Below are positions 1 through 64,000 of a stretch of 64,000 nucleotides of DNA, piece after piece; within the stretch, counting starts at the first letter, position 1, and each line of letters begins with the position of its first letter. Location: NCBI GenBank assembly GCA_024686085.1, contig JAIBDT010000004.1, positions 2,213 through 66,212 of the forward strand, given 5' to 3'. A program made the translations under genes and the position numbers. The notes under the pieces are model-generated. The model saw only the letters and a list, made by a program, of their open reading frames with translations. It did not search any database and was not told the DNA's origin. The stretch comes from Loktanella sp. GTDB taxonomy: Bacteria; Pseudomonadota; Alphaproteobacteria; Rhodobacterales; Rhodobacteraceae.

Positions 1-148
1 AACCGATCAGGTGCTCACCGTTCTTGAGAATCAAATAGCCGTGGTCTGTATTTCCGCCGAAATCCTTGAACCCGAGTTTGCGGTAAAATTCGGCTGAGGC
101 GGTCAGGTCTTTGACCGGCAAACTGAGTGAAAATGCACCGAGTTCCAT
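1..148 (-). CDS. VOC (glyoxalase/bleomycin resistance) family protein, partial (runs off window start)
   Basis: Manual translation from ATG at 148: [27 protein letters not shown]..., the typical VOC N-terminal strand-helix motif; GGAGGA RBS upstream. Confidence 0.8.
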
Positions 149-239
149 GGAAAATCCTCCTTATTATTATGCACATTCTAACACAAAACCTGACGTCCTG
201 CGCATTTTTGAGTCTTGGTGGATTGTTTCCTAATTGGCA

Positions 240-992
240 TCAATGCCCGCGGCGCTTGTCCAGTCGGTCCATCAGGTCGCGCATGTAGTCCGCATCGTCC
301 AGTCGTGCCGCGCGGTGGGCCGCGATGATGGGCGCTGCTTGTGGCGCGTCGTGTAGTGCCATGCTTTGCACTACGCCTGACTTGCCTGCGCGCCGTAGCA
401 GGGCTGTGGCGGGGTGTCCGCCAAACCCGAGCCGCGCGATTTCGATCCGTGGGAAGACTTCGGTGATCATCTCGGCGTTGATCCGGTCGAGCGGTCGGAA
501 CAGGTCGGCGACAATCACCCCTTGCAATCCGGGCTTGGCGTAGGTCACCAGATCGCCCAGCTTTGGGTCGTAGCCTGCCGCATCGCTGTGGAACCGCGGA
601 TCGAAAGGTACGACGTCCGGATGGATCGAGAATTGCGGTGAGATTGCGGTTACGAACTTCGCACGTGCGCTGCGCGCGAACCGAAATGCCCCGTAACCCC
701 CCATAGAAAACCCCAACATATGGACAGCGTCGTAATGGGGTCCCAAAACCTTGAGTGTTTTGTCGAGCGCCATTGTGTCGGGGTTGATGAACCAGTCGTT
801 GCGCCGTGTCGCGATGCAAAGCTGCGCAAACCCGCGTGTGGCGGCGGACTGACTAAGCCGCGCAGGGTTAAAGTCTGTCCGGCCTTTTTCCCGAAAGCTG
901 AAGGTGATCAAGAGCTTTTCCGCGTCCCCGTTCAGAAGCGTGGCGCGCAGGTGTTCGCCGCTGAAAACCAGATCTTCATTCTCGCGGTTCAT
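240..992 (-). CDS. alpha/beta-hydrolase fold hypothetical protein
   Basis: 250 aa ORF with nucleophile elbow GFSMGG and a late GGH motif; 4-bp overlap with the meaB stop. Confidence 0.65.
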   Translation of the reverse strand: MNRENEDLVFSGEHLRATLLNGDAEKLLITFSFREKGRTDFNPARLSQSAATRGFAQLCIATRRNDWFINPDTMALDKTLKVLGPHYDAVHMLGFSMGGYGAFRFARSARAKFVTAISPQFSIHPDVVPFDPRFHSDAAGYDPKLGDLVTYAKPGLQGVIVADLFRPLDRINAEMITEVFPRIEIARLGFGGHPATALLRRAGKSGVVQSMALHDAPQAAPIIAAHRAARLDDADYMRDLMDRLDKRRGH

Positions 993-1969
993 GTATTTGC
1001 AACCACTTCTGCGGCGGCGGCGGCGGGGGACATGCGCCCTGCTGCGACCTCTTTTTCCAAGGTTGTCATGCGGGTGCGTAACTGGGGGTCGGCGGCGATA
1101 CGCGCCAAGAGTTGCAGGCGCACTTCTTCGCCAAACCAGTAGCGTGCTTGGGCCGCGCGGGTGTCGTCCCAGACGCTATTTTCGCGCCGCCATGCCAGCA
1201 GGGTTTGAATCTCGGCCCATGCGCCCTCTAGTCCGATTGTTTCCAATGCTGAAACAGTCATCGCCTTGGGAAAGCCGTCGGGGTCTTGGGACCGTTTGCG
1301 CAACAGCCGCAAAGCGCCTGCGTAATCGGCGCAGGTTCGCATCGCTTGGGGTTTGAGGTCGCCGTCCGCTTTGTTCACGAGAATCATGTCGGCAATTTCC
1401 ATGATGCCCCGTTTGACGCCTTGCAATTCGTCGCCGCCCGCAGGCGCAAGCAGCAAGAGGAACAGATCGGCCATTTGTGCCACGACGGTTTCGGATTGCC
1501 CGACGCCCACGGTTTCGATCAGCACGATGTCAAAGCCTGCCGCCTCGCAGAGCGCCACCGCCTCGCGGGTCCGCCGTGCCACGCCGCCCAGTTGCGTCTG
1601 GCTGGGCGAGGGGCGGATAAAGGCCAGCGGCGCGCGTGCCAGCCGGTCCATGCGGGTTTTGTCGCCCAAGATCGACCCGCCAGAGCGTGCAGAGGAGGGA
1701 TCAACCGCCAGAACCGCGACGCGCAGCCCTTGACCTGTCAGCATCATGCCGAAGCTTTCGATAAATGTGGACTTCCCAACGCCGGGTGTGCCTGACAACC
1801 CGATGCGGATTGCTTGGCGTTTTGTCCCAAGTGTGTCGAGCAGCGCCATCGCTTGGGTGCGGTGATCGTCGCGACCGCTTTCGACCAAGGTAATTGCACG
1901 GGCCAAGGCGCGTCTGTCACCCGCCGCCACACCTGCGGCCAATACCGCGATATCTGTCTTCTTTGTCAT
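989..1969 (-). CDS. meaB: methylmalonyl-CoA mutase-associated GTPase MeaB
   Basis: GTPGVGKS P-loop, VLAVDPSS, GGSILGDKTRM, ETVGVGQSE, NKAD; start moved to MTKK at 1969. Confidence 0.95.
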   Translation of the reverse strand: MTKKTDIAVLAAGVAAGDRRALARAITLVESGRDDHRTQAMALLDTLGTKRQAIRIGLSGTPGVGKSTFIESFGMMLTGQGLRVAVLAVDPSSARSGGSILGDKTRMDRLARAPLAFIRPSPSQTQLGGVARRTREAVALCEAAGFDIVLIETVGVGQSETVVAQMADLFLLLLAPAGGDELQGVKRGIMEIADMILVNKADGDLKPQAMRTCADYAGALRLLRKRSQDPDGFPKAMTVSALETIGLEGAWAEIQTLLAWRRENSVWDDTRAAQARYWFGEEVRLQLLARIAADPQLRTRMTTLEKEVAAGRMSPAAAAAEVVANT

Positions 1970-2079
1970 ATCGCCATTTCTAGGGGTGCAAGGGACGGGG
2001 TGCAATCATGCAAGAGGGCCACTTGTGCGACAAAGGGCGGCAATGCTAAGATTTTTTAGGTAAATCTACGGAGGCCCCC

Positions 2080-2505
2080 ATGAAAACACCCATTCATCTT
2101 TGGATTGTCGGTTTGGTTTCATTGCTGTGGAATGCGGGCGGTGCCTATGATTACGTCATGTCGCAGATGAAGAACCAAGCCTATCTGGGGATGCTCACGG
2201 ACGCCCAGCGTGGTTTTTTGGAAAACGCGCCTGCGTGGTTTGATGCCGCTTGGGCGGTTGGAGTCTGGTTTTCTATTCTCGGATCGTTGTTGTTGCTGGC
2301 GCGATCACGGCTGGCGCGGCCTGCTTTCGGGTTCTCGCTGCTTGGGCTGATCGTCTCGTCGGTCTATAGTTTCGGATTGGCAAAACCGACAACCTTAGAG
2401 ATCACAGGCAGTTTTGCGTTGTGGTTCTCGACCGCGATTGCGGTCGTGTTGGTGTTATTGTGGAGATACGCCCGCGCGATGACGCGCCGCGGCGTGCTGC
2501 GCTAG
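2080..2505 (+). CDS. four-helix membrane hypothetical protein
   Basis: 141 aa with 4 hydrophobic segments; GGAGG RBS. Confidence 0.75.
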   Translation: MKTPIHLWIVGLVSLLWNAGGAYDYVMSQMKNQAYLGMLTDAQRGFLENAPAWFDAAWAVGVWFSILGSLLLLARSRLARPAFGFSLLGLIVSSVYSFGLAKPTTLEITGSFALWFSTAIAVVLVLLWRYARAMTRRGVLR

Positions 2506-2807
2506 CCGCACATTCGCTTGGCCGTGGCGCTGAACTGCTTGTAGCGTTTCCAGAACCGTTCATCGCTGGAATTGTCGGACTGACGGGTTTCTTGGGCCTG
2601 ATGCGGGTCCTCAAAGAATTTCGCTGCACGGCGCTGGTCACCGCTGTTCAGGGTCTGGTTCGCGGCTTGTTGCACACACGAACACAAGCGCGGTGATGCA
2701 GCTTTGCGGTCTGCGGCCATGCAGGCCTTGCCCACATCGCCTGATACCCGATTGCCCCCGCAAGCCGCCAAAAGAACCAAGGTCGAAATGATGAAAACTT
2801 TGCGCAT
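2502..2807 (-). CDS. small Cys-containing lipoprotein (conserved hypothetical)
   Basis: Lipobox LAAC, additional Cys residues (C..LCSC..C). Confidence 0.75.
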   Translation of the reverse strand: MRKVFIISTLVLLAACGGNRVSGDVGKACMAADRKAASPRLCSCVQQAANQTLNSGDQRRAAKFFEDPHQAQETRQSDNSSDERFWKRYKQFSATAKRMCG

Positions 2808-2948
2808 GCCTGCCACTATCCTTTAAACCGCCGCCCCGCTTTGCGCGGATGTCTGGCGTGAACTGCTTTGGAAAAGAATAGCAGGGGGCGCGCAGGGGCG
2901 CAAATCAAATGGGCGTGGGGTGGCGGGCAGTCGCGACTGCCCGATCCA

Positions 2949-3518
2949 TTAGTTGAGATTGTAGCAATTTGTGGGTGCAAGGGCGAGCCCCGCACAAAGC
3001 GAGCGCCAAGGTTCCGAGTTAATATTGTAGCAGTTTGTGCGATAGTCGGAATCGGATGCGGCAAGGCATGTATCTTTGATCTGGCTTGAGCCGATGCTGT
3101 AGCACATGGTGCGATAGTCGCGGTAGGCGTTGGCCAAGCACAGGTTTTTGATATCCTCGTTGCGGATGTTGTAGCACATGGTCTCATATCCTTGCCCCGA
3201 ATTTGCGAGGCAGAGGTTTTTCATGTCGGGGTCATCCACATTGTAGCAGTTGGTGGGGTATTCGGTCATGCCAAGGCAGGCGTTATAGTAATCGGGAAAG
3301 GTTTGACGCGCGGCGCGTGCGGCTTCGCGGGCACGCGCACGTGCGATCTCGTCCTTGCGTTCTTGCTCTAGCCATTTCTGGTTGTCGCGCACGAAATCCT
3401 GAAACGAACTTTCTCCGCTTTCCAGCAGATTGCCAAAGCTGCTTTGTGCCATGCTGGCGGTTGGCGCGAGCAACATGATGCTGCTCGCGAAGATTGCATT
3501 GATAATCGCACGCGCCAT
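2949..3518 (-). CDS. secreted protein with 24-aa Cys-pair tandem repeats
   Basis: Signal peptide ending SMA-Q; repeats T[NM]CY[NS]..x..K..CLA; 10 Cys. Confidence 0.75.
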   Translation of the reverse strand: MARAIINAIFASSIMLLAPTASMAQSSFGNLLESGESSFQDFVRDNQKWLEQERKDEIARARAREAARAARQTFPDYYNACLGMTEYPTNCYNVDDPDMKNLCLANSGQGYETMCYNIRNEDIKNLCLANAYRDYRTMCYSIGSSQIKDTCLAASDSDYRTNCYNINSEPWRSLCAGLALAPTNCYNLN

Positions 3519-4315
3519 TATGGTGCTCCAGGCGCGCTTTGCACGGGGCCGTTGCCTTCGCCTTTAAAGAAGTCGCGATGGGCTTGATACGTGCAATCGG
3601 TTGAAATTGCGCGGCTGACGACATGGGCGGGGCCAAAGTTAATGGGGTTTTTATAGCGCGCGCCATAATTCAGGATCATGAAAGGCTCCAGTCGCACAGC
3701 GGAGACCGTTGTGACGGGGCGTGCGCCAGTGACTTTCCAATCGTTGCTGCTGCTGACCGAGAAGATACCTGCGCTGATATTCGATCGGTTTTTCGATCTG
3801 ATTTCAACGCGTTGCTCTGCGGCCATCGCGATGGAATAGTTGTTGCCTGGATAGAGGACAAATCGATAGCCGTCGCAGGTCGATTTCTCGAACCGCACGC
3901 CTTTGGTGTACTCACGCGATTTTGCACCCGGTTCATTATCGACGGTTGCGAGTTTGAGTTGCGTGGTTGCGTAGACAAAAACGGTGGTTTCGTTTGCGCG
4001 GATGTAGTCGGCGGCCGGTGAATTGCCGAGCGAGGCGCGAAACCGCATCGGAATTTCGGCGTATTGCGACGCTGAGGTCATGTTCATGAACTGTGAGGTA
4101 AAGCCGCTATCGGTCAGGTTGCCTGGTTCACCTGTTTCAAAGCTGACGTTAATGCCACTGGTCGATAGAGCGCGTACAGCGGCGGCGGGACTATTGATTT
4201 TGGCGGCACTATTTGCGGATTTAGAGCCAGAGGTCGATGTCGCGTTTGGTGCGCCGCAGCCTGCGAGTGCGATGCAAGATGCAAATACTGCAAGAAATTT
4301 GGTGCCATTCTTCAT
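3518..4315 (-). CDS. hypothetical lipoprotein
   Basis: Lipobox LAGC at Cys20; its TAA overlaps the ATG of the Cys-repeat gene (TAATG). Confidence 0.7.
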   Translation of the reverse strand: MKNGTKFLAVFASCIALAGCGAPNATSTSGSKSANSAAKINSPAAAVRALSTSGINVSFETGEPGNLTDSGFTSQFMNMTSASQYAEIPMRFRASLGNSPAADYIRANETTVFVYATTQLKLATVDNEPGAKSREYTKGVRFEKSTCDGYRFVLYPGNNYSIAMAAEQRVEIRSKNRSNISAGIFSVSSSNDWKVTGARPVTTVSAVRLEPFMILNYGARYKNPINFGPAHVVSRAISTDCTYQAHRDFFKGEGNGPVQSAPGAP

Positions 4316-4530
4316 AATTTTGCCTTTAAAGTGTTCGTTTTCAGCAAGCTACGATGAAAGGCAAACATGACCTGACATAAAATTTTGACCACAAGTCGTC
4401 ACTTGAATGCTGTTGATTCGGCATAATATGCTTGCGTTGCCATATTGGCGTTGTGGGGCGGTATTCCCTTGCAAAATCCCGTTCTTCACGCCATTGACAC
4501 TCAACCCGAATTCCATAGGCGGCTTTCCCG

Positions 4531-6330
4531 ATGACTGACCTCGCACATATCCGCAATTTCTCGATTGTGGCTCATATTGACCACGGTAAGTCGACGCTTG
4601 CTGACCGTTTGATCCAAGAGACAAACACGGTCGCCTTGCGCGATATGAAGGCCCAGATGCTGGACAGCATGGATATCGAGCGCGAGCGCGGGATCACCAT
4701 CAAGGCCAACACGGTCCGGATTGAGTACAAGGCGCAGAATGGCGAGACCTATATTCTGAACCTGATCGACACCCCCGGTCACGTTGACTTTGCCTATGAA
4801 GTCTCCCGCTCCATGCGTGCGGTCGAAGGCTCTTTGCTTGTGGTGGACAGCACCCAAGGCGTCGAGGCCCAGACGCTGGCCAATGTGTATCACGCGCTGG
4901 ATGCGGACCACGAGATTGTTCCAGTTCTCAACAAGATCGACCTGCCTGCCACGGATTGTGATGCCGTTGCCAAGCAGATTGAGGACGTGATCGGATTGGA
5001 TGCGTCCGAGGCTATTCGTGTGTCCGCCAAGACGGGTGTTGGTATTATCGAGACCCTCGAGGCTGTTGTGCACAAATTGCCTGCCCCGAAGGGTGACCCT
5101 GACGCGCCGCTGAAAGCGATGCTGGTCGATTCATGGTATGACAGTTATTTGGGCGTTATCGTTCTGGTCCGTATCATCGATGGCCATATGAAAAAGAATG
5201 ACCGCGTTAAGTTCATGTCTAACGGCACGGTGCACCAGATCGACAAAATCGGTGTGTTTACGCCCAAGATGAAGGACGTCGAGACCTTGGGGCCGGGTGA
5301 GATCGGGTTTATTACGGCCTCTATCAAGCAGGTCCGCGACACCCGTGTCGGTGATACGATCACAACCGAGAAAAAGGGCTGCGAGACGGCGCTGCCTGGC
5401 TTTAAGCCCGCGCAGCCTGTTGTATTCTGTGGTCTGTTTCCTGTCGATAGCAGCCAGTTCGAAGACCTGCGCGATGCGATTGACAAGCTGGCGTTGAATG
5501 ACGCGTCATTCAGCCACGAGATGGAAACATCTGCGGCCCTTGGCTTTGGTTTCCGTTGTGGTTTCCTTGGGTTGCTGCACCTAGAGGTGATCCGCGACCG
5601 GATCGAGCGCGAGTATGATATCGAGCTGATTACGACTGCCCCGTCGGTTGTGTACCATATCCATATGCGTGATGGCACGATGCAGGAATTGCATAACCCT
5701 GCCGATATGCCTGACCTGACCCATGTCGACCACTTGGAAGAGCCGCGCATTAAGGCCACGATTTTGGTCCCTGATGAATACTTGGGCGATGTGCTGAAGC
5801 TGTGCCAAGACCGTCGCGGTGTGCAGATGGACCTGACCTATGCGGGGTCCCGTGCGATGGTGGTCTATGACCTACCGTTAAACGAAGTTGTGTTCGATTT
5901 CTATGATCGTCTGAAGTCTGTGACCAAGGGCTATGCCTCTTTTGACTATGTGCTGACGGGCTATCAAGAGGACCAGTTGGTCAAGATGTCTGTGTTGGTC
6001 AACGACGACCCTGTGGATGCCCTGTCGATGATGGTCCACCGTGACCGCGCCGAACAGCGGGGCCGCGCGATGGTCGAAAAGCTGAAAGAACTTATCCCGC
6101 GCCACATGTTCAAAATCCCGATCCAAGCGGCGATTGGTGGCAAAGTCATCGCCCGCGAAACGCTGTCCGCGATGCGCAAAGACGTGACGGCGAAGTGCTA
6201 TGGCGGGGATGCGACGCGAAAGCGCAAGCTGCTGGACAAGCAGAAGGCGGGTAAGAAGAAGATGCGTCAGTTCGGGTCCGTGAATATTCCTCAGGAAGCT
6301 TTCATATCTGCGTTGAAGATGGATAGTTAG
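4531..6330 (+). CDS. lepA: elongation factor 4 (LepA)
   Basis: [38 protein letters not shown]-terminal [14 protein letters not shown]. Confidence 0.99.
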
Positions 6331-6333
6331 GAG

Positions 6334-7191
6334 TTGGCGGGAAGAGGTGTTCCAAAATTCCTTTTTAGATATCGCCGAGAAGACTCGTCTTATTTTTGGG
6401 AAGAGCTAGAAAGAGCAATAGGAAGTCGCGAGTTCTATTTTGCGAGCGCGGAACTTCTTAATGATCCATTTGAGATACGGCCAACTATTACGAAACCTAG
6501 TCCAGTTGAGTTTTTGAAGGTTTTGGAAGCCAAGTACGGGAAGAATCCCGTTATTTCGCGTGTAACCTTAGAAAAGTACTATGGGGAAAAGCTTACTCGG
6601 CAAAAGCATCGTCGGGAACTTAAGGGCTTTGCTCCATCTCTTAAGATTGCCAATTGGATGATCAACCAGACAGAACAGACCTTTTCAAAAATGAATAGTC
6701 GTACTCGGGTTGTTTGTTTTAACGAGACTCCGATGTCGCTTCCGATGTGGGCACACTACGCAAATAACCACCGGGGCATTTGCTTGAGCTTTGAGCAAGT
6801 CTTGCAGGAACATATTGAACCGGACTTTGTACCCATGAAAGTCTCATACTCAAGTGAGCGGCCCATTTTAGACATTGGAGAATTTGAAAGTGCTAGCATA
6901 GGTGGCGAAGGTTTTTCGCCTGAAAGCGCGTTGAAATTTGCCAGCTCGATGTACCTAACGAAAGCCGCCGACTGGAGCTACGAAAAGGAATGGCGCGCTT
7001 TCGACAATGACGGGCTAGCGCCTGACTATGAACGAATGTCAGTTCTGAAACCTCATTCGATTATTCTAGGTATGAATGCCTCGAAGGATTTGAAAGACAA
7101 AATAATTGAGATGTACGGTAAACGAATGCGCTTATTGGAAGCGCAATCTGTTGGCGACAAATACGAGTTAGCATTTAAGAATTTGAATTAG
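6334..7191 (+). CDS. DUF2971 domain protein
   Basis: LNDPFE, MWAHYANNHRGICL, LTKAADWSYEKEWR motifs; visibly AT-richer than lepA; start codon uncertain (TTG). Confidence 0.8.
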   Translation: MAGRGVPKFLFRYRREDSSYFWEELERAIGSREFYFASAELLNDPFEIRPTITKPSPVEFLKVLEAKYGKNPVISRVTLEKYYGEKLTRQKHRRELKGFAPSLKIANWMINQTEQTFSKMNSRTRVVCFNETPMSLPMWAHYANNHRGICLSFEQVLQEHIEPDFVPMKVSYSSERPILDIGEFESASIGGEGFSPESALKFASSMYLTKAADWSYEKEWRAFDNDGLAPDYERMSVLKPHSIILGMNASKDLKDKIIEMYGKRMRLLEAQSVGDKYELAFKNLN

Positions 7192-7228
7192 TCTATGCCA
7201 AATTTCCAATTTGGCAGCGCCCGAGCCA

Positions 7229-7612
7229 GCGCTTCGCGCGTTCGACCCTGAAACTGTTCTCGACAGTTTCCGAGACGGGTCTCACCCACCCCCACGGGGC
7301 GGGCGCTTTCAGCACCAGCCCCTCGGTTCGGGCGCGGCTGGTAATTAAGCGGGTCGTTTGCATCTATCGCTTCCCCTGCGCTGCGCGCGTTCGGCCCTGA
7401 AACTGTCCTCGACAGTTTCCGAGGCGGGCCTCACCCCCTCGGTTCGGGCGCGGCTGGTAATGACGGGGATCGTTTGCATCCGCACTGGGCTCCGCCCGTT
7501 CGAACCTGAATTGATCCACTGGATCAATTCCTAGACGGTTCTCACCCCCCTGCGCTGCGCGCGTTCGGTCCTAGAAACTGTCCTCGACAGTTTCTTTCAC
7601 GGACCTCACCCC
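7229..7612. repeat. cluster of four ~60-bp structured palindromic repeats (REP/REPIN-like) plus a 27-bp direct repeat
   Basis: Units at 7229-7287, 7378-7438, 7489-7548, 7552-7612: GCGCT(G/T)CGCGCGTTC-5bp stem-inner hairpin-5bp stem-TCACCC; CCCCTCGGTTCGGGCGCGGCTGGTAAT at 7319-7345 and 7435-7461. Confidence 0.9.
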
Positions 7613-7683
7613 CGTTTTGACCCACATCAAAGACCGCGTGACCTCTATCGCTAGAGTGGCTTCAAATCTTATAGGAGACACCC

Positions 7684-7872
7684 ATGTTTCAGTTCACAAT
7701 GATGCTTTATTCGATCATCGGCACCAGTGTCGCAGGCATGTTTATCGTGGCCGCTTTGGTGTCGGGCAATGATACGTTGATACCGATTTTGGTTGCGGCG
7801 GGGCTGGGTGCGGTTGTGGCTTTGCCTGCGTCGTATTTGGTTGCCCGCGCGATTATGGCGAACAAGAAGTAG
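7684..7872 (+). CDS. small two-TM membrane protein (conserved hypothetical)
   Basis: 62 aa hydrophobic hairpin; AGGAG RBS. Confidence 0.75.
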   Translation: MFQFTMMLYSIIGTSVAGMFIVAALVSGNDTLIPILVAAGLGAVVALPASYLVARAIMANKK

Positions 7873-7874
7873 CG

Positions 7875-8615
7875 TTACATCGCCAGAAATGCCCGCACGG
7901 CGGCCTCGAATTCGCGCGGTTTTTCGGCGTGCAGCCAGTGGCCTGCGTCCGGAATTTTGGCGAAATGCGCGTTTGGGAATAGCTGTTTGATCCGCGGGCG
8001 GTCGTCGCGTTTCACGTAGTCTGATTTCGCCCCTGACAGGAATAGCGTTTGCCCGTCAAAGCGGCCTGACACCTCGGGGAAGCCCACGATTTTGCCCATT
8101 TCCGCGTCGAGCACGTCGAGGTTCAGTTTCCATTTCCGCTCTTTCAGGTCGAGCGATTGCAGCAGGAATGTATCAACGCCGGGTTCTAGTCCTGTCAGTT
8201 GGGCTTGGGCGTCGGCGCGCGAGTTGATCGCGGTCAGATCGACCCCCCGCATAGCCGTGATCGGTCCCATTTGTGTGTGGGTGTAGGGCACGGGTGCGAT
8301 GTCGGCGACGATCAGTTTGCGCAGCTTTTCGGGGTGGTTAAGTGCCAGCACCATCGCCGCTTTGCCGCCCATCGAGTGGCCGAGCACGTCTGTTGGTTCG
8401 CCTATGACCTGCGCCAGATCGCCCGCCATGTCGCTGTAGCTTTGGCTATCAAACCAAGGGCTAGCCCCGTGGTTGCGCATGTCCACACAGATCACTGGCC
8501 GCGTCTCGGACAGCCGCTTGGCAATCACGTTCCAGTTGCGCGCCGAGCCGAAAAGCCCATGCGCGATGAGAAGGGGGGTGCCTGCGGGGCCGTCGTAGTG
8601 AACCGTGTTTAACAT
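7875..8615 (-). CDS. alpha/beta hydrolase, YbfF-like esterase
   Basis: HGLFGS, DMRNHG, GHSMGGK, AGHWLHAE. Confidence 0.9.
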   Translation of the reverse strand: MLNTVHYDGPAGTPLLIAHGLFGSARNWNVIAKRLSETRPVICVDMRNHGASPWFDSQSYSDMAGDLAQVIGEPTDVLGHSMGGKAAMVLALNHPEKLRKLIVADIAPVPYTHTQMGPITAMRGVDLTAINSRADAQAQLTGLEPGVDTFLLQSLDLKERKWKLNLDVLDAEMGKIVGFPEVSGRFDGQTLFLSGAKSDYVKRDDRPRIKQLFPNAHFAKIPDAGHWLHAEKPREFEAAVRAFLAM

Positions 8616-8693
8616 GCATCTAACCTAACGCTTTCCAACATGTGATTGCCAGAGGGATTGAGCAGAACTGGTCGCTGTGTTTAACGTCGCCAC

Positions 8694-9065
8694 ATGTCTG
8701 GGGATATATTGCAGAGCCAAGTGGACGAGATCCGCAAGCTGATGGAAACGCGTCTGCGTATCCGTGGCAAAACGCTTGCGCAACAGGTCCGCAAGGCCGG
8801 TCGTTTGTTGCCGCGCAATATGCGCCGCGATGCGACGTATTTGGCCCAAGCCGAGACGGTGATGGCGCACCCCAAGCTAAGCCGTATGGTGGACGGGGTG
8901 AAAGCCCGCCAATCCCATGCGCGTTTGTCTGAGTTTCTGGCCAAGATTGATCCTAAGGATCGCGCCAAGGGCAAGCTGTTGGGCTGGCTTGGCTCGATTT
9001 CCTTGATTGCGATTGTTGTCTTTATTGGCGTGGTGACCGTGTTGGTCCAGCGCGGGATCGTTTAA
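8694..9065 (+). CDS. hypothetical protein with C-terminal TM anchor
   Basis: 123 aa ORF with host-like codon use. Confidence 0.65.
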   Translation: MSGDILQSQVDEIRKLMETRLRIRGKTLAQQVRKAGRLLPRNMRRDATYLAQAETVMAHPKLSRMVDGVKARQSHARLSEFLAKIDPKDRAKGKLLGWLGSISLIAIVVFIGVVTVLVQRGIV

Positions 9066-10285
9066 AGTAGCATCGTGGCCAGCAGGGCAATGCTGGTGAT
9101 CATGCCCAAAACCGGTACCAAAATATGCACATTGAAGTGATCGGTGTGATCGTCTGCCCGCCGTTTGATTGCGATCAGGGATGCGTTCACGCAGACAAAG
9201 ACCCCCAGAACAATTTGAGATGTCCAGCCTGCCAGTTTCTCGATTGGTAGAAATAGGCTGAGGCTCATGATGCTTAGCGCGACGCAGGCGGTTGCCACGC
9301 TGGGTGTACGGCTTTTTGTCGAGAGCCGTGCGAAGATTGCTGGCAACCGCCCTCGATCAGCCATGCCGTAGATCACCCGTGACGCCATGATCATCTGGAT
9401 CAAGACGCCGTTTACGGTTGCGACGATCGCCACGAGTGCAAAGCCGGTTTGGATGATGTCGGGTGCATCTGAAAACACCAGTGTCAGCGGCGCGTTTGAG
9501 GTTGATAGCGCGTCAACGGGCACGGCCAGCAAGACCGCGATGCTGATGGCGATATAGAGGATTGTCGCTGCGATCAGCGTGTAGATGATTGCGCTTGGGA
9601 TTGTGCGGCGCGGGTCTTTGACCTCTTCGGCGACATTGACCATGTCCTCGAACCCGATGAATGCGAAGAACGCCAGCAGAGATGCGGCAACGATGTGGGT
9701 CCAGTCGCCAATGTCTGCGGGTGGCAAAAGCTCTGCTGGGGAAACGCCGTTGTGGTCTGCGATGCCCCCTGCCCAAATGATCACGAAGATGAGCCCTGCG
9801 ATTTCGATTATGGTCACCACGGCTGCGACCATGACCGACTGTGTGATCCCCCACCACGCCAAGACACCCATCGACACGGTGATCCCCACGATTAACAAAG
9901 AGGTGTCAAAGCCGGTGAGTGCAAACAAATAGCCCGCCGCCCCTACGGTGATCGCAGAGGCTGATACCATCCCCGATATTGCCACCAGCAGCCCGACGAC
10001 CACGGCCAGTCGCGGCGCCCGAAACCCTGCGTCGACATAGGCGGCCTCGCCTGCGCTGACGGGGTAGCGTGTCGCCAATTCCGCATAAGAAAACGCGGTG
10101 AAGCCCACGACGATTGCCGCCACAAGGAAAGACACCCAAGCGTAGGGTCCCGCCTGTGCAACGGCCGCCCCGATCAACACGTAGATGCCCGCGCCGACCG
10201 TGACCCCAAGCCCGTAGAGCGTCAGAAGTGGCAGAGTCAGGGTGCGTCGAAGTGATGGCGGCGTTACGGACTGTGGCGGGTGCAA
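9062..10285 (-). CDS. APC family amino acid permease
   Basis: GVTVGAGIY in TM1, FAFIGFE in TM6, ~12 TM segments. Confidence 0.9.
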   Translation of the reverse strand: MHPPQSVTPPSLRRTLTLPLLTLYGLGVTVGAGIYVLIGAAVAQAGPYAWVSFLVAAIVVGFTAFSYAELATRYPVSAGEAAYVDAGFRAPRLAVVVGLLVAISGMVSASAITVGAAGYLFALTGFDTSLLIVGITVSMGVLAWWGITQSVMVAAVVTIIEIAGLIFVIIWAGGIADHNGVSPAELLPPADIGDWTHIVAASLLAFFAFIGFEDMVNVAEEVKDPRRTIPSAIIYTLIAATILYIAISIAVLLAVPVDALSTSNAPLTLVFSDAPDIIQTGFALVAIVATVNGVLIQMIMASRVIYGMADRGRLPAIFARLSTKSRTPSVATACVALSIMSLSLFLPIEKLAGWTSQIVLGVFVCVNASLIAIKRRADDHTDHFNVHILVPVLGMITSIALLATMLL

Positions 10286-10440
10286 AGGACGATCCTGATT
10301 TGAAGAACGGGCACCATCCTACCCGATGGTTGCTCTAATTCTATCATGGTCGGGTCGCAGTCAAAAGGCGGGTTGCTGTCCATCGCTATTTTCCAATAGG
10401 TTCGCGGATATAACTCAATCAGACATTGTGGGGCCTATTA

Positions 10441-11784
10441 ATGCCAAGACTGTCGTTGCCTGAACCGAAGATCGATATTTTCGCTGATGGCTTTGAAAAA
10501 CACAAAGCACTGCTAGACCGTTCTGCAGAGGGTGCGCAGCTTTCTCATCTTGTGAGTGTTGTTGATGATCCTGTGACGATTGCTGTGGATGGCGCCTGGG
10601 GTGCGGGCAAAAGCCATTTTCTAAAGTGTTGGGTGGGGGAGCATCTGAAGACCGCAGAAAAAACAGAGATGGTGTATTTTGACGCTTTTCGCCACGACTA
10701 TCTAGATGATCCGCTGGTTGCCTTGTCGGGTGCTTTGGTTGATCGCTTTGAGGACCCTACAAGCAAGACCGCCCCTGCCGCCAATGCGAAGTTTGCCAAA
10801 GGCTTGCGCAAAGCCGCGCCCAAGTTGGGTCGGTTGGCGCTGCGTCTCGGGGTGTCTTATGTCACAGCCGGGATCATCAATCGAGCCGATGATTGGGTCG
10901 GTGCGGACGATGATGAGGCCGAGGAAGAGGCACAAGAAACATCCAAGGCTTTGACAGGCACGGCGGGCGCTGCGGCGCAGGGTGCGATTGATAAGTTTTG
11001 GCAAGCAGAGGACGGCAAGCGTGCTGCGATGGCGGCATTTCGTGATGCCATTTGTGGGTGGACTGAACCTGACGAAAAGGGCCACCCGACCCGCCGTCTC
11101 GTCATTGTGGTTGACGAGTTGGACCGCTGCCGTCCTGATTATGCGCTGAATCTGTTGGAAATCATGAAGCATTTCTTTGACGTGGCAGGGGTGACGTTCG
11201 TTTTGGGCACCAATATGCGCGCCATGCAGAACCATGTCGTTGCCCGCTACGGGGCAGGGGTTGATGCGGGACTGTATTTGCAGAAGTTCGTGCAGGTGAC
11301 GATGCGGTTGGGGGAGAAGGAAAACCGCTTCTCAAATCCATCAAAGGTCGCAACCTACTTTGAACAAGTGTTAGTCAAGATGGAGATAAATGATGGATAC
11401 AGTGGTGTCGTAAAAGGCTACGTCCGCAACTTGCAATATCATAGTAGCTTGAACCTGAGGGGGTTGCAGGAGCTCGCAAGGTTATGTGTTCTCACACCTT
11501 ACCCTGCTGAGACAGATGAAATGCGAATTCCGATTCTAATTGGCGGCTTGATGTTTCTGAAGGCAATGCGACCCGAAGTTTTGGATCGAGTTTTAATTGG
11601 ATCGGCAAAGTGGCCGGAGGTGCAAGAGGCTTTGAATCTCGCGACGGACTTTGTCGAACATCGAGGAGCCAAGCGAAGTATTTCGGAGGCGTGGTTGCTC
11701 TGTTTCCAAGACCAAAAGTTACCAGAGTTTTGGCAGGAACATCTAAGAGATGACTATCTCCATATTACAAACAGCTATAGCTGA
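10441..11784 (+). CDS. KAP family P-loop NTPase
   Basis: Walker A GAWGAGKS, YFDAF..D, Walker B IVVDELDRC, LEIMKHFF, YLQKF. Confidence 0.9.
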   Translation: MPRLSLPEPKIDIFADGFEKHKALLDRSAEGAQLSHLVSVVDDPVTIAVDGAWGAGKSHFLKCWVGEHLKTAEKTEMVYFDAFRHDYLDDPLVALSGALVDRFEDPTSKTAPAANAKFAKGLRKAAPKLGRLALRLGVSYVTAGIINRADDWVGADDDEAEEEAQETSKALTGTAGAAAQGAIDKFWQAEDGKRAAMAAFRDAICGWTEPDEKGHPTRRLVIVVDELDRCRPDYALNLLEIMKHFFDVAGVTFVLGTNMRAMQNHVVARYGAGVDAGLYLQKFVQVTMRLGEKENRFSNPSKVATYFEQVLVKMEINDGYSGVVKGYVRNLQYHSSLNLRGLQELARLCVLTPYPAETDEMRIPILIGGLMFLKAMRPEVLDRVLIGSAKWPEVQEALNLATDFVEHRGAKRSISEAWLLCFQDQKLPEFWQEHLRDDYLHITNSYS

Positions 11785-11914
11785 GACACATTGCGTAACC
11801 TGTATGATGGCTACATCGGCGCGATCTCGATTGATGGCTTAACTTAGAACGCACAAGGCCGCCGCAGTGTCCTGCGGCGACCTTGGTCGGGTGGGGATTA
11901 GCCCAGCGCCCCGA

Positions 11915-13210
<1,296 letters not shown>

Positions 13211-13392
13211 GATGGTGTTCCCTTTGGTCCCATGGTGAATGCTTTGCGCCCTCATATCCCAACGCCCCCGAGTCCAAAAGCGCCAAAACGACGCTCAGTC
13301 GCAAATGCCCGCCATTGCCTGTTTCCGATCCGCGCCTTGCGTTTCTCGGCTGATCTTGTGACAAATGATTGAAGCGACAAAGGAATATGCCG

Positions 13393-14157
13393 ATGGCCCG
13401 CCCCAAAATTGCCTTTACGGCCAGTCCCGTCCCGTTGGCGCAGTCCGCGTTGGTGGCGCTTGTGGCAAAACACGGCGATGTGCCGATGGATCAGGCGGAT
13501 GTGATTGTGGCGTTGGGAGGCGACGGGTTTATGTTGCAAACCCTGCATGCGACCCAAGCCTTGGCGGCCCCTGTTTACGGGATGAACCGTGGCACGGTCG
13601 GGTTTTTGATGAACGCTTATCATGAGGATGATTTGGCGGATCGTCTGGATGAAGCGGTGGAAGAGATTATCAATCCGCTGGCGATGACGGCCTTGTGTGT
13701 TGATGGTTCGATGCACGAGGCACTGGCGATTAACGAGGTGAGCTTGCTGCGGGCGGGTCCGCAGGCTGCAAAACTGCGCATCACGGTGGACGGTAAGGTT
13801 CGTATGAAAGAGTTGGTCTGTGATGGTGCGCTAGTGGCGACCCCTGCGGGATCAACCGCCTATAACTATTCCGCACATGGTCCCATTTTACCGATTGGGT
13901 CGGATGTTCTTGCCCTGACCGCAATGGCCGCGTTTCGTCCCCGTCGTTGGCGCGGCGCGTTATTGCCAAAGGCCGCTGTCGTTCGATTTGATGTGATTGA
14001 TGCGGGGAAGCGTCCTGTGATGGCCGATGCGGATGGCAAGTCGGTGCCCAATGTCGCCAGTGTCGAGATCAGGTCAGAGCCTTTGGTCAAGCACCGTATT
14101 CTGTTTGATCCGGGTCACGGATTGGAAGAACGCTTGATCAGCGAGCAATTTACCTAG
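13393..14157 (+). CDS. nadK: NAD kinase
   Basis: LGGDGFML, AINE, DGALVATPAGSTAYNYS. Confidence 0.95.
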   Translation: MARPKIAFTASPVPLAQSALVALVAKHGDVPMDQADVIVALGGDGFMLQTLHATQALAAPVYGMNRGTVGFLMNAYHEDDLADRLDEAVEEIINPLAMTALCVDGSMHEALAINEVSLLRAGPQAAKLRITVDGKVRMKELVCDGALVATPAGSTAYNYSAHGPILPIGSDVLALTAMAAFRPRRWRGALLPKAAVVRFDVIDAGKRPVMADADGKSVPNVASVEIRSEPLVKHRILFDPGHGLEERLISEQFT

Positions 14158-14807
14158 GTCTTTGGTTGAAGGCTGAGTTCGGTGCGACGGCTGTCGCCCT
14201 CAAAGCGTGCATCTAGAAAGTAGGGGCTATTCTTGTCGCGCAAGAGTGCGCTGAGGGATGGTGCATCGTCCAAAGTTTTTGCGACCCGCCGTGCGATCGC
14301 TGCCCGCCTGTTTTCGCGTTGTGCGTGGGTGTCGTCGCTGACGCTGCTAAATTTGCGCAAGGGCGTACTGTGTGGCACCACCCGCAATGGCGGGGCCATT
14401 GCGGAAATGGCAAGGCTATAGCTTTGTCCTGCGTCTAATGTGCCGATGCTGTCTGGGCTGAAATTGGTTTGATAGCTGCTGATCGCATTGCCCCCAAACC
14501 CAGGTGATCCGTCTGGATAGACTGTTGCTGCCAGCCAAAGGTGTATCTTTGGCACGTCACATCGGGTGTCGCTTGTGTTGGTCACGATCAGCAATATGTC
14601 GTCGTTGTCGGCCACCTGAAACGACAGTGACAACCCTTTGGGTATTGCAGGGGCCATGTCTTTGCGTGGCACCGCGGGTTTTAGCCCGCGTACCACAAGA
14701 ACACATGTCACGACGCCCACGGGAATCATTAACAACGGATTGATTTTGATTGCCATGAAAATGGCCACCCAGATGGCGCCAAGCGCCCAGATATAGCCCT
14801 TTCCCAT
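14154..14807 (-). CDS. hypothetical protein with N-terminal TM segments
   Basis: 217 aa ORF starting 3 nt after the stop of the duplicated prpE tail. Confidence 0.6.
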   Translation of the reverse strand: MGKGYIWALGAIWVAIFMAIKINPLLMIPVGVVTCVLVVRGLKPAVPRKDMAPAIPKGLSLSFQVADNDDILLIVTNTSDTRCDVPKIHLWLAATVYPDGSPGFGGNAISSYQTNFSPDSIGTLDAGQSYSLAISAMAPPLRVVPHSTPLRKFSSVSDDTHAQRENRRAAIARRVAKTLDDAPSLSALLRDKNSPYFLDARFEGDSRRTELSLQPKT

Positions 14808-14810
14808 AGT

Positions 14811-14885
14811 TTAACCTTTTGCGTAGCCAAGCGGTTTAAGCGCCTTTTTGATCTCGTCCAAGACCTCTGGATCGTCGATGATCGC
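14811..14885 (-). repeat. 75-bp direct repeat of the prpE 3' end (att-like scar)
   Basis: 69/75 nt identical to 15606-15680; translates AIIDDPEVLDEIKKALKPLGYAKG*. Confidence 0.95.
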
Positions 14886-14993
14886 GCATCTGAAAGGCTT
14901 TCTTTACGGATAATTATCCCTCATGTCGCCCGCTAATGTTGCCTTATCGTATTAGGCGCAGGCAGTCCGCTACTCCTGTTGGCCCAATTTGTG

Positions 14994-15479
14994 TTATGGG
15001 ATTATCCCTGCGAAATGCACCACATTGCCATTTGCATCTGCCGCCACATGGGCGCCCTGCGCGTCGTGGTAAACCGTATTTGCCCCGTTTTGGGCGACAT
15101 TGACGGATATAGGAATAACTTATGCCGGGTCAAAATCAAAATTCTGGCCCGGGTGCAACGTTCCAGCGTGGTCCAATTCCTTCAGGAGCGGCTCATTCAA
15201 AAACATCAAGGTTGAGTGACCTGTCGGGTAGAATTCTTGCCAGCGTGCCGCTGCAAGCGCGTCTGCTGCCGCTTCAAAAAGCGGTAGGTTTGCGGCGTTG
15301 ATGTCCGCTAAGGCAGCGGCTCTCCACCCAGCGAACAAGGTTGCGATTGTTGGGTCATCGAGGCCCAGAATGGCCGAAAGGTAGTGGTAGACGGGTCCAT
15401 TCGGATCAGTGGCCCAATCATAGGCCTCTTGCCCATACGGACGAACATGTTTCACAAAAAAGTCACCAGTAATGCCCAT
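14994..15479 (-). pseudogene. hypothetical gene with an internal TAA at 15120-15122
   Basis: AAGGAG RBS then MGITGDFF (119 aa); after the TAA the same frame stays open for 41 protein-like codons to the stop at 14994. Confidence 0.5.
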
Positions 15480-15605
15480 GTCGCAATCTCCTTTTAACAA
15501 TTCAAAAACGAACGGTCGCAAAAGTGGAATGCAACCTAGAGTTATGAAAGGGCACATGGCAGAGGAAGTCAACCGAGACGCCAAAACGCCTCGGTTGGTT
15601 GCTGA

Positions 15606-17498
15606 CTACCCTTTTGCGTAGCCAAGCGGTTTAAGCGCCTCTTTGATCTCGTCCAAGACCTCAGGATCGTCGATGGTTGCGGGCATTTTGAAGGCCTCGC
15701 TATCGGCGATTTTGACCATTGTGGCGCGCAGGATCTTGCCTGAACGGGTTTTGGGCAGACGGTCCACAACGGCGACCAGCTTGAACGCAGCCACAGGGCC
15801 GATTTGGTCGCGCACCAATTTGATGCATTCGGCCTTGATCTCTTCGTCTGTCTTGGATGTGCCTTTGTTGGTGCACACAAAACCAAGCGGCAATTGCCCT
15901 TTGAGTTGGTCCGTCACCCCGATCACGGCACATTCGGCCACGTCTGGATGGCCTGCAAGCACTTCTTCCATGCCGCCCGTTGAGAGGCGGTGCCCTGCGA
16001 CGTTGATCACGTCGTCGGTCCGCGCCATGATGTAAAGGTAGCCGTCTTCGTCGATCATGCCCGCATCGCCAGTCTCGTAGTAGCCGGGGAAGGTGGTGAG
16101 ATAAGATTTCACAAAGCGGTCTTCGGCGTTCCAAAGGGTCGGCAATGTGCCAGGGGGCAGGGGCAGTTTGATCGCGATCGCGCCCAATTCGCCTGCTTTC
16201 ATCTGGTGACCTGCTTCGTCCAGGATTTGAACGTCGTAGCCCGGCATCGCGACAGTTGGCGAGCCAATTTTGACGGGCAAAGCCTCGATCCCCGCAGGGT
16301 TGCCTGCGATGGTGTAGCCGGTTTCTGTCTGCCACCAATGGTCATAGACAGGGACGCCCATGATTTTCTGCGCCCATTCGATGGTGTCCGGATCGGCCCG
16401 TTCGCCCGCGAGGTAAAGTGCGCGCAGGTTCGAGATGTCGTATTTCTTAATCTCTTCGCCCTTTGGGTCTTCGCGTTTGATCGCCCGCAGCGCGGTGGGT
16501 GCTGTAAAGAAGGACCGCACGTTGTGTTCTTGGATCACCCGCCAGAATGTGCCCGCGTCAGGTGTGCCGATGGGTTTGCCTTCAAACACGACTGTTGTGC
16601 AGCCCGCGATCAGTGGCCCGTAGCAGATGTAGGAGTGTCCAACGACCCAGCCCACGTCCGAGGCCGCCCAGAACACGTCGCCTTGATCTACGTTATAGAT
16701 GGATTTCATGGTCCAGTTGAGCGCAACAAGGTGGCCTGCGGTTGGCCGCACGACGCCTTTGGGCGCGCCTGTGGTGCCGGATGTATAAAGGACATATGTG
16801 GGGTGGTCGCCCGAAACAGGGACGCAGTCGGCAGGTGTCACGCCTGCCTGCACGTCGTTCCAGTCATAGTCGCGCCCGTCGGTCAGATCTGCGTCACATT
16901 CTTCGCGCTGGAAGATGATTGTGAAGTCTGGCTTATGCTTGGACTGTGAAATGGCGTCGTCGATCAATGGTTTATAGGCCACGACGCGGTTTGGCTCCAA
17001 CCCGCAAGAGGCTGCGAGGATGGCTTTTGGTGTTGCGTCTTCGATCCGCACGGCCAGTTCGTGTGCTGCAAAGCCGCCGAACACAACAGAGTGCACCGCG
17101 CCGATGCGCGCACAGGCCAGCATCGCGACAAGGGCTTCGCTGATCATTGGCATGTAGATGATGACGCGGTCGCCTGCGACGATGCCTTTGTCACGCAATG
17201 CACCTGCAAGGGATGCGGTCTGGGTTTGCAGTTCGGCAAAGCTGGTTTTGGATTTGCGCCCTGTGATCGGGCTGTCGTAGATGATTGCAGTCTGGTCGCC
17301 GCGCCCTTGCTCGACGTGGCGGTCCACGGCGTTGTAGCAAGCGTTGACCTGCGCATCTTTGTACCATTCGTAAAGCGGGGCGTTGTCGGCGTGCAGGGCT
17401 TTGGAGGGTGCTTTGACCCAATCGATTGCCTCTGCCTGCTTCATCCAGAATGCCTCTGGGTCGTCCTGCCAGCTTTTGTATACGTCGGAATAGCGCAT
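15606..17498 (-). CDS. prpE: propionyl-CoA synthetase
   Basis: YTSGTTGAPKG, DHWWQTETG, YYETGD, LPKTRSGKILR; PrpE-like N-terminus. Confidence 0.9.
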   Translation of the reverse strand: MRYSDVYKSWQDDPEAFWMKQAEAIDWVKAPSKALHADNAPLYEWYKDAQVNACYNAVDRHVEQGRGDQTAIIYDSPITGRKSKTSFAELQTQTASLAGALRDKGIVAGDRVIIYMPMISEALVAMLACARIGAVHSVVFGGFAAHELAVRIEDATPKAILAASCGLEPNRVVAYKPLIDDAISQSKHKPDFTIIFQREECDADLTDGRDYDWNDVQAGVTPADCVPVSGDHPTYVLYTSGTTGAPKGVVRPTAGHLVALNWTMKSIYNVDQGDVFWAASDVGWVVGHSYICYGPLIAGCTTVVFEGKPIGTPDAGTFWRVIQEHNVRSFFTAPTALRAIKREDPKGEEIKKYDISNLRALYLAGERADPDTIEWAQKIMGVPVYDHWWQTETGYTIAGNPAGIEALPVKIGSPTVAMPGYDVQILDEAGHQMKAGELGAIAIKLPLPPGTLPTLWNAEDRFVKSYLTTFPGYYETGDAGMIDEDGYLYIMARTDDVINVAGHRLSTGGMEEVLAGHPDVAECAVIGVTDQLKGQLPLGFVCTNKGTSKTDEEIKAECIKLVRDQIGPVAAFKLVAVVDRLPKTRSGKILRATMVKIADSEAFKMPATIDDPEVLDEIKEALKPLGYAKG

Positions 17499-17812
17499 CT
17501 TCATCCTCCCAAATGATCACTTGGTTAAGGTGTAAGCAGCGGATTTGGTGTGGGCAAGCGTGGTTGCGGCGCTAACAGGAAAACACTGTAAATTTTTTGA
17601 CATTGTTTTGCCTTTGTAGGGCAAGATGAGGCGCTGCCTTCAGACCTCTGAGGTGCTTTTGATCAAAAGAAGTGGGGTTTTGGGTAATTTTATTTTATAT
17701 CTTTGCTATTTTGCGCAATGACCGAAAATGCAAGTTGCTATCTTCGGGGTTAGGCGTAGGGTCCGCTTTACAGGACGACACTTCGCCGCCTCTGTTCGTT
17801 TGGAGATTTCTT

Positions 17813-17908
17813 ATGGATAAGCACGGTAAACCCTTGAAGAAAAAGCGCCAGCCTTCGCTGCCACCTGTATTGGTTGCGACATCTGTGAAGGTCGCGCCAA
17901 AGACATAG
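17813..17908 (+). CDS. candidate 31-aa Lys/Pro-rich small protein
   Basis: GGAGA RBS upstream of ATG; MDKHGKPLKKKRQPSLPPVLVATSVKVAPKT*; + strand terminator downstream. Confidence 0.35.
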   Translation: MDKHGKPLKKKRQPSLPPVLVATSVKVAPKT

Positions 17909-17950
17909 ACCCACGTTTGAAATTGTCGGATTTCATATTTGGAGAAAGGA

Positions 17951-17984
17951 GAAACGAGGTAGCCCAAGCTACCTCGTTTTTTTT
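17951..17984 (+). terminator. rho-independent terminator, possibly bidirectional
   Basis: AAACGAGGTAGC-CCAA-GCTACCTCGTTT continuing into a T run; abuts the maeB stop. Confidence 0.85.
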
Positions 17985-20262
17985 ATCCGTAGTGTGCGAC
18001 GGGCGTGCCTGCGAGCGCTGACATGTTGAGAAGCCCACGCGCGGTGATCGAGGGTGTCACGATGTGGGCGCGATTGCCCATGCCCATCAGAATGGGTCCG
18101 ACCTCGAGGCCGCCGCCCTTCATTTTCAGAATGTTACGCACCCCAGAGGCCGCATCGGTGTTTGCAAACACTAGCACGTTTGCGGGGCCAGGAAGATGTG
18201 CGTCAGGGAAGATACGGTTGCGCAGTTCGACGTCCAGGGCGGCGTCGATGTGCATTTCGCCCTCGTAGTCAAAGTCGCGCGGTTCGCTGTCGAGGATCGT
18301 CATTGCGGCCCGCATCCGACGCCCAGTGTCACAATCGAGGTTGCCGAATTGGCTGTGGGAGCAGAGCGCGATTTTCGGCGCGACCCCAAAGCGGCGCACG
18401 TGGCGGGCTGCTCCGATGACGGTATCGGCGATTTGTTCTGGCGTTGGTTCGGGGTGGACTTGGGTGTCGGCAATGAACAGCGGGCCGTCTTCCAAGATCA
18501 TCAACGACAGGGCTGCGACAGGGTGCAGCGTTTCGGTGCCCAAGATCTGGGACACATAGTTGAGGTGCCAGAGGAATTGGCCGAAGGTGCCGCAGATCAG
18601 GCTGTCAGCCTCGCCGCGTTGCACCATGACCGCGCCAATTGCGGTTGTGTTGGTGCGCATGATCGCCTTGGCTAGATCGGGTGTGACGCCCTTGCGCGCC
18701 ATGATGTCATGGTAGGTGTTCCAGTAGTCATAATAGCGCGGATCGTTTTCGGGGTTCACGATCTGGAAATCGACACCGGGCCGGATTTTGAGGCCCGCGC
18801 GTTCGCAGCGCCGCTCGATCACTTCGGGACGTCCGATCAGGATCGGCTTGTCCGTGGTTTCCTCCATGATCGCTTGGGCGGCGCGCAGCACACGTTCATC
18901 TTCGCCTTCGGCAAAAACGATGTTACGCTCGGCGGTGCGGGCGGCGTCAAAGACGGGCCGCATAATCATGGCGGATTTGAAGACCGAGCCGTCGAGGCCA
19001 TTCTTATAGGCCTCCATGTCCGCGATGGGACGAGTTGCGATGCCGGTTTCAATCGCGGCGCGGGCCACGGCGCTGGCGACAACGCCCATCAGGCGCGGGT
19101 CAAACGGTTTCGGGATCAGATAATCGGCCCCGAATGTCAGTTTTTCGCCTGAATAGGCGGCGGCAGCTTCGGCGCTGGTTGTCATGCGGGCCAGCTCGGC
19201 GATGCCTTCGACGCATGCGATTTTCATCTCGTCGTTGATGTCAGTGGCGCCGACGTCCAGCGCCCCGCGGAAGATGAACGGGAAGCACAGCACGTTGTTG
19301 ACTTGGTTGGGGAAGTCCGACCGCCCTGTGGCGATGATGGCTTTGGGATTCACGGCGCGCGCGGCCTCTGGGTCGATTTCTGGGTTCGGGTTTGCGAGGG
19401 CGAAGATGATCGGTACATCGGCCATTTTGGCGACCATGTCTGGTTTCAGAACACCGGGACCAGAGAGGCCAAGGAAGAGGTCAGCGCCGTCGATCACGTC
19501 GCCAAGTGTGGCGGCTGTTGTGCCTTGGGCGTATTCGGCTTTCTGCGGGGTCATGTCCTTTTCGCGGCCATTGTAAACAAGGCCCTCGATATCACATAAC
19601 CACACGTTTTCGTGTTTCACGCCAAGCTTGAGAAGCATGTTCAGGCAGGCGATGCCAGCCGCACCACCACCAGTGGAGACGATTTTAATGTCTTCGAATT
19701 TCTTGCCTGCCACCCGCAAGGCGTTGGTGGCCGCGGCCCCCACAACAATCGCTGTGCCGTGCTGATCGTCATGAAATACGGGAATATTCATCCGCTCACG
19801 GCAGATTTTCTCAACGATAAAGCAGTCGGGCGCTTTGATGTCTTCGAGGTTGATCGCGCCAAATGTGGGCTCTAACGCGCAGACGATTTCGGCCAGTTTT
19901 TCGGGGTCACTTTCTTCGAGTTCGATATCAAAACAGTCAATGTTTGCGAATTTCTTGAAAAGGACGGCTTTGCCTTCCATCACAGGCTTGGAGGCGAGCC
20001 CGCCGATGTTGCCAAGACCCAGAACCGCGGTGCCGTTTGTGACGACGCCCACCAAGTTGCCGCGCGTTGTGTAGTCGCGGGCGGTGTCGGGGTTTGCTTT
20101 GATCTCGAGGCAGGCTTCGGCGACACCAGGGGAATAGGCGCGCGACAGGTCGCGGCCGTTTGCCAAGGGCTTGGTTGCTCGGATTTCAAGTTTACCGGGT
20201 TTCGGGAATTGGTGGTAATCTAATGCAGCCTGCTTTGCAGGGTCACGGGAATCGTCAGCCAT
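17983..20262 (-). CDS. maeB: NADP-dependent malic enzyme with PTA-like domain
   Basis: AYSPGVA, GKAVLFK, FHDDQHGTAI, C-terminal FAEGEDERVLRAA domain. Confidence 0.97.
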   Translation of the reverse strand: MADDSRDPAKQAALDYHQFPKPGKLEIRATKPLANGRDLSRAYSPGVAEACLEIKANPDTARDYTTRGNLVGVVTNGTAVLGLGNIGGLASKPVMEGKAVLFKKFANIDCFDIELEESDPEKLAEIVCALEPTFGAINLEDIKAPDCFIVEKICRERMNIPVFHDDQHGTAIVVGAAATNALRVAGKKFEDIKIVSTGGGAAGIACLNMLLKLGVKHENVWLCDIEGLVYNGREKDMTPQKAEYAQGTTAATLGDVIDGADLFLGLSGPGVLKPDMVAKMADVPIIFALANPNPEIDPEAARAVNPKAIIATGRSDFPNQVNNVLCFPFIFRGALDVGATDINDEMKIACVEGIAELARMTTSAEAAAAYSGEKLTFGADYLIPKPFDPRLMGVVASAVARAAIETGIATRPIADMEAYKNGLDGSVFKSAMIMRPVFDAARTAERNIVFAEGEDERVLRAAQAIMEETTDKPILIGRPEVIERRCERAGLKIRPGVDFQIVNPENDPRYYDYWNTYHDIMARKGVTPDLAKAIMRTNTTAIGAVMVQRGEADSLICGTFGQFLWHLNYVSQILGTETLHPVAALSLMILEDGPLFIADTQVHPEPTPEQIADTVIGAARHVRRFGVAPKIALCSHSQFGNLDCDTGRRMRAAMTILDSEPRDFDYEGEMHIDAALDVELRNRIFPDAHLPGPANVLVFANTDAASGVRNILKMKGGGLEVGPILMGMGNRAHIVTPSITARGLLNMSALAGTPVAHYG

Positions 20263-20281
20263 TTCACTCTCTCCGGTCATG

Positions 20282-20301
20282 GTAGTTTAATATTAAACTA
20301 C
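20282..20301. promoter_or_regulatory. perfect 20-bp palindrome, probable transcription-factor operator
   Basis: GTAGTTTAAT|ATTAAACTAC between divergent maeB and the cupin gene. Confidence 0.7.
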
Positions 20302-20391
20302 TTTTTTGCCCTAACGGCAAGTCTTGCACTATCAATAAACATGGATGGCATCCTCTTGCAAATCTTGAGTATGCGATTGAAGGTATTCGTC

Positions 20392-21480
20392 ATGACAACA
20401 CATGATGATATTCGCGCCGAAGTGCGCCTGCCGACAACGGATCTACGTGCCGATCTGGGGTTCTTTGGTAAAGTTTTGGGGATGAGGTTGGATATGATTT
20501 ATCCAGCGGACGATCCACAAGTCGCTGTTTTTTCCGGTCACGGGGTGCGCGTGCGCTTGATGACAGGGCTACAAGGTGCTGGTGGGCATTTGTGTATTTT
20601 GACGGATGATGCGGGCTTTGCCGATGGTGCAACGACGCTTACCTCGCCTGGTGGGACGCAAGTGGAGGTGGATGTGCTGAACCCGCCAGTTGTGCTGCCT
20701 GATACCGATCATGCGTTTGTCGTCCGGCGTCTGGCCGATCAGGCCCCTTGGGTCATCGGTCGTGCGGGTATGCATTACCGCGACCTGATCCCCAGCCGTT
20801 TGGGTGGGTCGATCATTGCCAGCCATATCCGTATTCCTGATGGTGGTCCTGTGCCTGATATGGTGCATTTCCACCGTGTCGGGTTTCAGCTGATCTATTG
20901 TTATCGCGGCTGGGTCGACGTGGTTTACGAGGATCAAGGCCCGCCTATTCGCCTGATAGCGGGGGATTGTTTTATCCAGCCGCCTGAAATTCGCCACCGC
21001 GTTTTAGAGGCGTCCGAGGGCATTGAGGTGATCGAGATTGGTGTCCCCGCCGAGCATATCACCGAGATTGATCATGATATGACGTTGCCGACCCCGCATT
21101 TGCGCCCAGATCGTGAATGGCAGGGCCAGAAATTTGTGTTTAACGAGGCGGCCAAGTCGCATTTTGCGCCGTTCCGTCTGGCAGGGTTTCAGGCCCGCGA
21201 TACGACGATTGCCGAAAATACCAAGGCCGTTGCTGGCGTGCAGGTAATCAAGCGCGGGCAGGGAGATCCCGTTTGGTCAAAACACGATGCGGATATTCAT
21301 TTTACCTTTGTTTTGCACGGTGAAATGACGCTAGAGGGCGAGGGCAAAGACCCGTATCGCTTAAGTGCCGGCGATGCCTTTGTCATTCCGCCGCAGATGG
21401 CGACGCGCTATGCGGATCCCAGTGACGACATTGAATTGCTAGAAGTGTCCTTGCCGGGTGTTTTTGCGACGACTTCCTGA
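20392..21480 (+). CDS. VOC-like N-domain plus two cupin domains
   Basis: Cupin motifs HFH...FQLIY and GDCFIQPPEIRHR; second cupin H..DIHF...GDAFVIPP. Confidence 0.8.
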   Translation: MTTHDDIRAEVRLPTTDLRADLGFFGKVLGMRLDMIYPADDPQVAVFSGHGVRVRLMTGLQGAGGHLCILTDDAGFADGATTLTSPGGTQVEVDVLNPPVVLPDTDHAFVVRRLADQAPWVIGRAGMHYRDLIPSRLGGSIIASHIRIPDGGPVPDMVHFHRVGFQLIYCYRGWVDVVYEDQGPPIRLIAGDCFIQPPEIRHRVLEASEGIEVIEIGVPAEHITEIDHDMTLPTPHLRPDREWQGQKFVFNEAAKSHFAPFRLAGFQARDTTIAENTKAVAGVQVIKRGQGDPVWSKHDADIHFTFVLHGEMTLEGEGKDPYRLSAGDAFVIPPQMATRYADPSDDIELLEVSLPGVFATTS

Positions 21481-21491
21481 CTTGCATTAAC

Positions 21492-21507
21492 TTGACCAAA
21501 CGGTCAA
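21492..21507. promoter_or_regulatory. RutR-like operator upstream of cdd-deoA-deoB-add-upp
   Basis: TTGACCAAACGGTCAA vs recalled RutR consensus TTGACCAnnTGGTCAA; extra TTGACC half-site at 21510. Confidence 0.65.
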
Positions 21508-21532
21508 ACTTGACCGAACTCTGGAGATGCTG

Positions 21533-21925
21533 ATGACTTTGCTCAATGCTGCGCGTGCTGTGCGCGAAAATGCCTATGCCCCTTATTCGAAATTCAAAGT
21601 GGGCGCGGCCGTGCGCGCGACCTCTGGTGCGGTGCATGTTGGGTGTAATGTAGAGAATGTCGCCTACCCCGAGGGCACCTGTGCCGAGGCGGGTGCCATT
21701 GCTGCGATGATTGCTGCTGGTGACACGAGGATCGCCGAGGTTGCCGTGATTGCCGATAGCCCGCAGCCTGTGAGCCCCTGTGGTGGATGTCGTCAGAAGA
21801 TAGCTGAATTTGCTGAGGGCGATGTTGTTGTGACGTTGCATACGACTGATGGGTTAGAGTTGAAAACGACGATCAAAACGCTGCTGCCTGCTGGTTTTGA
21901 TGCCGACTATATGAGCCGCGTTTAA
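21533..21925 (+). CDS. cdd: cytidine deaminase
   Basis: AYAPYSKFKVGAA, NVEN, CAEAGAI, PCGGCRQ. Confidence 0.95.
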   Translation: MTLLNAARAVRENAYAPYSKFKVGAAVRATSGAVHVGCNVENVAYPEGTCAEAGAIAAMIAAGDTRIAEVAVIADSPQPVSPCGGCRQKIAEFAEGDVVVTLHTTDGLELKTTIKTLLPAGFDADYMSRV

Positions 21926-21927
21926 CG

Positions 21928-23229
21928 ATGGATGCCCGCGCAATTATCGCCAAGGTCCGCCGCGAACAGACGCCAACGGATGATGAATTGATCTGGTTTA
22001 GCAATGGGTTGGCGACAGGTGCGGTGTCGGACGCGCAGGCGGGCGCCTTTGCGATGGCTGTGTGTTTGAACGGGTTGTCGGATGCGGGCCGTATCGCGTT
22101 GACCCGCGGGATGCGCGACAGTGGCAAGGTGTTGGACTGGTCGTTTGATGGCCCTGTATTGGACAAGCATTCGACAGGCGGGGTTGGTGATCCGGTGTCG
22201 CTGCTGCTTGCCCCTGCGCTGGCTGCTTGCGGTGTTTATGTGCCGATGATTTCGGGCCGCGGGTTGGGCCACACTGGTGGCACCTTAGATAAGCTAGAGG
22301 CCATTCCGGGTGTCACGACGAATGTCACGAACCTGCGGTTGCGCCAGATCTTGCGCAAAACGGGTTGTGCGATTGTGGGCGCGTCTGACCGGATTGCCCC
22401 TGCTGATCGCAGGCTTTACGCGATCCGCGATGTGACGGGCACAGTGGAAAGCATTGATCTGATCACCGCGTCGATCTTGTCCAAGAAGCTGTCGGCGGGC
22501 CTAGAAGGGCTGGTGCTGGACGTCAAAGTTGGCTCTGGCGCGTTTATGAAATCGCAGGCCGAGGCGGTCGCTTTGGCGCGTGCTTTGGTCGATGTGGCCA
22601 ATGGTGCGGGGTGTCCGACCGCTGCGCTGATCACGGATATGAACGAGCCTTTGGCCCCTGCGCTGGGCAATGCGCTAGAGGTTGGCGTCTGTATGGAGGT
22701 GTTGTCTGGTGACAAGGCCGCGGCCCCGCGTTTGCATGATTTGACAGTTGCTTTGGGCGCGCGGTTGTTGGCGCTGCATGGGCGGGACGAGGGTGAGGCA
22801 ACTGAAAAGTTGACCGATGCCATCGCGTCTGGCCGTGCGATGACGCATTTTGCGCAGATGATTGCCCTGATGGATGGTCCACCTGATATGGCTGACGACT
22901 GGCGGACGCATTTGCCAAAAGCCAAAGTAGTGGGTGAAGTCGTCGCGACCAAAGCGGGTCATATCAGTGCGATTGATGGTGAAGCTTTGGGCCTTGCGGT
23001 GGTCGATATGGGCGGCGGGCGGCGGGTCGAGACCGACCGCATTGATCCGTCGGTTGGCCTGTCGGACGTGGTGCGCTTGGGTGCGAAAATTGAGGTTAAT
23101 CAACCGCTTTGCACGATCCATGCGGCGTCTGATGCGGCTGCAGAGGCGGCAGCGCAGGCTGTTCTGGCGGCGATTTCGATTGGGGACGCCCCCGATATTC
23201 AACCGCTGATCCGTGAAAGGATTTCATGA
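21928..23229 (+). CDS. deoA: thymidine phosphorylase
   Basis: DKHSTGGVGD, SGRGLGHTGGTLDKLE, SILSKK, LDVKVGSGAFM. Confidence 0.96.
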   Translation: MDARAIIAKVRREQTPTDDELIWFSNGLATGAVSDAQAGAFAMAVCLNGLSDAGRIALTRGMRDSGKVLDWSFDGPVLDKHSTGGVGDPVSLLLAPALAACGVYVPMISGRGLGHTGGTLDKLEAIPGVTTNVTNLRLRQILRKTGCAIVGASDRIAPADRRLYAIRDVTGTVESIDLITASILSKKLSAGLEGLVLDVKVGSGAFMKSQAEAVALARALVDVANGAGCPTAALITDMNEPLAPALGNALEVGVCMEVLSGDKAAAPRLHDLTVALGARLLALHGRDEGEATEKLTDAIASGRAMTHFAQMIALMDGPPDMADDWRTHLPKAKVVGEVVATKAGHISAIDGEALGLAVVDMGGGRRVETDRIDPSVGLSDVVRLGAKIEVNQPLCTIHAASDAAAEAAAQAVLAAISIGDAPDIQPLIRERIS

Positions 23230-24422
23230 TGGCGCGCGCATTTCTTGTGGTGATCGACAGCGTTGGCATTGGTGGCGCACCTGATGCGGGCGCGTTTTTC
23301 AATGGCGATGTGCCTGACACAGGCGCCAATACGGTTGGCCATATTGCGCAGACGCAGGCCGAGGCTGGCACGCCGTTGCGGACTCCGACGCTTGATGCGC
23401 TGGGCATGGGGGCCGCGGTGACGCTGGCGTCCGGGTTCAAAGCGGTTGCGCTGGATGCTGTCCCGACAGGGGCTTGGGGCGCTGCCACCGAGGTGTCGAA
23501 TGGCAAAGATACGCCGTCGGGGCATTGGGAATTGGCGGGTGTGCCTGTGCCGTGGGAATGGCATACGTTTCCCAAGACCGAGCCTGCGTTTCCGCCCGAG
23601 ATCACCGCGCTGATTTGCAAGGTTGCGGGGACCAGCGGCATATTGGCGAACCGTCATGCGTCGGGGACCGCTGTCATCGACGAGGAAGGCCCTGCGCATA
23701 TGAAAACGGGCTGGCCGATTTGTTATACGTCGGTGGATTCCGTGCTGCAGATTGCCGCCCATGAAGAGGTGTTTGGCCGCGAACGCCTGATGGATTTATG
23801 CGCCCAGATTGCGCCTGTGTTACACGAGATGAAGGTGGGTCGGGTGATTGCGCGTCCATTTGTGGGTAATCCTGAAGCCGGATTCCAGCGCACCGAATAC
23901 CGCAAGGATTTCGCGATTGCGCCGCCCGCTGACACGATCTGCGATGCGGTGCATAAGGCGGGGCATCCTGTGCATGCTGTTGGCAAGATTGGTGATATTT
24001 TCTCGATGCGCGGGATCGATGATCTGCGCAAGGGGCGGGATGTGGCCTTAATGGGGCATCTGAATGATCTGGTGGATGAGGCTGCCGATGGTGCCTTTGT
24101 GTTTGCCAATTTCGTCGAGTTTGATAGCGAATATGGTCATCGCCGGGACGTCGCGGGCTATGCGAAACATCTGGAATGGTTTGACGCGGAACTTGCGAAA
24201 GTCCTGCCGCGATTGCGCGAGGGCGATTTGCTGATTATTACTGCTGATCACGGCAACGATCCGACATGGGTTGGCACAGACCACACCCGCGAACGCGTGC
24301 CTGTTTTGGTGCATGGCATCGGTGCGAAACAATTGGGCCTATTGGCCTTTACAGATGTGGGTGCCACGATCGCTGCGCATTTGAACATATCTTATACTGG
24401 CGAAGGACGCAGTTTCTTATGA
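23226..24422 (+). CDS. deoB: phosphopentomutase
   Basis: VIDSVGIG, GKDTPSGHWE, RVIARPF, TADHGNDPT, DHTRE. Confidence 0.97.
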   Translation: MMARAFLVVIDSVGIGGAPDAGAFFNGDVPDTGANTVGHIAQTQAEAGTPLRTPTLDALGMGAAVTLASGFKAVALDAVPTGAWGAATEVSNGKDTPSGHWELAGVPVPWEWHTFPKTEPAFPPEITALICKVAGTSGILANRHASGTAVIDEEGPAHMKTGWPICYTSVDSVLQIAAHEEVFGRERLMDLCAQIAPVLHEMKVGRVIARPFVGNPEAGFQRTEYRKDFAIAPPADTICDAVHKAGHPVHAVGKIGDIFSMRGIDDLRKGRDVALMGHLNDLVDEAADGAFVFANFVEFDSEYGHRRDVAGYAKHLEWFDAELAKVLPRLREGDLLIITADHGNDPTWVGTDHTRERVPVLVHGIGAKQLGLLAFTDVGATIAAHLNISYTGEGRSFL

Positions 24423-25408
24423 CATTTCAAGACATGCCTAAGGTCGAGTTGCATTTGCATCTGGAAGGGGCAGCACCTTCCAAGTTTATCGCAGGGCTGG
24501 CCCAAGAGAAGAACATCGATATTTCCAAGATTTTCGATGCAAAAGGCGATTATGCCTATGACGGCTTTGACGAGTTTCTCAGCACCTATGAGGCCGCTTG
24601 CGAGCCGCTAAAAACCCCGCAAGATTTTTATCGTTTGACGATGGCCGTTCTGGAAGAGACCGCCAAACACGGTGTCGTTTATGCAGAAACCTTTGTTTCT
24701 CCTGACTTTTGTGGTGGTGGCGATGTGGGGGCTTGGCGCGAGTATTTGGATGCGATGACCCGTGCCAGTGTGGACGCAGAGCGTGATTTTGGGATTACAT
24801 TGCGTGGGATTGTCACTGCGATCCGCCACTTTGGGCCCGAGCAGGCCAAGACGGCCGCCCGCTGTGCCGCCGAGACCAAGGGTGATTTTGTTGTAGGCTT
24901 TGGTATGGCGGGTGCCGAGATGGTGGGCCGTCCCAAAGACTATGCCTATAGCTTTGATATGGCGCGCGAGGCGGGCTTGCCGCTGACCTGTCATGCTGGC
25001 GAATGGGATGGTCCTGATATGGTCGCCGACACGATCCGCGACTTGGGCGTTAGCCGTATTGGCCATGGGATTAACGCGGTGCAAGACCCCAAGCTGCTGG
25101 CCGAGATCGCCGAAAAAGGCATCGTGTTAGAGGTCTGCCCAGGATCAAATGTGGTGCTGGGCGCTGTGCCTGATTGGCAAAGCCATCCGATTGTAAAGCT
25201 GCGCGATGCGGGTGTGCCGATCACGGTGTCCACGGATGACCCGCCGTTCTTTCACACGACAATGACCTATGAGTATGACATGTTGGCCAAGACGTTTGGC
25301 TGGGGCGCAGAGGACTTTGCCGTACTGAACCAAACGGGCCTGAAGGCCGCCTATTGCGACGACGCGACCCGTGCCATGATTGCCAAAAAACTGGAGGCTG
25401 CCCAATGA
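24419..25408 (+). CDS. add: adenosine deaminase
   Basis: [25 protein letters not shown]; start moved to MTFQ at 24419. Confidence 0.93.
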
Positions 25409-26037
25409 TCGACCACCTGACTCATGTGACCCACCCGTTGGTGCAGCATAAACTGACGCTGATGCGCGACAAAGACACGTCCACAGCAGTATTTCGTCAA
25501 TTGTTGCGCGAGATTAGCCAGCTTTTGGCCTATGAGGTCACGCGCGGATTGCCAATGACAACCCGCCGCATCGAGACCCCGATGGAGCCGATGGACGCCC
25601 CTGTCATTGACGGCAAAAAGCTGGCGTTGGTATCTATTTTGCGCGCGGGTAATGGCTTGTTGGATGGTATTTTGGAGTTGATCCCGTCGGCGCGTGTCGG
25701 CTTTGTCGGGCTTTACCGCGATGAGGAAACGCTATTGCCTGTGCAGTATTACTTTAAGGTGCCCACAGAGTTGGAGGACCGCTTGGTGATCGCCGTGGAC
25801 CCGATGCTGGCGACCGGTAATTCGTCCGTGGCCGCGATTGATCTGCTGAAAAAGGCGGGTGCCAAGAATATTCGTTTCTTATGCTTGCTTGCCGCCCCTG
25901 AAGGTATTGCCCGCATGAAAGAGGCCCATCCGGACGTGCCGATCGTCACTGCGGCAGTGGACAGTCATCTCAATGACCATGGATATATTGTCCCTGGGCT
26001 AGGGGATGCGGGTGATCGCATGTTCGGCACTAAATAG
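25405..26037 (+). CDS. upp: uracil phosphoribosyltransferase
   Basis: [34 protein letters not shown]. Confidence 0.97.
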
Positions 26038-26125
26038 GGGCCGAATTACGTCAATTTCGCGCACAATGGCTTTACAAAAATTGAGTTTGTTCGACATGTT
26101 ACCACAATATCTTGTGGGAGCACCT

Positions 26126-27592
26126 ATGTCTTATCGCGGCTTTATCAGTGCAGCAGTTGTTGCAATTGCGTTTTCGGGTCAATCCGCAATGGCACAATCA
26201 ACCAGTGCAATCCCTGCTGAATTTCCACCAACTTCCTTTGCTGGCAACCAGTTTGTCGACAGTAAAGGCTGCGCGTTCATTCGTGCGGGTGTTGGCGGTG
26301 CTGTGACGTGGGTTCCGCGTGTGGACCGTAAGCGCCAGCAGCTTTGTAATTTCCAGCCGAGTTTTGCGGCGGCCACCCCAGTGCCAGCCCCCGTGATTGC
26401 AGCGCCTGCGCCAGCGCCGAAGCCTGCGCGTAATGTTGGTGCGCCGATCCGCACCGTTGCCTCGACGACAACGCCGCCGCGTATTACCCCACGTGTCACG
26501 GCCCCTGCGCCTGTTGTGCGGTCCGCCCAGATTACCCCTGTCGTCACACCGCCACCAGCGCCTGTGATTGCGCCCGCGCCAGCCCGCCAGACGTTGTCTG
26601 CGTTTTGTGTTGGTCGCACTGGCCCGCAGCCGGGTTTTGTGAGCAGTTCCACAGGTGAAACGATTGACTGTGGCGGTGCGCCCGTGATTGCGCCAGTCAC
26701 GCGGACTGCTGTTGCCGCACCAAAGCCCGCTGCCCGCCAGACCCGCAGCGCGTTCTGCGTTGGCCGCAGTGGTTTACAACCCGGTTTCATTAGCAGCACG
26801 ACAGGTCAGACGATTGATTGCGGTGGCAAGACACCTGCGCAAATCGTCGCCGCTGCGTCCCCTACATTGCCGACGATGACGATGTCGCAAGTCTGTGCCG
26901 ACATCAGTGCGACAGGCCGGAACTATGTGAATGCCCAGACAGGTCTACCTGTCCGCTGTGGTCCACAAACCCAGCCTGTGTCAAATGGTGGTATCGCGGT
27001 CCCAAGTGCACCGATCGCCCCAAGCATTACTGCGCAGGGGTATAGCGTTGCGAATTGCCCTGCGACGATCCTGACGGTTGGCAATGTCGCTGTGCGGTGT
27101 GGTCCGCAGACACAGCCAGTGTCTGATCGTGTCACCCGCAGCACGGCCTCTGTCGCGACCCGTCCGCTGTTTGGTCCAAAGCCTATTCCTGCTTCGAACC
27201 CTGTTGGTGTCTCGCAAAGCCAAGTGCTTGCTCCGCCAAAAGGCTACACCCGCGTTTGGGATGATGGCCGCCACAATCCGAACCGTGGTTTGCCAAAAGC
27301 ATCCGTGTCCTCTGGTCTGACCGAAAGCGTGTCGTCCCGCACCATCGCCCCACAGGCCGCAACTGCTCACCGTTATGTGCAGGTGGCGTCGCTTGCCGAT
27401 AGTGCGCGTGCAGCCCAGATCGGTCAGCAGTTCCAGCGCCAAGGCTTGCCTGTTGGTCTGGGCACAAAAACGGCGGGTGGTCAGACCTATAAGGTTGTGA
27501 TCCTTGGCCCGTTTAGCAGTGCGGCACAGTTGAACAACGCTTTGCGCGCGGCGCGTGGTGCTGGGTTTGGCGACGCTTACACACGTAATTAA
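26126..27592 (+). CDS. exported SPOR-domain protein with Pro/Ala linkers and Cys repeats
   Basis: Signal peptide; C-terminal YVQVAS...VILGPF...GFGDAY SPOR domain. Confidence 0.85.
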   Translation: MSYRGFISAAVVAIAFSGQSAMAQSTSAIPAEFPPTSFAGNQFVDSKGCAFIRAGVGGAVTWVPRVDRKRQQLCNFQPSFAAATPVPAPVIAAPAPAPKPARNVGAPIRTVASTTTPPRITPRVTAPAPVVRSAQITPVVTPPPAPVIAPAPARQTLSAFCVGRTGPQPGFVSSSTGETIDCGGAPVIAPVTRTAVAAPKPAARQTRSAFCVGRSGLQPGFISSTTGQTIDCGGKTPAQIVAAASPTLPTMTMSQVCADISATGRNYVNAQTGLPVRCGPQTQPVSNGGIAVPSAPIAPSITAQGYSVANCPATILTVGNVAVRCGPQTQPVSDRVTRSTASVATRPLFGPKPIPASNPVGVSQSQVLAPPKGYTRVWDDGRHNPNRGLPKASVSSGLTESVSSRTIAPQAATAHRYVQVASLADSARAAQIGQQFQRQGLPVGLGTKTAGGQTYKVVILGPFSSAAQLNNALRAARGAGFGDAYTRN

Positions 27593-27603
27593 GGTTCTCC
27601 CGG

Positions 27604-27637
27604 GAAAAGGCCCTGCATGTCGACGCGGGGCTTTTTC
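27604..27637. terminator. bidirectional terminator
   Basis: GAAAAGGCCCTGC..GCGGGGCTTTTTC between convergent genes. Confidence 0.75.
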
Positions 27638-27645
27638 TTGTGCGA

Positions 27646-28665
27646 TCAGCTGTTGCAGATCCCTTGCAACCGCACCCAATCTGCATCACTCATGATCTCT
27701 GGTTCGTCGCGTTCCGCATAGGGATCGCGCGCGATCAGGTCTTGTGTCCGTAGTCCTGTAGCGTCGCGTGCATATGCAAACGGGCTGGTCGGGATTTGTG
27801 CGGCTTGGAACGCCTCAATCATTGGCTTTGTCGCGGGGAATGCCGGCTCTGCCTCGGTGACCTGTCGTGCAAAGTCTATAAGGCTGTCAGAGGGTAGGTC
27901 GCCCGTGGTCAAAAGGCCAACAGTTTTCCCCAGTCCAACCGCCTGCAATACCGCCGCTAATGGGTCGGTTGCTTGGCGTGCCGCTGCTGCCGCCACGATG
28001 TAGCCTGCTGGCACGGCGGGGTCGTCTGCGTTTTCGATCACGCGCCTGTCGAGCAGGATGATCCGTCCTGCCAGTGCAAATGATCCCTGCGTCAGTTTTG
28101 GCAGCACCACGATCTGACCTGCTGCATCATTGCCGAACAAGCGTTTGTGTAATTGGTCAAGTGCGGCGCTGCCTTCTTCGTTGCGACAGCGTGGCCCTGT
28201 GAGCCGCTGCACATGTCCCAGCACAGTGGCCCCGATTTCCGTTCGTTTGACCATAGGCACCACGGATACGGTTTGCCGCGTCAGCGCGTCAGGCAACCAG
28301 AACACCGCCAGTGCCGTTGTACCTGCCAAGATCCCAAGGGTAATCATTTGACGCAGTTTGCCGCGCTGCGGTCGCTGTTTGGCCAGGGTCTTGCGCACCT
28401 TCTCGATCGCGCCGATCATCAGGTCGTCGTCAATTTCAAGCGCTTCTTCGGCGTCCTCACCGGGTGCGAAGATGGCTGGTCTTTCGTGCGGGTTTTGCCT
28501 GTGAATGGCTGCAAGTGACCAGTGGGTCAGGGGTCGTCCTGCGCCGTCGGTTATCACCAATGTAGCATTGCCAAACGACACAGTGACGTCGCGGCGCTGT
28601 GCGTCCGCGTCGGCGCGCCAAATCCCGCCGCTTTCTAACCGTTCATATTCACGGAGTGCCGTCAT
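27646..28665 (-). CDS. membrane-anchored M48 peptidase-like protein lacking HExxH
   Basis: N-terminal soluble domain, one TM helix, then an M48-like region with IVAAAAAR where HExxH is expected. Confidence 0.6.
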   Translation of the reverse strand: MTALREYERLESGGIWRADADAQRRDVTVSFGNATLVITDGAGRPLTHWSLAAIHRQNPHERPAIFAPGEDAEEALEIDDDLMIGAIEKVRKTLAKQRPQRGKLRQMITLGILAGTTALAVFWLPDALTRQTVSVVPMVKRTEIGATVLGHVQRLTGPRCRNEEGSAALDQLHKRLFGNDAAGQIVVLPKLTQGSFALAGRIILLDRRVIENADDPAVPAGYIVAAAAARQATDPLAAVLQAVGLGKTVGLLTTGDLPSDSLIDFARQVTEAEPAFPATKPMIEAFQAAQIPTSPFAYARDATGLRTQDLIARDPYAERDEPEIMSDADWVRLQGICNS

Positions 28666-28725
28666 GTGCCTGCTTTTACTGTTTGAACACAGCTTAACGG
28701 GGTCTGACAGCTTTGTGTAGCCGCC

Positions 28726-30351
28726 TTAAAGCCCTTTGGCGATCACGCGCAGTTCAAATTTCTGGATTTTACCTGTCGAGGTCTTGGGCAGGTCTTGGAA
28801 CACCACCCGTTTTGGGCATTTAAACCCCGCGATGCGCGTGCGCGCAAAAGCAATCATCTCGGCCTCGGTTGCAATTGCCCCGTCTTTGAGCTCGATGAAT
28901 GCACATGGCACTTCGCCCCATTTGTCGTCGGGCTTGGCCACGACCGCGCAAAGGTTGACCGCCGCGTGGTTCATCAGCGCGCCTTCGACCTCGACCGAGC
29001 TGATGTTTTCCCCACCCGAGATAATGATATCTTTGGCCCGATCCGAGATTTGGATGTAGCCATTGGGGTGTTGGATCGCGAGATCCTCGGAATGGAAATA
29101 GCCGCCTGCAAATGCTTTCGCTGTGGCCTGTGGGTTTTTATAGTAACCTTTCATGACCGCATTACCACGGATCATGATTTCACCTTGGGTCGCACCGTCC
29201 ATGGTCACTTGGGTCATGTCGGGGTCCATCACGGTGATGTCTTCCATCATGGGGAAGGCCACCCCTTGCCGCGCTTGGATGCTGGCCTTTTCATCGGCGG
29301 GCAAGGCCCCCCAAGCCGCGTCCCAGATGCATTCGGTCACATGCCCGTAAGTTTCGGTTAGCCCGTACACTTGTGTGATATTGAAGCCCAGTTTCTGCAC
29401 AGCGGCCAGTGTAGCGGGCGCGGGTGGTGCGCCTGCGGTGAAGACCTCGACGGTGTGGTCAAAGCTGCGCCGTTCGGGGTCTTTGGCGTTTACGATCAGG
29501 TTCAGCACAATCGGTGCGCCGCCAAAATGCGTAACCCCGTGGTCAGCAATCGCTGCATAGATCGCTTTGGCCGAGACGTCACGACAACACACAACGGTCC
29601 CGCCGAGCGACGGCATCATCCAAGTATGGTTCCAGCCGTTACAATGAAACAGCGGCACGATTTGCAGGTATTTGATGAACAGCGGCAGTTGCCAAGAGAT
29701 CGGCGTGCCCATTGTCATCAGATAGGCCCCACGGTGGTGGTAGACGACCCCTTTGGGGCGCCCTGTGGTGCCAGAGGTGTAGTTCAGCGCAAGGCTTTCC
29801 CATTCGTCGGTTGGCATGATCCATGTAAAGTCCGCGTCGCCTTTGGCGAGGAAGTCTTCGTAGTTTATCTGCTCACCGATGGGTTTGATGCCTGCGACCG
29901 CGTCGGGCACTTCGACAACCAGCGGGGCAGGGCCATCCATATGGCTGATCGCCTCCATCACCATGGGCATGAACTGGCTGTCGACGATGGCCACTTTGGC
30001 GCCGCCGTGGTCGAAGATGTAGGCCACTGTGTCCACATCAAGCCGTGTGTTGATCGTGTTCAGCACGGCCCCACAGGCGGGCACGGCAAAGCTTGCCTCG
30101 GATTGCGCGGGGATATTGGGCAGGACTGTTGCCACCACATCGCCCGACACAACGCCCGCCTTTGCTAAAGCGCTGGCAAGTTTTGTGACGCGGGTATGGT
30201 ATTGCGCGTAGGTCAGCCGGTGGTCACCATAGATCAGCGCGTCGCGGTCGGCAAAGACACGTGCGGCACGATTTAGGTGCGATAGAGGGGTCAGCGGCAC
30301 AAAGTTGGCGGCACATTTATCCAGCCCGTTTTCGTCAGCCATCCAGCCCAT
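28726..30351 (-). CDS. AMP-dependent acyl-CoA synthetase
   Basis: YTSGTTGRPKG, YGLTET, FHSEDL, IISGGENISS, PKTSTGKIQK. Confidence 0.93.
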   Translation of the reverse strand: MGWMADENGLDKCAANFVPLTPLSHLNRAARVFADRDALIYGDHRLTYAQYHTRVTKLASALAKAGVVSGDVVATVLPNIPAQSEASFAVPACGAVLNTINTRLDVDTVAYIFDHGGAKVAIVDSQFMPMVMEAISHMDGPAPLVVEVPDAVAGIKPIGEQINYEDFLAKGDADFTWIMPTDEWESLALNYTSGTTGRPKGVVYHHRGAYLMTMGTPISWQLPLFIKYLQIVPLFHCNGWNHTWMMPSLGGTVVCCRDVSAKAIYAAIADHGVTHFGGAPIVLNLIVNAKDPERRSFDHTVEVFTAGAPPAPATLAAVQKLGFNITQVYGLTETYGHVTECIWDAAWGALPADEKASIQARQGVAFPMMEDITVMDPDMTQVTMDGATQGEIMIRGNAVMKGYYKNPQATAKAFAGGYFHSEDLAIQHPNGYIQISDRAKDIIISGGENISSVEVEGALMNHAAVNLCAVVAKPDDKWGEVPCAFIELKDGAIATEAEMIAFARTRIAGFKCPKRVVFQDLPKTSTGKIQKFELRVIAKGL

Positions 30352-30457
30352 TGTTGTCCCCTCCCAAGGTTGCGCTTGCTGTGTTACCCTAGGATATGTC
30401 AGACATTTAAATCAATGGGCGAAATTCGCCTGCGTTTGCATAAATGGAATTGCCCTT

Positions 30458-31357
30458 ATGACGACCACATCGTCCCAGACCAGTCGTGCGGCCTTGCTGA
30501 TCTTGATCGGCATGGCGACGCTGGGGTTCAGCGATAACTTGGTGCGATTTGTTACGACCGACAGCTCGCTTTGGCAGTTCCATTTGATCCGCAGTAGTTT
30601 GGTGCTGAGCGCACTTTGCTTGGCTGCGTGGTTCGGGGCGGGCGCGATCTGGCCGCGCAGGCCGATCAATGTGCTGGGCCGTAGCATATTTCAAGCAGGC
30701 GCTTTGCTGATCTACTTTGGGTGTATTGCGATTATGCCAATCGGGGTCGTTGTCGCAGGCCTGTTTACTGCCCCGCTGTTTGTGCTGATTATCGGAGTGG
30801 TTTTCCAAAGTAAGCGTGTTGGTTTGATCCGCGTGGCAGCCGTCGCGGTTGGATTCATCGGCGCGGTGCTGGTGATTGATCCAGACCCCGAGGCGTTAGA
30901 CCTGATCTCGTTCCTGCCTGTTTTTGCGGGGCTGCTTTATGCCATTGGTGCAATTGCGACGCGGGCGTGGTGTGAGGGTGAAGAGACGCTGACGTTGACG
31001 TTTTGGTTTTTTGCCTTGCTGTTGGTATTCGGCGTCATCGGTGTGTTGGTTTTGCCGACTGACGGGGTTGCGGGTTCGGCTGGATTTCCTTTGCGCGGTT
31101 GGATGCCTGTTACGGGCGCGATGCTGGGCTGGTATGCCGCGCTTGCCATTGGCGCATTGATTGGCATCGCAAGCATTTTTCGCGCCTACCAGATCGGTGA
31201 GGCCGGCACGGTCGCGATTTTTGAATACACGCTGTTGGTTTTTGCCAGCTTCTGGGCGTGGGTGCTTTGGGGCGAGGGGGTGCCTGTGCAGGGGTTGATC
31301 GGCATGGCGCTGATTGCCGCGGCAGGCGCGGTGATCGCTTTGCGGGACGACGCATGA
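30458..31357 (+). CDS. DMT/EamA family transporter
   Basis: 10 TM segments in two EamA repeats. Confidence 0.88.
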   Translation: MTTTSSQTSRAALLILIGMATLGFSDNLVRFVTTDSSLWQFHLIRSSLVLSALCLAAWFGAGAIWPRRPINVLGRSIFQAGALLIYFGCIAIMPIGVVVAGLFTAPLFVLIIGVVFQSKRVGLIRVAAVAVGFIGAVLVIDPDPEALDLISFLPVFAGLLYAIGAIATRAWCEGEETLTLTFWFFALLLVFGVIGVLVLPTDGVAGSAGFPLRGWMPVTGAMLGWYAALAIGALIGIASIFRAYQIGEAGTVAIFEYTLLVFASFWAWVLWGEGVPVQGLIGMALIAAAGAVIALRDDA

Positions 31358-31980
31358 TCATTTCGCCGGGCCGTGGCTATATCTTTGTGCATATCCCCAA
31401 AACTGGCGGCACAGCACTTGCGACTGCCTTGGAAGCCCGTGCCATGCGTGACGACATTCTGATTGGTGACACGCCGAAAGCAAAGCGTCGCAAGTCACGG
31501 CTGAAAGACTTGCCCGCGCGGGGCCGCATTTGGAAGCATAGCACGATTGCCGACATGGCGGGCGTGGTTGATCCTGCGGGGATGTTTGTCTTTACCTTGG
31601 TGCGCAACCCGTGGGACCGGATGGTCAGCTATTATACGTTGCTGCAAAGCCAGTCCTTTGACCATCCTGCGGTTAAGCTCGCCAAGGCGCAGGATTTTAG
31701 CGGGTTTATTAATGATCCGCATACGCAGATTTCGGTGCAGCGCGCCCCTTATGCCAGCTACGTCACGCCTGACGCCCATTTCTTTCGGCTCGAGCATTTG
31801 GAGGAGGATCTTGCGCCGCTTTGGAAACACTTAGGCTTTCAGCTAGGTATTCCGATGATCAACCAATCGGCGCGCCCGCGTGACTGGCGACCGTTTTATT
31901 CTAGTGTCGATGCGGAGTTGATCGCAAAAATCTGCGCCCAAGATATCAGCCGCTCGGGGTATCAGTTCGATCCGTCCTGA
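31354..31980 (+). CDS. sulfotransferase family 2 protein
   Basis: 5'-PSB FVHIPKTGGT and 3'-PB RNPWDRMVS. Confidence 0.85.
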   Translation: MIISPGRGYIFVHIPKTGGTALATALEARAMRDDILIGDTPKAKRRKSRLKDLPARGRIWKHSTIADMAGVVDPAGMFVFTLVRNPWDRMVSYYTLLQSQSFDHPAVKLAKAQDFSGFINDPHTQISVQRAPYASYVTPDAHFFRLEHLEEDLAPLWKHLGFQLGIPMINQSARPRDWRPFYSSVDAELIAKICAQDISRSGYQFDPS

Positions 31981-32039
31981 CTTTTTTGGTCTTAACTGCC
32001 TCCGCTGGAAGCTGCAGCGTGTCCGCGACAGCACCGCAT

Positions 32040-32071
32040 AAAAAAGGGCGCAAGCTTTGTAGCCTGCGCCC
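32040..32071 (-). terminator. rho-independent terminator of the beta-oxidation operon
   Basis: A6 tract followed by GGGCGCA...TGCGCCC hairpin. Confidence 0.75.
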
Positions 32072-32094
32072 GATACTCGTTACTGATCAATTAG

Positions 32095-34290
32095 TTAGGC
32101 TGCTTCTTGGGATTGTCCAAAGCGGCCATAGAACGACTGTCCTTTGTCACCCATTTCACGCAGTAGCGCAGGGGTGGTAAAGCGTGCGCCAAGCATCTCG
32201 GTCAGCTCGTCGCAACGTTCTGCCGCGTAGGGTGTGCCAATGATGTCAAGCCAGCTGAACGGGCCACCAGACCAAGGTGCAAAGCCCCATCCAAGGATCG
32301 CACCTACGTCGCCTTCGCGGATGTCTTCAAGCACGCCTTCTTCCAATGCGCGCACGGCCTCAAGAACTTGCGAGAACATCAGGCGATGCTGGACCAAGAT
32401 CAGATCGGGCTGGTCGTCGGCCACGGGATAGCGGGCGGACAGCCCGTCCCAAAGGCCCTGACGCTTGCCTTTCTCGTCGTAGTCGTAAAAGCCTGCTTTG
32501 CTCTTGCGGCCAAGGCGGCCCTCATCGGCCATCCAGAAGATCAGTTCGTCTGCACTGTCATCATAGGCGTCGCCCATGGCGATTTTGGTGGCTTTCGCGA
32601 TTTTAACGCCCAGATTAATGGATGTCTCGTCGGTCAGTTGCAGCGGGCCAAGGGGCATGCCGAGCAGTTTGGCTGCGTTTTCGATCAGCGCAGGTGCGAC
32701 ACCTTCTTGCAACATTCGCACGCCTTCGTTCACGTAGGGCAGGATGCAGCGGTTGGCGTAGAAGAACCGCTCGTCGTTCACAACGATCGGTGTCTTTTTG
32801 ATCTGACGCACAAAGTCGAGCGCCTTAGCCACGGCGACGTCGCCTGTCTGTTTTCCTTTGATGATTTCTACCAAAAGCATTTTGTCGACGGGGCTAAAGA
32901 AATGGATGCCGATGAATTTCTCGGCGTCCATCGCAGCCTTAGCCAGTTCGGTGATCGGCAGGGTGGATGTGTTGGTGGCAAAGACGCAATCGGGGCCTGT
33001 AACGGCTTGCACCTTGGCGGTGACGTCGGCCTTAACGCCCACGTCTTCGAACACGGCCTCGACGATCAGGTCGCAGTCCTTGAGCGCGTTGTAATCAGTT
33101 GTGGCGTTGATTAGCCCAAGCACGGCGTCTTTCTTTTCAGCGGTCGCTTTTTTGCGCGCGATGCCTTTGTCCATGTAGTCAGCGGTGTAGGACTTGCCCT
33201 TGTCAGCCGCCTCTTGCTTGGCGTCGATCAGCACGACCTTGATGCCCGCCAAAGCCGACACGAGCGCGATGCCTGCGCCCATCATGCCTGCGCCGATGAT
33301 GCCCACTTGGGACACTTTCTGGTCGGCAACAGCGGGACGGTTTGCTCCTTTTTCAAGCGCTTCTTTGTTGATGAACAGCGACCGGATCATGGCCTCGGAG
33401 GATGGGTTGAGCAGCACATGCGTGAACCAGCGCGCCTCGATTTTGATGGCGGTGTCGAAGGGCACCATCGCACCTTCGTAGACGGCTGATAGCAATGCCT
33501 TGGCTGCGGGGAAGGCCCCTTGGGTCTTGCCGTTGACCATCGCGGAGGCACCAACAAAGGTCATGAAACCTGCGGGGTGGTAGGGCGTGCCGCCGGGCAT
33601 TTTATAGCCTTTTTCGTCCCAAGGCTTAACGATTTTTGGTGAAGATAGCACCCATGCCTTGGCGGCAGAGAGAAGCTCGTCTGCGGGCACGACTTCGTCG
33701 ATCAACCCTGCTTGCAGTGCTTTCTTCGGATCGGAGAGTTTGCCTTCCAGCAAGAAGGGGGATGCGGCCATTGCGCCCATTTTGCGCACAAGGCGCGTGG
33801 TTCCGCCCATGCCGGGGAAGATGCCGACCATGATTTCTGGAAGACCGATTTTGGCTTTCGGATTGTCGGCTACAAAGATGCGGTGGCAGGACAGGGGGAT
33901 CTCGAAACCGATGCCAAGGCCGGTGCCCTGCATGGCGCAAGCGATTGGTTTGCCGCCTTTGTTAGTCTTTGGCTCCATGCCTGCGCGTTCGATTTTTCGC
34001 AGGATCGCGTGGGACGCCATCAGGCCGTCCATCAGGCCGCGTGCAGGATCGTCGCCAGCGCTTTGCTTCATTTTCGCTATGATGTTCAGGTCCATGCCGC
34101 CCGCGAATGTCCCCTCTTTACCGGAGGTGATAATCACGCCTTTGATCGCATCGTCTGCCAAGGCCTGATCAATCAACGCATCGAGGTCGGCAAACCCTTG
34201 TTGGTTCATCACGTTCATGGATTTGCCAACAGTGTCCCACGTGATCGTGGCGACACCGTCTGCGTCTGTTTTCATTGTGAAGTCGGTCAT
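32095..34290 (-). CDS. fatty-acid oxidation complex alpha subunit (enoyl-CoA hydratase/3-hydroxyacyl-CoA dehydrogenase, FadB/FadJ type)
   Basis: Crotonase GLPE motif, GIIGAGMMG, EAVFED, TNTSTL, HFFSPV. Confidence 0.95.
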   Translation of the reverse strand: MTDFTMKTDADGVATITWDTVGKSMNVMNQQGFADLDALIDQALADDAIKGVIITSGKEGTFAGGMDLNIIAKMKQSAGDDPARGLMDGLMASHAILRKIERAGMEPKTNKGGKPIACAMQGTGLGIGFEIPLSCHRIFVADNPKAKIGLPEIMVGIFPGMGGTTRLVRKMGAMAASPFLLEGKLSDPKKALQAGLIDEVVPADELLSAAKAWVLSSPKIVKPWDEKGYKMPGGTPYHPAGFMTFVGASAMVNGKTQGAFPAAKALLSAVYEGAMVPFDTAIKIEARWFTHVLLNPSSEAMIRSLFINKEALEKGANRPAVADQKVSQVGIIGAGMMGAGIALVSALAGIKVVLIDAKQEAADKGKSYTADYMDKGIARKKATAEKKDAVLGLINATTDYNALKDCDLIVEAVFEDVGVKADVTAKVQAVTGPDCVFATNTSTLPITELAKAAMDAEKFIGIHFFSPVDKMLLVEIIKGKQTGDVAVAKALDFVRQIKKTPIVVNDERFFYANRCILPYVNEGVRMLQEGVAPALIENAAKLLGMPLGPLQLTDETSINLGVKIAKATKIAMGDAYDDSADELIFWMADEGRLGRKSKAGFYDYDEKGKRQGLWDGLSARYPVADDQPDLILVQHRLMFSQVLEAVRALEEGVLEDIREGDVGAILGWGFAPWSGGPFSWLDIIGTPYAAERCDELTEMLGARFTTPALLREMGDKGQSFYGRFGQSQEAA

Positions 34291-34321
34291 AGTCATCTCC
34301 TGGATATGGGGAGCGCGGGCC

Positions 34322-34804
34322 TTAGCCTGCGTCATTCGTTGCGTTTTGCGCATTGCGCGAAAGTTTTCTAAGGGCTTTTGTCAGGCCTGCGTCGGCATCA
34401 ACGGCGTAGTCACTTTTTGAGACGCGCCAGATGCCTTCCGCGCGGATGATCACGGAAAATCCGGGGTAGGGGTCTTTGACGCGCTGGTTGCCAGACATCA
34501 AATGCGTGATGTGCATGGCTTTGACCGTGTCGGGGCCATCGAAGTCGGCTGACATGCATTTACGCACGATGTCAGTGACCCGCTTGGCCGCGAAGTAATC
34601 ACAGTTCATGTTGAACACGAGTTCGAGGTCTTCCATGGTTTCGATCACCCGCTTTTCATCAAATGTCGTCACCGTGTGAGGCAGCGAAAATGCTTTTGCG
34701 AAGAGTGCGAAATCACGGGTGTTAATCGCGACGCCAGTGCTGTCGAGCAATGCATCGCTGATGGCGACGGCGTCTGGGTTGCATAGGGTGTCTGCGCTGT
34801 TCAT
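34322..34804 (-). CDS. NTF2/SnoaL-like hypothetical protein
   Basis: 160 aa from MNSAD; pattern D...F..F.LP..V.T...W.V. Confidence 0.6.
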   Translation of the reverse strand: MNSADTLCNPDAVAISDALLDSTGVAINTRDFALFAKAFSLPHTVTTFDEKRVIETMEDLELVFNMNCDYFAAKRVTDIVRKCMSADFDGPDTVKAMHITHLMSGNQRVKDPYPGFSVIIRAEGIWRVSKSDYAVDADAGLTKALRKLSRNAQNATNDAG

Positions 34805-34916
34805 GTGATTTCCAGATCTGCATTTTTTTCGGATTTCGCGCCTGAGCGGCATCGCGCGTAAAACATTGCTTTCATTCGCATGATCCCAACCGCGGCAGGG
34901 TCGCTTTGACTTTGCG

Positions 34917-35345
34917 TCATTCCAGTGATCCTTCCTTATGCGCGGTGTTTCCTGTCCATGAATCATGCCCGCGTGCATTCAAAATCGCGGTCATGCGCCA
35001 GTGTCCGTCAGTTTTCTTCATCAAGGCGGAGGACGTAAACGGTTCGGTCATCCGTTGTCCGTGGCTCAGCAGTTCGGTCCGGTAAGTTGCGATGACAGTG
35101 CCGTCTTCGCAGTTTTCGATGGACACAGGTGTCCGGAATACCAAGTCGAGTTTCATCGTACGAGACGCCAGAATGTAGAGATCAAATTCAGCCTTTAAGT
35201 CCTGCGTTGTATAAGAAATATGAGGGCCGGTTTTGGTCACGATCGAAAAGGGGAGTTCAACGCGGTCTGCCCAAGGACCGAAGTCCTCGGAAATAAAACA
35301 GTCCGAAATATCTTTCAGAAATGCGCTGAACTCCGCCTCTGTCAT
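34917..35345 (-). CDS. NTF2/SnoaL-like hypothetical protein
   Basis: 142 aa; DFGPWADRVELPFSIVT...GHWRMTA. Confidence 0.7.
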   Translation of the reverse strand: MTEAEFSAFLKDISDCFISEDFGPWADRVELPFSIVTKTGPHISYTTQDLKAEFDLYILASRTMKLDLVFRTPVSIENCEDGTVIATYRTELLSHGQRMTEPFTSSALMKKTDGHWRMTAILNARGHDSWTGNTAHKEGSLE

Positions 35346-36556
35346 TAGACGCGCTCAATGATCGTCGCTGCACCCATACCTGACGCGATGCAGAGTGTTG
35401 CAAGGCCTGTGCCTTTGCCTGTGCGTTCCAGCTCATCCAACAGCGTACCAATGATGATCGCGCCAGTGGCGCCCAACGGGTGACCCATTGCGATTGAGCC
35501 GCCGTTCACGTTCACACGGTCGGCGTCCACGTTGAAGGCTTGCATGAACCGCAAAACCACGGATGCGAAGGCCTCGTTGACCTCAAAAAGATCAATGTCG
35601 GAAATCGACATGCCGCTATCGCGCAGGATTTTCTCGGTCACGGGCACCGGCCCGGTCAGCATGATTGTTGGATCTGTGCCGATTTTGGCGGTCGCACGGA
35701 TGACCGCGCGTGGTTTCAGGCCCATCGCCTCGCCCCATTCTTTGGACCCGATCAAGACCCCAGCCGCGCCGTCCACGATCCCAGAGGAATTCCCTGCGTG
35801 GTGGATGTGGTTGATTTTCTCAAGGTGCGGGTACTTCATCAGCGCGATTTTATCAAAGCCCGGCATCTGCTCGCCCATCATCTGGAACGCAGGGTTGAGC
35901 GCGCCAAGTGATTGCATGTCCGTTTGCGGGCGCATGTATTCGTCGCGGTCTAGAATGGTCAGTCCGTTGATGTCTTTCACAGGCACGATGGAGGTCGCAA
36001 AGCGGTTGTCGGCCCAAGCAGCTGCCGCGCGCTTTTGGCTTTCGACCGCCAATTTGTCGGCGTCGTCACGGCTAAATCCGTATTCGGTCGCAATGATGTC
36101 CGCAGAGATGCCTTGTGGCACAAAATAGGTGTCCATCGCGATGGAGGGATCAACTGCAATGGCTGCCCCGTCAGAGCCCATTGGCACGCGGCCCATCATC
36201 TCGACGCCGCCCGCGATATAAGCGCCGCCAGCCCCGCCGCGCACTTGGTTTGCGGCCAAGTTCACAGCTTCCATGCCAGAGGCGCAGAAGCGATTGATCG
36301 CGAGACCGGGAATGGATTGATCAAGGTTGGACGCTAGCACAGCCGTGCGCGCAAGGCACCCACCCTGCTCTCCTACTTGGGTCACGTTGCCCCAGATCAC
36401 GTCTTCGACCGCGTGGCCTTCGAGGTTGTTGCGGCTCTTAAGATCGTTCAACACACCCGCGGACAGGCGCGCAGAAGTCACCTCGTGCAGGCTACCGTCC
36501 GGGCGGCCTTTGCCGCGCGGGGTGCGGATCGCATCAAAAATATAAGCTTCGGTCAT
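35345..36556 (-). CDS. acetyl-CoA C-acyltransferase (thiolase)
   Basis: INRFCASG, NEAFA, GHPLGATG, LCIASG. Confidence 0.96.
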   Translation of the reverse strand: MTEAYIFDAIRTPRGKGRPDGSLHEVTSARLSAGVLNDLKSRNNLEGHAVEDVIWGNVTQVGEQGGCLARTAVLASNLDQSIPGLAINRFCASGMEAVNLAANQVRGGAGGAYIAGGVEMMGRVPMGSDGAAIAVDPSIAMDTYFVPQGISADIIATEYGFSRDDADKLAVESQKRAAAAWADNRFATSIVPVKDINGLTILDRDEYMRPQTDMQSLGALNPAFQMMGEQMPGFDKIALMKYPHLEKINHIHHAGNSSGIVDGAAGVLIGSKEWGEAMGLKPRAVIRATAKIGTDPTIMLTGPVPVTEKILRDSGMSISDIDLFEVNEAFASVVLRFMQAFNVDADRVNVNGGSIAMGHPLGATGAIIIGTLLDELERTGKGTGLATLCIASGMGAATIIERV

Positions 36557-36568
36557 TCGGTATCTCCT

Positions 36569-37204
36569 TTAGGCGCGATCGGCGGGTGAGCCGGGCATCA
36601 AATCATAGGGGTGCTTCCAACCGGGGGTGGCAGCGATTGCGTCCAGCCAGCGGTCGATATGAGGGTAATCGGCACGATCAAATGTGAACGGCTCGGGGTA
36701 ATACAGGTAGCCCGCGCACGCGATGTCCGCGATGGTCAACTCGTCACCTGTCAAGAACGGGGTCTCGGCCAATTGCGCCTCGATCGTTTTGAAAGCGGCA
36801 GCCAGTCGCATGGACAGAAAGCCGATCACATCGGCGTTGCGCTTGGCTTCGGGTAGGAAGTTCATCTGGAACCGCAACATGCCTGCAATGCCAGAGACTT
36901 TGTGATTGTCAAAGAACATCCAGCGCAGGACTTCGCGACGTTCTGCGGCTGACTTGCCGCCCAGCTTGCCAGATTTGGAACTGATGTAGTCTTGGATCAC
37001 ACCTGACTGTGTGAGGATCAGATCACCATCTTCAAACACAGGCACTTCGCCCATCACGTTCAGGGCGCGGAATTCGGGGGTGCGAGTCGCGCCATTGAAA
37101 AAATCAACATAGACAGGCGTCCAGTCCTGATCGGCGAGGGTCAGTGTCAGGGCCACCTTATAAGCGTTTCCACTTTCGCCAAAGCAATGCAGCTTCATAG
37201 TCAT
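36569..37204 (-). CDS. glutathione S-transferase
   Basis: SGNAYKV, NVMGEVP, TQSGVI, TIADIA. Confidence 0.92.
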   Translation of the reverse strand: MTMKLHCFGESGNAYKVALTLTLADQDWTPVYVDFFNGATRTPEFRALNVMGEVPVFEDGDLILTQSGVIQDYISSKSGKLGGKSAAERREVLRWMFFDNHKVSGIAGMLRFQMNFLPEAKRNADVIGFLSMRLAAAFKTIEAQLAETPFLTGDELTIADIACAGYLYYPEPFTFDRADYPHIDRWLDAIAATPGWKHPYDLMPGSPADRA

Positions 37205-37452
37205 GTCGGACATCCTCCCAGATGGTGCACCGTTTTGTTGGCGCCGGTTTTGAGTATTTGAACAAAGCAAGCCTAAGCGCCGCCATGTTAACCTTTACTT
37301 AATCACGATGCGTGAAACTTTTAGGGCGGGACAGGCCAGAAGGCCTGTGATCCCACAAAGCGAGGCACTGATATTCAGTCCGACCCTTTTTAGACGCTGG
37401 GGAAGGGGGAATGTCAGGGCTTTGCGCTCGCTTTATCCTAAATACACATTTG

Positions 37453-37665
37453 TCACCGCTTGCGGGCCTCCAGTTCGTTTTGAAACATCCGTAGACGTTG
37501 GCCAAAGGTGTCTTCATTGATCACCGAGTTAAAATTCTCGAACAAAAATGACAAAGCTTCTCCGTCTTCCAAATTGTTGTCTGCGGCAAAGCGCTTGAGC
37601 CTACGGTAGCCGTCCTCCGTCATTGCAACGGGAAAACGGCGGGTTAGTCTCAGGCGCTTTGGCAT
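37453..37665 (-). CDS. small hypothetical protein (ribbon-helix-helix-like N-terminus)
   Basis: 70 aa, RFPVAMTEDGYRRLKRFA. Confidence 0.65.
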   Translation of the reverse strand: MPKRLRLTRRFPVAMTEDGYRRLKRFAADNNLEDGEALSFLFENFNSVINEDTFGQRLRMFQNELEARKR

Positions 37666-37710
37666 TTCTGGTCCAGTCTTTCGTAGGATGGGGTTTGCCC
37701 CATCATGGGC

Positions 37711-39489
37711 TTAGAACTGGTCAGCGTCGAGGGCCATCACCGTATCAGCGCCAGTATTGATCCGCGCCAAATGCATGGCAGTCGCGGGCAATTGACGGGC
37801 CATGTAGTAGCGGCCTGTGGCGATTTTGGTTTCGTAGAACGCCTTATCCGACGCGCCTGCGTCCAGTGCTTTCATCGCGGCCTTGCCCATACGCGCCCAC
37901 ATCAGCCCTAGGCAAACGTGCCCCATCATGTGCATGAAGTCGTATGACCCTGACAGCGCATTGTTGGGGTTCTTCATGCCGTTTTGCATGAAGTACATGC
38001 CTGCCGCTTGTAGGTCCTTGGAGGCTGCTTTGAGCGGCTCTAGGAAGTCAGCTTTCAGCGCTTCATTGCCGTCGTTTTCTTTGATGAATGTCTTGATCAT
38101 CTCAAAGAACGCCATCACGTGCTTGCCACCGTCTTGCGCCAGCTTACGGCCCACGAGGTCAAGCGCTTGCACGCCGTTGGCACCCTCATAGATCATCGCA
38201 ATACGGGCATCGCGGGCAAATTGGGACATGCCCCATTCTTCGATATAGCCATGCCCGCCATAAACCTGCTGGGCTGCTACTGCGTATTCAAAACCTTTGT
38301 CGGTCAGGAACCCTTTGATCACGGGCGTCATCAGCGACACAAGGCCGTCTGCTTCCGCGTCGCCGTTCTTGTGGGACCGGTCAATCAGGTTTGCACCCCA
38401 CATTGTGAAGGCTCGCGCGCCCTCCACAAAGGACTTTTGGTCCATCAGGATGCGGCGAATATCCGGGTGCACGATCAGCGGATCGGCTGGGCCATCGGGA
38501 TTTTCGGCACCCGTAACAGCGCGGCCCTGAAGGCGGTCGTTGGCATAAAAAACAGCGTTTTGATACGCCGCTTCGGCCTGTGCGTAGCCCTGAAGTCCAA
38601 CACCCAAGCGGGCCTCGTTCATCATGACGAACATGGCGCGCATGCCTTTGTGTTCTTCGCCCAATAGCACGCCTTCGGCCTCGTCGTAGTTCATCACGCA
38701 AGTAGAATTGCCGTGAATGCCCATTTTCTCTTCGATCTTGCCGACGGACACGCCGTTGCGGTCGCCCAAAGAGCCGTCTTCGTTGATCTTGATCTTGGGG
38801 ACGATGAACAAGGACACGCCTTTGATGCCGTCAGGCCCACCCGGGATTTTCGCAAGTACGAGGTGGATGATGTTGTCGGCCATGTCGTGGTCGCCCGCCG
38901 AGATGAAAATCTTTTGGCCGGAAATCTTGTAGGTACCGTCGCCGTTTGGCACGGCTTTGGTGCGCATCAGGCCAAGGTCGGTCCCGCAGTGCGGTTCGGT
39001 CAGGTTCATCGTCCCTGTCCATTCGCATGTAACCATCTTCGGCAGATACTTTTGCTTTTGCTCGTCGGACCCGTGCACGTGGATCGCAGAGTATGCCCCG
39101 TGGGTCAGGCCTTGATACATGTTGAATGCCATGTTCGCGGACACGGATGGTTCGAGCGCTGCCATGCTCATGATGTAAGGCAGGCCCTGGCCGCCGTAGT
39201 CGGGGTCGCAATCCATGGCCGTCCAGCCGCCTTCGCGGACCTGATCAAAGGCTGCCTTGAACCCTGTTGGTGTACGCACAACGCCGTTTTCCAGAACGCA
39301 GCCTTCAGTGTCGCCGACTTGGTTTAATGGTGCCAGAACATCAGAGGCGATCTTGCCCGCCTCTTCGATGACCGCACTGGTAAAGTCACGGTCCAGATCT
39401 TCGTAACCGGCGATGTCCTGTTCGGACACCTTCAGGAGGTCGTGAAGGACGAATTGGATGTCTTTGGCGGGGGCGTTGTAGATCGGCAT
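37711..39489 (-). CDS. acyl-CoA dehydrogenase with C-terminal extension
   Basis: [52 protein letters not shown]. Confidence 0.96.
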
Positions 39490-39532
39490 GATTTGGCACT
39501 CTCTATGGTCAAGCGTGGATTGGGCTGGCGGG

Positions 39533-39931
39533 TCAGTCCGCCGGTTTACTCTTCGCAAGGGCGCTTAGCTTTTCAGCGCCCCATTTCATCTGTGTTTTCA
39601 TTTCGCCGATCGCTTCCTCCAACTCGGCCTTTTGGGCTTCCATGTCGGCAAGGTGGCGTTCGGCCAGTTCGTAGGTCTTGGCTAGCTGTGTCGCTTGGCT
39701 GTCGTCCATGTGGTACAGGTCAAGAAGCTGGCGAATTTCCTCTAGGCTGAAGCCAAAGCGCTTACCGCGCAGGATCAGCTTAAGGCGGGCGCGGTCACGC
39801 TTGGTGAACAAGCGGCGCTGGCCATCGCGTATTGGAAACAGCAACTCCTTTGCTTCGTAAAAGCGAAGTGTGCGCGGCGTCACATCAAAAGCGGCACACA
39901 TATCGCGGATATTCATTGTGTCGTTCGTCAT
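39533..39931 (-). CDS. MerR-family regulator (LiuR-like)
   Basis: [28 protein letters not shown]. Confidence 0.92.
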
Positions 39932-40001
39932 CGGTTCGTCCCATCCATGCATTGCGTCATGCAAAGCACTTGCGAGCTTAACATTAACCCTACAAGATAA
40001 A

Positions 40002-40017
40002 TTGACGTTAACGTAAA
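40002..40017. promoter_or_regulatory. LiuR-type operator
   Basis: TTGACGTTAACGTAAA near-palindrome; weaker TTGACGAAAGGTCAG at 40041. Confidence 0.7.
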
Positions 40018-40165
40018 CGAAACGTGACGTCATTTCTAAGTTGACGAAAGGTCAGTAAAGGTGACGCCCCGTAAGGCGCAACAATCGCAAAAATGCATGT
40101 TCTCAATTATGAGTTAAAACCCAAATTTTTCCCCGTAAAATAAGGGAAATGCGTCGACGTCTTGT

Positions 40166-40534
40166 CTAGCTCAGTTCGGTTTTTGTTAAATCGCGCAGTG
40201 ACCGTAGTTCGGCCAAAGTTTCTTCGAGTTGCTGCTTTTGGTCGATTAATTCGTCAATTTGTTTGTCCGCAAGCGCAACCCACTGCTTCATTTGCGCCGC
40301 GGTGCCTTCGTGTTCGTAGATCAAAAGCCATTGCCGGATGTCCTCTAGCGCGAACCCGAAACGTCTGCCGCGCAGGATCAGCGTCATCCGCGCCAGTTCC
40401 CGCGCCCCATAGAACCGCGACCGCCCCTCTTTTTCGGGCGTCAGCAGTTCGATGTATTCGTAATACCGCAGCGTGCGGGGGGTCACGTCAAATTTGGCGC
40501 ACATCTCTTTGAATGATAGGCGTGGTTCAGACAT
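40166..40534 (-). CDS. MerR-family regulator (second paralog)
   Basis: VTPRTLRYYE, LILRGRRFGFALEDI. Confidence 0.92.
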   Translation of the reverse strand: MSEPRLSFKEMCAKFDVTPRTLRYYEYIELLTPEKEGRSRFYGARELARMTLILRGRRFGFALEDIRQWLLIYEHEGTAAQMKQWVALADKQIDELIDQKQQLEETLAELRSLRDLTKTELS

Positions 40535-40594
40535 GGTTCCCTCCGTTGCATGCAACCTAGCGTGCAGTTTTGCCCAGAGCAACGCAACTTTGTG

Positions 40595-41731
40595 CTAGTT
40601 CATGAATCCGGGTGCGAAAAAGTAGAACCCATAGGCCATAATCATTGCGGGCACTGTGGAGTAGATCGTCGCCCAGAACGCCGCGCTTGGGTTCAGGGCG
40701 ATTGCGGGGAATAGCGCGTCCCCGTCGTTCGAGATCGCGTTGCCCATCAGCGCGGCAAAGGGGATCAACCCATTGAGATACAATGTTGTGACCAAGACTT
40801 GTGGCCCGCATCCGGGGATCAGGCCAATCAGCACGCCCATCAAGGGCAGCAAAGGGGCCACCGACCCAAAAATGGCCTCAAGGTCAAAGCCCGCAAATTC
40901 GACGGTATAGTCGTAGGCCAGATAGGCCCCGATTACCCAAACCGAGATGAATGCGGTTTCTTCTGCCATACGGGTCAAGGGACCGTCTTGCCCATTGGTC
41001 ATCGCATTGACGGGGGAGGCGGCCCAGATCGCCAAGCCAACGGCTGTGCCTGCAAGGCCGATATAAAGGGCGATATCGCCCCAAACCGCGTCAACGTCCG
41101 CGCCGATCAGCTGTGTGATCCCGATTGCCAGGCCCGGTGCGGCGGCAGCAAGAAATGCATAGTCGCGCAGGCGCACATTGCCGATCCGTGGTGCCAAGGC
41201 GCAGCTTGGTGTGGGCTCTGCAAGGTATTTGTCCTTAGAGAAAGCATCCACAATCCAGCCCGAGATAATCCCAACTACAAAGCCTGTTGGCAGCACAACC
41301 AAGGCCGCGTCAGGTCGCGTCGCGATCAAGAGGAATGCCGCATCGCCCATGGTAGAGGTCAGTGCCGCGACAACGGCCCCGAAGCCCACGTTCCCTGACG
41401 AATAGGCAGCCACAACGACGACCGCACCGCCGCAACCAGGCGTCGCACCCAGCAGGGCTGCCATGGGCACTTGCCAGCCTTTTGCCCCCTTGAGGGACAG
41501 TCCGATGTCAAAGTTGAATACCCGCTCTGCACCGTAAAACAGCAATAGGGTCGCCGCCACAAACGCCGAAACCTGCGTGAATGCATCGACCATCAACCCG
41601 CGCGTTAGCTCGCCTAAAAAGGTGGGGGCGGTAGCGAGGGCTGCAAATACCAAGACCACGGCCAACCGTCTGAGGCGGAAAGGCCCAAACCGTCTTGATG
41701 TGACTTGCATCAGTGGTGCGGTGGTGTCCAT
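40595..41731 (-). CDS. putative manganese transporter (ArsP-2-like permease)
   Basis: Duplicated PGCGG...STMGDAAF / PGCGPQ...ISNDGDALFP motifs. Confidence 0.8.
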   Translation of the reverse strand: MDTTAPLMQVTSRRFGPFRLRRLAVVLVFAALATAPTFLGELTRGLMVDAFTQVSAFVAATLLLFYGAERVFNFDIGLSLKGAKGWQVPMAALLGATPGCGGAVVVVAAYSSGNVGFGAVVAALTSTMGDAAFLLIATRPDAALVVLPTGFVVGIISGWIVDAFSKDKYLAEPTPSCALAPRIGNVRLRDYAFLAAAAPGLAIGITQLIGADVDAVWGDIALYIGLAGTAVGLAIWAASPVNAMTNGQDGPLTRMAEETAFISVWVIGAYLAYDYTVEFAGFDLEAIFGSVAPLLPLMGVLIGLIPGCGPQVLVTTLYLNGLIPFAALMGNAISNDGDALFPAIALNPSAAFWATIYSTVPAMIMAYGFYFFAPGFMN

Positions 41732-41829
41732 GTGGACGCGTCCTTCTTGCGAATTGTTCTTAATTGCAGATATAGCACTTGAAGTCCGCACGGCAAGTGG
41801 CAAGTTGCACGGACAAACAGGAGTAACCC

Positions 41830-42276
41830 ATGACCGAAGACATCAAAGCCCGCCAAACCTTATTGGCGCGCCAATTCATCGAAGCGATCCCGCATGCTCG
41901 CGAATTGGGCATGAAAGTCACCGAGATTGGCGACGGGCGCGCGACGATCACCATGGGATATGATGAGCGGTTGATTGGCGATCCGGTGACTGGCGTCATC
42001 CATGGCGGTGCGGTGTCTGCATTGATGGACACTTGCGGCGGGGCGGCTGTGATGGCGCATCCGAGCGGTCCGTTGGGCACAGCGACGATTGACCTGCGAA
42101 TTGATTATATGCGCAGCGCCACACCTGGCGAAATGATTACTGCGACAGCTGAATGCTATCACATCACCCGCTCTGTCGCCTTTATCCGCGCGACCGCGAT
42201 GGATGCTGACACGGCCCGTCCGGTAGCCACAGCGACTGGCGCCTTTACCGTTGAAACAGGGGGGATCAAACGATGA
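41830..42276 (+). CDS. PaaI family thioesterase
   Basis: [17 protein letters not shown]. Confidence 0.92.
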
Positions 42277-42767
42277 GCCGCCGTCCAGAGCCTGTCCAAG
42301 TCGTCAAGCAACGCCGCGATGCAATGCTGCAAAATATTGTCGCAGGTGTTCCGTATATCCAGTTTCTGGGCATTCAGTTTGAACGCCACGGCGACGAGCT
42401 AACTGCCGTGCTGCCATACAACGAGCGCAACATCGGTAACCCGATGATCCCGGCGCTCCACGGCGGTGTAACGGCTGCGTTTCTAGAGGTCGCTGCGATT
42501 ATCGAGCTAAGCTGGGCCGCGACATGGGAAGATATGGAAGCGGGCAAGATTTCCGAAGAGAAGCCGAAAATTCTACTACCAAAGACGATTGATTTTACCG
42601 TGGATTACCTGCGCTCTGGCCTGCCGCGTGATGCCTATGCGCGCGCGCGGGTAAACCGGTCTGGCCGCCGCTATGCGTCGGTGCATGTGGAGGCTTGGCA
42701 AGACAACCGTAGCCGGATGTTTGCACAGGCCACAGGTCATTTCTTGATGCCTGCACGGGATGGCTAA
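42273..42767 (+). CDS. PaaI family thioesterase
   Basis: [21 protein letters not shown]. Confidence 0.92.
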
Positions 42768-44073
42768 TGCACTGACCCACAAGCGGGTTCTGACCATTGC
42801 ATTGCCGATTGTGCTATCGAATGCGACCGTGCCGATCCTTGGGGTCGTGGATACGGGGGTGGTCGGTCAGCTGGGCGAGGCGGCCCCGATTGGTGCGGTT
42901 GGCATTGGTGCGATTATCCTTACCGCGTTCTACTGGATTTTCGGCTTTCTGCGCATGGGCACGGCGGGGCTGACAGCCCAAGCCAGTGGCGCGCAGGATG
43001 ATGCCGAGGTTGCTGCATTGTTGTCGCGTGCCTTGCTGATCGGATTTGGCGCAGGGGTCGTGATGATCTTGGGGCAGGTTCCGTTGTTCTGGCTGGCGTT
43101 CAAAGTTTCGCCTGCCACCCCAGAGGTCGAGACCCTTGCCCGCGACTATATGCAAATCCGTGTTTGGTCGGCCCCTGCAACGATTGGTCTATATGGGATT
43201 ATCGGGTGGTTAATTGCCCAAGAGCGCACGCGGGGTGTTTTTGCGATCCAAGTCTTGATGAACGGGTTGAATATCGGGTTGGATCTGCTGTTTGTGCTGC
43301 ACTTTGATTTTGGTGTCGCGGGGGTTGGCTGGGCGACGTTCTTGGCGGAATGGGGCGGGCTTGCGCTGGGCCTGTGGTTATGCCGTGATGCCTTTGCAGG
43401 CACGGGCTGGCGCGATAAGGCACGGGTGTTTGACCGTGTGCGTCTGATCAATATGGGCTTGGTGAATACCGACATTTTGATCCGGTCTGTGCTGCTGCAA
43501 GCGATCTTTGTCAGCTTTCTGTTTTGGGGGGCTGATTTTGGCAATGTGCAATTGGCGGCCAATCAGATCTTGCTGCAATTTCTGAATGTCACCGCCTATG
43601 CGCTAGACGGGTTTGCGGCCGCTGCTGAAAGCCTTGTGGGCCAAGCCTTGGGCGCCAAGAATGTCGCCCGTTTGCGCCGCGGCGCGATTTTGACAAGCGG
43701 ATGGGGGGCTGCGATCTGTGCGGGGTTGGCCGTTGTTTTTGCGGTCTTTGGCGGCACAATCATTGATATCATGACGACGGCCCCCGAGGTGCAAGACGCG
43801 GCCCGCGTGTATCTGCCGTATATGGTCGCAGCCCCGATTGTCGGGGTAGCATCATGGATGTTTGACGGAATTTTCATCGGTGCCACGCGGTCACGCGACA
43901 TGCGCAACATGATGGTTGTCTCGGCGCTGGCTTATTTTGGTGCGGTGATCCCGCTGATGTGGGCGTTTGGCAACCACGGGCTGTGGCTGGGGTTGTTGTT
44001 CAGTTTTGTTGTGCGCGGTGTGACTTTGGGCTGGAAATATCCAGCGCTAGAGGCATCGGCCCGCGCTGCTTAA
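42760..44073 (+). CDS. MATE efflux transporter (DinF-like)
   Basis: ALPIVLSN, GVVDTGVVG, FLRMGT, 12 TM segments. Confidence 0.92.
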   Translation: MANALTHKRVLTIALPIVLSNATVPILGVVDTGVVGQLGEAAPIGAVGIGAIILTAFYWIFGFLRMGTAGLTAQASGAQDDAEVAALLSRALLIGFGAGVVMILGQVPLFWLAFKVSPATPEVETLARDYMQIRVWSAPATIGLYGIIGWLIAQERTRGVFAIQVLMNGLNIGLDLLFVLHFDFGVAGVGWATFLAEWGGLALGLWLCRDAFAGTGWRDKARVFDRVRLINMGLVNTDILIRSVLLQAIFVSFLFWGADFGNVQLAANQILLQFLNVTAYALDGFAAAAESLVGQALGAKNVARLRRGAILTSGWGAAICAGLAVVFAVFGGTIIDIMTTAPEVQDAARVYLPYMVAAPIVGVASWMFDGIFIGATRSRDMRNMMVVSALAYFGAVIPLMWAFGNHGLWLGLLFSFVVRGVTLGWKYPALEASARAA

Positions 44074-44396
44074 TCAAACAGATCAAGCGCGTCCTCTGGC
44101 GGGCGTCCGATGACGGCTTGGTTGCCGACGATCACAATCGGGCGTTCGATCAGGATCGGGTTTTCGGCCATGAGCGCGATCAGCTCATCCTCGGTGCCGT
44201 CTTTGAATGCGGCCTCGCCACGGCGCACAAGTTGCGCGGCTTTCATTTGCAGCTTTGCCAAGACTTCGCGGATTTCATCGGCGCTGGGCGGGTCTTGAAG
44301 GTAAAGGCGGACCTTGTGGAACGGGTCTTTTGCCTGCACAATCGCCAAGGTCTGGCGCGATTTAGAACAGCGTGGGTTATGCCAAATGACGGTCAT
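44070..44396 (-). CDS. arsC: ArsC family reductase (glutaredoxin type)
   Basis: [20 protein letters not shown]. Confidence 0.85.
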
Positions 44397-45442
44397 AGGT
44401 AATCGTCCTTTCCTCTGCCAACTGCATCGGCAATTGATGTGAAACCATCTTTTTCCAGCAGGGCATCCAAGCCGCGTGCGATCTCGTCGGGCAAGGAAAT
44501 GCCGCCGAAAACTAGCGCTGTGTAGAGTTGCACCGCTGACGCGCCTGCGCGGATTTTGGCGTAGGCTTGTTCGGCGGACCCGACACCGCCAACCCCGATC
44601 AGGGGCAGGTTTGTGCGGGTGGAAAGCTGCGCTAGAATGCGGGTTGATTTCTCAAACAATGGCTGGCCTGATAGTCCGCCCATTTCGCCTGCGTGTTTGC
44701 TGTGCAGCCCTGTGCGGTCCAGCGTGGTGTTGGTCGCGATCACGGCAGAGATGCCCGACGCGTCGGCCACCGAGGCCACATCGTCAAGCGCTGCCTCGTC
44801 CAAGTCGGGCGCGATTTTCAGAAAGATTGGCAGCGGGCGGTCCAGTGCTGCGTTGGCCTCCATCACGCCTGCCAACAGGGCGGCAAGGGCGGCTTTGCCC
44901 TGCAAGTCGCGCAGCTTTTCGGTGTTGGGGGAGGACACGTTCACGGTGGCGAAATCCAGATGCGCGCCGCAGTGGGTTAGCACTTTTGCAAAATCGGCTG
45001 CGCGGTCGTCGCTGTCTTTGTTGGCCCCGAGGTTCAGCCCGATTACCCCTTTGGGGCGGGCGGACAGGCGGGCCTCGATGACCTCCATCCCTTGGTTGTT
45101 AAAGCCAAAGCGGTTGATAGCGGCGGCGTCTTCGGTCAGGCGAAACAGACGCGGTTTTGGGTTGCCGTCTTGCGGTCGCGGGGTGGCGGCGCCGACCTCG
45201 AGAAAGCCAAAGCCTGTGCCTGACAGCGCATGAAGCGCGGTTGCATTTTTGTCGAACCCAGCGGCAAGGCCTATTGGGTTGGGCAGGTCGAGACCTGCAA
45301 CTGTCGTGCGCAGGCGGTCGGATGTGAAGGGGCCGGTCTTTGGCCCAAGGCCCGCGTTAAGTGCTTGGATCGACAGCCCGTGTGCGGTTTCGGGGTCAAA
45401 CATGCGTAGGGCACGCAGGCCAATGTTTTCAACAATTTTCAT
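44393..45442 (-). CDS. pyrD: quinone-dependent dihydroorotate dehydrogenase
   Basis: AAGFDKN, NRFGFNN, NVSSPNT, LKIAPD, GGLSG. Confidence 0.97.
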
Positions 45443-45771
45443 GACAAGTCTCCAAGCTGGTGCACGCCATCGACAATGGGTAGCGGGCGGGACCAAACAA
45501 CGTCTTGCATGCGCAGGGCGCGGAACAGGTGTGGGAACAGTTGCCCGCCACGCGATGGCTCCCACTTTAGCGCATCCAGTCCGTCTGCCTCGACGGCGAC
45601 CAAGACCAGATCATCGGCATCAGCGAAGTAAAGTGCTGCCGTGGTTTGCACGGTTTCGCCGCTGGAAAAATGCACAAAGCCGTCCGCCAAATCAATTGGT
45701 GCCCCAAGCGTTTGGCCGTCTGCTTGCATTTGCGCCCATTCATTGGCGCGGAATATCTTGTAAATCAACAT
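45439..45771 (-). CDS. DUF952 family protein
   Basis: [20 protein letters not shown]. Confidence 0.9.
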
Positions 45772-45925
45772 AGGCGTTTCATGGCGATTGCATCATGATT
45801 GGTCAAGCGGGCGCTTGTCACAAAGCTGTCGTAACGGAAAGCTAAGGCAATGTGAGTTCGGTGTTTGACTCCTGCACAAGCGGTTGCCAAGCTGCGGGCA
45901 ATGTAACCTAAGGGGGATTAATCCT

Positions 45926-47485
45926 ATGTTATCACGAATCCTAACATCCACATGTGCATTGGCGCTGACGGCCTCTGCGGCGGCGGCGGACTATTCGCTG
46001 ACCATTCTGCACACAAACGATTTCCACGCGCGTTTCGAGCCGATCAGCAAGTATGACAGCGGCTGCGGCGTGGAAGATAATGCCGAGGGCAAATGCTTTG
46101 GCGGGACTGCGCGTCTTGTCACTGCGGTGGCCGAGGCTCGCGCACGCACAAACAATTCCATTCTTGTTGATGGTGGCGACCAGTTCCAAGGCACGTTGTT
46201 CTATACATATTACAAGGGCGCTATGGCCGCCGAGTTCATGAACAAGCTCGGCTATGACGGCATGACTGTCGGCAACCACGAGTTTGATGATGGTCCAGAG
46301 GTCCTTGCGGGCTTTATGGATACGGTCAATTTTCCTGTGTTGATGTCGAACGCTGATGTCTCTGGCGAGCCTTTGCTGGCTGGCAAGCTGGCGAAGTCCA
46401 CGATCATTGAACGTGGTGGCGAAAAGATCGGCATGATCGGTTTGACCCCACAGAACACGGACGAATTGGCCAGCCCGGGCGACAACGTGATCTTTACCGA
46501 TCCTGCGGGCGCGGTTCAGGCCGAAGTTGACCTGCTGACAGCCGAGGGTGTGAACAAGATCATCGTGCTGTCCCACTCTGGCTATGTTGTTGACCAAGAA
46601 GTTGCGGCGAATACGACTGGCGTTGACGTAATCGTTGGCGGACACTCGAACACGCTGCTGTCCAACACGAATGAGGATGCGGTCGGTCCGTACCCGACGA
46701 TGGTTGGCAATACCGCGATCCTGTCTGCCTATGCTTACGGTAAATTCTTGGGCGAATTGAACGTCACTTTTGATGATGAAGGCAACATCACCGAAGCTGT
46801 CGGCGAGCCGATCCTGATCGACGGCCAAGTGGCAGAAGATGCCGACACAGTGGCACGTATCGCTGAACTTGCCGCTCCACTGGATGAAATCCGCAACAAG
46901 GTTGTGGCGACATCAGGGTCCACAATCGACGGAAACCGCGACAATTGCCGCGTGATGGAATGCGAGATGGGCAACCTTGTGGCTGAGGCAATGCTTGACC
47001 GCGTGGCAGACCAAGGCATCCAGATCGCGATTGCCAACTCTGGCGGTTTGCGGTCGTCCATCGATGAAGGCGACGTGACAATGGGCGAAGTGCTGACTGT
47101 GCTGCCGTTCCAGAACACGCTGTCGACGTTCTATGTGTCGGGTCAGACCGTTGTGGATGCGCTAGAAAACGGCGTCTCGGAAATCGCGGAAGTTGCGGGT
47201 CGTTTCCCGCAGGTCGCAGGCATGACGTTCATCGTTGATCCCGCGGCCGAAGTGGGTGCGCGTATCTCTGACGTGATGGTTGCTGGCGCGCCGATTGATG
47301 TGGCCGCAACTTACGGGTTGGTGTCCAACAACTATGTGCGCAATGGCGGAGACGGCTATAAGATGTTCCGCGACGCGGATAACGCCTATGACTTTGGCCC
47401 AGACCTTGCGGATGTGACTGCGGAATACCTTGCCGCACAAGGCGCATACACAGCGTTCCTTGATGGGCGTATTACGGTAAAGTAA
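45926..47485 (+). CDS. periplasmic 5'-nucleotidase / metallophosphoesterase
   Basis: LHTNDFH, DGGDQFQGT, GNHEFD, GGHSN, NSGGLR, GGDGY; signal peptide. Confidence 0.95.
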   Translation: MLSRILTSTCALALTASAAAADYSLTILHTNDFHARFEPISKYDSGCGVEDNAEGKCFGGTARLVTAVAEARARTNNSILVDGGDQFQGTLFYTYYKGAMAAEFMNKLGYDGMTVGNHEFDDGPEVLAGFMDTVNFPVLMSNADVSGEPLLAGKLAKSTIIERGGEKIGMIGLTPQNTDELASPGDNVIFTDPAGAVQAEVDLLTAEGVNKIIVLSHSGYVVDQEVAANTTGVDVIVGGHSNTLLSNTNEDAVGPYPTMVGNTAILSAYAYGKFLGELNVTFDDEGNITEAVGEPILIDGQVAEDADTVARIAELAAPLDEIRNKVVATSGSTIDGNRDNCRVMECEMGNLVAEAMLDRVADQGIQIAIANSGGLRSSIDEGDVTMGEVLTVLPFQNTLSTFYVSGQTVVDALENGVSEIAEVAGRFPQVAGMTFIVDPAAEVGARISDVMVAGAPIDVAATYGLVSNNYVRNGGDGYKMFRDADNAYDFGPDLADVTAEYLAAQGAYTAFLDGRITVK

Positions 47486-47508
47486 GCGAATAAGCTAAGT
47501 TAGGATTG

Positions 47509-47542
47509 GCCCCCGTTGCAGCGATGTGGCGGGGGCTTTTTT
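47509..47542 (+). terminator. rho-independent terminator
   Basis: GCCCCCGTTGCA..TGTGGCGGGGGC followed by T6. Confidence 0.8.
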
Positions 47543-47553
47543 GTCGTTAGATT

Positions 47554-48258
47554 CTACCGAAACCCCGCGGGTTTGAATTTTACCATAGCCTCTGGCCCGC
47601 GGGGATCAACGTCGTAAAGCTCGGGGCGTTTGTTCAGATAGTTTCGCCAGCTTCGTTCGGGAGTCTGGCTGATCAGGGTGCCGTGCTTTTGACGCATCAC
47701 TGTGCTGAGATGTTCAATACGCATACCGCACCCACCGACACTATGTTCACGGATCTCGACGCGAATTTTATGATCTAGGTCCGCCGCGCAGCAAGGTTCA
47801 GATATGGCTTTGGGCGGGTTCGGAGCCGCGACGGGCACAGGTTTAGGTTTTGCGACCTTTGGGGCCAGTTCGGTGAATATCGAACAAGCCATCCGAAACC
47901 CGTCAGCGGCCTTTACTTCGCCGACCCCATGCACCAGCACGCCAAACTCGCGCAGACGAAAAGCAAGGTGCGAAAAGTCGCCATCCGATGTCGCGATCAA
48001 GAATATTTCGATGCCGTGGACCAGCGCCAGTTCCATGGCTTCAATACACAACAAGATATCGGCTGAATTCTTGCCCGCGCCCGCGTGCCTGCCTTCAAAC
48101 CCGGGCTTGGATAGCCAGTCAGACGGGTTTGATCCATTGACGTAGCTGCGTGCAATGTCGATGCGACCAAGTGTGCTGGCCTTTGCTAGAATCATCGGTG
48201 CAAAAGAGTGGCTAATGTTGTCCCCATCGACTAGAACGGCAATTCGCGCGGTGCTCAT
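47554..48258 (-). CDS. NYN (PIN-like) domain protein with C-terminal OST-HTH/LOTUS-like domain
   Basis: LVDGDNI, GKNSADI, TSDGDFS; Pro-rich linker followed by a helical domain. Confidence 0.85.
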   Translation of the reverse strand: MSTARIAVLVDGDNISHSFAPMILAKASTLGRIDIARSYVNGSNPSDWLSKPGFEGRHAGAGKNSADILLCIEAMELALVHGIEIFLIATSDGDFSHLAFRLREFGVLVHGVGEVKAADGFRMACSIFTELAPKVAKPKPVPVAAPNPPKAISEPCCAADLDHKIRVEIREHSVGGCGMRIEHLSTVMRQKHGTLISQTPERSWRNYLNKRPELYDVDPRGPEAMVKFKPAGFR

Positions 48259-48388
48259 GTGAGCCTCTCAAAATAGTATCGTAAATCAATGGGCTTGGTA
48301 TCGCACCAATTTGTGGCGGCAATTTGGCGTTCTGTCAAACGGTGGCACGCCACTGGTGTGCGGTCTAATTTACCCGCATACTGCCTTT

Positions 48389-49027
48389 ATGTGCGGACGA
48401 ATGGCGATCACTTTGCCCCATGATGCGATGGCTCAGATGTTTGACGCGACGCCGTCGAATGACCTGCCGGATGTGCCCAATCATAATGTTTGCCCCACAA
48501 CCCAAGTGGGTGTTGTCACGGCATCAGATGGTGTGCGCCGCCTGCGGTCGATGCGCTGGGGCTTTATTCCGCATTGGTATGATAAGCCCAATGGTGGTCC
48601 GCTTTTGATCAATGCAAGGTCAGAGACTATTGCCCAGAAACCTGCGTTTCGGGATGCCTGTCGCGCACGCCGATGCTTGATTGGCATGTCAGGGTTTTAT
48701 GAATGGGAACGGATCGAGGGGCAAAAGCCCAAGCCGTGGTTTGTTTCCCGCAGTGATGGTGCCTCGATGGTGTTTGCCGGTATCTGGCAGGACTGGGGGC
48801 AGGGGGCTGATACGCTGTCGACGTTTGCGATTGTCACGACGGCTGCGAATGAGGCGATGGGTAAAATCCATCACCGTTTGCCGGTGATCCTGACACCTGA
48901 TCAATGGGCGCTGTGGCTGGGCGAGCAAGGCAAAGGCGCTGCAAGGCTCATGAAAAGCGCGCCCGAAGACGCGCTTACATTCACAGAATACCACGGTGAT
49001 TTAAACCCGCGTAGAATTCAGTATTAA
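48389..49027 (+). CDS. SOS response-associated peptidase (SRAP/HMCES), C-terminus apparently divergent
   Basis: MCGR start, INARSET, FYEW, IHHRLP. Confidence 0.9.
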   Translation: MCGRMAITLPHDAMAQMFDATPSNDLPDVPNHNVCPTTQVGVVTASDGVRRLRSMRWGFIPHWYDKPNGGPLLINARSETIAQKPAFRDACRARRCLIGMSGFYEWERIEGQKPKPWFVSRSDGASMVFAGIWQDWGQGADTLSTFAIVTTAANEAMGKIHHRLPVILTPDQWALWLGEQGKGAARLMKSAPEDALTFTEYHGDLNPRRIQY

Positions 49028-49434
49028 CACAAAACACGGTTATCTGGGCAGGAGAGCGGCGCGCTATAGTAGCTAAGGTTCGCACCGTTTTTTGCGTAAT
49101 AACTGCTGTAGCCGTCGCTAAGGATAGGCGCGGGAATGCTAGAGCCGATAGTGCTTAAAGTTCCGGAATTCAACACCATTTGATGTTTGCCCTTGTTCCC
49201 AACCCAAGGCGTGAAGGTAACCCAATTTGGATAATAGTAACTGCCGGTATTTTTCGCGACAATCGCAGTGCGCCCGCTGATATTATTAAAAGTAACTGTA
49301 TCACCTACGGAGATATACAGCGTACTGGGGAAGTAGCCGTTTTTGGTGATGAATATCTCGTGTTCTGCTGCTTGCGATGATGTCGCCATCAGCCCAAAGC
49401 AAATCGCTAAAGTCATACGTGTTGGCAGTTTCAT
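49024..49434 (-). CDS. secreted cupredoxin-like protein without obvious copper ligands
   Basis: Signal peptide; FPSTLYISVGDTVTFNN; AT-richer than its flanks. Confidence 0.55.
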   Translation of the reverse strand: MKLPTRMTLAICFGLMATSSQAAEHEIFITKNGYFPSTLYISVGDTVTFNNISGRTAIVAKNTGSYYYPNWVTFTPWVGNKGKHQMVLNSGTLSTIGSSIPAPILSDGYSSYYAKNGANLSYYSAPLSCPDNRVLC

Positions 49435-49575
49435 TGGATCAGTCCGATCATTAGAGTTATTGCGTTGTGATCTTGGTAAACAGCGAATCTGGCGAAGATA
49501 TGGCGAAATCTGGTCTAGAAATGTTCAAAACCCTCTTGCATCGCCTGTCCGCATCGCCATATAGATCAGGCGCAC

Positions 49576-49649
49576 GCGGGCGTTGTGTAATGGTAAGACC
49601 TCAGTTTTCCAAACTGAAGACACGGGTTCGATTCCCGTCGCCCGCTCCA
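49576..49649 (+). tRNA. tRNA-Gly (TCC)
   Basis: GCGGGCG/CGCCCGC acceptor stem, TCAGT-TTTCCAA-ACTGA anticodon arm, GGTTCGATTCC T-arm, encoded CCA. Confidence 0.97.
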
Positions 49650-49718
49650 ATCCACATGACCGGATGATATGGGTCCGCGCAGGCCGGTTCGGGACGTATT
49701 GCCGAAGGACCGCCCGAC

Positions 49719-51512
49719 ATGGCCAAGCCCCCAAGATTGAACGCCGAAGACCGTGCCACATCCAAAAATATTGGTGCGATGGGTCAACTTTGGCCGTTTG
49801 TCCGCCCCTACAAAAAGATGGTCACTTTGGCGTTAATCGCGCTGACGTTCACGGCAATGATATCGTTGGTGATGCCGCTGGCGGTCCGCCGCGTAATCGA
49901 CAACTTTGATGTCTCCGACGGGTCTGTTCTAGACAGTTACTTTGGCTTTGCCTTTGTGATTGCGGGACTTTTGGCCGTCGGCACAGCCCTGCGCTATTAT
50001 CTGGTGACCCGTTTGGGGGAACGCATTGTGGCCGACATTCGCGTGGCCGTGTTTGATCGTATGATTGGCATGTCGCCTGCGTTTTTTGAAAAAGTCATGA
50101 CGGGTGAGGTATTAAGCCGGATCACAACGGACACCACGCTGATCTTGTCCGTGATCGGGTCGTCCGTTTCGGTGGCCTTGCGCAATGTGTTGATCTTGTT
50201 TGGTGGCATTGGCTTGATGCTATGGACCTCTGTGAAGATGACAGGGCTGGTGTTGTGGCCGATCCCTGTTGTTCTGATCCCGATTATTCTGTTGGGCCGC
50301 CGTGTCCGCACATTAAGTCGCGAAAACCAAGACTGGATTGCCGCTTCGTCGGGTGATGCGTCAGAGCAGCTGTTGTCGGCGCAAACCGTGCAGGCCTTTA
50401 CCCACGAAAACCTGTCCCGCAAAAAGTTCTATGACGTGACCGAGAAAAGCTTTGTCGTTGCCAAACGCCGTATTGAGACCCGCGCCGTCATGACAGCGAT
50501 CGTGATTTTCATCGCGTTCTCGGCGGTTGTTGGGTTCTTGTGGATGGGTGCCGCAGACGTCCGTGCGGGTGTGATCAGCGTGGGCGAGTTGGTCCAGTTC
50601 ATGATTTACACGATTATGGTTGCAGGCGCTTTGGGTGCTTTGACCGAGATTTGGGGCGAATTGCAGCGCGCTGCCGGCGCGACCGAGCGGTTGGTCGAGT
50701 TGTTGCAAGCTGATGATGCGGTCAAAGATCCTGAAAATCCTGTCGCCGTACCTGACACGCAAGCCGCCGAGATTACGTTTGAGAATGTGACTTTTGCCTA
50801 TCCGGGGCGTCCGACGATCTCTGCGCTGGCCGAGGTAAGCTTGACCGTGAAACCTGGTGAAAGCGTCGCCCTTGTTGGCCCGTCAGGTGCGGGTAAGTCG
50901 ACGGTTATTCAATTGCTGCAGCGGTTCTATGACCCGCAAGAGGGTGCCATCAAGATCGATGGTGTTGATCTGCGTGACATGACCCGTTCTGATTTCCGCA
51001 AGCATGTCGCGCTTGTGCCGCAAGACCCTGTGATCTTTGCCGATACCGCCCGTGAAAACATTCGCTTTGGTCGCCCCGATGCGAGTAATGCCGAGGTCGA
51101 GGCCGCAGCCAAGGCCGCGGCGGCGCATGATTTCCTGATGGCGCTGCCCGAAGGCTATGACAGCCAAGTGGGCGAGCGTGGCGTGATGTTGTCGGGCGGT
51201 CAAAAGCAACGGATCGCAATTGCCCGCGCGATTCTGCGCGATGCGCCCATCTTGCTGTTGGACGAGGCGACGAGTGCGCTGGACGCTGAAAGCGAAAAGC
51301 TGGTGCAAACGGCTGTCGAGGACCTTGCCCGCACCCGTACAACGTTGATCGTGGCGCACCGTTTGGCGACAGTCAAACAGGCAGACCGGATTGTCGTGTT
51401 TGATGGCGGCCGTATCGTGGCCACGGGCACGCATGATGCATTGGTCGCTGAGGGTGGTCTGTATGCCCGTCTTGCGCGTTTGCAGTTTACCTCTGGGTTA
51501 GATGCCGAATGA
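49719..51512 (+). CDS. ABC exporter, fused permease/ATPase (MsbA-like)
   Basis: 6 TM segments, [28 protein letters not shown]-like VAHR switch. Confidence 0.95.
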   Translation: MAKPPRLNAEDRATSKNIGAMGQLWPFVRPYKKMVTLALIALTFTAMISLVMPLAVRRVIDNFDVSDGSVLDSYFGFAFVIAGLLAVGTALRYYLVTRLGERIVADIRVAVFDRMIGMSPAFFEKVMTGEVLSRITTDTTLILSVIGSSVSVALRNVLILFGGIGLMLWTSVKMTGLVLWPIPVVLIPIILLGRRVRTLSRENQDWIAASSGDASEQLLSAQTVQAFTHENLSRKKFYDVTEKSFVVAKRRIETRAVMTAIVIFIAFSAVVGFLWMGAADVRAGVISVGELVQFMIYTIMVAGALGALTEIWGELQRAAGATERLVELLQADDAVKDPENPVAVPDTQAAEITFENVTFAYPGRPTISALAEVSLTVKPGESVALVGPSGAGKSTVIQLLQRFYDPQEGAIKIDGVDLRDMTRSDFRKHVALVPQDPVIFADTARENIRFGRPDASNAEVEAAAKAAAAHDFLMALPEGYDSQVGERGVMLSGGQKQRIAIARAILRDAPILLLDEATSALDAESEKLVQTAVEDLARTRTTLIVAHRLATVKQADRIVVFDGGRIVATGTHDALVAEGGLYARLARLQFTSGLDAE

Positions 51513-51625
51513 TGCGGATTTTCGCAGCGTAACAGTTGCCAAGTCACAAGAATTTCAACAGTCTTGTCGTCGAAGTATCACGCGACACCTAAAGTTGCGG
51601 ACATCAATGCGGGGAGGAGACTTGC

Positions 51626-53530
51626 ATGACTTATGCGACAATGGCCGATCGGAATGCGATCGAGGGTGAAATGGCGTGGGACGAGCGCGATTTACCGAAA
51701 ACAACTTATCAAATGTTGACCCAAACGGCGGGCAAATTTGGCGACCGCAAAGCCGTCAGCTATCAGTTGATGTCGGACCCGGATGCGAAATGTGAAACAC
51801 TGACGTGGAACGAGTTCCATGCAAAGTCGACACAAACGGCAAACTTGTTGCGTAGTCTTGGCGTTGGCGAAACCGATGTGGTTGCCTATCTGATGCCGAA
51901 CGCGACCGAGACCGTGCTGACCTATATGGGCGGGCAAGTCGCAGGGATTGTGAACCCGATCAATCCTTTGCTTGACGCCGAGCAAATTGCCGCAATCTTG
52001 CGTGAAACCAACGCCAAAGTTCTGGTGACGCTGCGTGCTTTCCCAAAGACCGATGTTGCCCAGAAGGCCGCAGAAGCGGTTGCCTTGGCGCCGAATGTGC
52101 AGACCGTGCTTGAGGTTGATTTGCTTCGTTACCTGACGGGTATCAAAAAGCTGATCGTTCCGCTGATCCGCCCGAAGAACCCCGTCAAACATAATGCAAA
52201 GGTGATGGATTTTAACGCTGAAATCAACAAACAGCCCACCACGCTGGCGTTTGCCGACAGCGACGGCGACCGCGTTGCCGCTTATTTCCACACGGGCGGC
52301 ACGACGGGTATGCCAAAGGTCGCGCAGCACCGTTATTCGGGCATTATTTACAATGCTTGGCTGGGTGCGCGTCTTCTGTTTACCGAAAAAGATGTGCAGA
52401 TGTGCCCACTGCCAATGTTCCATGTTTTCGCGGCGATCGTGTCGTTGGGTGCATCGCTGGGATCTGGTGCGCAGATCGTGTTCCCGACCCCGCAAGGGTA
52501 CCGCGGCGATGGTGTTTTCGACAATTTTTGGAAGCTGATCGAACGTCACAAAGCTACCTTCATGATCACGGTGCCGACGGCGATGTCTGCGTTGATGCAG
52601 CGCAAGGTTGATGCGGATATCTCGACGTTACGTTTGGCATTTTGTGGCTCTGCGCCGCTGCCGCTGGAGCTATATCGTCGCTTTGAAGAAGCCGCTGGGC
52701 TAACCATTTGCGAAGGCTACGGCTTGACCGAGGCGACGTGCCTTGTGTCTATCAACCCGCCTGACGGTGAAAAGCGCGTTGGATCAATCGGGATTCCGTT
52801 CCCTTATACAGGTGTGCGAATTGTGAATGTTGCAACCCAACTTGATTGCGGTACAGACGAGATTGGCGAGATTTGCGTCGCCAGCCCCGGTGTCTACGAC
52901 GGCAAGACCTATACCGAAGCGGCAAAGAACAAAGACCTGTTTTACCCTGGTGAGGATTCGCCGCTGGGTGATACGGTGCAATATCTGCGCACGGGTGATT
53001 TGGGTCGCGTTGATGCTGATGGCTATTTGTGGATCACGGGCCGCGCGAAGGACCTGATCATTCGGGGCGGTCACAATATTGACCCTGCCGAGATCGAAGA
53101 AGCGCTTGCGGGCCACGAAGCTGTCGCCTTTGCGGGTGCTATTGGTCAACCTGATGCTCACGCGGGCGAGGTGCCTTGCGCCTATGTCGAACTGGTTGAC
53201 GGCGCCACGATCACCGTTGATGAACTGATGTCCTTCGCGAAGGACAAAATTCACGAACGTGCCGCCCATCCCAAGCATCTGGAAATCATGGACGAGCTGC
53301 CGAAAACCGCAGTCGGCAAGATTTTCAAACCTGATCTGCGTAAGAGTGCGATTACCCGCATCTATAACGAGGTCTTGGCGAAAGCGGGTGTTGCGGCCGA
53401 GGTATCGCTGGTGTCCGAGGACAAAAAGCGTGGCTTGGTTGCGCATTTGGTCAAGACGGGCGACGTGGATGATGGGGCGGTTTCCAATGCTTTGGGTGCG
53501 TTTACGTCCCCATGGGATTGGGCTGAGTGA
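51626..53530 (+). CDS. acyl-CoA synthetase (AMP-binding)
   Basis: FHTGGTTGMPK, GYGLTE, RTGDLG, PKTAVGK. Confidence 0.93.
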   Translation: MTYATMADRNAIEGEMAWDERDLPKTTYQMLTQTAGKFGDRKAVSYQLMSDPDAKCETLTWNEFHAKSTQTANLLRSLGVGETDVVAYLMPNATETVLTYMGGQVAGIVNPINPLLDAEQIAAILRETNAKVLVTLRAFPKTDVAQKAAEAVALAPNVQTVLEVDLLRYLTGIKKLIVPLIRPKNPVKHNAKVMDFNAEINKQPTTLAFADSDGDRVAAYFHTGGTTGMPKVAQHRYSGIIYNAWLGARLLFTEKDVQMCPLPMFHVFAAIVSLGASLGSGAQIVFPTPQGYRGDGVFDNFWKLIERHKATFMITVPTAMSALMQRKVDADISTLRLAFCGSAPLPLELYRRFEEAAGLTICEGYGLTEATCLVSINPPDGEKRVGSIGIPFPYTGVRIVNVATQLDCGTDEIGEICVASPGVYDGKTYTEAAKNKDLFYPGEDSPLGDTVQYLRTGDLGRVDADGYLWITGRAKDLIIRGGHNIDPAEIEEALAGHEAVAFAGAIGQPDAHAGEVPCAYVELVDGATITVDELMSFAKDKIHERAAHPKHLEIMDELPKTAVGKIFKPDLRKSAITRIYNEVLAKAGVAAEVSLVSEDKKRGLVAHLVKTGDVDDGAVSNALGAFTSPWDWAE

Positions 53531-53572
53531 TGAGAATTGGGGTGGCTTCTGTCACCCCTTTTTGGTGAGGCG

Positions 53573-54214
53573 ATGGACCCCAAAGTTGCAGCCCTGCTCG
53601 CTAAACCTCATTGGCACAATGAACGCAAAATCTTGCGCGACGTTTTGTTGGGCTGTGGCTTGACTGAAACCGTCAAATGGGACGGGCTTTGCTATACTTA
53701 CAATGATGCAAATATTGTGATGTTCTACGGGCTGAAGGCCTATTGCGGCCTTAGCTTTTTCAAAGGCGCCTTGATGAACGACCCTGAGGGGCTGTTGTAT
53801 CAACGGTCTGCGCAAATGCAGGCCGCGCGGCTGTATCGCTTTACCAGTCTGGACGAAGTCACCGCCGCGACCGCCCAAGTTAAGGCGTTTGTGGCCGATG
53901 CAATCGCGATCGAATTGGCGGGTCTCAAGGTTGAGATGACTGCCAAGGATGATTTGGTTTATCCTCAAGAATTGATCGACCGCATGGACGCGAACGACGC
54001 GTTCGCCGCTGCATTCGAGGCGCTGACCCAAGGCCGCAAGCGCGGCTATGTGCTGCATATCGCAGCCGCCAAACAGCCTGCCACACGTTTTGCCCGTATC
54101 GATAAATACGTCGCGCGCATTTTTGACGGCAAGGGCTTGTATGATTGCGTTTGCGGCTTGTCGAAAAAGCCGCCGCGCTGTGACGGTTCGCACAAGAGGT
54201 TAGATCGCTCTTAG
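53573..54214 (+). CDS. DUF1801/YdeI-OmpD-associated protein with C-terminal CDGSH motif
   Basis: ETVKW, FFKGAL, FEALTQGRKRGY, ending CVCGLSKKPPRCDGSHK. Confidence 0.85.
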   Translation: MDPKVAALLAKPHWHNERKILRDVLLGCGLTETVKWDGLCYTYNDANIVMFYGLKAYCGLSFFKGALMNDPEGLLYQRSAQMQAARLYRFTSLDEVTAATAQVKAFVADAIAIELAGLKVEMTAKDDLVYPQELIDRMDANDAFAAAFEALTQGRKRGYVLHIAAAKQPATRFARIDKYVARIFDGKGLYDCVCGLSKKPPRCDGSHKRLDRS

Positions 54215-54388
54215 TTTGGCTTTCGTGGCACACTATAAAAAATGCCCGCTGCTGCTAAGTTGATACACGATATACGGCATTGGCGCGTTGGTGGTGTCCA
54301 TGGTCAAGCGGCCAGCCACCACTGAGGTGGTCCGGCAAATTCGGACAGCGTGCTAAGATATATTCAACCCGAACGAATGAATACGAGA

Positions 54389-54682
54389 ATGACAAAACGA
54401 CGGAACTTTTCAGACCAGTTTAAGGCTGCTGTGGCGCTTGAGGCGCTGCGCGGTGACAAGACGGTTCAGGAGATTGCAGCCAAGCGCCAGCTCCACCCAA
54501 CGCAGGTGAGCACATGGAAACGTCAGGCTATCGAAGGCATGGCAGGCGGTTTCTCTGACAAGGTTAAAAAGGCTGAGAATAAGTACGGCGAGATCAAAGA
54601 GTTGCACGCCAAGATTGGTCAGCTGGCGGTGGAGAATGGTACGGGGGCTGACGCGGCCCCACTGGGGCCACGGTCCCCCTAG
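54389..54682 (+). pseudogene. IS3 OrfA (HTH), C-terminus disrupted by a hairpin insertion
   Basis: MTKRRNFSDQFKAAVAL...HPTQVSTWK...ELHAKIGQL then an aberrant tail. Confidence 0.85.
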
Positions 54683-54684
54683 CC
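54638..54684. repeat. 47-bp hairpin insertion 1 in the IS (GGCCCC-ACT-GGGGCC core)
   Basis: GGTACGGGGGCTGACGCGGCCCCACTGGGGCCACGGTCCCCCTAGCC at the orfA/orfB junction. Confidence 0.75.
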
Positions 54685-54734
54685 TTGTCACAAGGGCTAA
54701 AGCGGTGAGTCCATCAAAACGCCGCGAGATGATC

Positions 54735-54773
54735 TGTCACCTGGCAGTCGATCCTTCGGGATCGATGAGAGGG
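54735..54773 (+). mobile_element. 39-bp miniature hairpin element, copy A (in frame)
   Basis: TGTCACCTGGCAG-TCGATCC TTCG GGATCGA-TGAGAGGG between EMI and RKDN. Confidence 0.8.
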
Positions 54774-55043
54774 CGCAAAGATAATATAAAACTGAGCCTG
54801 ACGCGCCAGTGTAAGCTGCTCAAGATCAGCCGTTCGTCGATCTATTACACACCAGTTGGGGTGAATGCTGAGACACTTGCGCTGATGCATGAGATTGATC
54901 GGGTGTTCACCAAATACCCGTTCTTCGGAAGCCGCCAGATCGCTGCTTACCTTCCTCAGTCGGGCTTCTCATCGGGGCGGCATCGTGTTCGACGCCTGAT
55001 GAACCTTATGGGGTTGCAGGTCATCTACAAGGGGCCGAACACC

Positions 55044-55084
55044 CGCTGACCGGCAATGGTTTGCAAGTAAACCATGAGAGAGGG
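55044..55084 (+). mobile_element. 41-bp miniature hairpin element, copy B (stop plus frameshift)
   Basis: CGCTGACCGGCAA-TGGTTTGC AA GTAAACCA-TGAGAGAGGG between PNT and KKHP. Confidence 0.8.
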
Positions 55085-55114
55085 GGCAAGAAGCACCCAC
55101 AGCACCGCATTTAT

Positions 55115-55156
55115 CGCTCGCCATTGTGCTTTAACCAATGGCGCACAAAAGCTCGC
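55115..55156. repeat. 42-bp hairpin insertion 4 in the IS (in frame)
   Basis: CGCCATTG-9nt-CAATGGCG; adds RSPLCFNQWRTKAR between RIY and LLRK. Confidence 0.7.
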
Positions 55157-55483
55157 CTGCTGAGGAAGCTCGCAATCACGCGGCCCAATCGGGTTTGGTG
55201 CCGCGACATCACCTACATCCCCGTTAAAAGTGGCTTTCTGTATCTGGTCGCAATCATGGATTGGGCGACCCGCAGGGTGCTGTCCTGGCGGCTTTCCAAT
55301 ACGCTTGATGCCAGCTTCTGTGTGGAGGCTTTGGAGGAGGCAATCGCCCGATATGTCAAGCCAGAGATAATGAATGCGGACCAAGGCAGCCAATATACAG
55401 GCGCTGGCTGGATCACGACTTTGACCAACGCTGACATCAAAATCTCAATGGACGGGCGGGGCCGCTATTTGGACAATATCTTC

Positions 55484-55522
55484 CCCTCTCATCGTTTGCA
55501 GGCAAACGACTGCCGGGCAGTG
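55484..55522 (-). mobile_element. 39-bp miniature hairpin element, copy C (reverse orientation, in frame)
   Basis: Reverse complement CACTGCCCGGCAG-TCGTTTGC CT GCAAACGA-TGAGAGGG between DNIF and IERLW. Confidence 0.85.
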
Positions 55523-55953
55523 ATCGAACGGTTGTGGCGGTCGCTGAAGCAAGAGGCCGTTTACCTGCATAAAATCACCGACGGCTTCCAAGCGGAACGG
55601 ATTATCAATAACTGGATTGGGTTCTATAACGCGGAGCGCCCTCACACGGCCCTTGATAAGCGCACTCCGGACATCGCGTACTTCGGCCAAGCGGAGACAC
55701 GAAAAGCGGCATGAACACACACCAGATGCAACTTAGCCAAGCCGCAAAACTGTCCTAAAAAGCAGGAACACTTCACTTGACCAACTTCTCCCAATGTTGG
55801 GGTGCGGCTATTCGTGCGGTGCGCCGCATTTTGTCGGCAAAAACATCGCTATGCGAGACCAAGCAGCCGTCTGCCGCAGCGTAGAATTTCCGCAAAATCC
55901 AAGACTACTCGACATTCGATAGTCTTTGTAAGAGAGGCCCAGCCAGAAAGGGT

Positions 55954-57090
55954 CTATCCGGCATAAATACGGTGGTTTCTGAGGCCCCAGTCAGCAAAAA
56001 CATCCGCCATGATCGTATTAGCCTGATGTTCCATTGACGTGTTATCAATGCGCGCAGTGCCTTGCTGGCCAAACACAACGACCTCGTCCCCGATACTGAT
56101 TTCGGGCACATCAGTGACGTCGGCGGTTATGGTGTTCATAGATATTTTGCCCAGAACAGGCACCCTTTGTCCCCGGATCAACACAGCGCTTTGATCGAAA
56201 AAGTCACGCCTGATCCCGTTTGCGTATCCAATCGAAATATTGGCGATACGCCTGTCGTCTTGCAGAATAGTTGCGCGATCATAGCCAATGGTGCTGTCTT
56301 TGGGGTAAGTTGCCAGATTGGTTACCCGCGACTTCAATTCCATTGTTGGCTGGAAGCCGAGGTCTTGACTTACAATTCCATACAGAATTGCGCCGCAGCG
56401 AAATAACTCTGTTGTCACCTCTTGTTCGGACACGAGACTAAGCGAGCTTCCCGCATGCACCTTCACATCTGCGCGGCGCAATGCGCTGTGGGCAAAAATC
56501 CAATCCACATCTTTTTGAAATTGTGCGTTACTTGCGGCGAGGTCGTGCGGGGTATTCGACGGAAAATGGCTGCAAATCCCCACGATTTGCGGGCCGATAA
56601 GGTCAAGGATTTCAAGACAAGCTTTCTGTCCTTCCTTTGTTGACAGCTCAAGCCCGTCGCGCGACATGCCGCCCGCATTGATCGTGAGATGGACACCCTC
56701 AATTTGGGTGCCTTTGCGCGTCAACTCTTTTACTGTTCGCGCCGTATAGAGCGAGCCTACCTGCTCTTGGATCTGATCGGGCAATGCACCTACGATTTCG
56801 CGGCTCGTGGCTGTCCGTATCCGCATTATCGTCCCTGCAAAACCAGCATTGCGGACGGCCCTTGCTTCTGAGTTGGAGGTAACGCCCACATACTGAACGC
56901 CCAAATCGCGGATGATCGGCACGACCCTGTCAATCCCATGCCCGTAGGCATCGGCTTTTAATACGGCCAGTAGTTGGGCCCCTTCTGGTAGAAGACCCTG
57001 TGCAAGTTTGAGGTTGTCTGCGATCCGCGCGGGAAAAACCTCGCACCAAGAGGCGTGCTCAATATCGGTGGAGATTTGGTTATCCCGCAT
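55954..57090 (-). CDS. alanine racemase-fold PLP enzyme, broad-spectrum racemase-like
   Basis: VLKADAYGHG, RCGAILYG, GYDR, SIGYANG, GKISMN. Confidence 0.88.
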   Translation of the reverse strand: MRDNQISTDIEHASWCEVFPARIADNLKLAQGLLPEGAQLLAVLKADAYGHGIDRVVPIIRDLGVQYVGVTSNSEARAVRNAGFAGTIMRIRTATSREIVGALPDQIQEQVGSLYTARTVKELTRKGTQIEGVHLTINAGGMSRDGLELSTKEGQKACLEILDLIGPQIVGICSHFPSNTPHDLAASNAQFQKDVDWIFAHSALRRADVKVHAGSSLSLVSEQEVTTELFRCGAILYGIVSQDLGFQPTMELKSRVTNLATYPKDSTIGYDRATILQDDRRIANISIGYANGIRRDFFDQSAVLIRGQRVPVLGKISMNTITADVTDVPEISIGDEVVVFGQQGTARIDNTSMEHQANTIMADVFADWGLRNHRIYAG

Positions 57091-58231
57091 GCGCTGACAG
57101 AATGTGTGCGATGACGGTTAAGAAAAGATCTGCGCCGAGCGGCAACAGTGCATCGGGGAAATCGTAGTCAGGATTATGCAACTGTGGCTGGGATTCACCC
57201 GCACCCAGAAACATCATCGTCGCACGAGCCCCATCCAGACCGAAACGCCCGAAGTCTTCGGACCACCGCATCGGATGATCCATTTCGTGAATGCTGAGCC
57301 CTTGTGCATGGGCGGCTTGGCGCGCGATGTCAGTAGCCCCGATATCATTGACGACCGTCGAGAATACGTCATGCCAGTTCACGGCGACCTCAAGCCGCTC
57401 ATCAATTTGCCCGACAATGGCCTGCGTTTCATGGATTAAGCTTTCCATACGCGTATCGGTCATACAGCGCAAAGTAACGCGCAGCTCACCTTCGCCCGGC
57501 GCAATGCCAAACGTCGGCGCACCGAGCCGCACGTGCGTCAAGGTGCTGAGGCCAAAATCGGCATCCCGAATGGTGCCTGCACTCAGCGCTGGTAGATGTT
57601 GCATCAAATGAGCCATTGCAGCACCGGGTGAAACGCCATCTTCGGGTGCGGCGGCATGGGAGCTTTTTCCGTGCAACAGGATTTGCATCCCCCGAGACGC
57701 GCAATTGGCAGGTCCTGCCCGCAATCCGACTTCACCCAGAGGGCGACCGGGCACGTTATGGTAGGCGAATGCATAATCTGGGCGGATCTCGGGCCATCTG
57801 GGATCATCAATCACTGCCTGCGCCCCAAATCCCGTCTCTTCAGCCGGCTGAAACAGCAAGATGACCCGCCCGCGCGCAGGCCGCTTTGCCAATCCCAGTG
57901 CAACCCCCATCACCATGCACATATGTCCGTCATGACCACAAAGATGGCCTTTGCCTTCGACCTCAGAGCGATAGGGGAGGGTGGATTCTTCCTTGATTGG
58001 CAATCCGTCGAGTTCGCAGCGGATCAGCACGGTCGGCCCCGGCTTTGTGCCGCGAAACTCGGCTGCGACACCGTAACCGCCTAGGTTTTGCCAAATCTGG
58101 TCAGCGCCCGCGCGTGTCAGTTCTTGGACAATTCGGGCGGCTGTCTGCGCTTCTTCACCCGAGATTTCCGGCTGGCGGTGCAAATCGTGCCGTAGCTGCG
58201 TCAGATAGGTCGTTTGTTCACTGGATATCAT
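57080..58231 (-). CDS. M20D family amidohydrolase
   Basis: LHRQPEISG, RCELDGLP, HLCGHDGH, FQPAEETG, SEDFG, QLHNPDY. Confidence 0.92.
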   Translation of the reverse strand: MISSEQTTYLTQLRHDLHRQPEISGEEAQTAARIVQELTRAGADQIWQNLGGYGVAAEFRGTKPGPTVLIRCELDGLPIKEESTLPYRSEVEGKGHLCGHDGHMCMVMGVALGLAKRPARGRVILLFQPAEETGFGAQAVIDDPRWPEIRPDYAFAYHNVPGRPLGEVGLRAGPANCASRGMQILLHGKSSHAAAPEDGVSPGAAMAHLMQHLPALSAGTIRDADFGLSTLTHVRLGAPTFGIAPGEGELRVTLRCMTDTRMESLIHETQAIVGQIDERLEVAVNWHDVFSTVVNDIGATDIARQAAHAQGLSIHEMDHPMRWSEDFGRFGLDGARATMMFLGAGESQPQLHNPDYDFPDALLPLGADLFLTVIAHILSAHAG

Positions 58232-58235
58232 GTGT

Positions 58236-59267
58236 TCACAAAGCCTCCTGATATCCTGCAAGAACGCGGGTCAGGTTGATTCCAAGCGTGTCGGAGAGGT
58301 ATCCGCCTTCTTGCACAAAAAGCACGGGGATCTTCAGCCCCGTCATGGCAGCGCCAATAGCGGCAAACCCGTCCTGCGTGACGGCAAATCCTTGGAACGG
58401 ATCATCAATGGAGGCATCCAACCCAAGTGCCACGACCAGCACATCTGCGCCAAAATTTGAAACCTGTGCCAGCGCTGTATCAAGTGTTTTCAAAAACACC
58501 TCATCGCCTGTGCCACGCGGCAGTGGCAGATTGAGATTATAGCCCAGACCGCGCCCTTCGCCGTGTTCTTGGCCATACCCCCAAAAGAACGGATAGAACC
58601 GTTCTGGGTCCGCATGAATGGAAACCGTGAGCACGTCGTCACGGTCATAAAAGATGCCTTGTGTCCCGTTGCCGTGATGCACATCCACGTCCAGAATCGC
58701 AGGGCGCAATCCGCTGCTGCGCAACCGCTCTGCCGCGATGGCCGCGTTGTTCAGGAAGCAAAACCCACCCGCCAAATCACCAAACGCATGATGTCCTGGC
58801 GGGCGCGAAAGCACATAAGCGCCTTGTTCGCCGCCGGCTATCAAATCCGCGCCAGTAATGGCCGATTGCGCGGACCAATAGGCCGCCTCCCATGTGCCTT
58901 TGGCGATTGGACAGGCGGTATCGGCCTGATGAAAGCCCGATTGGCCAGTTGCGGATTTCGGATATCCGTCGGTGCGGCGCGCCGGATGAATGTTGGGGAT
59001 CACCTCGTCGCCCGCGCCGTCGATCCACTGCCACCTCTTATAGATGTTTTTCAAAAACGTCAGATATTGAGGGGAATGGAGCGCCGCGATCGGGCCGAGC
59101 CCTGCATCAAGAGGGGCCTGAAACTTGCAGCCCGCAGCTTGCGCGCCCCCGCGCAGGACTTCGATACGGCGCGGTTGCTCTGGATTGGGCAGGATATTTC
59201 CGTTCGCCATGAAGTGTTTGGGATCATGCGCCCATTGTCGGTCGTCAAATACGGCTTTCATCGTCAT
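58236..59267 (-). CDS. HDAC-family / acetylpolyamine amidohydrolase-like deacetylase
   Basis: RPPGHHA, GFCFLNN, DVDVHHGNG, QEGGY. Confidence 0.93.
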   Translation of the reverse strand: MTMKAVFDDRQWAHDPKHFMANGNILPNPEQPRRIEVLRGGAQAAGCKFQAPLDAGLGPIAALHSPQYLTFLKNIYKRWQWIDGAGDEVIPNIHPARRTDGYPKSATGQSGFHQADTACPIAKGTWEAAYWSAQSAITGADLIAGGEQGAYVLSRPPGHHAFGDLAGGFCFLNNAAIAAERLRSSGLRPAILDVDVHHGNGTQGIFYDRDDVLTVSIHADPERFYPFFWGYGQEHGEGRGLGYNLNLPLPRGTGDEVFLKTLDTALAQVSNFGADVLVVALGLDASIDDPFQGFAVTQDGFAAIGAAMTGLKIPVLFVQEGGYLSDTLGINLTRVLAGYQEAL

Positions 59268-59295
59268 CCCTTACGTGTGGTGCTAAGCTTGAATC

Positions 59296-59351
59296 GTGGC
59301 GCGGTCCGCGCCCTTGCTAAATTGTGGCGCGGTCCGCGCCCTTGCTAAATT
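59296..59351. repeat. exact 28-bp tandem duplication containing a GC hairpin
   Basis: GTGGCGCGGTCCGCGCCCTTGCTAAATT x2. Confidence 0.95.
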
Positions 59352-60271
59352 GTCGTACGGTCTGCGCCCTTGAGGCCCAGCATCTTGCGCGCTTCGGTCG
59401 GCGTTGCGACCTCACGACCAAGATCTTCGACAATACGGCGGATTTTCCGAACCTGCTCTGCGTTGGTTTTGGCGAGCTGTCCGCGCGCGATCATCAAACT
59501 GTCTTCAAGTCCGACCCGTACGTGGCCGCCCATCGCGGCCGACATGGTGACCAGTGGCATCTGATGTCGGCCTGCTGCCAGCACCGAGAACATATAATCG
59601 TCGCCAAACAGCTTGTCGGCGATGACCTTCATATGCATCAGGTTCTCGGGGTCCGGCCCCATGCCACCCAGAACGCCGAATACAAACTGAATGAACAAGG
59701 GCCCCTTTATGAGCCCGCGATCGACAAAATGTTTCAGCATATAAAGGTGGCTGATATCGTAGCATTCAAACTCGAACCGTGCGCCGCGGTCCTGGCCCAT
59801 TTCGGTCAAAATGCGGACCATATCGCGGGGGGTGTTCTTGAAGACGAGGTCATCGGAATTTTCCAGAAACGGCTTTTCCCAGTCGAATTTCCAGTCCGTA
59901 ATCCGTTCCGCCGCTTGGTAGAGCGCGAAATTCATCGTGCCCATATTGAGGCTGCACATTTCAGGCTCGGCGCGTTTGGGGGCGGCGAGCCGCTGATCGA
60001 GGGTCATCACCGCGCTGCCGCCCGTGGAGATATTCAAGATCGCATCGGTCGCTTGGTTTAACCTTGGCAAGAACGCCATGAAATCTGCGGCGTCCGATGA
60101 GGGTTGGCCGGTTTTTGGATTGCGCGCATGCAGGTGCAAAATTGCGGCGCCAGCTTCGGCCGCACCTATCCCATGTTCGGTTATTTCATCAGGCGTGATC
60201 GGAAGATAGGGCGACATAGAGGGTGTATGAATTGACCCCGTAATGGCGCATGTGATGAGAATTGCAGACAT
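59345..60271 (-). CDS. beta-keto acid cleavage enzyme (BKACE/Kce, DUF849)
   Basis: ITCAITG, ILHLHAR, SLNMG, FECYD, HVRVGLED. Confidence 0.93.
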   Translation of the reverse strand: MSAILITCAITGSIHTPSMSPYLPITPDEITEHGIGAAEAGAAILHLHARNPKTGQPSSDAADFMAFLPRLNQATDAILNISTGGSAVMTLDQRLAAPKRAEPEMCSLNMGTMNFALYQAAERITDWKFDWEKPFLENSDDLVFKNTPRDMVRILTEMGQDRGARFEFECYDISHLYMLKHFVDRGLIKGPLFIQFVFGVLGGMGPDPENLMHMKVIADKLFGDDYMFSVLAAGRHQMPLVTMSAAMGGHVRVGLEDSLMIARGQLAKTNAEQVRKIRRIVEDLGREVATPTEARKMLGLKGADRTTI

Positions 60272-60272
60272 A

Positions 60273-61610
60273 TTAACCCGCCTTCATTTGCATGTGAATA
60301 TATCGCGTAAATTCGACCAAGGTCGCATCCAGCCCCGTGATGATTTCGTCAATATGATCGTTATCGACAATGAGGGGGGGGCAAACCAGAATATGATCAC
60401 CGGCGACACCATCCCGCGTGCGTCGTGAATAGACGATCAGCCCACGCTCATAAGCCATATCGACAAATTTTTGATGCGCATTCAGATGCGGCGGCAGTGG
60501 TTCTTTGCTATCGCGGTCCGCCATGAATTCAAACGCCGTGAGCAGACCTTTGCCGCGCACATCGCCGATAAGTTCATGCTTTTGCATCAGGCCATGCAGC
60601 CTTGCGATCAGCTTATCACCCATCCGTGCGGCATTGTCGCAGAGGTTTTGCGCTTCGATTTCTTCCACGACAGCCAAACCTGCGGCGCAAGCAAGCGGAT
60701 TGCCAGCATAGGTAAACCCATGTGCGAATCCACCGTGATCCATCACAGCGTTCACGATATTTTCGTCCGCAATGACGGCACCAAGCGGCACGTAGCCCGC
60801 CCCAAGGCCCTTGGACAACGCGACAATATCAGGGCGCGCGGGCCAGTGCTCGCATCCCAAGAATTTGCCCGTCCTGCCTGCACCTGTCATCACCTCATCG
60901 AGGATCAACAGCACGCCATATTGGTCACAAATCGCGCGAATACGTTCCATGTAGCCCGCGGGCGGTACCAGCGCACCGGTCGAGGCTCCGCCGATAGGTT
61001 CCACGAGAAAGGCCAATACAGTTTCCGTCCCTTCATGCAGAATTTGCGCCTCTAGCATATCGGCATAATGGGCGCCTGTTGCCGGATCATTCGGGTCAAG
61101 CCCGTCCAGATATGCACGGGGTGCCGGAATTTTCGGCATCTCTTGCATCATCGGCGCGAAGGGAGTGGTCAAGCTCGCGAAGCCCGTAACCGCCAGCGCA
61201 CCGAGGGTGCACCCGTGATAGCTGGGGCTGCGCGAAATTACTTTCCAACGTGTCGTGTTATCGGTCGCAATCGCATATTGGCGCGCCAGTTTCATCGCGC
61301 TTTCAACGGCCTCGGACCCGCCTGACACAAAGAACACCTTGTTGAGACCTTCGGGCATCAACCCCGCCAGTTTTGCTGCAAGCGCCTCTGATGCCTCGGT
61401 CTCAAAATGCAAGCGGTAGCCAAAGGTGGATTTCTCCATCTGGTGCTGCATCGCCGCCAAGACCTGCGGGTTGGAATGGCCGATATTGCACACCATCGCG
61501 CCTGAAGAGCCGTCGAGATAACGCTTGCCGTCCTGATCCCACATGTAAACGCCACGTGCGCGGTCGAGCATGGGTCTTTTGTTGCCTGACTGATAGAAAA
61601 GGTTGCTCAT
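60273..61610 (-). CDS. class III PLP aminotransferase
   Basis: YLDGSSG, SGGSEAVE, SYHG, LILDEVMTG, ALSKGLG, HGFTY. Confidence 0.94.
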   Translation of the reverse strand: MSNLFYQSGNKRPMLDRARGVYMWDQDGKRYLDGSSGAMVCNIGHSNPQVLAAMQHQMEKSTFGYRLHFETEASEALAAKLAGLMPEGLNKVFFVSGGSEAVESAMKLARQYAIATDNTTRWKVISRSPSYHGCTLGALAVTGFASLTTPFAPMMQEMPKIPAPRAYLDGLDPNDPATGAHYADMLEAQILHEGTETVLAFLVEPIGGASTGALVPPAGYMERIRAICDQYGVLLILDEVMTGAGRTGKFLGCEHWPARPDIVALSKGLGAGYVPLGAVIADENIVNAVMDHGGFAHGFTYAGNPLACAAGLAVVEEIEAQNLCDNAARMGDKLIARLHGLMQKHELIGDVRGKGLLTAFEFMADRDSKEPLPPHLNAHQKFVDMAYERGLIVYSRRTRDGVAGDHILVCPPLIVDNDHIDEIITGLDATLVEFTRYIHMQMKAG

Positions 61611-61734
61611 CTTTGCTCCTGAACGCAAAACGCATAGCGCGCATGAATTGCCTTCACACGCCTTGATAAAACCATGGAAGAAACGCTATTATATATCAAA
61701 TAAATAGCTTCAATTCCAAATATAGGAATTTCCT

Positions 61735-62703
61735 ATGATCCGCAAAACGCCGCAATTTGAGCCAGAACGCATTGCGCGGGAGCTGGATTGGAACCTGCTT
61801 CGAACCTTTGTCGTGCTCGCAGAAAGCCGTTCGGTGACGGATGCTGCAAGCAAGCTTCGCCTCAAACAACCAACAGTTTCCACGGCACTCAAGCGGTTGG
61901 AAAGCACCATTGGACGCAAGTTGATTATCCGGTCGCCCGGGCAATATGTGCTGACAGATGCGGGACGGATTTTGTACCGCGAGGCGCTTGAAATCCACGG
62001 TTCAGTGCTGCGCCTTTCGACCTTGATGCGTGAAATGACCGATGATGTGCGGGGCCATATCCAGATTTCGGTGGCCAGCCATGTGTCGTGCAAGTTGATC
62101 GACAGGGTGCTCGCAGAGTTCCACGCGGCCCACCCGAAGGTGACCATGGATATCGAGGTGCAATCGAGCGCAAAGGCCATAGCTGCGGTTGTTGCAAAAC
62201 GCGCGTCATTCGCGATTTGCCTTGTGGGGACGCAATCGCCCAGCATTGAATATCGTCAGGTATATCGTGAGTTCTTCGGGTTGTTTTGTGGCCCGCCGCA
62301 TCCGTTGTTTGGTCGCGAAGACTTACAGCTGGAAGATTTGGCCGGACATGGCTCGGTGAGCTTTGAAACCGACCATTTGGAGGATGTTCTCAAGCCCGTG
62401 ACCTTGTTGCGCGCGCGGGCGGCATTGGAGCAAAAGGTCACCGGCGTTTCAAGCCATCTGGAGGAAGTGCGCCGCATGGTTGTTGCGGGGCTTGGTGTCG
62501 GTCCGTTGCCCGTGCATGTGGCCGCGCGCGATGTCAAAGATGGCCAACTTTGGCAGGTCCCGCCCTATGAGGGGCTTCCTGCGATTGATGTTTTCCTGGT
62601 GTGGAACAACCGCGCCAACAAGAACCGCGCCGAAGAGTTTCTGCTCAAGGATTTGCTTGAGGCAATCGAGACGACGCCATTGGAGGCACGCACGTATTCC
62701 TGA
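61735..62703 (+). CDS. LysR-family regulator, divergent from the catabolic genes
   Basis: DWNLLRTF...SVTDAA..L...QPTVS HTH plus substrate-binding domain. Confidence 0.95.
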   Translation: MIRKTPQFEPERIARELDWNLLRTFVVLAESRSVTDAASKLRLKQPTVSTALKRLESTIGRKLIIRSPGQYVLTDAGRILYREALEIHGSVLRLSTLMREMTDDVRGHIQISVASHVSCKLIDRVLAEFHAAHPKVTMDIEVQSSAKAIAAVVAKRASFAICLVGTQSPSIEYRQVYREFFGLFCGPPHPLFGREDLQLEDLAGHGSVSFETDHLEDVLKPVTLLRARAALEQKVTGVSSHLEEVRRMVVAGLGVGPLPVHVAARDVKDGQLWQVPPYEGLPAIDVFLVWNNRANKNRAEEFLLKDLLEAIETTPLEARTYS

Positions 62704-62708
62704 CGGGT

Positions 62709-63503
62709 TTAGCGGTGCTGACCCGCGAGGTGTTTGCGCAAAAATTCTTTCGTGCGGTCATTTTTCGGATTGCGGAACATAACTTCTGGCGGACCTTCTT
62801 CGACCACCACCCCTTGATCCATAAACAAAACCCGATCGCAAACACTCTCGGCAAAGCTCATTTCATGGGTCACGATGATCATGGTCATATGCTCTTCCGC
62901 CAGCTTTTTCATCACGAGGTTCACCTCTTCCACCAGTTCGGGATCGAGGGCAGAGGTGGCTTCGTCAAACAGCATCACTTTGGGGTTCATCGCCAGTGCG
63001 CGCGCAATCGCGACACGCTGCTTTTGCCCGCCTGAAAGCTGCGAGGGGTAATAATCTATCCGCTCTAGCATGCCGACCTTATCAAGCTGCTCTTCGGCCA
63101 GTTTGTTGGCGTCAGCATCCGAAAGCCCCTTTAGCATTTTTGGGGCAAGCGTCACATTTCCACGCACTGTCAGATGTGGAAAGAGGTTGAAATGTTGAAA
63201 CACCATGCCAATTTCTTGACGCACCAAGTTGATGTGCTTCTCATATTGGCGATGAGGCAGATTTTTGTTGATCTGCTTATCCTCCAGCCAGATTTCGCCA
63301 CCAGTCAACGGGTCCAGATCATTGATTGCGCGCAAGAGCGTGCTTTTCCCCGATCCTGAAGGACCGATAATTGCGACGATCTGCCCTTTCTGCACCTGAA
63401 GATTGATATCCTTAAGAACCTCCAACGCGCCGTAGCTTTTCTGCGCATGCTGGATATCTACAAATGGCTTTTGATCGGTCATGTGATCCCCTTGATCATT
63501 CAT
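62709..63503 (-). CDS. polar amino-acid ABC transporter ATPase
   Basis: [37 protein letters not shown]. Confidence 0.95.
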
Positions 63504-64000
63504 CGTGAAGCCTGAACACGTCGTTCAACGCGACGTTGCGCCGCTTCCATGAAGAGGTTGATGATATAGTAAATGACGGCCACCAGAACGTAGAACTCGA
63601 ATGGTCGGTAAGTGCTGCCGATGGCGCGCTGTGCTGAAAGCGTAAGTTCGGACACCCCGATCACAGAGACCAAGGCGCTATCTTTCAAAAGGGCAATCAT
63701 GTTGTTGCCAACGGGTGGAATGACATCGCGAATGGCTTGCGGGACCACAACTTTTCGCAGCGCTTGCATGCGGCCAAGCCCGAGAGTGCGGGCCGCTTCG
63801 ATCTGTCCTTTGTCCACCGCCAGAATGCCGGTCTGAAACAGCTCGGAATTATAAACGGCGAAGTGTAAGCCAAGCCCGATGATCCCAGCCATGACGGCGG
63901 GCACGTCGATGCCCACTTGCACAAGGCCGAAATAGATCAAAAACAGCTGCAACAGCAGGGGCGTGCCCATGAATAGAAACGCAAATGCGCGAAACGGCAG
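63500..64000 (-). CDS. polar amino-acid ABC transporter permease, partial (starts beyond window)
   Basis: [12 protein letters not shown] loop [17 protein letters not shown]. Confidence 0.93.

Follow-up and report, generated by a model that had tools for sequence, protein, structure and literature searches.

The window, i.e. the whole stretch of 64,000 nt of DNA that was analysed, contains at 7226-7616, on the + strand, a cluster of four head-to-tail units, each about 67 nt long and each with three helices. The cluster belongs to a mosaic of repeated modules: the local order is lepA, a low-GC gene of the DUF2971 type, the mosaic, a gene for a membrane protein of 62 aa and, on the other strand, a hydrolase gene. 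The DUF2971 gene (6334..7191, +), directly upstream of the cluster, is an accessory gene, which matches Pfam PF11185 (E 2.2e-11) and PDC-S31, a PADLOC candidate single-gene defence family (E 6.7e-42); its GC content is 42-46% vs 55% for the genome, and it is context, not part of the repeat. The downstream bound is the ORF of the 62-aa membrane protein (7684..7872, +), found with 57-72% identity in 10 loci of eight other Yoonia genomes. The TTGACC...CTATCG sequence upstream of it is read as promoter-like, and in other Yoonia loci, too, a TTGACCCA motif stands after the mosaic; a scan for consensus sigma-70 promoters found none ahead of this gene.

The mosaic opens with the hairpin TGCCAAATT-TCC-AATTTGGCA (7196..7216, +; read from the sequence), whose place is taken in other Yoonia loci by different but paired hairpins, followed by GCGCCCG. 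Next comes GCAGCGCCCGAG (7214..7228, +), the left arm of a second repeat, here called X, complementary to 7325-7338 and 7441-7454. Repeat X, which reads GGCAGCGCCCGGA-CCTCCCC-CAT-GGGGAGG-GCGCT and has an inverse partner, CCCCGAGGTCCGGGCGCTGCC, forms mosaics with the unit. The first unit, U1, is inserted into X, the right part of which, a CCCACCCC-CAC-GGGGCGGG-CGCT hairpin (7287..7312, +), directly follows it; a homologous CCCTCCCC-CAT-GGGGAGGGCGCT follows units on contig C21 of the same genome and in other Yoonia genomes. X is uninterrupted in loci L008, L012, L014 and L180, and interrupted by a unit in L015, L019, L021 and L022; its CCTCCCC run appears to be a preferred insertion point of the unit. 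The spacers contain a direct repeat, D5, in two copies, D5a (CCCCTCGGTTCGGGCGCGGCTGGTAAT...; 7316..7364, +) and D5b (7432..7480, +), and D5-related modules are also present on C21. The original prediction had described here a duplicated block of 27 bp: an exact stretch of 27 nt does exist, but the full duplicate measures 49 nt (7316-7364/7432-7480), with 90% identity.

Fold and covariation of the four units

In each unit a small 5' hairpin (P1) is accompanied by an outer helix of 5 bp (P2) and an inner one of 9-10 bp (P3). Unpaired positions are a single bulged base (5' side), a CGAGAC-like loop of six bases (3' side) and a C-rich tail, TCACCC. U1 (7226-7292, +) combines P1 GCGC/GCGC, P2 GACCC/GGGTC, P3 GAAACTGTT/GACAGTTTC and the tail TCACCC; it scores 89.8 bits with the covariance model described below, and the three-helix shape is also found by fold prediction. 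U2 (7375-7441, +; 93.3 bits) has P2 GGCCC/GGGCC. U3 (7484-7552, +; 82.9 bits) features P1 GGGC/GCCC, P2 GAACC/GGTTC and P3 GAATTGATCC/GGATCAATTC, while U4 (7549-7616, +; 87.5 bits) features P2 GGTCC/GGACC and a P3 of 10 bp. As originally proposed, all four point the same way, and the outer stems, when read again unit by unit, covary.

The P3 hairpin is GAAACTGT(T/C)-CTC-GACAGTTTC in U1, U2 and U4, and GAATTGATCC-ACT-GGATCAATTC, different yet equally paired, in U3, in agreement with the earlier description. U3 belongs to a different subfamily: the same type of P3 is found in Yoonia genomes G021 (L019:1248) and G012 (L052:1709, with a one-base difference in the 3' arm), as well as in the G015 array orthologous to that of the window. 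The ends of the units had been described as conserved and unpaired. This is true of the TCACCC tail; the 5' end, GCGCTNCGCGC, is instead the covarying 4-bp hairpin P1, of the form GCGC-NNN-GCGC, replaced by GGGC-TCC-GCCC in U3.

In the alignment of the four units, standard pairs occupy 72 of 72 pair cells, and 7 of the 18 pairs are changed on both sides; when the partners are slid by 1-3 columns, as a control, pairing falls to 24-46%. The folds of the units are more stable than those of shuffled sequences, with z from -2.0 to -4.3. The pattern seen in the window goes far beyond what chance would give, as hundreds of copies elsewhere share its architecture.

A number of other structured features were considered for the cluster. 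A relic of a tRNA or tmRNA is not supported by ARAGORN, which gave a single tRNA-Gly, far away; the units have no T-run, and no + strand intrinsic terminator is present at 7100-7950. A closing helix between a 5' GGGG and a 3' CCCC shows, by inspection, no covariation with the GCGC-type P1. Comparison with Rfam 15 (cmscan of 6500-8500, both strands, E up to 10) returned just three matches, all at chance level.

Distribution and consensus of the family

A covariance model was built from the four units of the window, calibrated and used for genome scans. In this genome it finds six copies, the four of the window and two on contig C21, which a simple pattern scan had missed. Short motifs of the mosaic, when searched with mismatches, produced noise. 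Among Yoonia, 19 of 25 genomes, this one included, carry the element, with 1-14 copies each; within one GTDB family, the named matches of which are Rhodobacteraceae, a match is found in 119 of 301 genera (about 40%). Copy number per genome ranges from 0 to 30, with 12-30 in the copy-rich genomes when these are recounted with laxer filters. The model found no copy in about 298 genomes of other alphaproteobacterial families. In an exact-pattern scan, the named matches listed are all from Rhodobacterales or unclassified metagenome bins; the genera among them include Yoonia, Ruegeria, Phaeobacter, Leisingera, Roseovarius, Sulfitobacter, Paracoccus, Thioclava and Rhodovulum. Six unannotated plasmid matches were also obtained, and none in cultured phage genomes. 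The units are therefore members of a repeat family, as first supposed, since the model recovers further copies both in this genome and in its relatives.

Covariation was judged on a larger scale by pair counts, with shuffled and slid controls, on a set of 98 copies drawn from genomes among the exact-pattern matches listed. Pairs are found in 97.2% of cells, and 12 of the 18 pairs are changed on both sides; the covariation score is 0.356 vs 0.082 after shuffling, and slid controls are at most 56% paired. A set of 30 copies gives 96.9% of cells paired. The covariation seen in the window thus holds on the larger alignment.

The consensus may be written as (CC)K-GGGC-TCC-GCCC-GTTCG-[P2 5 bp]-T-GAAAC-NNN-TCC-loop-GGA-NNN-GTTTC-CGAGAC-[P2']-TCACCCC, the conserved parts being also read as (CC)K-GGGC-TCC-GCCC-GTTCG...CTGAAAC...TCC-loop-GGA...GTTTC-CGAGAC-G...TCACCCC. 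Free variation is limited to about 3 bp of P2 and 3 bp of P3; the remaining sequence is strongly conserved, including the single-stranded segments GTTCG, CGAGAC and TCACCCC. The view that structure is selected rather than sequence needs, accordingly, to be corrected: compensatory changes do keep the structure, but the sequence is strongly conserved too. The element is about 67-72 nt long, with a second subtype of about 85 nt, in which the 3' internal loop is replaced by a fourth hairpin of variable sequence, generating a three-way junction.

No named family corresponds to the element: Rfam contains no match, and no description was found by text searches of the literature or in the REP surveys consulted. 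The family is apparently undescribed, although of a known general kind, that of small structured repeats. Rhodobacteraceae (roseobacters, Paracoccus, relatives of Rhodobacter) include major marine and model bacteria, in which hundreds of copies can now be annotated with the calibrated model. Stop codons, in-frame insertions and artefacts at gene boundaries arise from these copies, which can also mislead the prediction of sRNAs and terminators.

Mobility and relation to known repeats

The unit inserts as a discrete piece. The clearest case is that of Roseovarius sp. MBR-78, where two copies of an IS256-type transposase, 93% identical, are one filled with a unit and the other empty: the empty site reads ...CTCAAAGG^CTTCCCCGA..., the filled one ...CTCAAAGG[GGCTCCGCCC...GGCGCGAA]CTCCCCGA..., with a junction that is approximate, because the two IS copies differ by 7%. 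This filled/empty pair, the sole clean one, shows no target-site duplication; a search for another clean empty site gave none, and genome G192 has no close relatives in the set. The ends of the element, GGGGCTCCGCCCGT and GGGGTGAGNNCCGT on the reverse strand, are only loosely inverted and form an imperfect terminal inverted repeat; a transposase-derived MITE is defined by terminal inverted repeats that match an IS and by duplication of the target site. Two further units disrupt genes for IS256 transposases and shift their reading frames. A small conserved membrane-protein gene of Yoonia G007 contains a unit in frame: the protein ...LIILPEILPPEAP... becomes ...LIILP-TGLRPFAAETVHWTVSGTPLTP-PPEAP..., while about a dozen other Yoonia have the C-terminus LIILPEILPPEAP, or close variants of it, and no unit. 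Comparison of the alleles indicates here a replacement of 9 nt by 69 nt, not a simple insertion. In six prophage contigs a 5'-truncated unit is nested in the P3 hairpin of another unit. Landing sites are thus intergenic DNA, other repeats and IS elements, and occasionally genes, in frame.

The unit also amplifies into genome-specific subfamilies: copies of the same genome have a mean identity of 0.94 (G192) or 0.90 (a Paracoccaceae bin), vs 0.75 between genomes. Arrays vary in the number of units, as the one orthologous to the window cluster, in Yoonia G015 (L007), contains three, U2 being the missing one.

Other differences were seen at single loci. At L016 and L017 (genomes G016 and G014) a unit is found at an unrelated locus, accompanied by 15 nt (left) and 8 nt (right) of flanking sequence from the G007-type gene (cttatcatcttgcca...ccggaggc), and in G016 the "home" locus of that unit is empty; comparison of L016/L017 with L011 suggests that short flanks can travel along with the unit. 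The filled IS256 copy of MBR-78 (L080, about 2120-2165) features a second insertion, of 41 nt, with respect to its sister copy, GTTCGCCATTG...CAATGGCTCAC; by its GTTCG...CTCAC look, this may be a miniature relative of the unit.

A gene that might mobilise the element was searched for in several ways. The original prediction had suggested a linked RAYT gene, by analogy with REPINs, but the presence of Y1/RAYT genes does not track the element across genomes. Pfam Y1_Tnp (PF01797) is absent from all five copy-rich genomes. RAYT-like proteins are encoded by 10 of the 10 Yoonia genomes searched (this one included), four of which have zero copies of the element, and are missing from G192, G337, G228, G323, G102, G300 and G348; the Roseovarius genome holding the insertion polymorphism is among those without. 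Oppositely oriented copies bracketing a transposase were also considered: the intervening genes are LysE, EamA, CobS, PhoX and ribosomal proteins. In G192 and in a repeat-rich Paracoccaceae bin, neither a longer autonomous element nor a parent IS for the unit was found, the shared sequence ending at 70-300 nt. This genome contains, in addition, 13 fragments of an IS200/IS605-type Y1 transposase at contig ends (C101:6-92, C100, C67, C18, C32 and others); a multicopy IS probably breaks the draft assembly at these points, and has nothing to do with the repeat.

In its behaviour the element resembles small structured repeats such as REPs, MITEs, Rickettsia palindromic elements (RPE) and ERIC. REP, BIME and REPIN-RAYT systems of enterobacteria and pseudomonads, including the GTAG REPs of Di Nocera et al. 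2013 (PMC3733652), are close to it, as they are short, hairpin-forming and mostly intergenic, occur in lineage-specific families and form mosaics with other modules; they also share with it a preference for gene ends and a terminus donating a stop codon, the TAG of GTAG in REPs, the TGA of GGGGTGAG here. However, a REP is a single imperfect palindrome of about 20-40 nt with a conserved head, GTAG or similar, whereas the element is 67-85 nt long, with three or four helices and no GTAG. REPINs and BIMEs are inverted doublets; a head-to-tail order is found for the window units, for the two on C21 and for arrays of other genera, and other copies are solitary. Moreover, REPINs have a RAYT partner, while no linked or co-occurring RAYT accompanies the element, and the proposed REPIN/RAYT analogy is not supported. 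True GTAG REPs with RAYT do coexist in Yoonia, and look different (GTAGGGTGGGTGAAACCCACGCG); in L209 (Yoonia G023:C237, 1684-2400) they flank a RAYT-like gene with the HUH motif LPDHIHAV, a homologue of which is found in this genome at C2:15599-16057.

Elements of the RPE, ERIC, Correia/NEMIS, BOX and RIME type are likewise non-autonomous, structured, 60-150 nt long and modular or mosaic; they tolerate transcribed regions, may provide in-frame copies within ORFs, and mostly lack a recognised transposase. They share no sequence similarity with the element, for which neither clear terminal inverted repeats nor a target duplication were observed. A stop codon and a ribosome-binding site at opposite ends, both described below, are not known from elements of this class; nor are restriction to a single bacterial family and presence at many junctions of a single prophage family.

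CGTC REPs have an 8-9 bp stem right after the tag, a loop of 4-5 nt and a CCA tail, and form mostly head-to-head dimers (PMC3733652). Like the element, they are alphaproteobacterial and without an associated transposase gene, and the reverse strand of the element does contain CGTC a few bases before an A/T-flanked stem (CGTCTCG-GAAAC...). Here, however, the tag is followed by a 3-nt spacer, a stem of 9-11 bp and a loop of 3 nt, with no CCA tail; the helices P1 and P2 are additional, and arrays are head-to-tail. The cuckoo, or CcsR, sRNAs (RF02344) are composed of two to four adjacent hairpins with CCUCCUCCC in each loop (PMC4615179); CCTCCTCCC has no match in 7190-7620, even allowing one mismatch. 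The element, in conclusion, fails the definitions of REP/REPIN-RAYT, CGTC REP, attC (see below) and cuckoo sRNA.

Our preferred reading, to which we assign a probability of about 0.7, is that the four units represent copies of a non-autonomous mobile element, a small piece of DNA limited to Rhodobacteraceae and their prophages. The requirement for its hairpins would lie in the DNA, where a putative host or phage enzyme would act on them in single-stranded or cruciform form; alternatively, they may be kept paired through hairpin-templated repair. A requirement of this kind would explain strictly Watson-Crick stems with a few freely varying positions. Insertion would prefer G-run/C-run sites similar to the element's own end, and prophages would carry the element between genera. 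The window cluster may be regarded as a local array, formed partly by repeated insertion, given the two subfamilies and the location of U1 within another repeat, and partly by duplication of blocks made of a unit and its spacer. Nothing suggests a local function for the cluster: its compensatory changes reflect subfamilies of the element, not a locus-specific regulatory RNA. The family lends itself to the study of a structured mobile element for which no transposase is known, of the choice of Gly+stop gene ends as targets and of dispersal by a prophage family.

Gene ends, prophages and accessory genes

On the reverse strand the element opens with GGGGTGAG, the TGA of which is the stop codon of the abutting gene. 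The end of an opposite-strand gene falls precisely 11 nt into the 3' tail in about 18 of the 98 copies of the wide sample, and at least 25 different genes end in ...Gly-TGA (G-TGA) within the element; from their C-terminal sequences, some of them are presumably sucC, sucD, asd, an acyl-CoA synthetase and a peptidase. For gene families that could be aligned at the C-terminus, the orthologue of this genome, without element, also ends in Gly, followed there by TAA, in 7 of 11 cases: insertion or retention, therefore, strongly prefers ends that resemble the terminus of the element. The clean empty site (^CTTCCCC) and the insertion point within repeat X (^CCTCCCC) likewise resemble its tail. Donation of TAG stops has been reported also for GTAG REPs (PMC3733652). 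Most copies in Yoonia and in the copy-rich genomes have the direction of the upstream gene, and most of those in the wide sample are antisense and abut stops, the two samples having been analysed by different crude gene callers. The units of the window are co-oriented with the flanking genes, and neither the stop nor the ribosome-binding feature is in use here.

The ribosome-binding feature is seen in prophages. In IMG/VR the core pattern is found in 52 contigs, 51 of which have a common neighbourhood, a phage replication module with an AAA_24 ATPase, a helicase, DUF6511, a primase/helicase, a RuvC-like resolvase and a ParB-methyltransferase. Copies of the element, all of one subfamily, are present in this module at five or more different junctions of co-directional genes. 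Read in the direction of the genes, gene A runs into ...GGG TGA G, the hairpins come next, and GGGC-GGA-GCCC-N8 precedes the ATG of gene B: GGAG is found 8 nt before an ATG in 18 of 29 distinct prophage copies, a long ORF ending at the TGA in 19, and both features in 15. Operons tolerate the element, since it ends with GGAG 8 nt ahead of the next start codon. Nine diverged phages have an orthologous junction in common, where identity is 97.6% for the element (a figure inflated by the choice of phage copies by exact pattern) and 76% and 87.5% for the flanking genes; a conservation higher than that of the flanking genes would also fit a functional sequence. Carriage by prophages offers a possible route of spread within the family.

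A rival reading is that the element might act mainly as RNA, as a portable module of intercistronic regions and 3' ends transcribed from the strand complementary to the model, where stop codon, stable hairpins and Shine-Dalgarno sequence would set mRNA stability, processing or translational coupling, and mobility would be a mere means of spread. Such a role would account for the five or more prophage positions between genes of the same direction, where the element has TGA at one end and, at the other, GGAG 8 nt ahead of an ATG, for the 31% of chromosomal copies of the wide sample which abut the stop codon of a gene, and for the conservation above flanking coding DNA at the orthologous phage site; the insertion of a variable hairpin in one subtype is a typical trait of structured RNAs, and REPs and ERICs have been reported to act on mRNA in this way (PMC3733652). 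We consider it unlikely, nevertheless. The window units and most Yoonia copies are oriented the opposite way, several copies lie beyond intrinsic terminators (L018, L022, L180), copies within IS genes and nested copies serve no transcript, and, within one genus, species have anything from 0 to 30 copies. Base pairing points in the same direction. In 2823 pair cells from 160 distinct copies, 24 G-U, 36 A-C and 41 other mismatches are found; as A-C corresponds to G-U on the other strand, wobble is favoured on neither strand, so that a constraint at the DNA level is more likely. Strict Watson-Crick pairing would better fit a DNA-level requirement, or hairpin-templated correction, than a classical RNA.

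A further reading is also doubtful: the element might be a self-contained mobile intercistronic cassette, homing to Gly+stop ends via its GGGGTGA terminus, moved by a putative non-RAYT enzyme of host or prophage, and selected in phage operons as a processing or coupling RNA.

The strict pairing suits DNA also if the element were a putative protein-binding signal, such as a single-strand initiation or origin hairpin of the prophage primase/helicase, or a gyrase- or IHF-type site of the kind found in BIMEs, with chromosomal copies as relics or decoys; several prophage copies lie in the replication module, one of them directly upstream of the primase/helicase gene, and conserved single-stranded segments (GTTCG, CGAGAC, TCACCCC) stand beside variable stems, but prophage copies are scattered over at least five intercistronic positions, and we consider this reading very improbable.

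The mobile DNA element that we favour is also found next to accessory genes, and the original prediction had proposed that the cluster may mark or drive an insertion hotspot. The hotspot itself is real: four gene contents are found among Yoonia species between lepA and the small membrane-protein gene. In place of the DUF2971 gene, the lepA interval contains a RAYT with GTAG REPs in G023, a membrane-protein gene in G020 and another gene in G012, with zero, zero and one unit, respectively. At the second locus of this genome, on C21, the order is upstream gene, low-GC ORF of 170 aa, mosaic and downstream gene, where the flanking genes, judged from their N-terminal sequences, are assumed to be RimO-like (upstream) and of the DCC family (downstream). 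Both loci share the same layout, and the association with low-GC accessory genes is therefore real.

The cluster would drive the hotspot if the units were recombination sites, similar to integron attC or to dif, taking up single accessory genes. In attC sites, core sites R''/R', RYYYAAC...GTTRRRY, surround a bulged hairpin, cassettes lie between sites and intI is nearby. Structure-based recognition and a stop codon inside the site are indeed attC-like traits, the succession of core gene, low-GC accessory gene, mosaic and core gene is found at both loci of this genome and in a ribosomal-protein operon of Yoonia, and the gene of the lepA interval differs among four Yoonia species. Yet the unit consensus includes no RYYYAAC/GTTRRRY core sites, the spacings of 65-149 nt hold neither cassettes nor ORFs, and no recombinase gene was seen adjoining the clusters (the flanks being lepA, DUF2971, the small membrane protein and the hydrolase). 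Most copies elsewhere are solitary, between housekeeping genes or in prophage operons, and in G020 the hotspot features an accessory gene and other mosaic modules, but no unit. We regard this explanation as having very little chance of being correct.

Two other Yoonia loci show further arrangements of the mosaic. In G021 (L180, 5880-7060) about 900 nt split the ribosomal-protein operon between rpmD (L30) and rplO (L15): the insert is composed of a terminator, a small low-GC ORF, a mosaic with one unit and a promoter-like TTGACC...CTATAC before rplO. In G009:C8 (L012), upstream of 1501, four tandem 16-nt motifs (CCTGCGCTTCGCACCC), P1-like, precede a full unit.

Follow-up and report, generated by a model that had tools for sequence, protein, structure and literature searches.

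Hairpin elements of 37-41 nt located within insertion sequences of Rhodobacterales

A decayed IS3-family element and its inserts

The window, i.e. the whole 64-kb stretch of DNA which was analysed, contains at positions 54323..55776 of the forward strand a decayed insertion sequence (IS) of the IS3 family, which hosts all the inserts described here. Its ends, visible in the sequence itself, were defined by alignment to copies found in other genomes: an intact relative (G023:C148), a relative present in nine copies in G036, and, in a sister species of Yoonia (G469:C82), a copy of the same IS which is 90% identical. The element is 1454 bp long, about 200 bp of which are made up of inserted hairpin elements, and is bordered by inverted repeats of the TG..CA type, reading TGAGGTGGTCCGGCAAATTCGGACAG on the left and, as reverse complement, TGAAGTGTTCCTGCTTTTTAGGACAG on the right. 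These repeats, the presence of OrfA and OrfB, and the rve, rve_3 and HTH_21 domains detected in close relatives are features of the IS3 family. The intact relative encodes an OrfA of 92 aa and an OrfB of 285 aa. In the window, the orfA remnant (54389..54682, + strand), taken from the list of open reading frames and aligned with the intact OrfA of G023:C148, now stops at a TAG located within insert Z. The remnant of orfB, coding for a DDE/rve transposase (54685..55714, + strand), is split by insert B into two frames, corresponding to the open reading frames 54615-55049 and 55061-55714; when the sequences flanking the inserts are joined, it is 70-79% identical to the OrfB of G023.

Comparison with all the aligned homologues revealed five extra segments within the host IS, named Z, A, B, D and C in the order in which they occur. 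The first-pass annotation had described three hairpin inserts, A, B and C, whose positions and sequences were confirmed by reading them in the window; Z and D are additional. The borders proposed for A, B and C coincide with clean gaps in the alignments to G036, G023:C148 and G469:C82, the segments are absent from intact homologues, and alignment to the empty homologous sites revealed no target duplication, as had also been proposed.

Insert A (54735..54773, + strand) is 39 nt long and in frame; it is composed of a degenerate left end, TGTCACCTGGCAG, the hairpin TCGATCC-TTCG-GGATCGA, whose fold was computed, and the right end TGAGAGGG. Its site is empty both in G469, exactly at GATGATC^CGCAAAG, and in the copy found in G474. 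Insert B (55044..55084, + strand) is 41 nt long and shifts the frame by +2; its left end CGCTGACCGGCAA is followed by the hairpin TGGTTTGC-AA-GTAAACCA and by TGAGAGAGGG, and the corresponding site is again empty in G469 (GAACACC^AGCAAG) and in the G474 copy. Insert C (55484..55522, - strand), the best preserved of the three, is 39 nt long, in frame and formed by CACTGCCCGGCAG, the hairpin TCGTTTGC-CT-GCAAACGA and the same right end as A; its boundary is ATCTTC^ATCRAACGG, and all nine G036 copies run uninterrupted across the site. A and C are free of stop codons and add the residues CHLAVDPSGSMRG and PSHRLQANDCRAV, respectively. The scores obtained with the covariance model described below are 51.3 bits for A, 47.8 bits for B and 54.4 bits for C, with E values of about 1e-9 to 1e-11. 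The three inserts are the sole matches to the pattern CYGGCAR-N18-TGAGAG in the window, and none of 100 dinucleotide-preserving shuffles contained a match. The right end shared by A and C was also found in a palindrome with a 32-bp stem, located at 11 contig ends, and the 14 nt ATCTTCCCTCTCAT are shared with the IS flank plus insert C; no further likeness was detected, and these matches were treated as coincidence.

The two remaining inserts belong to different families. Insert Z (54639..54684, unstranded), a gap relative to three homologues, is a 46-nt GC-rich nested hairpin of the form GGGGG..[GGCCCC-ACT-GGGGCC]..CCCCC. It takes the place of ATTTT in the frameshift window GATTTTTTG, with a net gain of 41 nt; this window is intact in the G469 and G023 copies and is destroyed by Z in the copy analysed here. 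Insert D (55116..55151, unstranded), also a gap relative to homologues, is 36 nt long, in frame and composed of GCT, CGCCATTG-TGCTTTAAC-CAATGGCG and CACAAAAG; it represents a third family, with a fold z of -3.1.

The inserts differ among copies of the same IS. The G469 copy contains none of the five inserts of the window, but two others at sites of its own. The G474 copy carries Z and D at the same sites and lacks A and B, which indicates that Z and D are older, and that A and B were acquired later. Dead IS copies keep gathering hairpin elements, and the A/B/C family, together with Z and D, has helped to make the IS3 element of the window a dead relic.

Structure, target sites and size of the family

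A covariance model was built from A, B and C and run on fetched loci, and then on 81 genomes of the genus Yoonia. The element was detected in 31 of them, at 1-7 copies per genome. A strict pattern scan, performed on one genome per species, revealed at least 119 loci across Rhodobacterales and in a few outsiders. Almost all of the listed loci belong to Rhodobacterales (Leisingera, Sulfitobacter, Ruegeria, Puniceibacterium, Octadecabacter, Salipiger and others), and a few to Vreelandella, Pseudohongiellaceae, Parvibaculum, Micavibrio and Labrenzia. A hairpin is present in all 81 matches from the wide scan which were inspected, so that none appears to be due to chance. Cultured Rhodobacterales carry the element in 12 complete plasmids, which speaks against an assembly artefact. 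In the source assembly (3.0 Mb, 109 contigs) strict pattern scans detected nothing beyond A, B and C, while a looser search on the left end identified three more members (C21:366, C100:10562 and C82:33551), which have the right end CGAGAGGG and are all located within IS3-family genes. Another element similar to A, B and C breaks the DDE motif of a different IS3 relic in G001, and diverged relatives occupy chromosomal sites which are conserved, namely the region downstream of groEL and the rRNA spacer. No match was found in the phage collection searched, and a search of the open-access full-text literature revealed neither the sequence of the element nor hairpin elements confined to insertion sequences. 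The family is thus widespread in marine Rhodobacterales and apparently previously undescribed. With more than 100 further copies, the description initially proposed, of a non-autonomous mobile unit of very small size, whose ends are conserved and whose hairpin core is variable but always paired, holds well beyond the window.

The consensus reads C-A/G-C/T-TGCCCGGCAG, followed by the hairpin and by (T)GAGAGGG, for a total length of 37-41 nt. The conserved ends are asymmetric: the 5' end, CAYTGCCCGGCAG, is itself a small palindrome, CACTGCC-C-GGCAGTG, while the 3' end, (T)GAGAGGG, is placed 8 nt past the foot of the hairpin. The hairpin is 7-9 bp long and varies in sequence while its pairing is maintained; discrete hairpin subtypes set the length of the element. 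The 37-nt subtype contains TGCATG-TTT-ACATGCA or TCGCTGC-TT-GCAGCGA, the 38-nt subtype TCGAAAC-GCA-GTTTCGA and variants of it, the 39-nt subtype TSGTTTGC-TT-GCAAACSA, and the 40-nt subtype TTGATTGC-AAAG-CAATCAA.

Among 74 distinct copies, 98.4% of the cells of a 7-bp helix are paired. Compensatory changes were observed at each of the seven pairs, with 150 doubly changed cells, to be compared with 48 in shuffles, and the paired cells drop to 53% or less when the partner strand is slid. This pattern of covariation indicates that the hairpin is under selection. Identical elements of 37-40 nt are found at many unrelated sites, one 37-nt variant at 11 of them; these are copies produced by a process which preserves the ends and requires the stem. 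The lengths of 37, 38 and 40 nt, i.e. three of the four common ones, break the reading frame of the host gene, which the 39-nt subtype preserves; selection for open frames through the element amounts to a weak excess, with 4.6 open frames against 3.9-4.1 in controls.

Inverted pairs of elements, a few tens of nt apart, were found in L070 and in G446:C14. At a homologous site of two 82%-identical IS110-type copies (L026 and L070) flanks and ends are identical, while the hairpin core belongs to a different subtype; L035 and L088 similarly share a homologous IS site and identical ends with different cores, and core swaps with the same ends occur also at an IS481-like and at an IS5 site. The IS110-type case suggests either the re-use of hot sites or the exchange of cores, and homologous sites with identical ends and different cores are not predicted by a simple cut-and-paste model.

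Target sites were defined on pairs of filled and empty copies, comprising the five sites of the window, two in G469, one in G001, an IS91 site and one IS256 pair at 97% identity. No target sequence is duplicated or lost in these pairs, and the word CRTC preceding the element is present in the empty sites, i.e. it is derived from the target. Among the matches listed, 106 unique sites show C at -4, A or G at -3, T at -2 (62%) and C at -1 (88%), followed by G at +1 (77%). With about 3.7 bits in total the motif is weak, and represents a preference rather than a strict tetranucleotide such as that of IS608. Empty sites do not fold better than nearby controls (p = 0.38), so that a search for hairpin-shaped targets was negative. 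Insertion in both orientations, as already suggested by the inserts of the window, is borne out by 22 elements in sense and 24 in antisense relative to the host gene. Such an even distribution excludes an intron acting at the RNA level and fits a DNA-level, strand-oriented event; on the evidence of the filled and empty sites, insertion is strand-specific, directly after CRTC and before G. Other RNA-level readings, such as a ribozyme or a known RNA family, were also rejected, as no Rfam match was found and both orientations are equally common.

Location within insertion sequences and possible mechanisms

The family is neither a matter of IS3 sequences nor a general invader of genes, but is almost confined to insertion sequences of many unrelated families, a point which the first-pass annotation had missed. 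About ten IS families, including IS3, IS5, IS256, IS66, IS91, IS110, IS21 and IS481, hold nearly all copies. In Yoonia, reading by eye the translations obtained after joining the flanks revealed IS3, IS256, IS66, IS5, IS1182, IS91 and IS481-like genes, together with one TraG-like gene. When the flanks of 79 loci from the wide scan, among the matches listed, were compared with Pfam, 24 of the 25 commonest families were transposase families, including rve, DDE_Tnp_1 and its relatives, Y2_Tnp, IS66, IstB, IS110 and IS240; the sole exception was the plasmid-type ImpB/MucB domain. When 20 loci were sampled, each from a different genome, 16 proved to lie within IS genes confirmed by Pfam, and two more are likely to do so, on the basis of a weak IS630-type match and of a location at the 3' end of an IS110-type element, respectively (reading frames evaluated by eye). 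All six copies of the source genome are located within IS3-family genes. Matches on plasmids overlie annotated IS256, IS5 and IS66 transposase genes, and a few copies are found in plasmid genes, beside insertion sequences.

Copies of the same IS with the same insert, 96-98% identical, were detected in members of different genera, and are shared by an alphaproteobacterium and a gammaproteobacterium. The element thus travels with its IS between genera of Rhodobacterales, and occasionally further, and most copies are probably stranded passengers brought by their IS. In Sulfitobacter plasmids, empty relatives of an IS256 element are present in multiple copies, while one filled copy was seen, in which a 39-nt insert lies in frame within an annotated, apparently intact coding sequence. 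Since empty copies are multiple and the filled one is single, and since the reading frame is lost with three of the four common lengths, the inserts look like lesions rather than benefits.

The families of Z and D have a similar location. A Z-like element is present in a different IS3 member in G023, and the Z family was found in five of the 81 Yoonia genomes, four times in IS3 and once in IS5; a Z-like insert occupies the same IS5 site in Leisingera. The Z core was not found in a class-wide sample of 400 genomes, and the family is confined to close relatives. D-like hairpins recur in other IS relics, often beside members of the main family. Three unrelated families of tiny hairpins, represented by A/B/C, Z and D, thus share the same IS niche.

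The account towards which we lean, as somewhat more probable than not, is that A, B and C result from three separate insertions of a miniature element of single-strand type, which is mobilised in trans and parasitises insertion sequences, and that the enzyme is of the HUH kind. According to this model, a structure-specific enzyme acting in trans would cut and join the element in the form of a folded single strand of DNA; most of the genomes containing copies would not encode this enzyme. Insertion sequences would be preferred since they pass through single-stranded or extrachromosomal states, such as those occurring in copy-out replication, rolling circle replication or on conjugative plasmids; they would then amplify and export their passenger, the element being in effect a parasite of parasites. 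Two features point in this direction. A length of 37-41 nt would be too short for handling as bent double-stranded DNA, which favours the cutting of a folded single strand. In addition, relaxases, IS200/IS605 transposases and RAYTs act on substrates in which a hairpin is followed by 8 nt and by the cut site; the hairpin of the element, the 8 nt and the boundary may correspond to this geometry, and would favour a single-strand enzyme acting in trans. The location of the host IS on a chromosome-like contig was counted against the single-strand account of the niche; the weakness of the target motif, and the occurrence of one variable hairpin in place of two subterminal ones, were counted against the model as a whole.

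The search for a partner gene was negative for the candidates evaluated. A Y1/HUH transposase of the RAYT type had been suggested as a partner of the element, but Y1_Tnp (PF01797) does not track it, being found in seven of the 81 Yoonia genomes and in three of the 31 which contain the element. The same is true of Y2_Tnp (IS91), present in 11 of the 31 genomes with the element and in 11 of the 50 without it, and of small stand-alone GIY-YIG genes, present in about 19 of the 81 genomes, four of which contain the element. In G000 the GIY-YIG search gave only a match of UvrC size, and G446, with seven copies of the element, contains none of the Y1, Y2 and small GIY-YIG genes. IS91 was evaluated as a possible parent, as the element lies just upstream of some IS91-type transposase genes, but the site is empty in other copies; together with the lack of association with Y2, this identifies IS91 as a victim and not as the parent.

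An extension of the trans-mobilised model, which we regard as tentative, is that a guild of at least three unrelated families of 36-46-nt hairpins (CAYTG...GAGAGGG, the GC-rich Z, and D with its CGCCATTG) may target insertion sequences of any family. They would be guided by the physical state in which DNA transposes, and not by its sequence; the hairpins would be moved by a class of enzymes new to transposition in these bacteria, and would act as a brake on IS activity.

The main rival explanation for the IS-only niche is random insertion followed by hitch-hiking. If the element inserted anywhere after CRTC, copies in ordinary DNA might be lost or remain private to a lineage, while those in insertion sequences would be multiplied and exported, and would hence be seen. 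The target motif is short and common, several genera, and even a gammaproteobacterium, contain the same IS with its insert, the diverged relatives downstream of groEL and in the rRNA spacer occupy conserved chromosomal sites, and a targeting device is not known. On the other hand, the 106 unique sites, among the matches listed, are those left after the removal of repeated flanks, and 80-90% of a sample fall in IS genes; six copies out of six in a 3-Mb genome lie in IS3-family DNA, and five inserts (A, B, C, Z and D) are crowded within 1.45 kb. Intergenic DNA, moreover, far exceeds IS DNA, and a 39-nt hairpin should often be tolerated there, as REPs are. On balance we consider the absence of a preference unlikely, though it deserves serious weight, and give more credit to a genuine preference of the element for DNA which is being transposed or transferred.

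It may also be supposed that no dedicated transposase exists, and that hairpins are copied by template switching during replication, or by short-patch gene conversion, the hairpin and the ends providing the microhomology for landing. This would agree with the failure of any partner enzyme to track the element, with the swapped cores found between identical ends and flanks at the IS110-type, IS481-like and IS5 sites, and with the similar behaviour of three unrelated hairpin families. It does not account well for ends which are asymmetric and exact, for strand-oriented insertion at CRTC^G, for targets having neither homology to the element nor an excess of fold potential, or for identical 37-40-nt units at many unrelated sites, and is therefore judged improbable.

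Even less probable, in our opinion, is a system encoded by the host or by plasmids, which would deliberately disable insertion sequences by means of short hairpin cassettes. A niche so strikingly restricted to insertion sequences across some ten unrelated families, the disruption of the reading frame by most subtypes (37, 38 and 40 nt) and the IS256 case, with one filled copy among multi-copy empty relatives, would be in keeping with such a role. However, there is no known candidate gene, the elements are not linked to any locus, unrelated transposase genes have no sequence in common by which such a system could recognise them, copy numbers are low (1-7 per genome), and filled insertion sequences still spread. 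The idea that the hairpins are native to the insertion sequences and serve them, for instance as regulatory stem-loops or frameshift stimulators, is close to refuted: Z lies exactly on the IS3 frameshift window and one annotated, apparently intact IS256 transposase gene contains a 39-nt element in frame, but intact multi-copy relatives do without hairpins, the positions are scattered, in both orientations, over unrelated IS families, and the frame is usually broken, the orfA of the window ending inside Z.

If the niche of the trans-mobilised element reflects a true target preference, the element would recognise the condition of "being a transposon" in some ten transposase families unrelated to each other, and this would point to a shared physical intermediate of transposition which can be sensed. 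Parasites of insertion sequences would represent an added trophic level in bacterial mobile DNA, and may limit the expansion of insertion sequences in the plasmid-rich Roseobacter group. With 37-41 nt, defined ends and a free hairpin, the element is among the smallest discrete mobile units, and could provide a clean substrate for finding a new structure-specific enzyme acting on single-stranded DNA. In practical terms, many transposase genes of Rhodobacterales which are annotated as "frameshifted" or are oddly long are accounted for by the inserts, and these may be used as markers to trace the exchange of insertion sequences between genera.

Comparison with known systems

REPs and REPINs, mobilised by RAYT (TnpA-REP, a Y1 HUH enzyme), are single hairpins of 20-40 nt with a GTAG tag, which are extragenic, present in hundreds per genome, inherited vertically and flank RAYT genes. 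Publications on these systems include PMC3333891, PMC3116915 and PMC8266576. The element resembles the REP/REPIN-RAYT system in its single stem-loop, in its conserved unpaired flanks, in the absence of target duplication, in being non-autonomous, and in the occurrence of hairpin subtypes and inverted pairs. In contrast, it has no GTAG tag, its ends being CAYTGCCCGGCAG and (T)GAGAGGG; it is present at 1-7 copies per genome, inside transposase genes, spreads horizontally and does not co-occur with Y1 genes.

REPs with a CGTC tag correspond to the NTS/SRM hairpin repeats, which are cut by the Ssn GIY-YIG single-strand nucleases (PMC3733652, PMC11893778); they are frequent in alphaproteobacteria, have an oriented non-palindromic flank, and had no transposase of their own at the time of the first report (PMC3733652). 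In these repeats CGTC is part of the repeat itself and abuts a stem of 8-9 bp, starting with AT and followed by a CCA/CYRG tail (PMC3733652, PMC11893778). The CRTC at the 5' flank of our element recalls this tag, but belongs to the target; it is followed by the conserved 5' end, the stem beginning 13 nt further on. Nor do small GIY-YIG genes of the ssnA type track the element, as reported above.

Members of the IS200/IS605 family and PATEs contain two subterminal hairpins, insert at a strict target word, and rely on a Y1 TnpA present in the genome. The likeness lies in strand-specific insertion 3' of a short word without duplication, in oriented ends defined by hairpins, and in a cut at a fixed number of nt from the hairpin foot; the element, however, has one variable hairpin plus a conserved 15-nt palindrome, a loose CRTC target and no Y1 partner.

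The Rickettsia palindromic elements, which are mentioned in PMC3733652 and to which the first-pass annotation had likened the inserts, offer a loose parallel. RPE-1 is 100-150 bp long and occupies many housekeeping genes of one genus. Both are palindromic inserts within coding genes, sometimes in frame and tolerated, but the element is 37-41 nt long and its hosts are transposase genes; the comparison stands for the 39-nt subtype, which keeps the frame, and fails for the 37-, 38- and 40-nt subtypes, which are equally common and do not.

A derivation from DDE transposons, as for MITEs, does not fit ends which are not inverted copies of each other, nor seven filled/empty pairs without target duplication. 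Integron attC sites differ by their R''/R' cores (RYYYAAC ... GTTRRRY), absent here, and by their length of 57 nt or more, compared with 37-41 nt. A search of positions 54200-55900 against Rfam 15 gave best matches of 12-17 bits, with E >5 and below the gathering score.

Mitochondrial GC clusters and double-hairpin elements, like the very small dispersed repeats of cyanobacteria (Elhai et al. 2008), are mobile units of some tens of bases. They are similar to the present element in that they can sit inside genes and other mobile elements, and differ from it in sequences, hosts and structures. To our knowledge, none of them has been reported as confined to insertion sequences. Overall, a REP or an IS200/IS605 end comes nearest to the element in the way it works, yet the features by which these are defined set the element apart from both. 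The element belongs to miniature hairpin mobile DNA, an already known kind, and its niche within insertion sequences is unusual and well supported.

Additional hairpin inserts in the IS3-family element

Besides the mini-element inserts A, B and C, the decayed IS3-family element contains two further hairpin inserts, each belonging to a different family. Insert Z (window 54639-54684) is a GC-rich nested hairpin, distinct from A, B and C, which takes the place of the IS3 frameshift window. Four other Yoonia genomes carry this element too, within IS3 and IS5 transposase genes, and in Leisingera aquimarina a Z-like insert occupies the same IS5 site.

Insert D (window 55116-55151), representing a third family, has the structure CGCCATTG-loop-CAATGGCG. 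Relatives sharing the tail CAyCAATGG were detected in other IS relics (loci L059, L094, L035, L140, L152 and L194), in the copy of the host IS in genome G474, where the relative occupies the same site as insert D, and in the genome under study, G000, at contig C15:32306.

Other hosts and chromosomal relatives of the mini-element

In Rhodobacterales, IS91-type (Y2) transposase genes are preceded by a tyrosine-recombinase gene (L057, L086, L164, L029) and the mini-element, where present at these loci, lies in the short spacer that separates the recombinase gene from the transposase gene. An in-frame 39-nt mini-element is also present in a CDS for an IS256 family transposase (L196 1479-2729), which the annotation gives as intact, on plasmid pDSM14862_d of Sulfitobacter indolifex. 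Multi-copy relatives of this IS256, 97% identical, are carried by S. dubius and S. faviae plasmids, and lack the 39-nt mini-element.

Lower-scoring relatives, of the form AAAGCGGCAG-hairpin-TGAGAGC(TTTG), occur in several species of Yoonia, at chromosomal positions that are conserved. They are found 33 nt downstream of groEL (L048 1501-1539, also L051 and L053) and in the 16S-23S spacer, flanked by the two tRNA genes (L039 1501-1539). Their outer stem is CAAAGC/GCTTTG, in place of the CCC/GGG of the mobile form. These sequences may represent the source motif or, alternatively, ancient copies that have become domesticated.

Other repeats in the genome and in the window

Outside the window, 11 G000 contigs (C4, C6, C9, C21, C35, C39, C42, C73, C84, C85 and C99) terminate in a stretch of roughly 140 nt from a multi-copy repeat, which probably represents the end of a high-copy IS left unassembled. 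This stretch contains a perfect palindrome with a 32-bp stem (..AATCTTCCCTCTCATTTTTAAGACCC-13 nt-GGGTCTTAAAAATGAGAGGGAAGATT..), shares TGAGAGGG with the mini-element and has 14 nt in common with the insert C junction.

Just upstream of the window, at C101:190-1420, lies another IS3-family relic, which is more distantly related (55-60% protein identity) and bears stops and deletions; it is adjoined by a repeat some 75 nt long (GTAACTGAACGACTACCGGCTGACGCCGGTAGGTTCCC...), of which the genome has about 17 copies. The palindrome AAACCTTATCCGCGGATAAGGTTT, the most over-represented 12-mer set in the whole G000 genome (about 16-30 copies), is a separate REP-like family.

Within the window, a group of four intergenic units, each some 60 nt long and with conserved flanks (CGTTCGRNCCTGAA .. 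TTCCNAGACGGNYCTCACCCC), is found at 7229-7612. Their outer 5-bp stem covaries, and the inner hairpin is variable. The architecture is of the same style as that of the IS-borne elements, but the sequence is different.

Follow-up and report, generated by a model that had tools for sequence, protein, structure and literature searches.

A LysR-linked gene cluster of Loktanella predicted to import and degrade an N-acetylated basic beta-amino acid

Analysing a 64,000-nucleotide stretch of DNA (hereafter the window) from Loktanella sp., a marine member of the Rhodobacterales, we describe a locus that may encode the LysR-controlled uptake and catabolism of an exogenous N-acetylated basic beta-amino acid, with N-epsilon-acetyl-beta-lysine as best candidate, a reading to which we attach roughly even confidence. 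We infer this substrate from the chemical logic of the encoded enzymes and from synteny. [quoted passage not shown] This core fits an enzyme-level pathway of beta-lysine degradation for which no assigned genes were found.

The five co-oriented and closely spaced enzyme genes, the divergent LysR gene and the polar amino acid ABC system of the original prediction were all found at the expected place. The enzyme genes are tightly packed on the minus strand. The first is the class III (omega/beta-amine) aminotransferase (60273-61610; 445 aa; Pfam Aminotran_3, 352 bits), whose start was refined to the ATG at 61610, with a GGAG ribosome-binding site, and whose end lies 1 nt from the start of the BKACE gene (59345-60271; Pfam BKACE, 365 bits). 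These are followed by an APAH-type (HDAC-fold) zinc deacetylase (58236-59267; 343 aa; Pfam Hist_deacetyl, 227 bits) and, 4 nt after its stop, by the M20D amidohydrolase (57080-58231; 383 aa; Pfam Peptidase_M20 and M20_dimer; NCBIfam TIGR01891, 203 bits), with a start refined to the ATG at 58231 and a GGAGG ribosome-binding site. An amino-acid racemase (55954-57090; 378 aa; Ala_racemase_N and Ala_racemase_C domains) closes the operon. Downstream, a degenerate IS3-family element on the plus strand (54350-55714), reduced to fragments with HTH_Tnp_1, HTH_21 and rve domains, marks the boundary of the cluster and lies outside the system.

The LysR-type regulator (61735-62703, plus strand; 322 aa; Pfam HTH_1 and LysR_substrate) is transcribed divergently from the aminotransferase gene, and in most loci the cluster comes with an ortholog of it (41-92% identity). 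The control region between both genes, a spacer of 124 bp read from the sequence (61611-61734), contains a sigma-70-like site (61663-61692) and two dyads, AATTCC-N7-GGAATT (61712-61730) and GCTAT-N14-ATAGC (61685-61708). These dyads are conserved, the lysR-proximal 80 bp being nearly invariant across four genera (that of this genome, Yoonia, Sulfitobacter and Pelagimonas), and may represent LysR binding sites.

At the end of the window, the minus strand carries the ATPase of an ABC importer of the polar amino acid type (62709-63503; ABC_tran domain) and the 3' part of a permease (63500-64000; BPD_transp_1). The contig continues with the rest of the permease gene, a second permease and an SBP_bac_3 binding protein (L005 8713-11015), as had been anticipated for the periplasmic component, giving the gene order binding protein, permease, permease and finally ATPase. 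The importer attributed to the cluster is present, but its genes are arranged as a transcription unit of their own, convergent with the 3' end of lysR and outside the enzyme operon. The nearest NCBIfam models of the ATPase are EhuA, GlnQ and TcyN, all below their cut-offs, and its counterparts in flavour B and C loci share 80-94% identity with it. The binding protein, which displays a Tat/Sec-like signal peptide (MMTTRRTLL...ATA), has the lysine/arginine/ornithine model TIGR01096 as its nearest, at 161 bits and below cut-off.

The best NCBIfam matches of the aminotransferase were PRK07483 and PRK06917, both below their cut-offs, and its best solved structure was 3i4j, with polyamine and putrescine transaminases among its solved relatives. 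Orthologs with 64-88% identity precede BKACE in about 25 loci and group as one family in the tree; this protein is a candidate N6-acetyl-beta-lysine transaminase. In the subfamily assignment proposed as a check, the BKACE passes the NCBIfam '3,5-dioxohexanoate' equivalog NF053538 (507 bits for a cut-off of 430) and fails the Kce equivalog (239 bits for a cut-off of 382), which, together with its best structures (3e02 and BKACE15, 8rio), places it by homology in the neutral-substrate group. It carries the H46-x-H48 and GLEDS motifs and falls in a 33-member clade (support 100/99) whose members are all linked to an aminotransferase, a GNAT acetyltransferase or a deacetylase, and is a candidate 3-keto-6-acetamidohexanoate cleavage enzyme. 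The deacetylase keeps the motifs RPPGHHA, DVDVHHGNGTQ, LGLD and EGGY, has acetylpolyamine amidohydrolases as best solved structures (3men, 9gkz, 6phr and 3q9b; 260-304 bits), and is a candidate 4-acetamidobutyryl-CoA or 4-acetamidobutyrate deacetylase.

The original prediction hinged on the conservation of these genes together, and this conservation was observed for the core: the order aminotransferase-BKACE-deacetylase recurs in about 25 of the 80 BKACE-anchored loci, and the arrangement in 35 genera of an unbiased family sample of 301 genera, far above chance. In this sample, 35 of the 55 deacetylase orthologs have a BKACE ortholog no more than 1.8 kb away, and 29 of these 35 pairs are spaced so as to fit an intervening gene of ~150 aa, a figure that reflects spacing only. 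The presence of a GNAT acetyltransferase was read in the examined loci, where it occupies the BKACE-deacetylase gap in many relatives. The aminotransferase-BKACE-(GNAT)-deacetylase neighbourhood is furthermore found repeatedly beside importers of two unrelated kinds, the polar amino acid type and the Pot type. In a parallel version, the same importer and aminotransferase family are joined by 3-oxoacid CoA-transferase A/B, a thiolase and an ArgE/DapE-type deacylase, in some cases also by a GNAT; this offers an alternative means of beta-keto acid cleavage followed by removal of an N-acyl group. Orthologs of the deacetylase are also found on their own or beside a DAO-type oxidoreductase and RidA, indicating that this enzyme is not dedicated to the pathway.

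From these families and syntenies, a five-step route can be proposed. The periplasmic binding protein and ABC importer would bring the compound in; the class III aminotransferase would turn its 3-amino group into a ketone, yielding 3-keto-6-acetamidohexanoate; BKACE would then use acetyl-CoA to convert the latter into acetoacetate and 4-acetamidobutyryl-CoA; the zinc deacetylase would strip the acetyl group, with 4-aminobutyrate and acetate as products; and a gabT/gabD-like pair elsewhere in the genome could convert 4-aminobutyrate to succinate. An SSADH gene scoring above cut-off was found beside an aminotransferase paralog on C108. Neither an acetoacetyl-CoA synthetase above cut-off nor a clear 3-oxoacid CoA-transferase was detected in this 91%-complete genome.

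This route resembles the L-beta-lysine pathway of Pseudomonas B4, whose enzymes were worked out by Barker around 1980 and which proceeds from N6-acetyl-beta-lysine through 3-keto-6-acetamidohexanoate to 4-acetamidobutyryl-CoA and acetoacetate, and then to GABA; in Barker's laboratory, the purified deacetylase was found to hydrolyse the thioester as well. We found no genes assigned to this pathway. The core of the cluster corresponds to it without its first enzyme, the acetyltransferase, whereas many related clusters have one, their GNAT completing the enzyme set. Lacking this gene, the present copy can match Barker's scheme only with a compound that is already acetylated on arrival. No GNAT ortholog and no KamA-family gene (lysine 2,3-aminomutase) were found in this genome, nor any cluster-linked KamA gene across the family, so that the cluster probably imports an already acetylated compound. 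N-epsilon-acetyl-beta-lysine is chiefly known from methanogens and a small number of bacteria, and its supply to surface-ocean roseobacters was undocumented in the literature searched. All comparative tests run here agree with the central proposal that names this compound as candidate.

The sequence of import, transamination, cleavage and deacylation of an N-acetylated beta-amino or diamino acid thus found support for the core, through synteny, the GNAT and the CoA-transferase/thiolase analogue, but not as one conserved pathway of five enzymes. M20D and the racemase occur in only 9 of the 301 genera, are absent from most core-bearing clusters, stand free with TRAP transporters and are also attached to the CoA-transferase/thiolase version; they form a separable, mobile two-gene module (paired in L006, L011, L089, L086, L090-L097, L099 and L117). 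The pair accompanies this aminotransferase and importer in many genera. M20D, whose homologs measure 383-385 aa and whose best solved structure is B. subtilis YxeP (1ysj), is a predicted N-acyl amino acid hydrolase with an accessory role. The racemase scores 250-275 bits against broad-specificity/lysine racemases (4dyj, 4bf5, 4dza and 4beu) versus 136 bits against an alanine racemase, and its alignment begins near residue 43 of the former chains, implying that it has no signal peptide; it is predicted to be a cytoplasmic, broad-spectrum (Lys/Arg-type) enzyme. Together, they could free a basic amino acid by hydrolysis of its N-acyl form and then racemise it, and, if these roles are true, would broaden the range of compounds that the shared importer and regulator feed into metabolism. 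A racemase of basic alpha-amino acids has no obvious part in beta-lysine breakdown.

The company of this module may indicate that another compound, or a conjugate, is the actual substrate. We consider it unlikely that the same chemistry serves another beta,omega-diamino acid or N-acylated beta-amino acid, such as N-acetyl-3,5-diaminohexanoate, a compound of the beta-ornithine or 3,4-diaminobutyrate type, or a conjugate of beta-lysine first released by M20D. All the support for a transaminate, cleave and deacylate logic fits equally here; relatives of this BKACE are reported to accept C5-substituted C6 substrates (3,5-dioxohexanoate and 5-hydroxy-beta-ketohexanoate), and the racemase and M20D that constantly accompany flavours B and C point to a natural substrate with an additional amide bond and an alpha stereocentre. 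On the other hand, we know of no such compound as a common environmental solute. Moreover, the B. subtilis kamA-yodPQRST operon, which holds the same enzyme set, contains lysine 2,3-aminomutase, which points to beta-lysine itself. This parallel also favours the main reading: KamA of B. subtilis is reported to make beta-lysine and yodP-kamA to make N-epsilon-acetyl-beta-lysine, and YodT is a class III aminotransferase with the same best structure, 3I4J, as the aminotransferase studied here.

Compared with the N-acetyl-beta-lysine reading, a chance fusion of two unrelated units appears improbable. M20D, racemase and importer would then handle N-acyl or D-forms of lysine, ornithine and arginine, with the aminotransferase as their omega-aminotransferase, and BKACE and deacetylase would have been inserted later to serve another function. 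In Sulfitobacter undariae, indeed, the importer, LysR, the aminotransferase (85% identity), M20D and the racemase all recur without BKACE or deacetylase, and the Lys/Arg-type racemase is found with TRAP importers alone and, in Terasakiella, beside arginine/ornithine-type genes. However, the S. undariae aminotransferase is nested in the BKACE-linked clade, as sister to those of this genome and Yoonia, making the loss of BKACE and deacetylase the simpler reading. The aminotransferase and BKACE genes, so tightly spaced here, are also adjacent in the ~25 loci mostly without M20D or racemase, and in flavour B 3-oxoacid CoA-transferase and thiolase come after the aminotransferase, again implying a beta-keto acid product.

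Acetylpolyamine catabolism, with a true acetylpolyamine amidohydrolase, a polyamine transaminase and a BKACE acting in an unrelated step, is very unlikely. It would agree with the structural relatives of the deacetylase and aminotransferase and with the Pot-type importer of many related clusters, but polyamine transamination yields aldehydes rather than beta-keto acids, leaving the coupled BKACE (or CoA-transferase and thiolase) without a substrate. In addition, the positions of E17, E106 and E117, the glutamates that bind polyamines in the Mycoplana ramosa enzyme, are F, T and A here.

Finally, a beta-leucine route of valine-leucine interconversion, in which the aminotransferase would form beta-ketoisocaproate and BKACE isobutyryl-CoA and acetoacetate, is likewise very unlikely: the NetSyn supplement (Table S1) does read a BKACE group with class III aminotransferase, acetylpolyamine amidohydrolase and acetyltransferase neighbours in this way, under 'conversion from valine to leucine', and the BKACE is of the neutral-substrate group, but the cluster contains no leucine 2,3-aminomutase, the conserved acetyltransferase and deacetylase would be left without a role, and the importers are of basic amino acid and polyamine types.

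The aminotransferase, BKACE, deacetylase, M20D and racemase genes described in the original prediction as five co-oriented enzyme genes with a LysR regulator and an ABC importer were confirmed, packed without real gaps in a 3.0 Mb Rhodobacterales genome (91% complete). On the minus strand, the class III aminotransferase (60273-61610, its start refined to the ATG at 61610, with a GGAG site) is followed by the BKACE (59345-60271), which begins 1 nt past the aminotransferase stop, and by the HDAC-fold deacetylase (58236-59267). These are followed on the same strand by the M20D amidohydrolase (57080-58231, start refined to an ATG that follows the stop codon of the deacetylase gene by 4 nt and gives a length in line with homologs of 383-385 aa) and by the Alr-fold racemase (55954-57090), which overlaps the end of the M20D gene by 11 nt. 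The LysR gene (61735-62703), encoding HTH_1 and LysR_substrate domains, is divergent from the aminotransferase across a 124-bp spacer containing the dyads AATTCC-N7-GGAATT (61712-61730) and GCTAT-N14-ATAGC (61685-61708). The lysR-proximal part of this spacer is nearly invariant across four genera and the dyads are conserved, making them candidate LysR sites.

At the window edge, the genes for the ABC ATPase and permease form a unit of their own on the minus strand, convergent on the lysR end; past the window, the contig completes it with another permease and a signal-peptide-bearing SBP_bac_3 binding protein. A full polar amino acid ABC importer is thereby present, with ATPase, both permeases and a binding protein predicted to be exported, and none of the components reached a curated equivalog cut-off in the profile comparison. 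The cluster lies between a decayed IS3 element and, at the other end, rlmF with a cyanophycinase/cyanophycin synthetase set, and its nearest public relative was found in a Yoonia MAG. The neighbours located upstream (49719-54214) comprise an MsbA-related ABC exporter (857 bits to TIGR02204), an acyl-CoA synthetase (51626-53530, PRK07529-type, 851 bits) and a DUF1801/OmdA protein with a CDGSH-like tail; all three were rejected as cluster members, having no counterpart in any related locus.

A BKACE-anchored survey of 80 loci (one genome per species, each scored for all ten proteins) recovered the aminotransferase, BKACE and deacetylase genes in that order in about 25 loci, mostly from Rhodobacterales, with Hoeflea, Tepidamorphus and other Hyphomicrobiales also represented. 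The same enzymes were served by two unrelated importers, either of the polar-amino-acid type, as here, or of a PotABCD-like type, and many loci carried a 150-160-aa GNAT acetyltransferase between the BKACE and the deacetylase. RidA and an FAD oxidoreductase of the DAO family were additionally encoded in several of the loci with the PotABCD-like importer. When 301 genera of the family were sampled evenly, 55 proved to have deacetylase orthologs (identity of 54% or more). In 35 of the 55, a BKACE ortholog lies no more than 1.8 kb away, with a spacing that would fit a GNAT in 29 cases and abutting genes, as in the window, in the other six. The maximum-likelihood tree built from 81 BKACEs had a 33-member clade (100/99) that contained only enzymes neighbouring an aminotransferase, a GNAT or a deacetylase, and a single context-linked BKACE, from Mesorhizobium, fell outside. 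The joint conservation on which the original prediction depended is thus borne out by the recurrence of the core across loci and genera and by the monophyly of its BKACEs. A sub-group of five loci (L029, L041, L038, L021 and L073, with the BKACE at about 10001 in each) displayed the BKACE-GNAT-deacetylase arrangement without the aminotransferase. In L041, this cluster adjoins a gene for a 671-aa OYE-like FMN and FAD/NAD(P) oxidoreductase of trimethylamine-dehydrogenase-like architecture, with a clustered homolog in L029, and this enzyme may replace the transaminase in such loci.

The BKACE of the window matched Pfam PF05853 along profile positions 2-274 of 274 (364.7 bits, cut-off 24.8). Its translation contains H46-L-H48 and GLEDS, and from the Kce structure we take the H-x-H motif and a downstream glutamate to be the zinc-binding positions. 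It shares with Kce of lysine fermentation the Pfam fold and family, this motif and a predicted acetyl-CoA-dependent cleavage giving acetoacetate, but it failed the NCBIfam Kce equivalog NF052387 (239.5 bits for a cut-off of 382); moreover, the window cluster lacks the aminomutases and dehydrogenase of the fermentation, and the predicted substrate is neutral (acetamido) rather than a free amine. The best solved relatives were 3e02, 3e49 and BKACE15 of P. denitrificans, whose structure 8rio aligned over its full length (381 bits). BKACE15 has been reported to act on neutral C5-C6 beta-keto acids and has been linked to an aromatic-degradation context; the window enzyme is assigned to the same neutral-substrate group. 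It also passed the equivalog NF053538 (506.8 bits for a cut-off of 430), so that automatic NCBIfam annotation would label 59345-60271 as '3,5-dioxohexanoate:acetyl-CoA acetone transferase'. Despite this score, the placement of the enzyme in a separate clade defined by aminotransferase, GNAT and deacetylase neighbours makes an equal function doubtful, and for the clade as a whole the label is probably too narrow. Two further BKACE paralogs were found in the same genome, one at C107:13165-15523, directly adjoining another class III aminotransferase and thus forming a second aminotransferase-BKACE pair, and one at C39:31199-32065, with 39% identity to the window BKACE.

For the deacetylase, the best sequence matches were APAH structures (260-304 bits), including the enzymes of Mycoplana ramosa, Marinobacter subterrani and Burkholderia pseudomallei, and the catalytic and zinc motifs RPPGHHA, DVDVHHGNGTQ, LGLD and EGGY are all intact when aligned with 3q9b and 3men. 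By contrast, the positions corresponding to E17, E106 and E117 of the M. ramosa enzyme, presumably its polyamine-binding glutamates, are occupied by F, T and A. This difference fits a non-polyamine substrate, without proving it, and the gene context likewise points to 4-acetamidobutyryl-CoA or 4-acetamidobutyrate instead of a polyamine. Elsewhere, the deacetylase forms a three-gene unit of its own with a DAO-family oxidoreductase and RidA (L105 7838-10372 and L087 979-3927), accompanied by a LysR gene in L105 and lying opposite an aminotransferase-importer-M20D operon in Neptunomonas, an arrangement suggesting that the DAO-family flavoenzyme oxidises what the deacetylase releases.

Since a BKACE requires a beta-keto acid, an aminotransferase coupled to it in an operon implies a beta-amino acid, and the conserved pair of acetyltransferase and deacetylase implies that a second amino group is masked during the pathway. 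Such a chemistry was reportedly worked out by the Barker laboratory in 1979-81 for L-beta-lysine in Pseudomonas B4, in a scheme said to start with N6-acetylation. This is reportedly followed by an N6-acetyl-beta-lysine:2-oxoglutarate transaminase (EC 2.6.1.65), by the acetyl-CoA-dependent cleavage of 3-keto-6-acetamidohexanoate into acetoacetate and 4-acetamidobutyryl-CoA, and finally by a 4-acetamidobutyryl-CoA deacetylase-thiolesterase (EC 3.5.1.51) releasing 4-aminobutyrate. The predicted order of events in the core is the same, with an acetyl-protected omega-amine, transamination at C3, acetyl-CoA-dependent cleavage and deacetylation; all four enzyme types are encoded in many of the related clusters, and the lack of a thioesterase gene in the cluster fits the reported bifunctional deacetylase-thiolesterase. 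The aminotransferase, predicted to be translationally coupled to the BKACE, would then be a candidate for EC 2.6.1.65, the context-defined BKACE clade a candidate 3-keto-6-acetamidohexanoate cleavage enzyme, and the APAH-like protein a candidate for EC 3.5.1.51. In the literature searched, we found no genes assigned to the Pseudomonas B4 pathway or to its three enzyme activities, and EC 2.6.1.65 lacks a reference sequence. Unlike that pathway, the window copy has no acetyltransferase, and it carries the additional M20D-racemase pair and a dedicated ABC importer.

The chances appear to us about evenly balanced that the locus is a GNAT-less, M20D-racemase-bearing variant of a widespread gene set, unpublished as such, for the old beta-lysine pathway. 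We are less confident in N-acetyl-beta-lysine as the actual substrate than in the mechanism, and rate it on the doubtful side of even. Somewhat short of an even chance, and thus tentatively, we propose that the operon and its relatives, present in approximately one in eight genera of the Rhodobacteraceae sample, represent the missing beta-lysine pathway genes, that roseobacters scavenge acetyl-beta-lysine with them, and that the added cytoplasmic Lys/Arg-type racemase and M20D hydrolase widen the range of substrates to related basic amino acids in N-acyl or D-form. If this reading holds, it would provide genes for three enzyme activities described 45 years ago, correct a probably over-specific automatic name for a whole BKACE clade and reveal a turnover route in the sea for acetylated diamino-acid osmolytes. 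On this reading, an osmolyte known chiefly from methanogens would be scavenged by marine roseobacters, which would have interchangeable importers of two types and interchangeable means of cleavage, either BKACE or CoA-transferase and thiolase. The cluster family is also a clear illustration of modular pathway evolution, in which one kind of aminotransferase has been joined to either of two importer types, to two routes for splitting a beta-keto acid and to three unrelated deacylases. The proposal lends itself to direct testing, several cultured type strains carrying the cluster and each step being accessible to a simple in vitro assay. Cultured carriers include Pelagimonas varians DSM 23678, whose architecture is that of the window, and Pseudorhodobacter aquimaris KCTC 23043 and Marinibacterium profundimaris, which have the version with a GNAT.

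An independent line of support may come from a related and commoner architecture, reached through the M20D gene and present in Ruegeria pomeroyi (GCA_021405525.1), Hoeflea and Reinekea, as well as in seven of the nine racemase-bearing genera of the family sample. It shares the importer (74-82% identity) and the aminotransferase family (64% identity), the aminotransferase being followed by 3-oxoacid CoA-transferase subunits A and B and an ArgE/DapE-type deacylase, often with a thiolase and, in Hoeflea, with a GNAT. As CoA-transferase and thiolase are the textbook alternative to BKACE for splitting a beta-keto acid, this architecture would be a second version of the same pathway, again equipped with a deacylase. 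A hybrid locus, L107 (G002:C29:20000-39999), combines LysR, a PotABCD-like importer, aminotransferase, GNAT, CoA-transferase A/B, an ArgE-like deacylase, the HDAC-type deacetylase, a DAO-type oxidoreductase and RidA; the co-occurrence of the ArgE-like and HDAC-type enzymes there indicates that neither simply stands in for the other. Used as a possible tie to B. subtilis YodT and YodQ, the NCBIfam models for the aminotransferase and for the ArgE-like deacylase each scored above cut-off in exactly one control genome.

[quoted passage not shown] Compared by description, the enzyme types of the CoA-transferase version (aminotransferase YodT, CoA-transferase subunits, ArgE-like deacylase and GNAT YodP) recur in the kamA-yodP-yodQ-yodR-yodS-yodT operon, whose downstream genes are uncharacterised. 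Published work reports that yodP-kamA make N-epsilon-acetyl-beta-lysine, that yodQ and yodS adjoin kamA, that kamA (BSU19690) and yodT (BSU19740) are both SigE-dependent, and that YodT is a class III aminotransferase with 3I4J as its best structure and a function unknown in a 2019 survey. The window aminotransferase has the same best structure. In contrast to the window cluster, the Bacillus operon makes beta-lysine internally from lysine, has no importer and relies on a CoA-transferase instead of a BKACE.

The M20D-racemase pair accounts for most of the sizeable probability that we keep for a different or conjugated substrate. The closest solved relatives of the racemase, with the same two-domain fold, are broad-spectrum and lysine racemases (250-275 bits to Pseudomonas putida Alr 4dyj, 4bf5, Proteus mirabilis Lyr 4dza and Vibrio cholerae BsrV 4beu, against 136 bits to an alanine racemase), and it scored 320 bits against PRK13340, below the cut-off of 434. 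Characterised Bsr/Lyr members presumably bear an N-terminal export signal and are periplasmic. Unlike them, the window racemase has no signal peptide, its match starting at profile position 40 (PDB residue 43) after a hydrophilic N-terminus, and is thus expected to be a cytoplasmic enzyme; it also differs in lying always beside an importer and usually beside an M20D hydrolase. Within the family sample, it occurs in nine of the 301 genera, with M20D adjoining every time. The pair, or the racemase alone, was further observed accompanied only by a LysR gene and a TRAP transporter and, in Reinekea, within the importer operon, apart from the aminotransferase operon. From these arrangements we conclude that the pair is a separable module, which most likely hydrolyses an N-acyl amino acid and racemises a basic alpha-amino acid. 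The chemical inference of the original prediction, in which an imported N-acetylated beta-amino or diamino acid is transaminated, cleaved and deacylated, is supported for the three-gene core, the importer and the regulator, and is not supported for the five enzymes as one pathway.

A locus of Sulfitobacter undariae matches the window almost gene for gene (identities of 86% for the binding protein, 88% for LysR, 85% for the aminotransferase, 76% for M20D and 70% for the racemase), minus the BKACE and the deacetylase. Its aminotransferase is sister to those of the window genome and Yoonia, and loss of the two genes is thus the simpler reading. M20D and racemase genuinely recur alongside this aminotransferase and importer, a recurrence for which the proposed core offers no explanation. 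In Terasakiella pusilla (L119 10001-14211), the genes for a TRAP transporter and a racemase homolog (54% identity) converge on three others, whose products are a deacetylase of the HDAC type, a guanidino-modifying enzyme resembling DDAH and an ornithine cyclodeaminase; the set resembles a route to proline from D/L-arginine or acetyl-ornithine.

A NetSyn preprint described the same neighbourhood of class III aminotransferase, acetylpolyamine amidohydrolase and acetyltransferase and read it as valine-leucine interconversion, which would leave the acetyl-handling enzymes without a role. The phloroglucinol/triacetate reading suggested by the NF053538 name was rejected, having no support in the gene contexts examined. 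As for the beta-lysine pathway, an endogenous source of its substrate was likewise rejected. KamA-family genes occur in 29 genera of the family sample, in three of the 35 cluster-bearing genomes, and never adjoin the cluster or lie in its contig region; none was found in the present genome. The operon contains no GNAT, nor does the 91%-complete genome hold an ortholog of the cluster GNAT elsewhere. The window copy probably starts from an already acetylated compound, and without this GNAT or a KamA the substrate would have to be imported, in agreement with the dedicated importers.

Among the predicted products, 4-aminobutyrate should be usable, given a succinate-semialdehyde dehydrogenase above cut-off beside an aminotransferase paralog on contig C108. 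For acetoacetate, neither an acetoacetyl-CoA synthetase above cut-off nor a clear 3-oxoacid CoA-transferase was found in the 91%-complete genome. An acyl-CoA synthetase-like frame with one in-frame TGA and a weak acetoacetyl-CoA synthetase match (204 bits) lies at C101:17857-19734 (about 15645-17522 of the window).

A cyanophycin link, with beta-Asp-Arg as the M20D substrate, was also rejected, judging by ORF size, as there is no ORF of approximately 900 aa upstream of the binding-protein gene in the Yoonia MAG (L006). In the Loktanella contig itself, the region about 3.8-9.3 kb past the window end (L005 13009-18471), just past rlmF and the binding-protein gene, encodes a cyanophycinase, a full-length cyanophycin synthetase (1132 bits) and a second CphA-like ligase of 579 aa that comprises the Mur-ligase half only.
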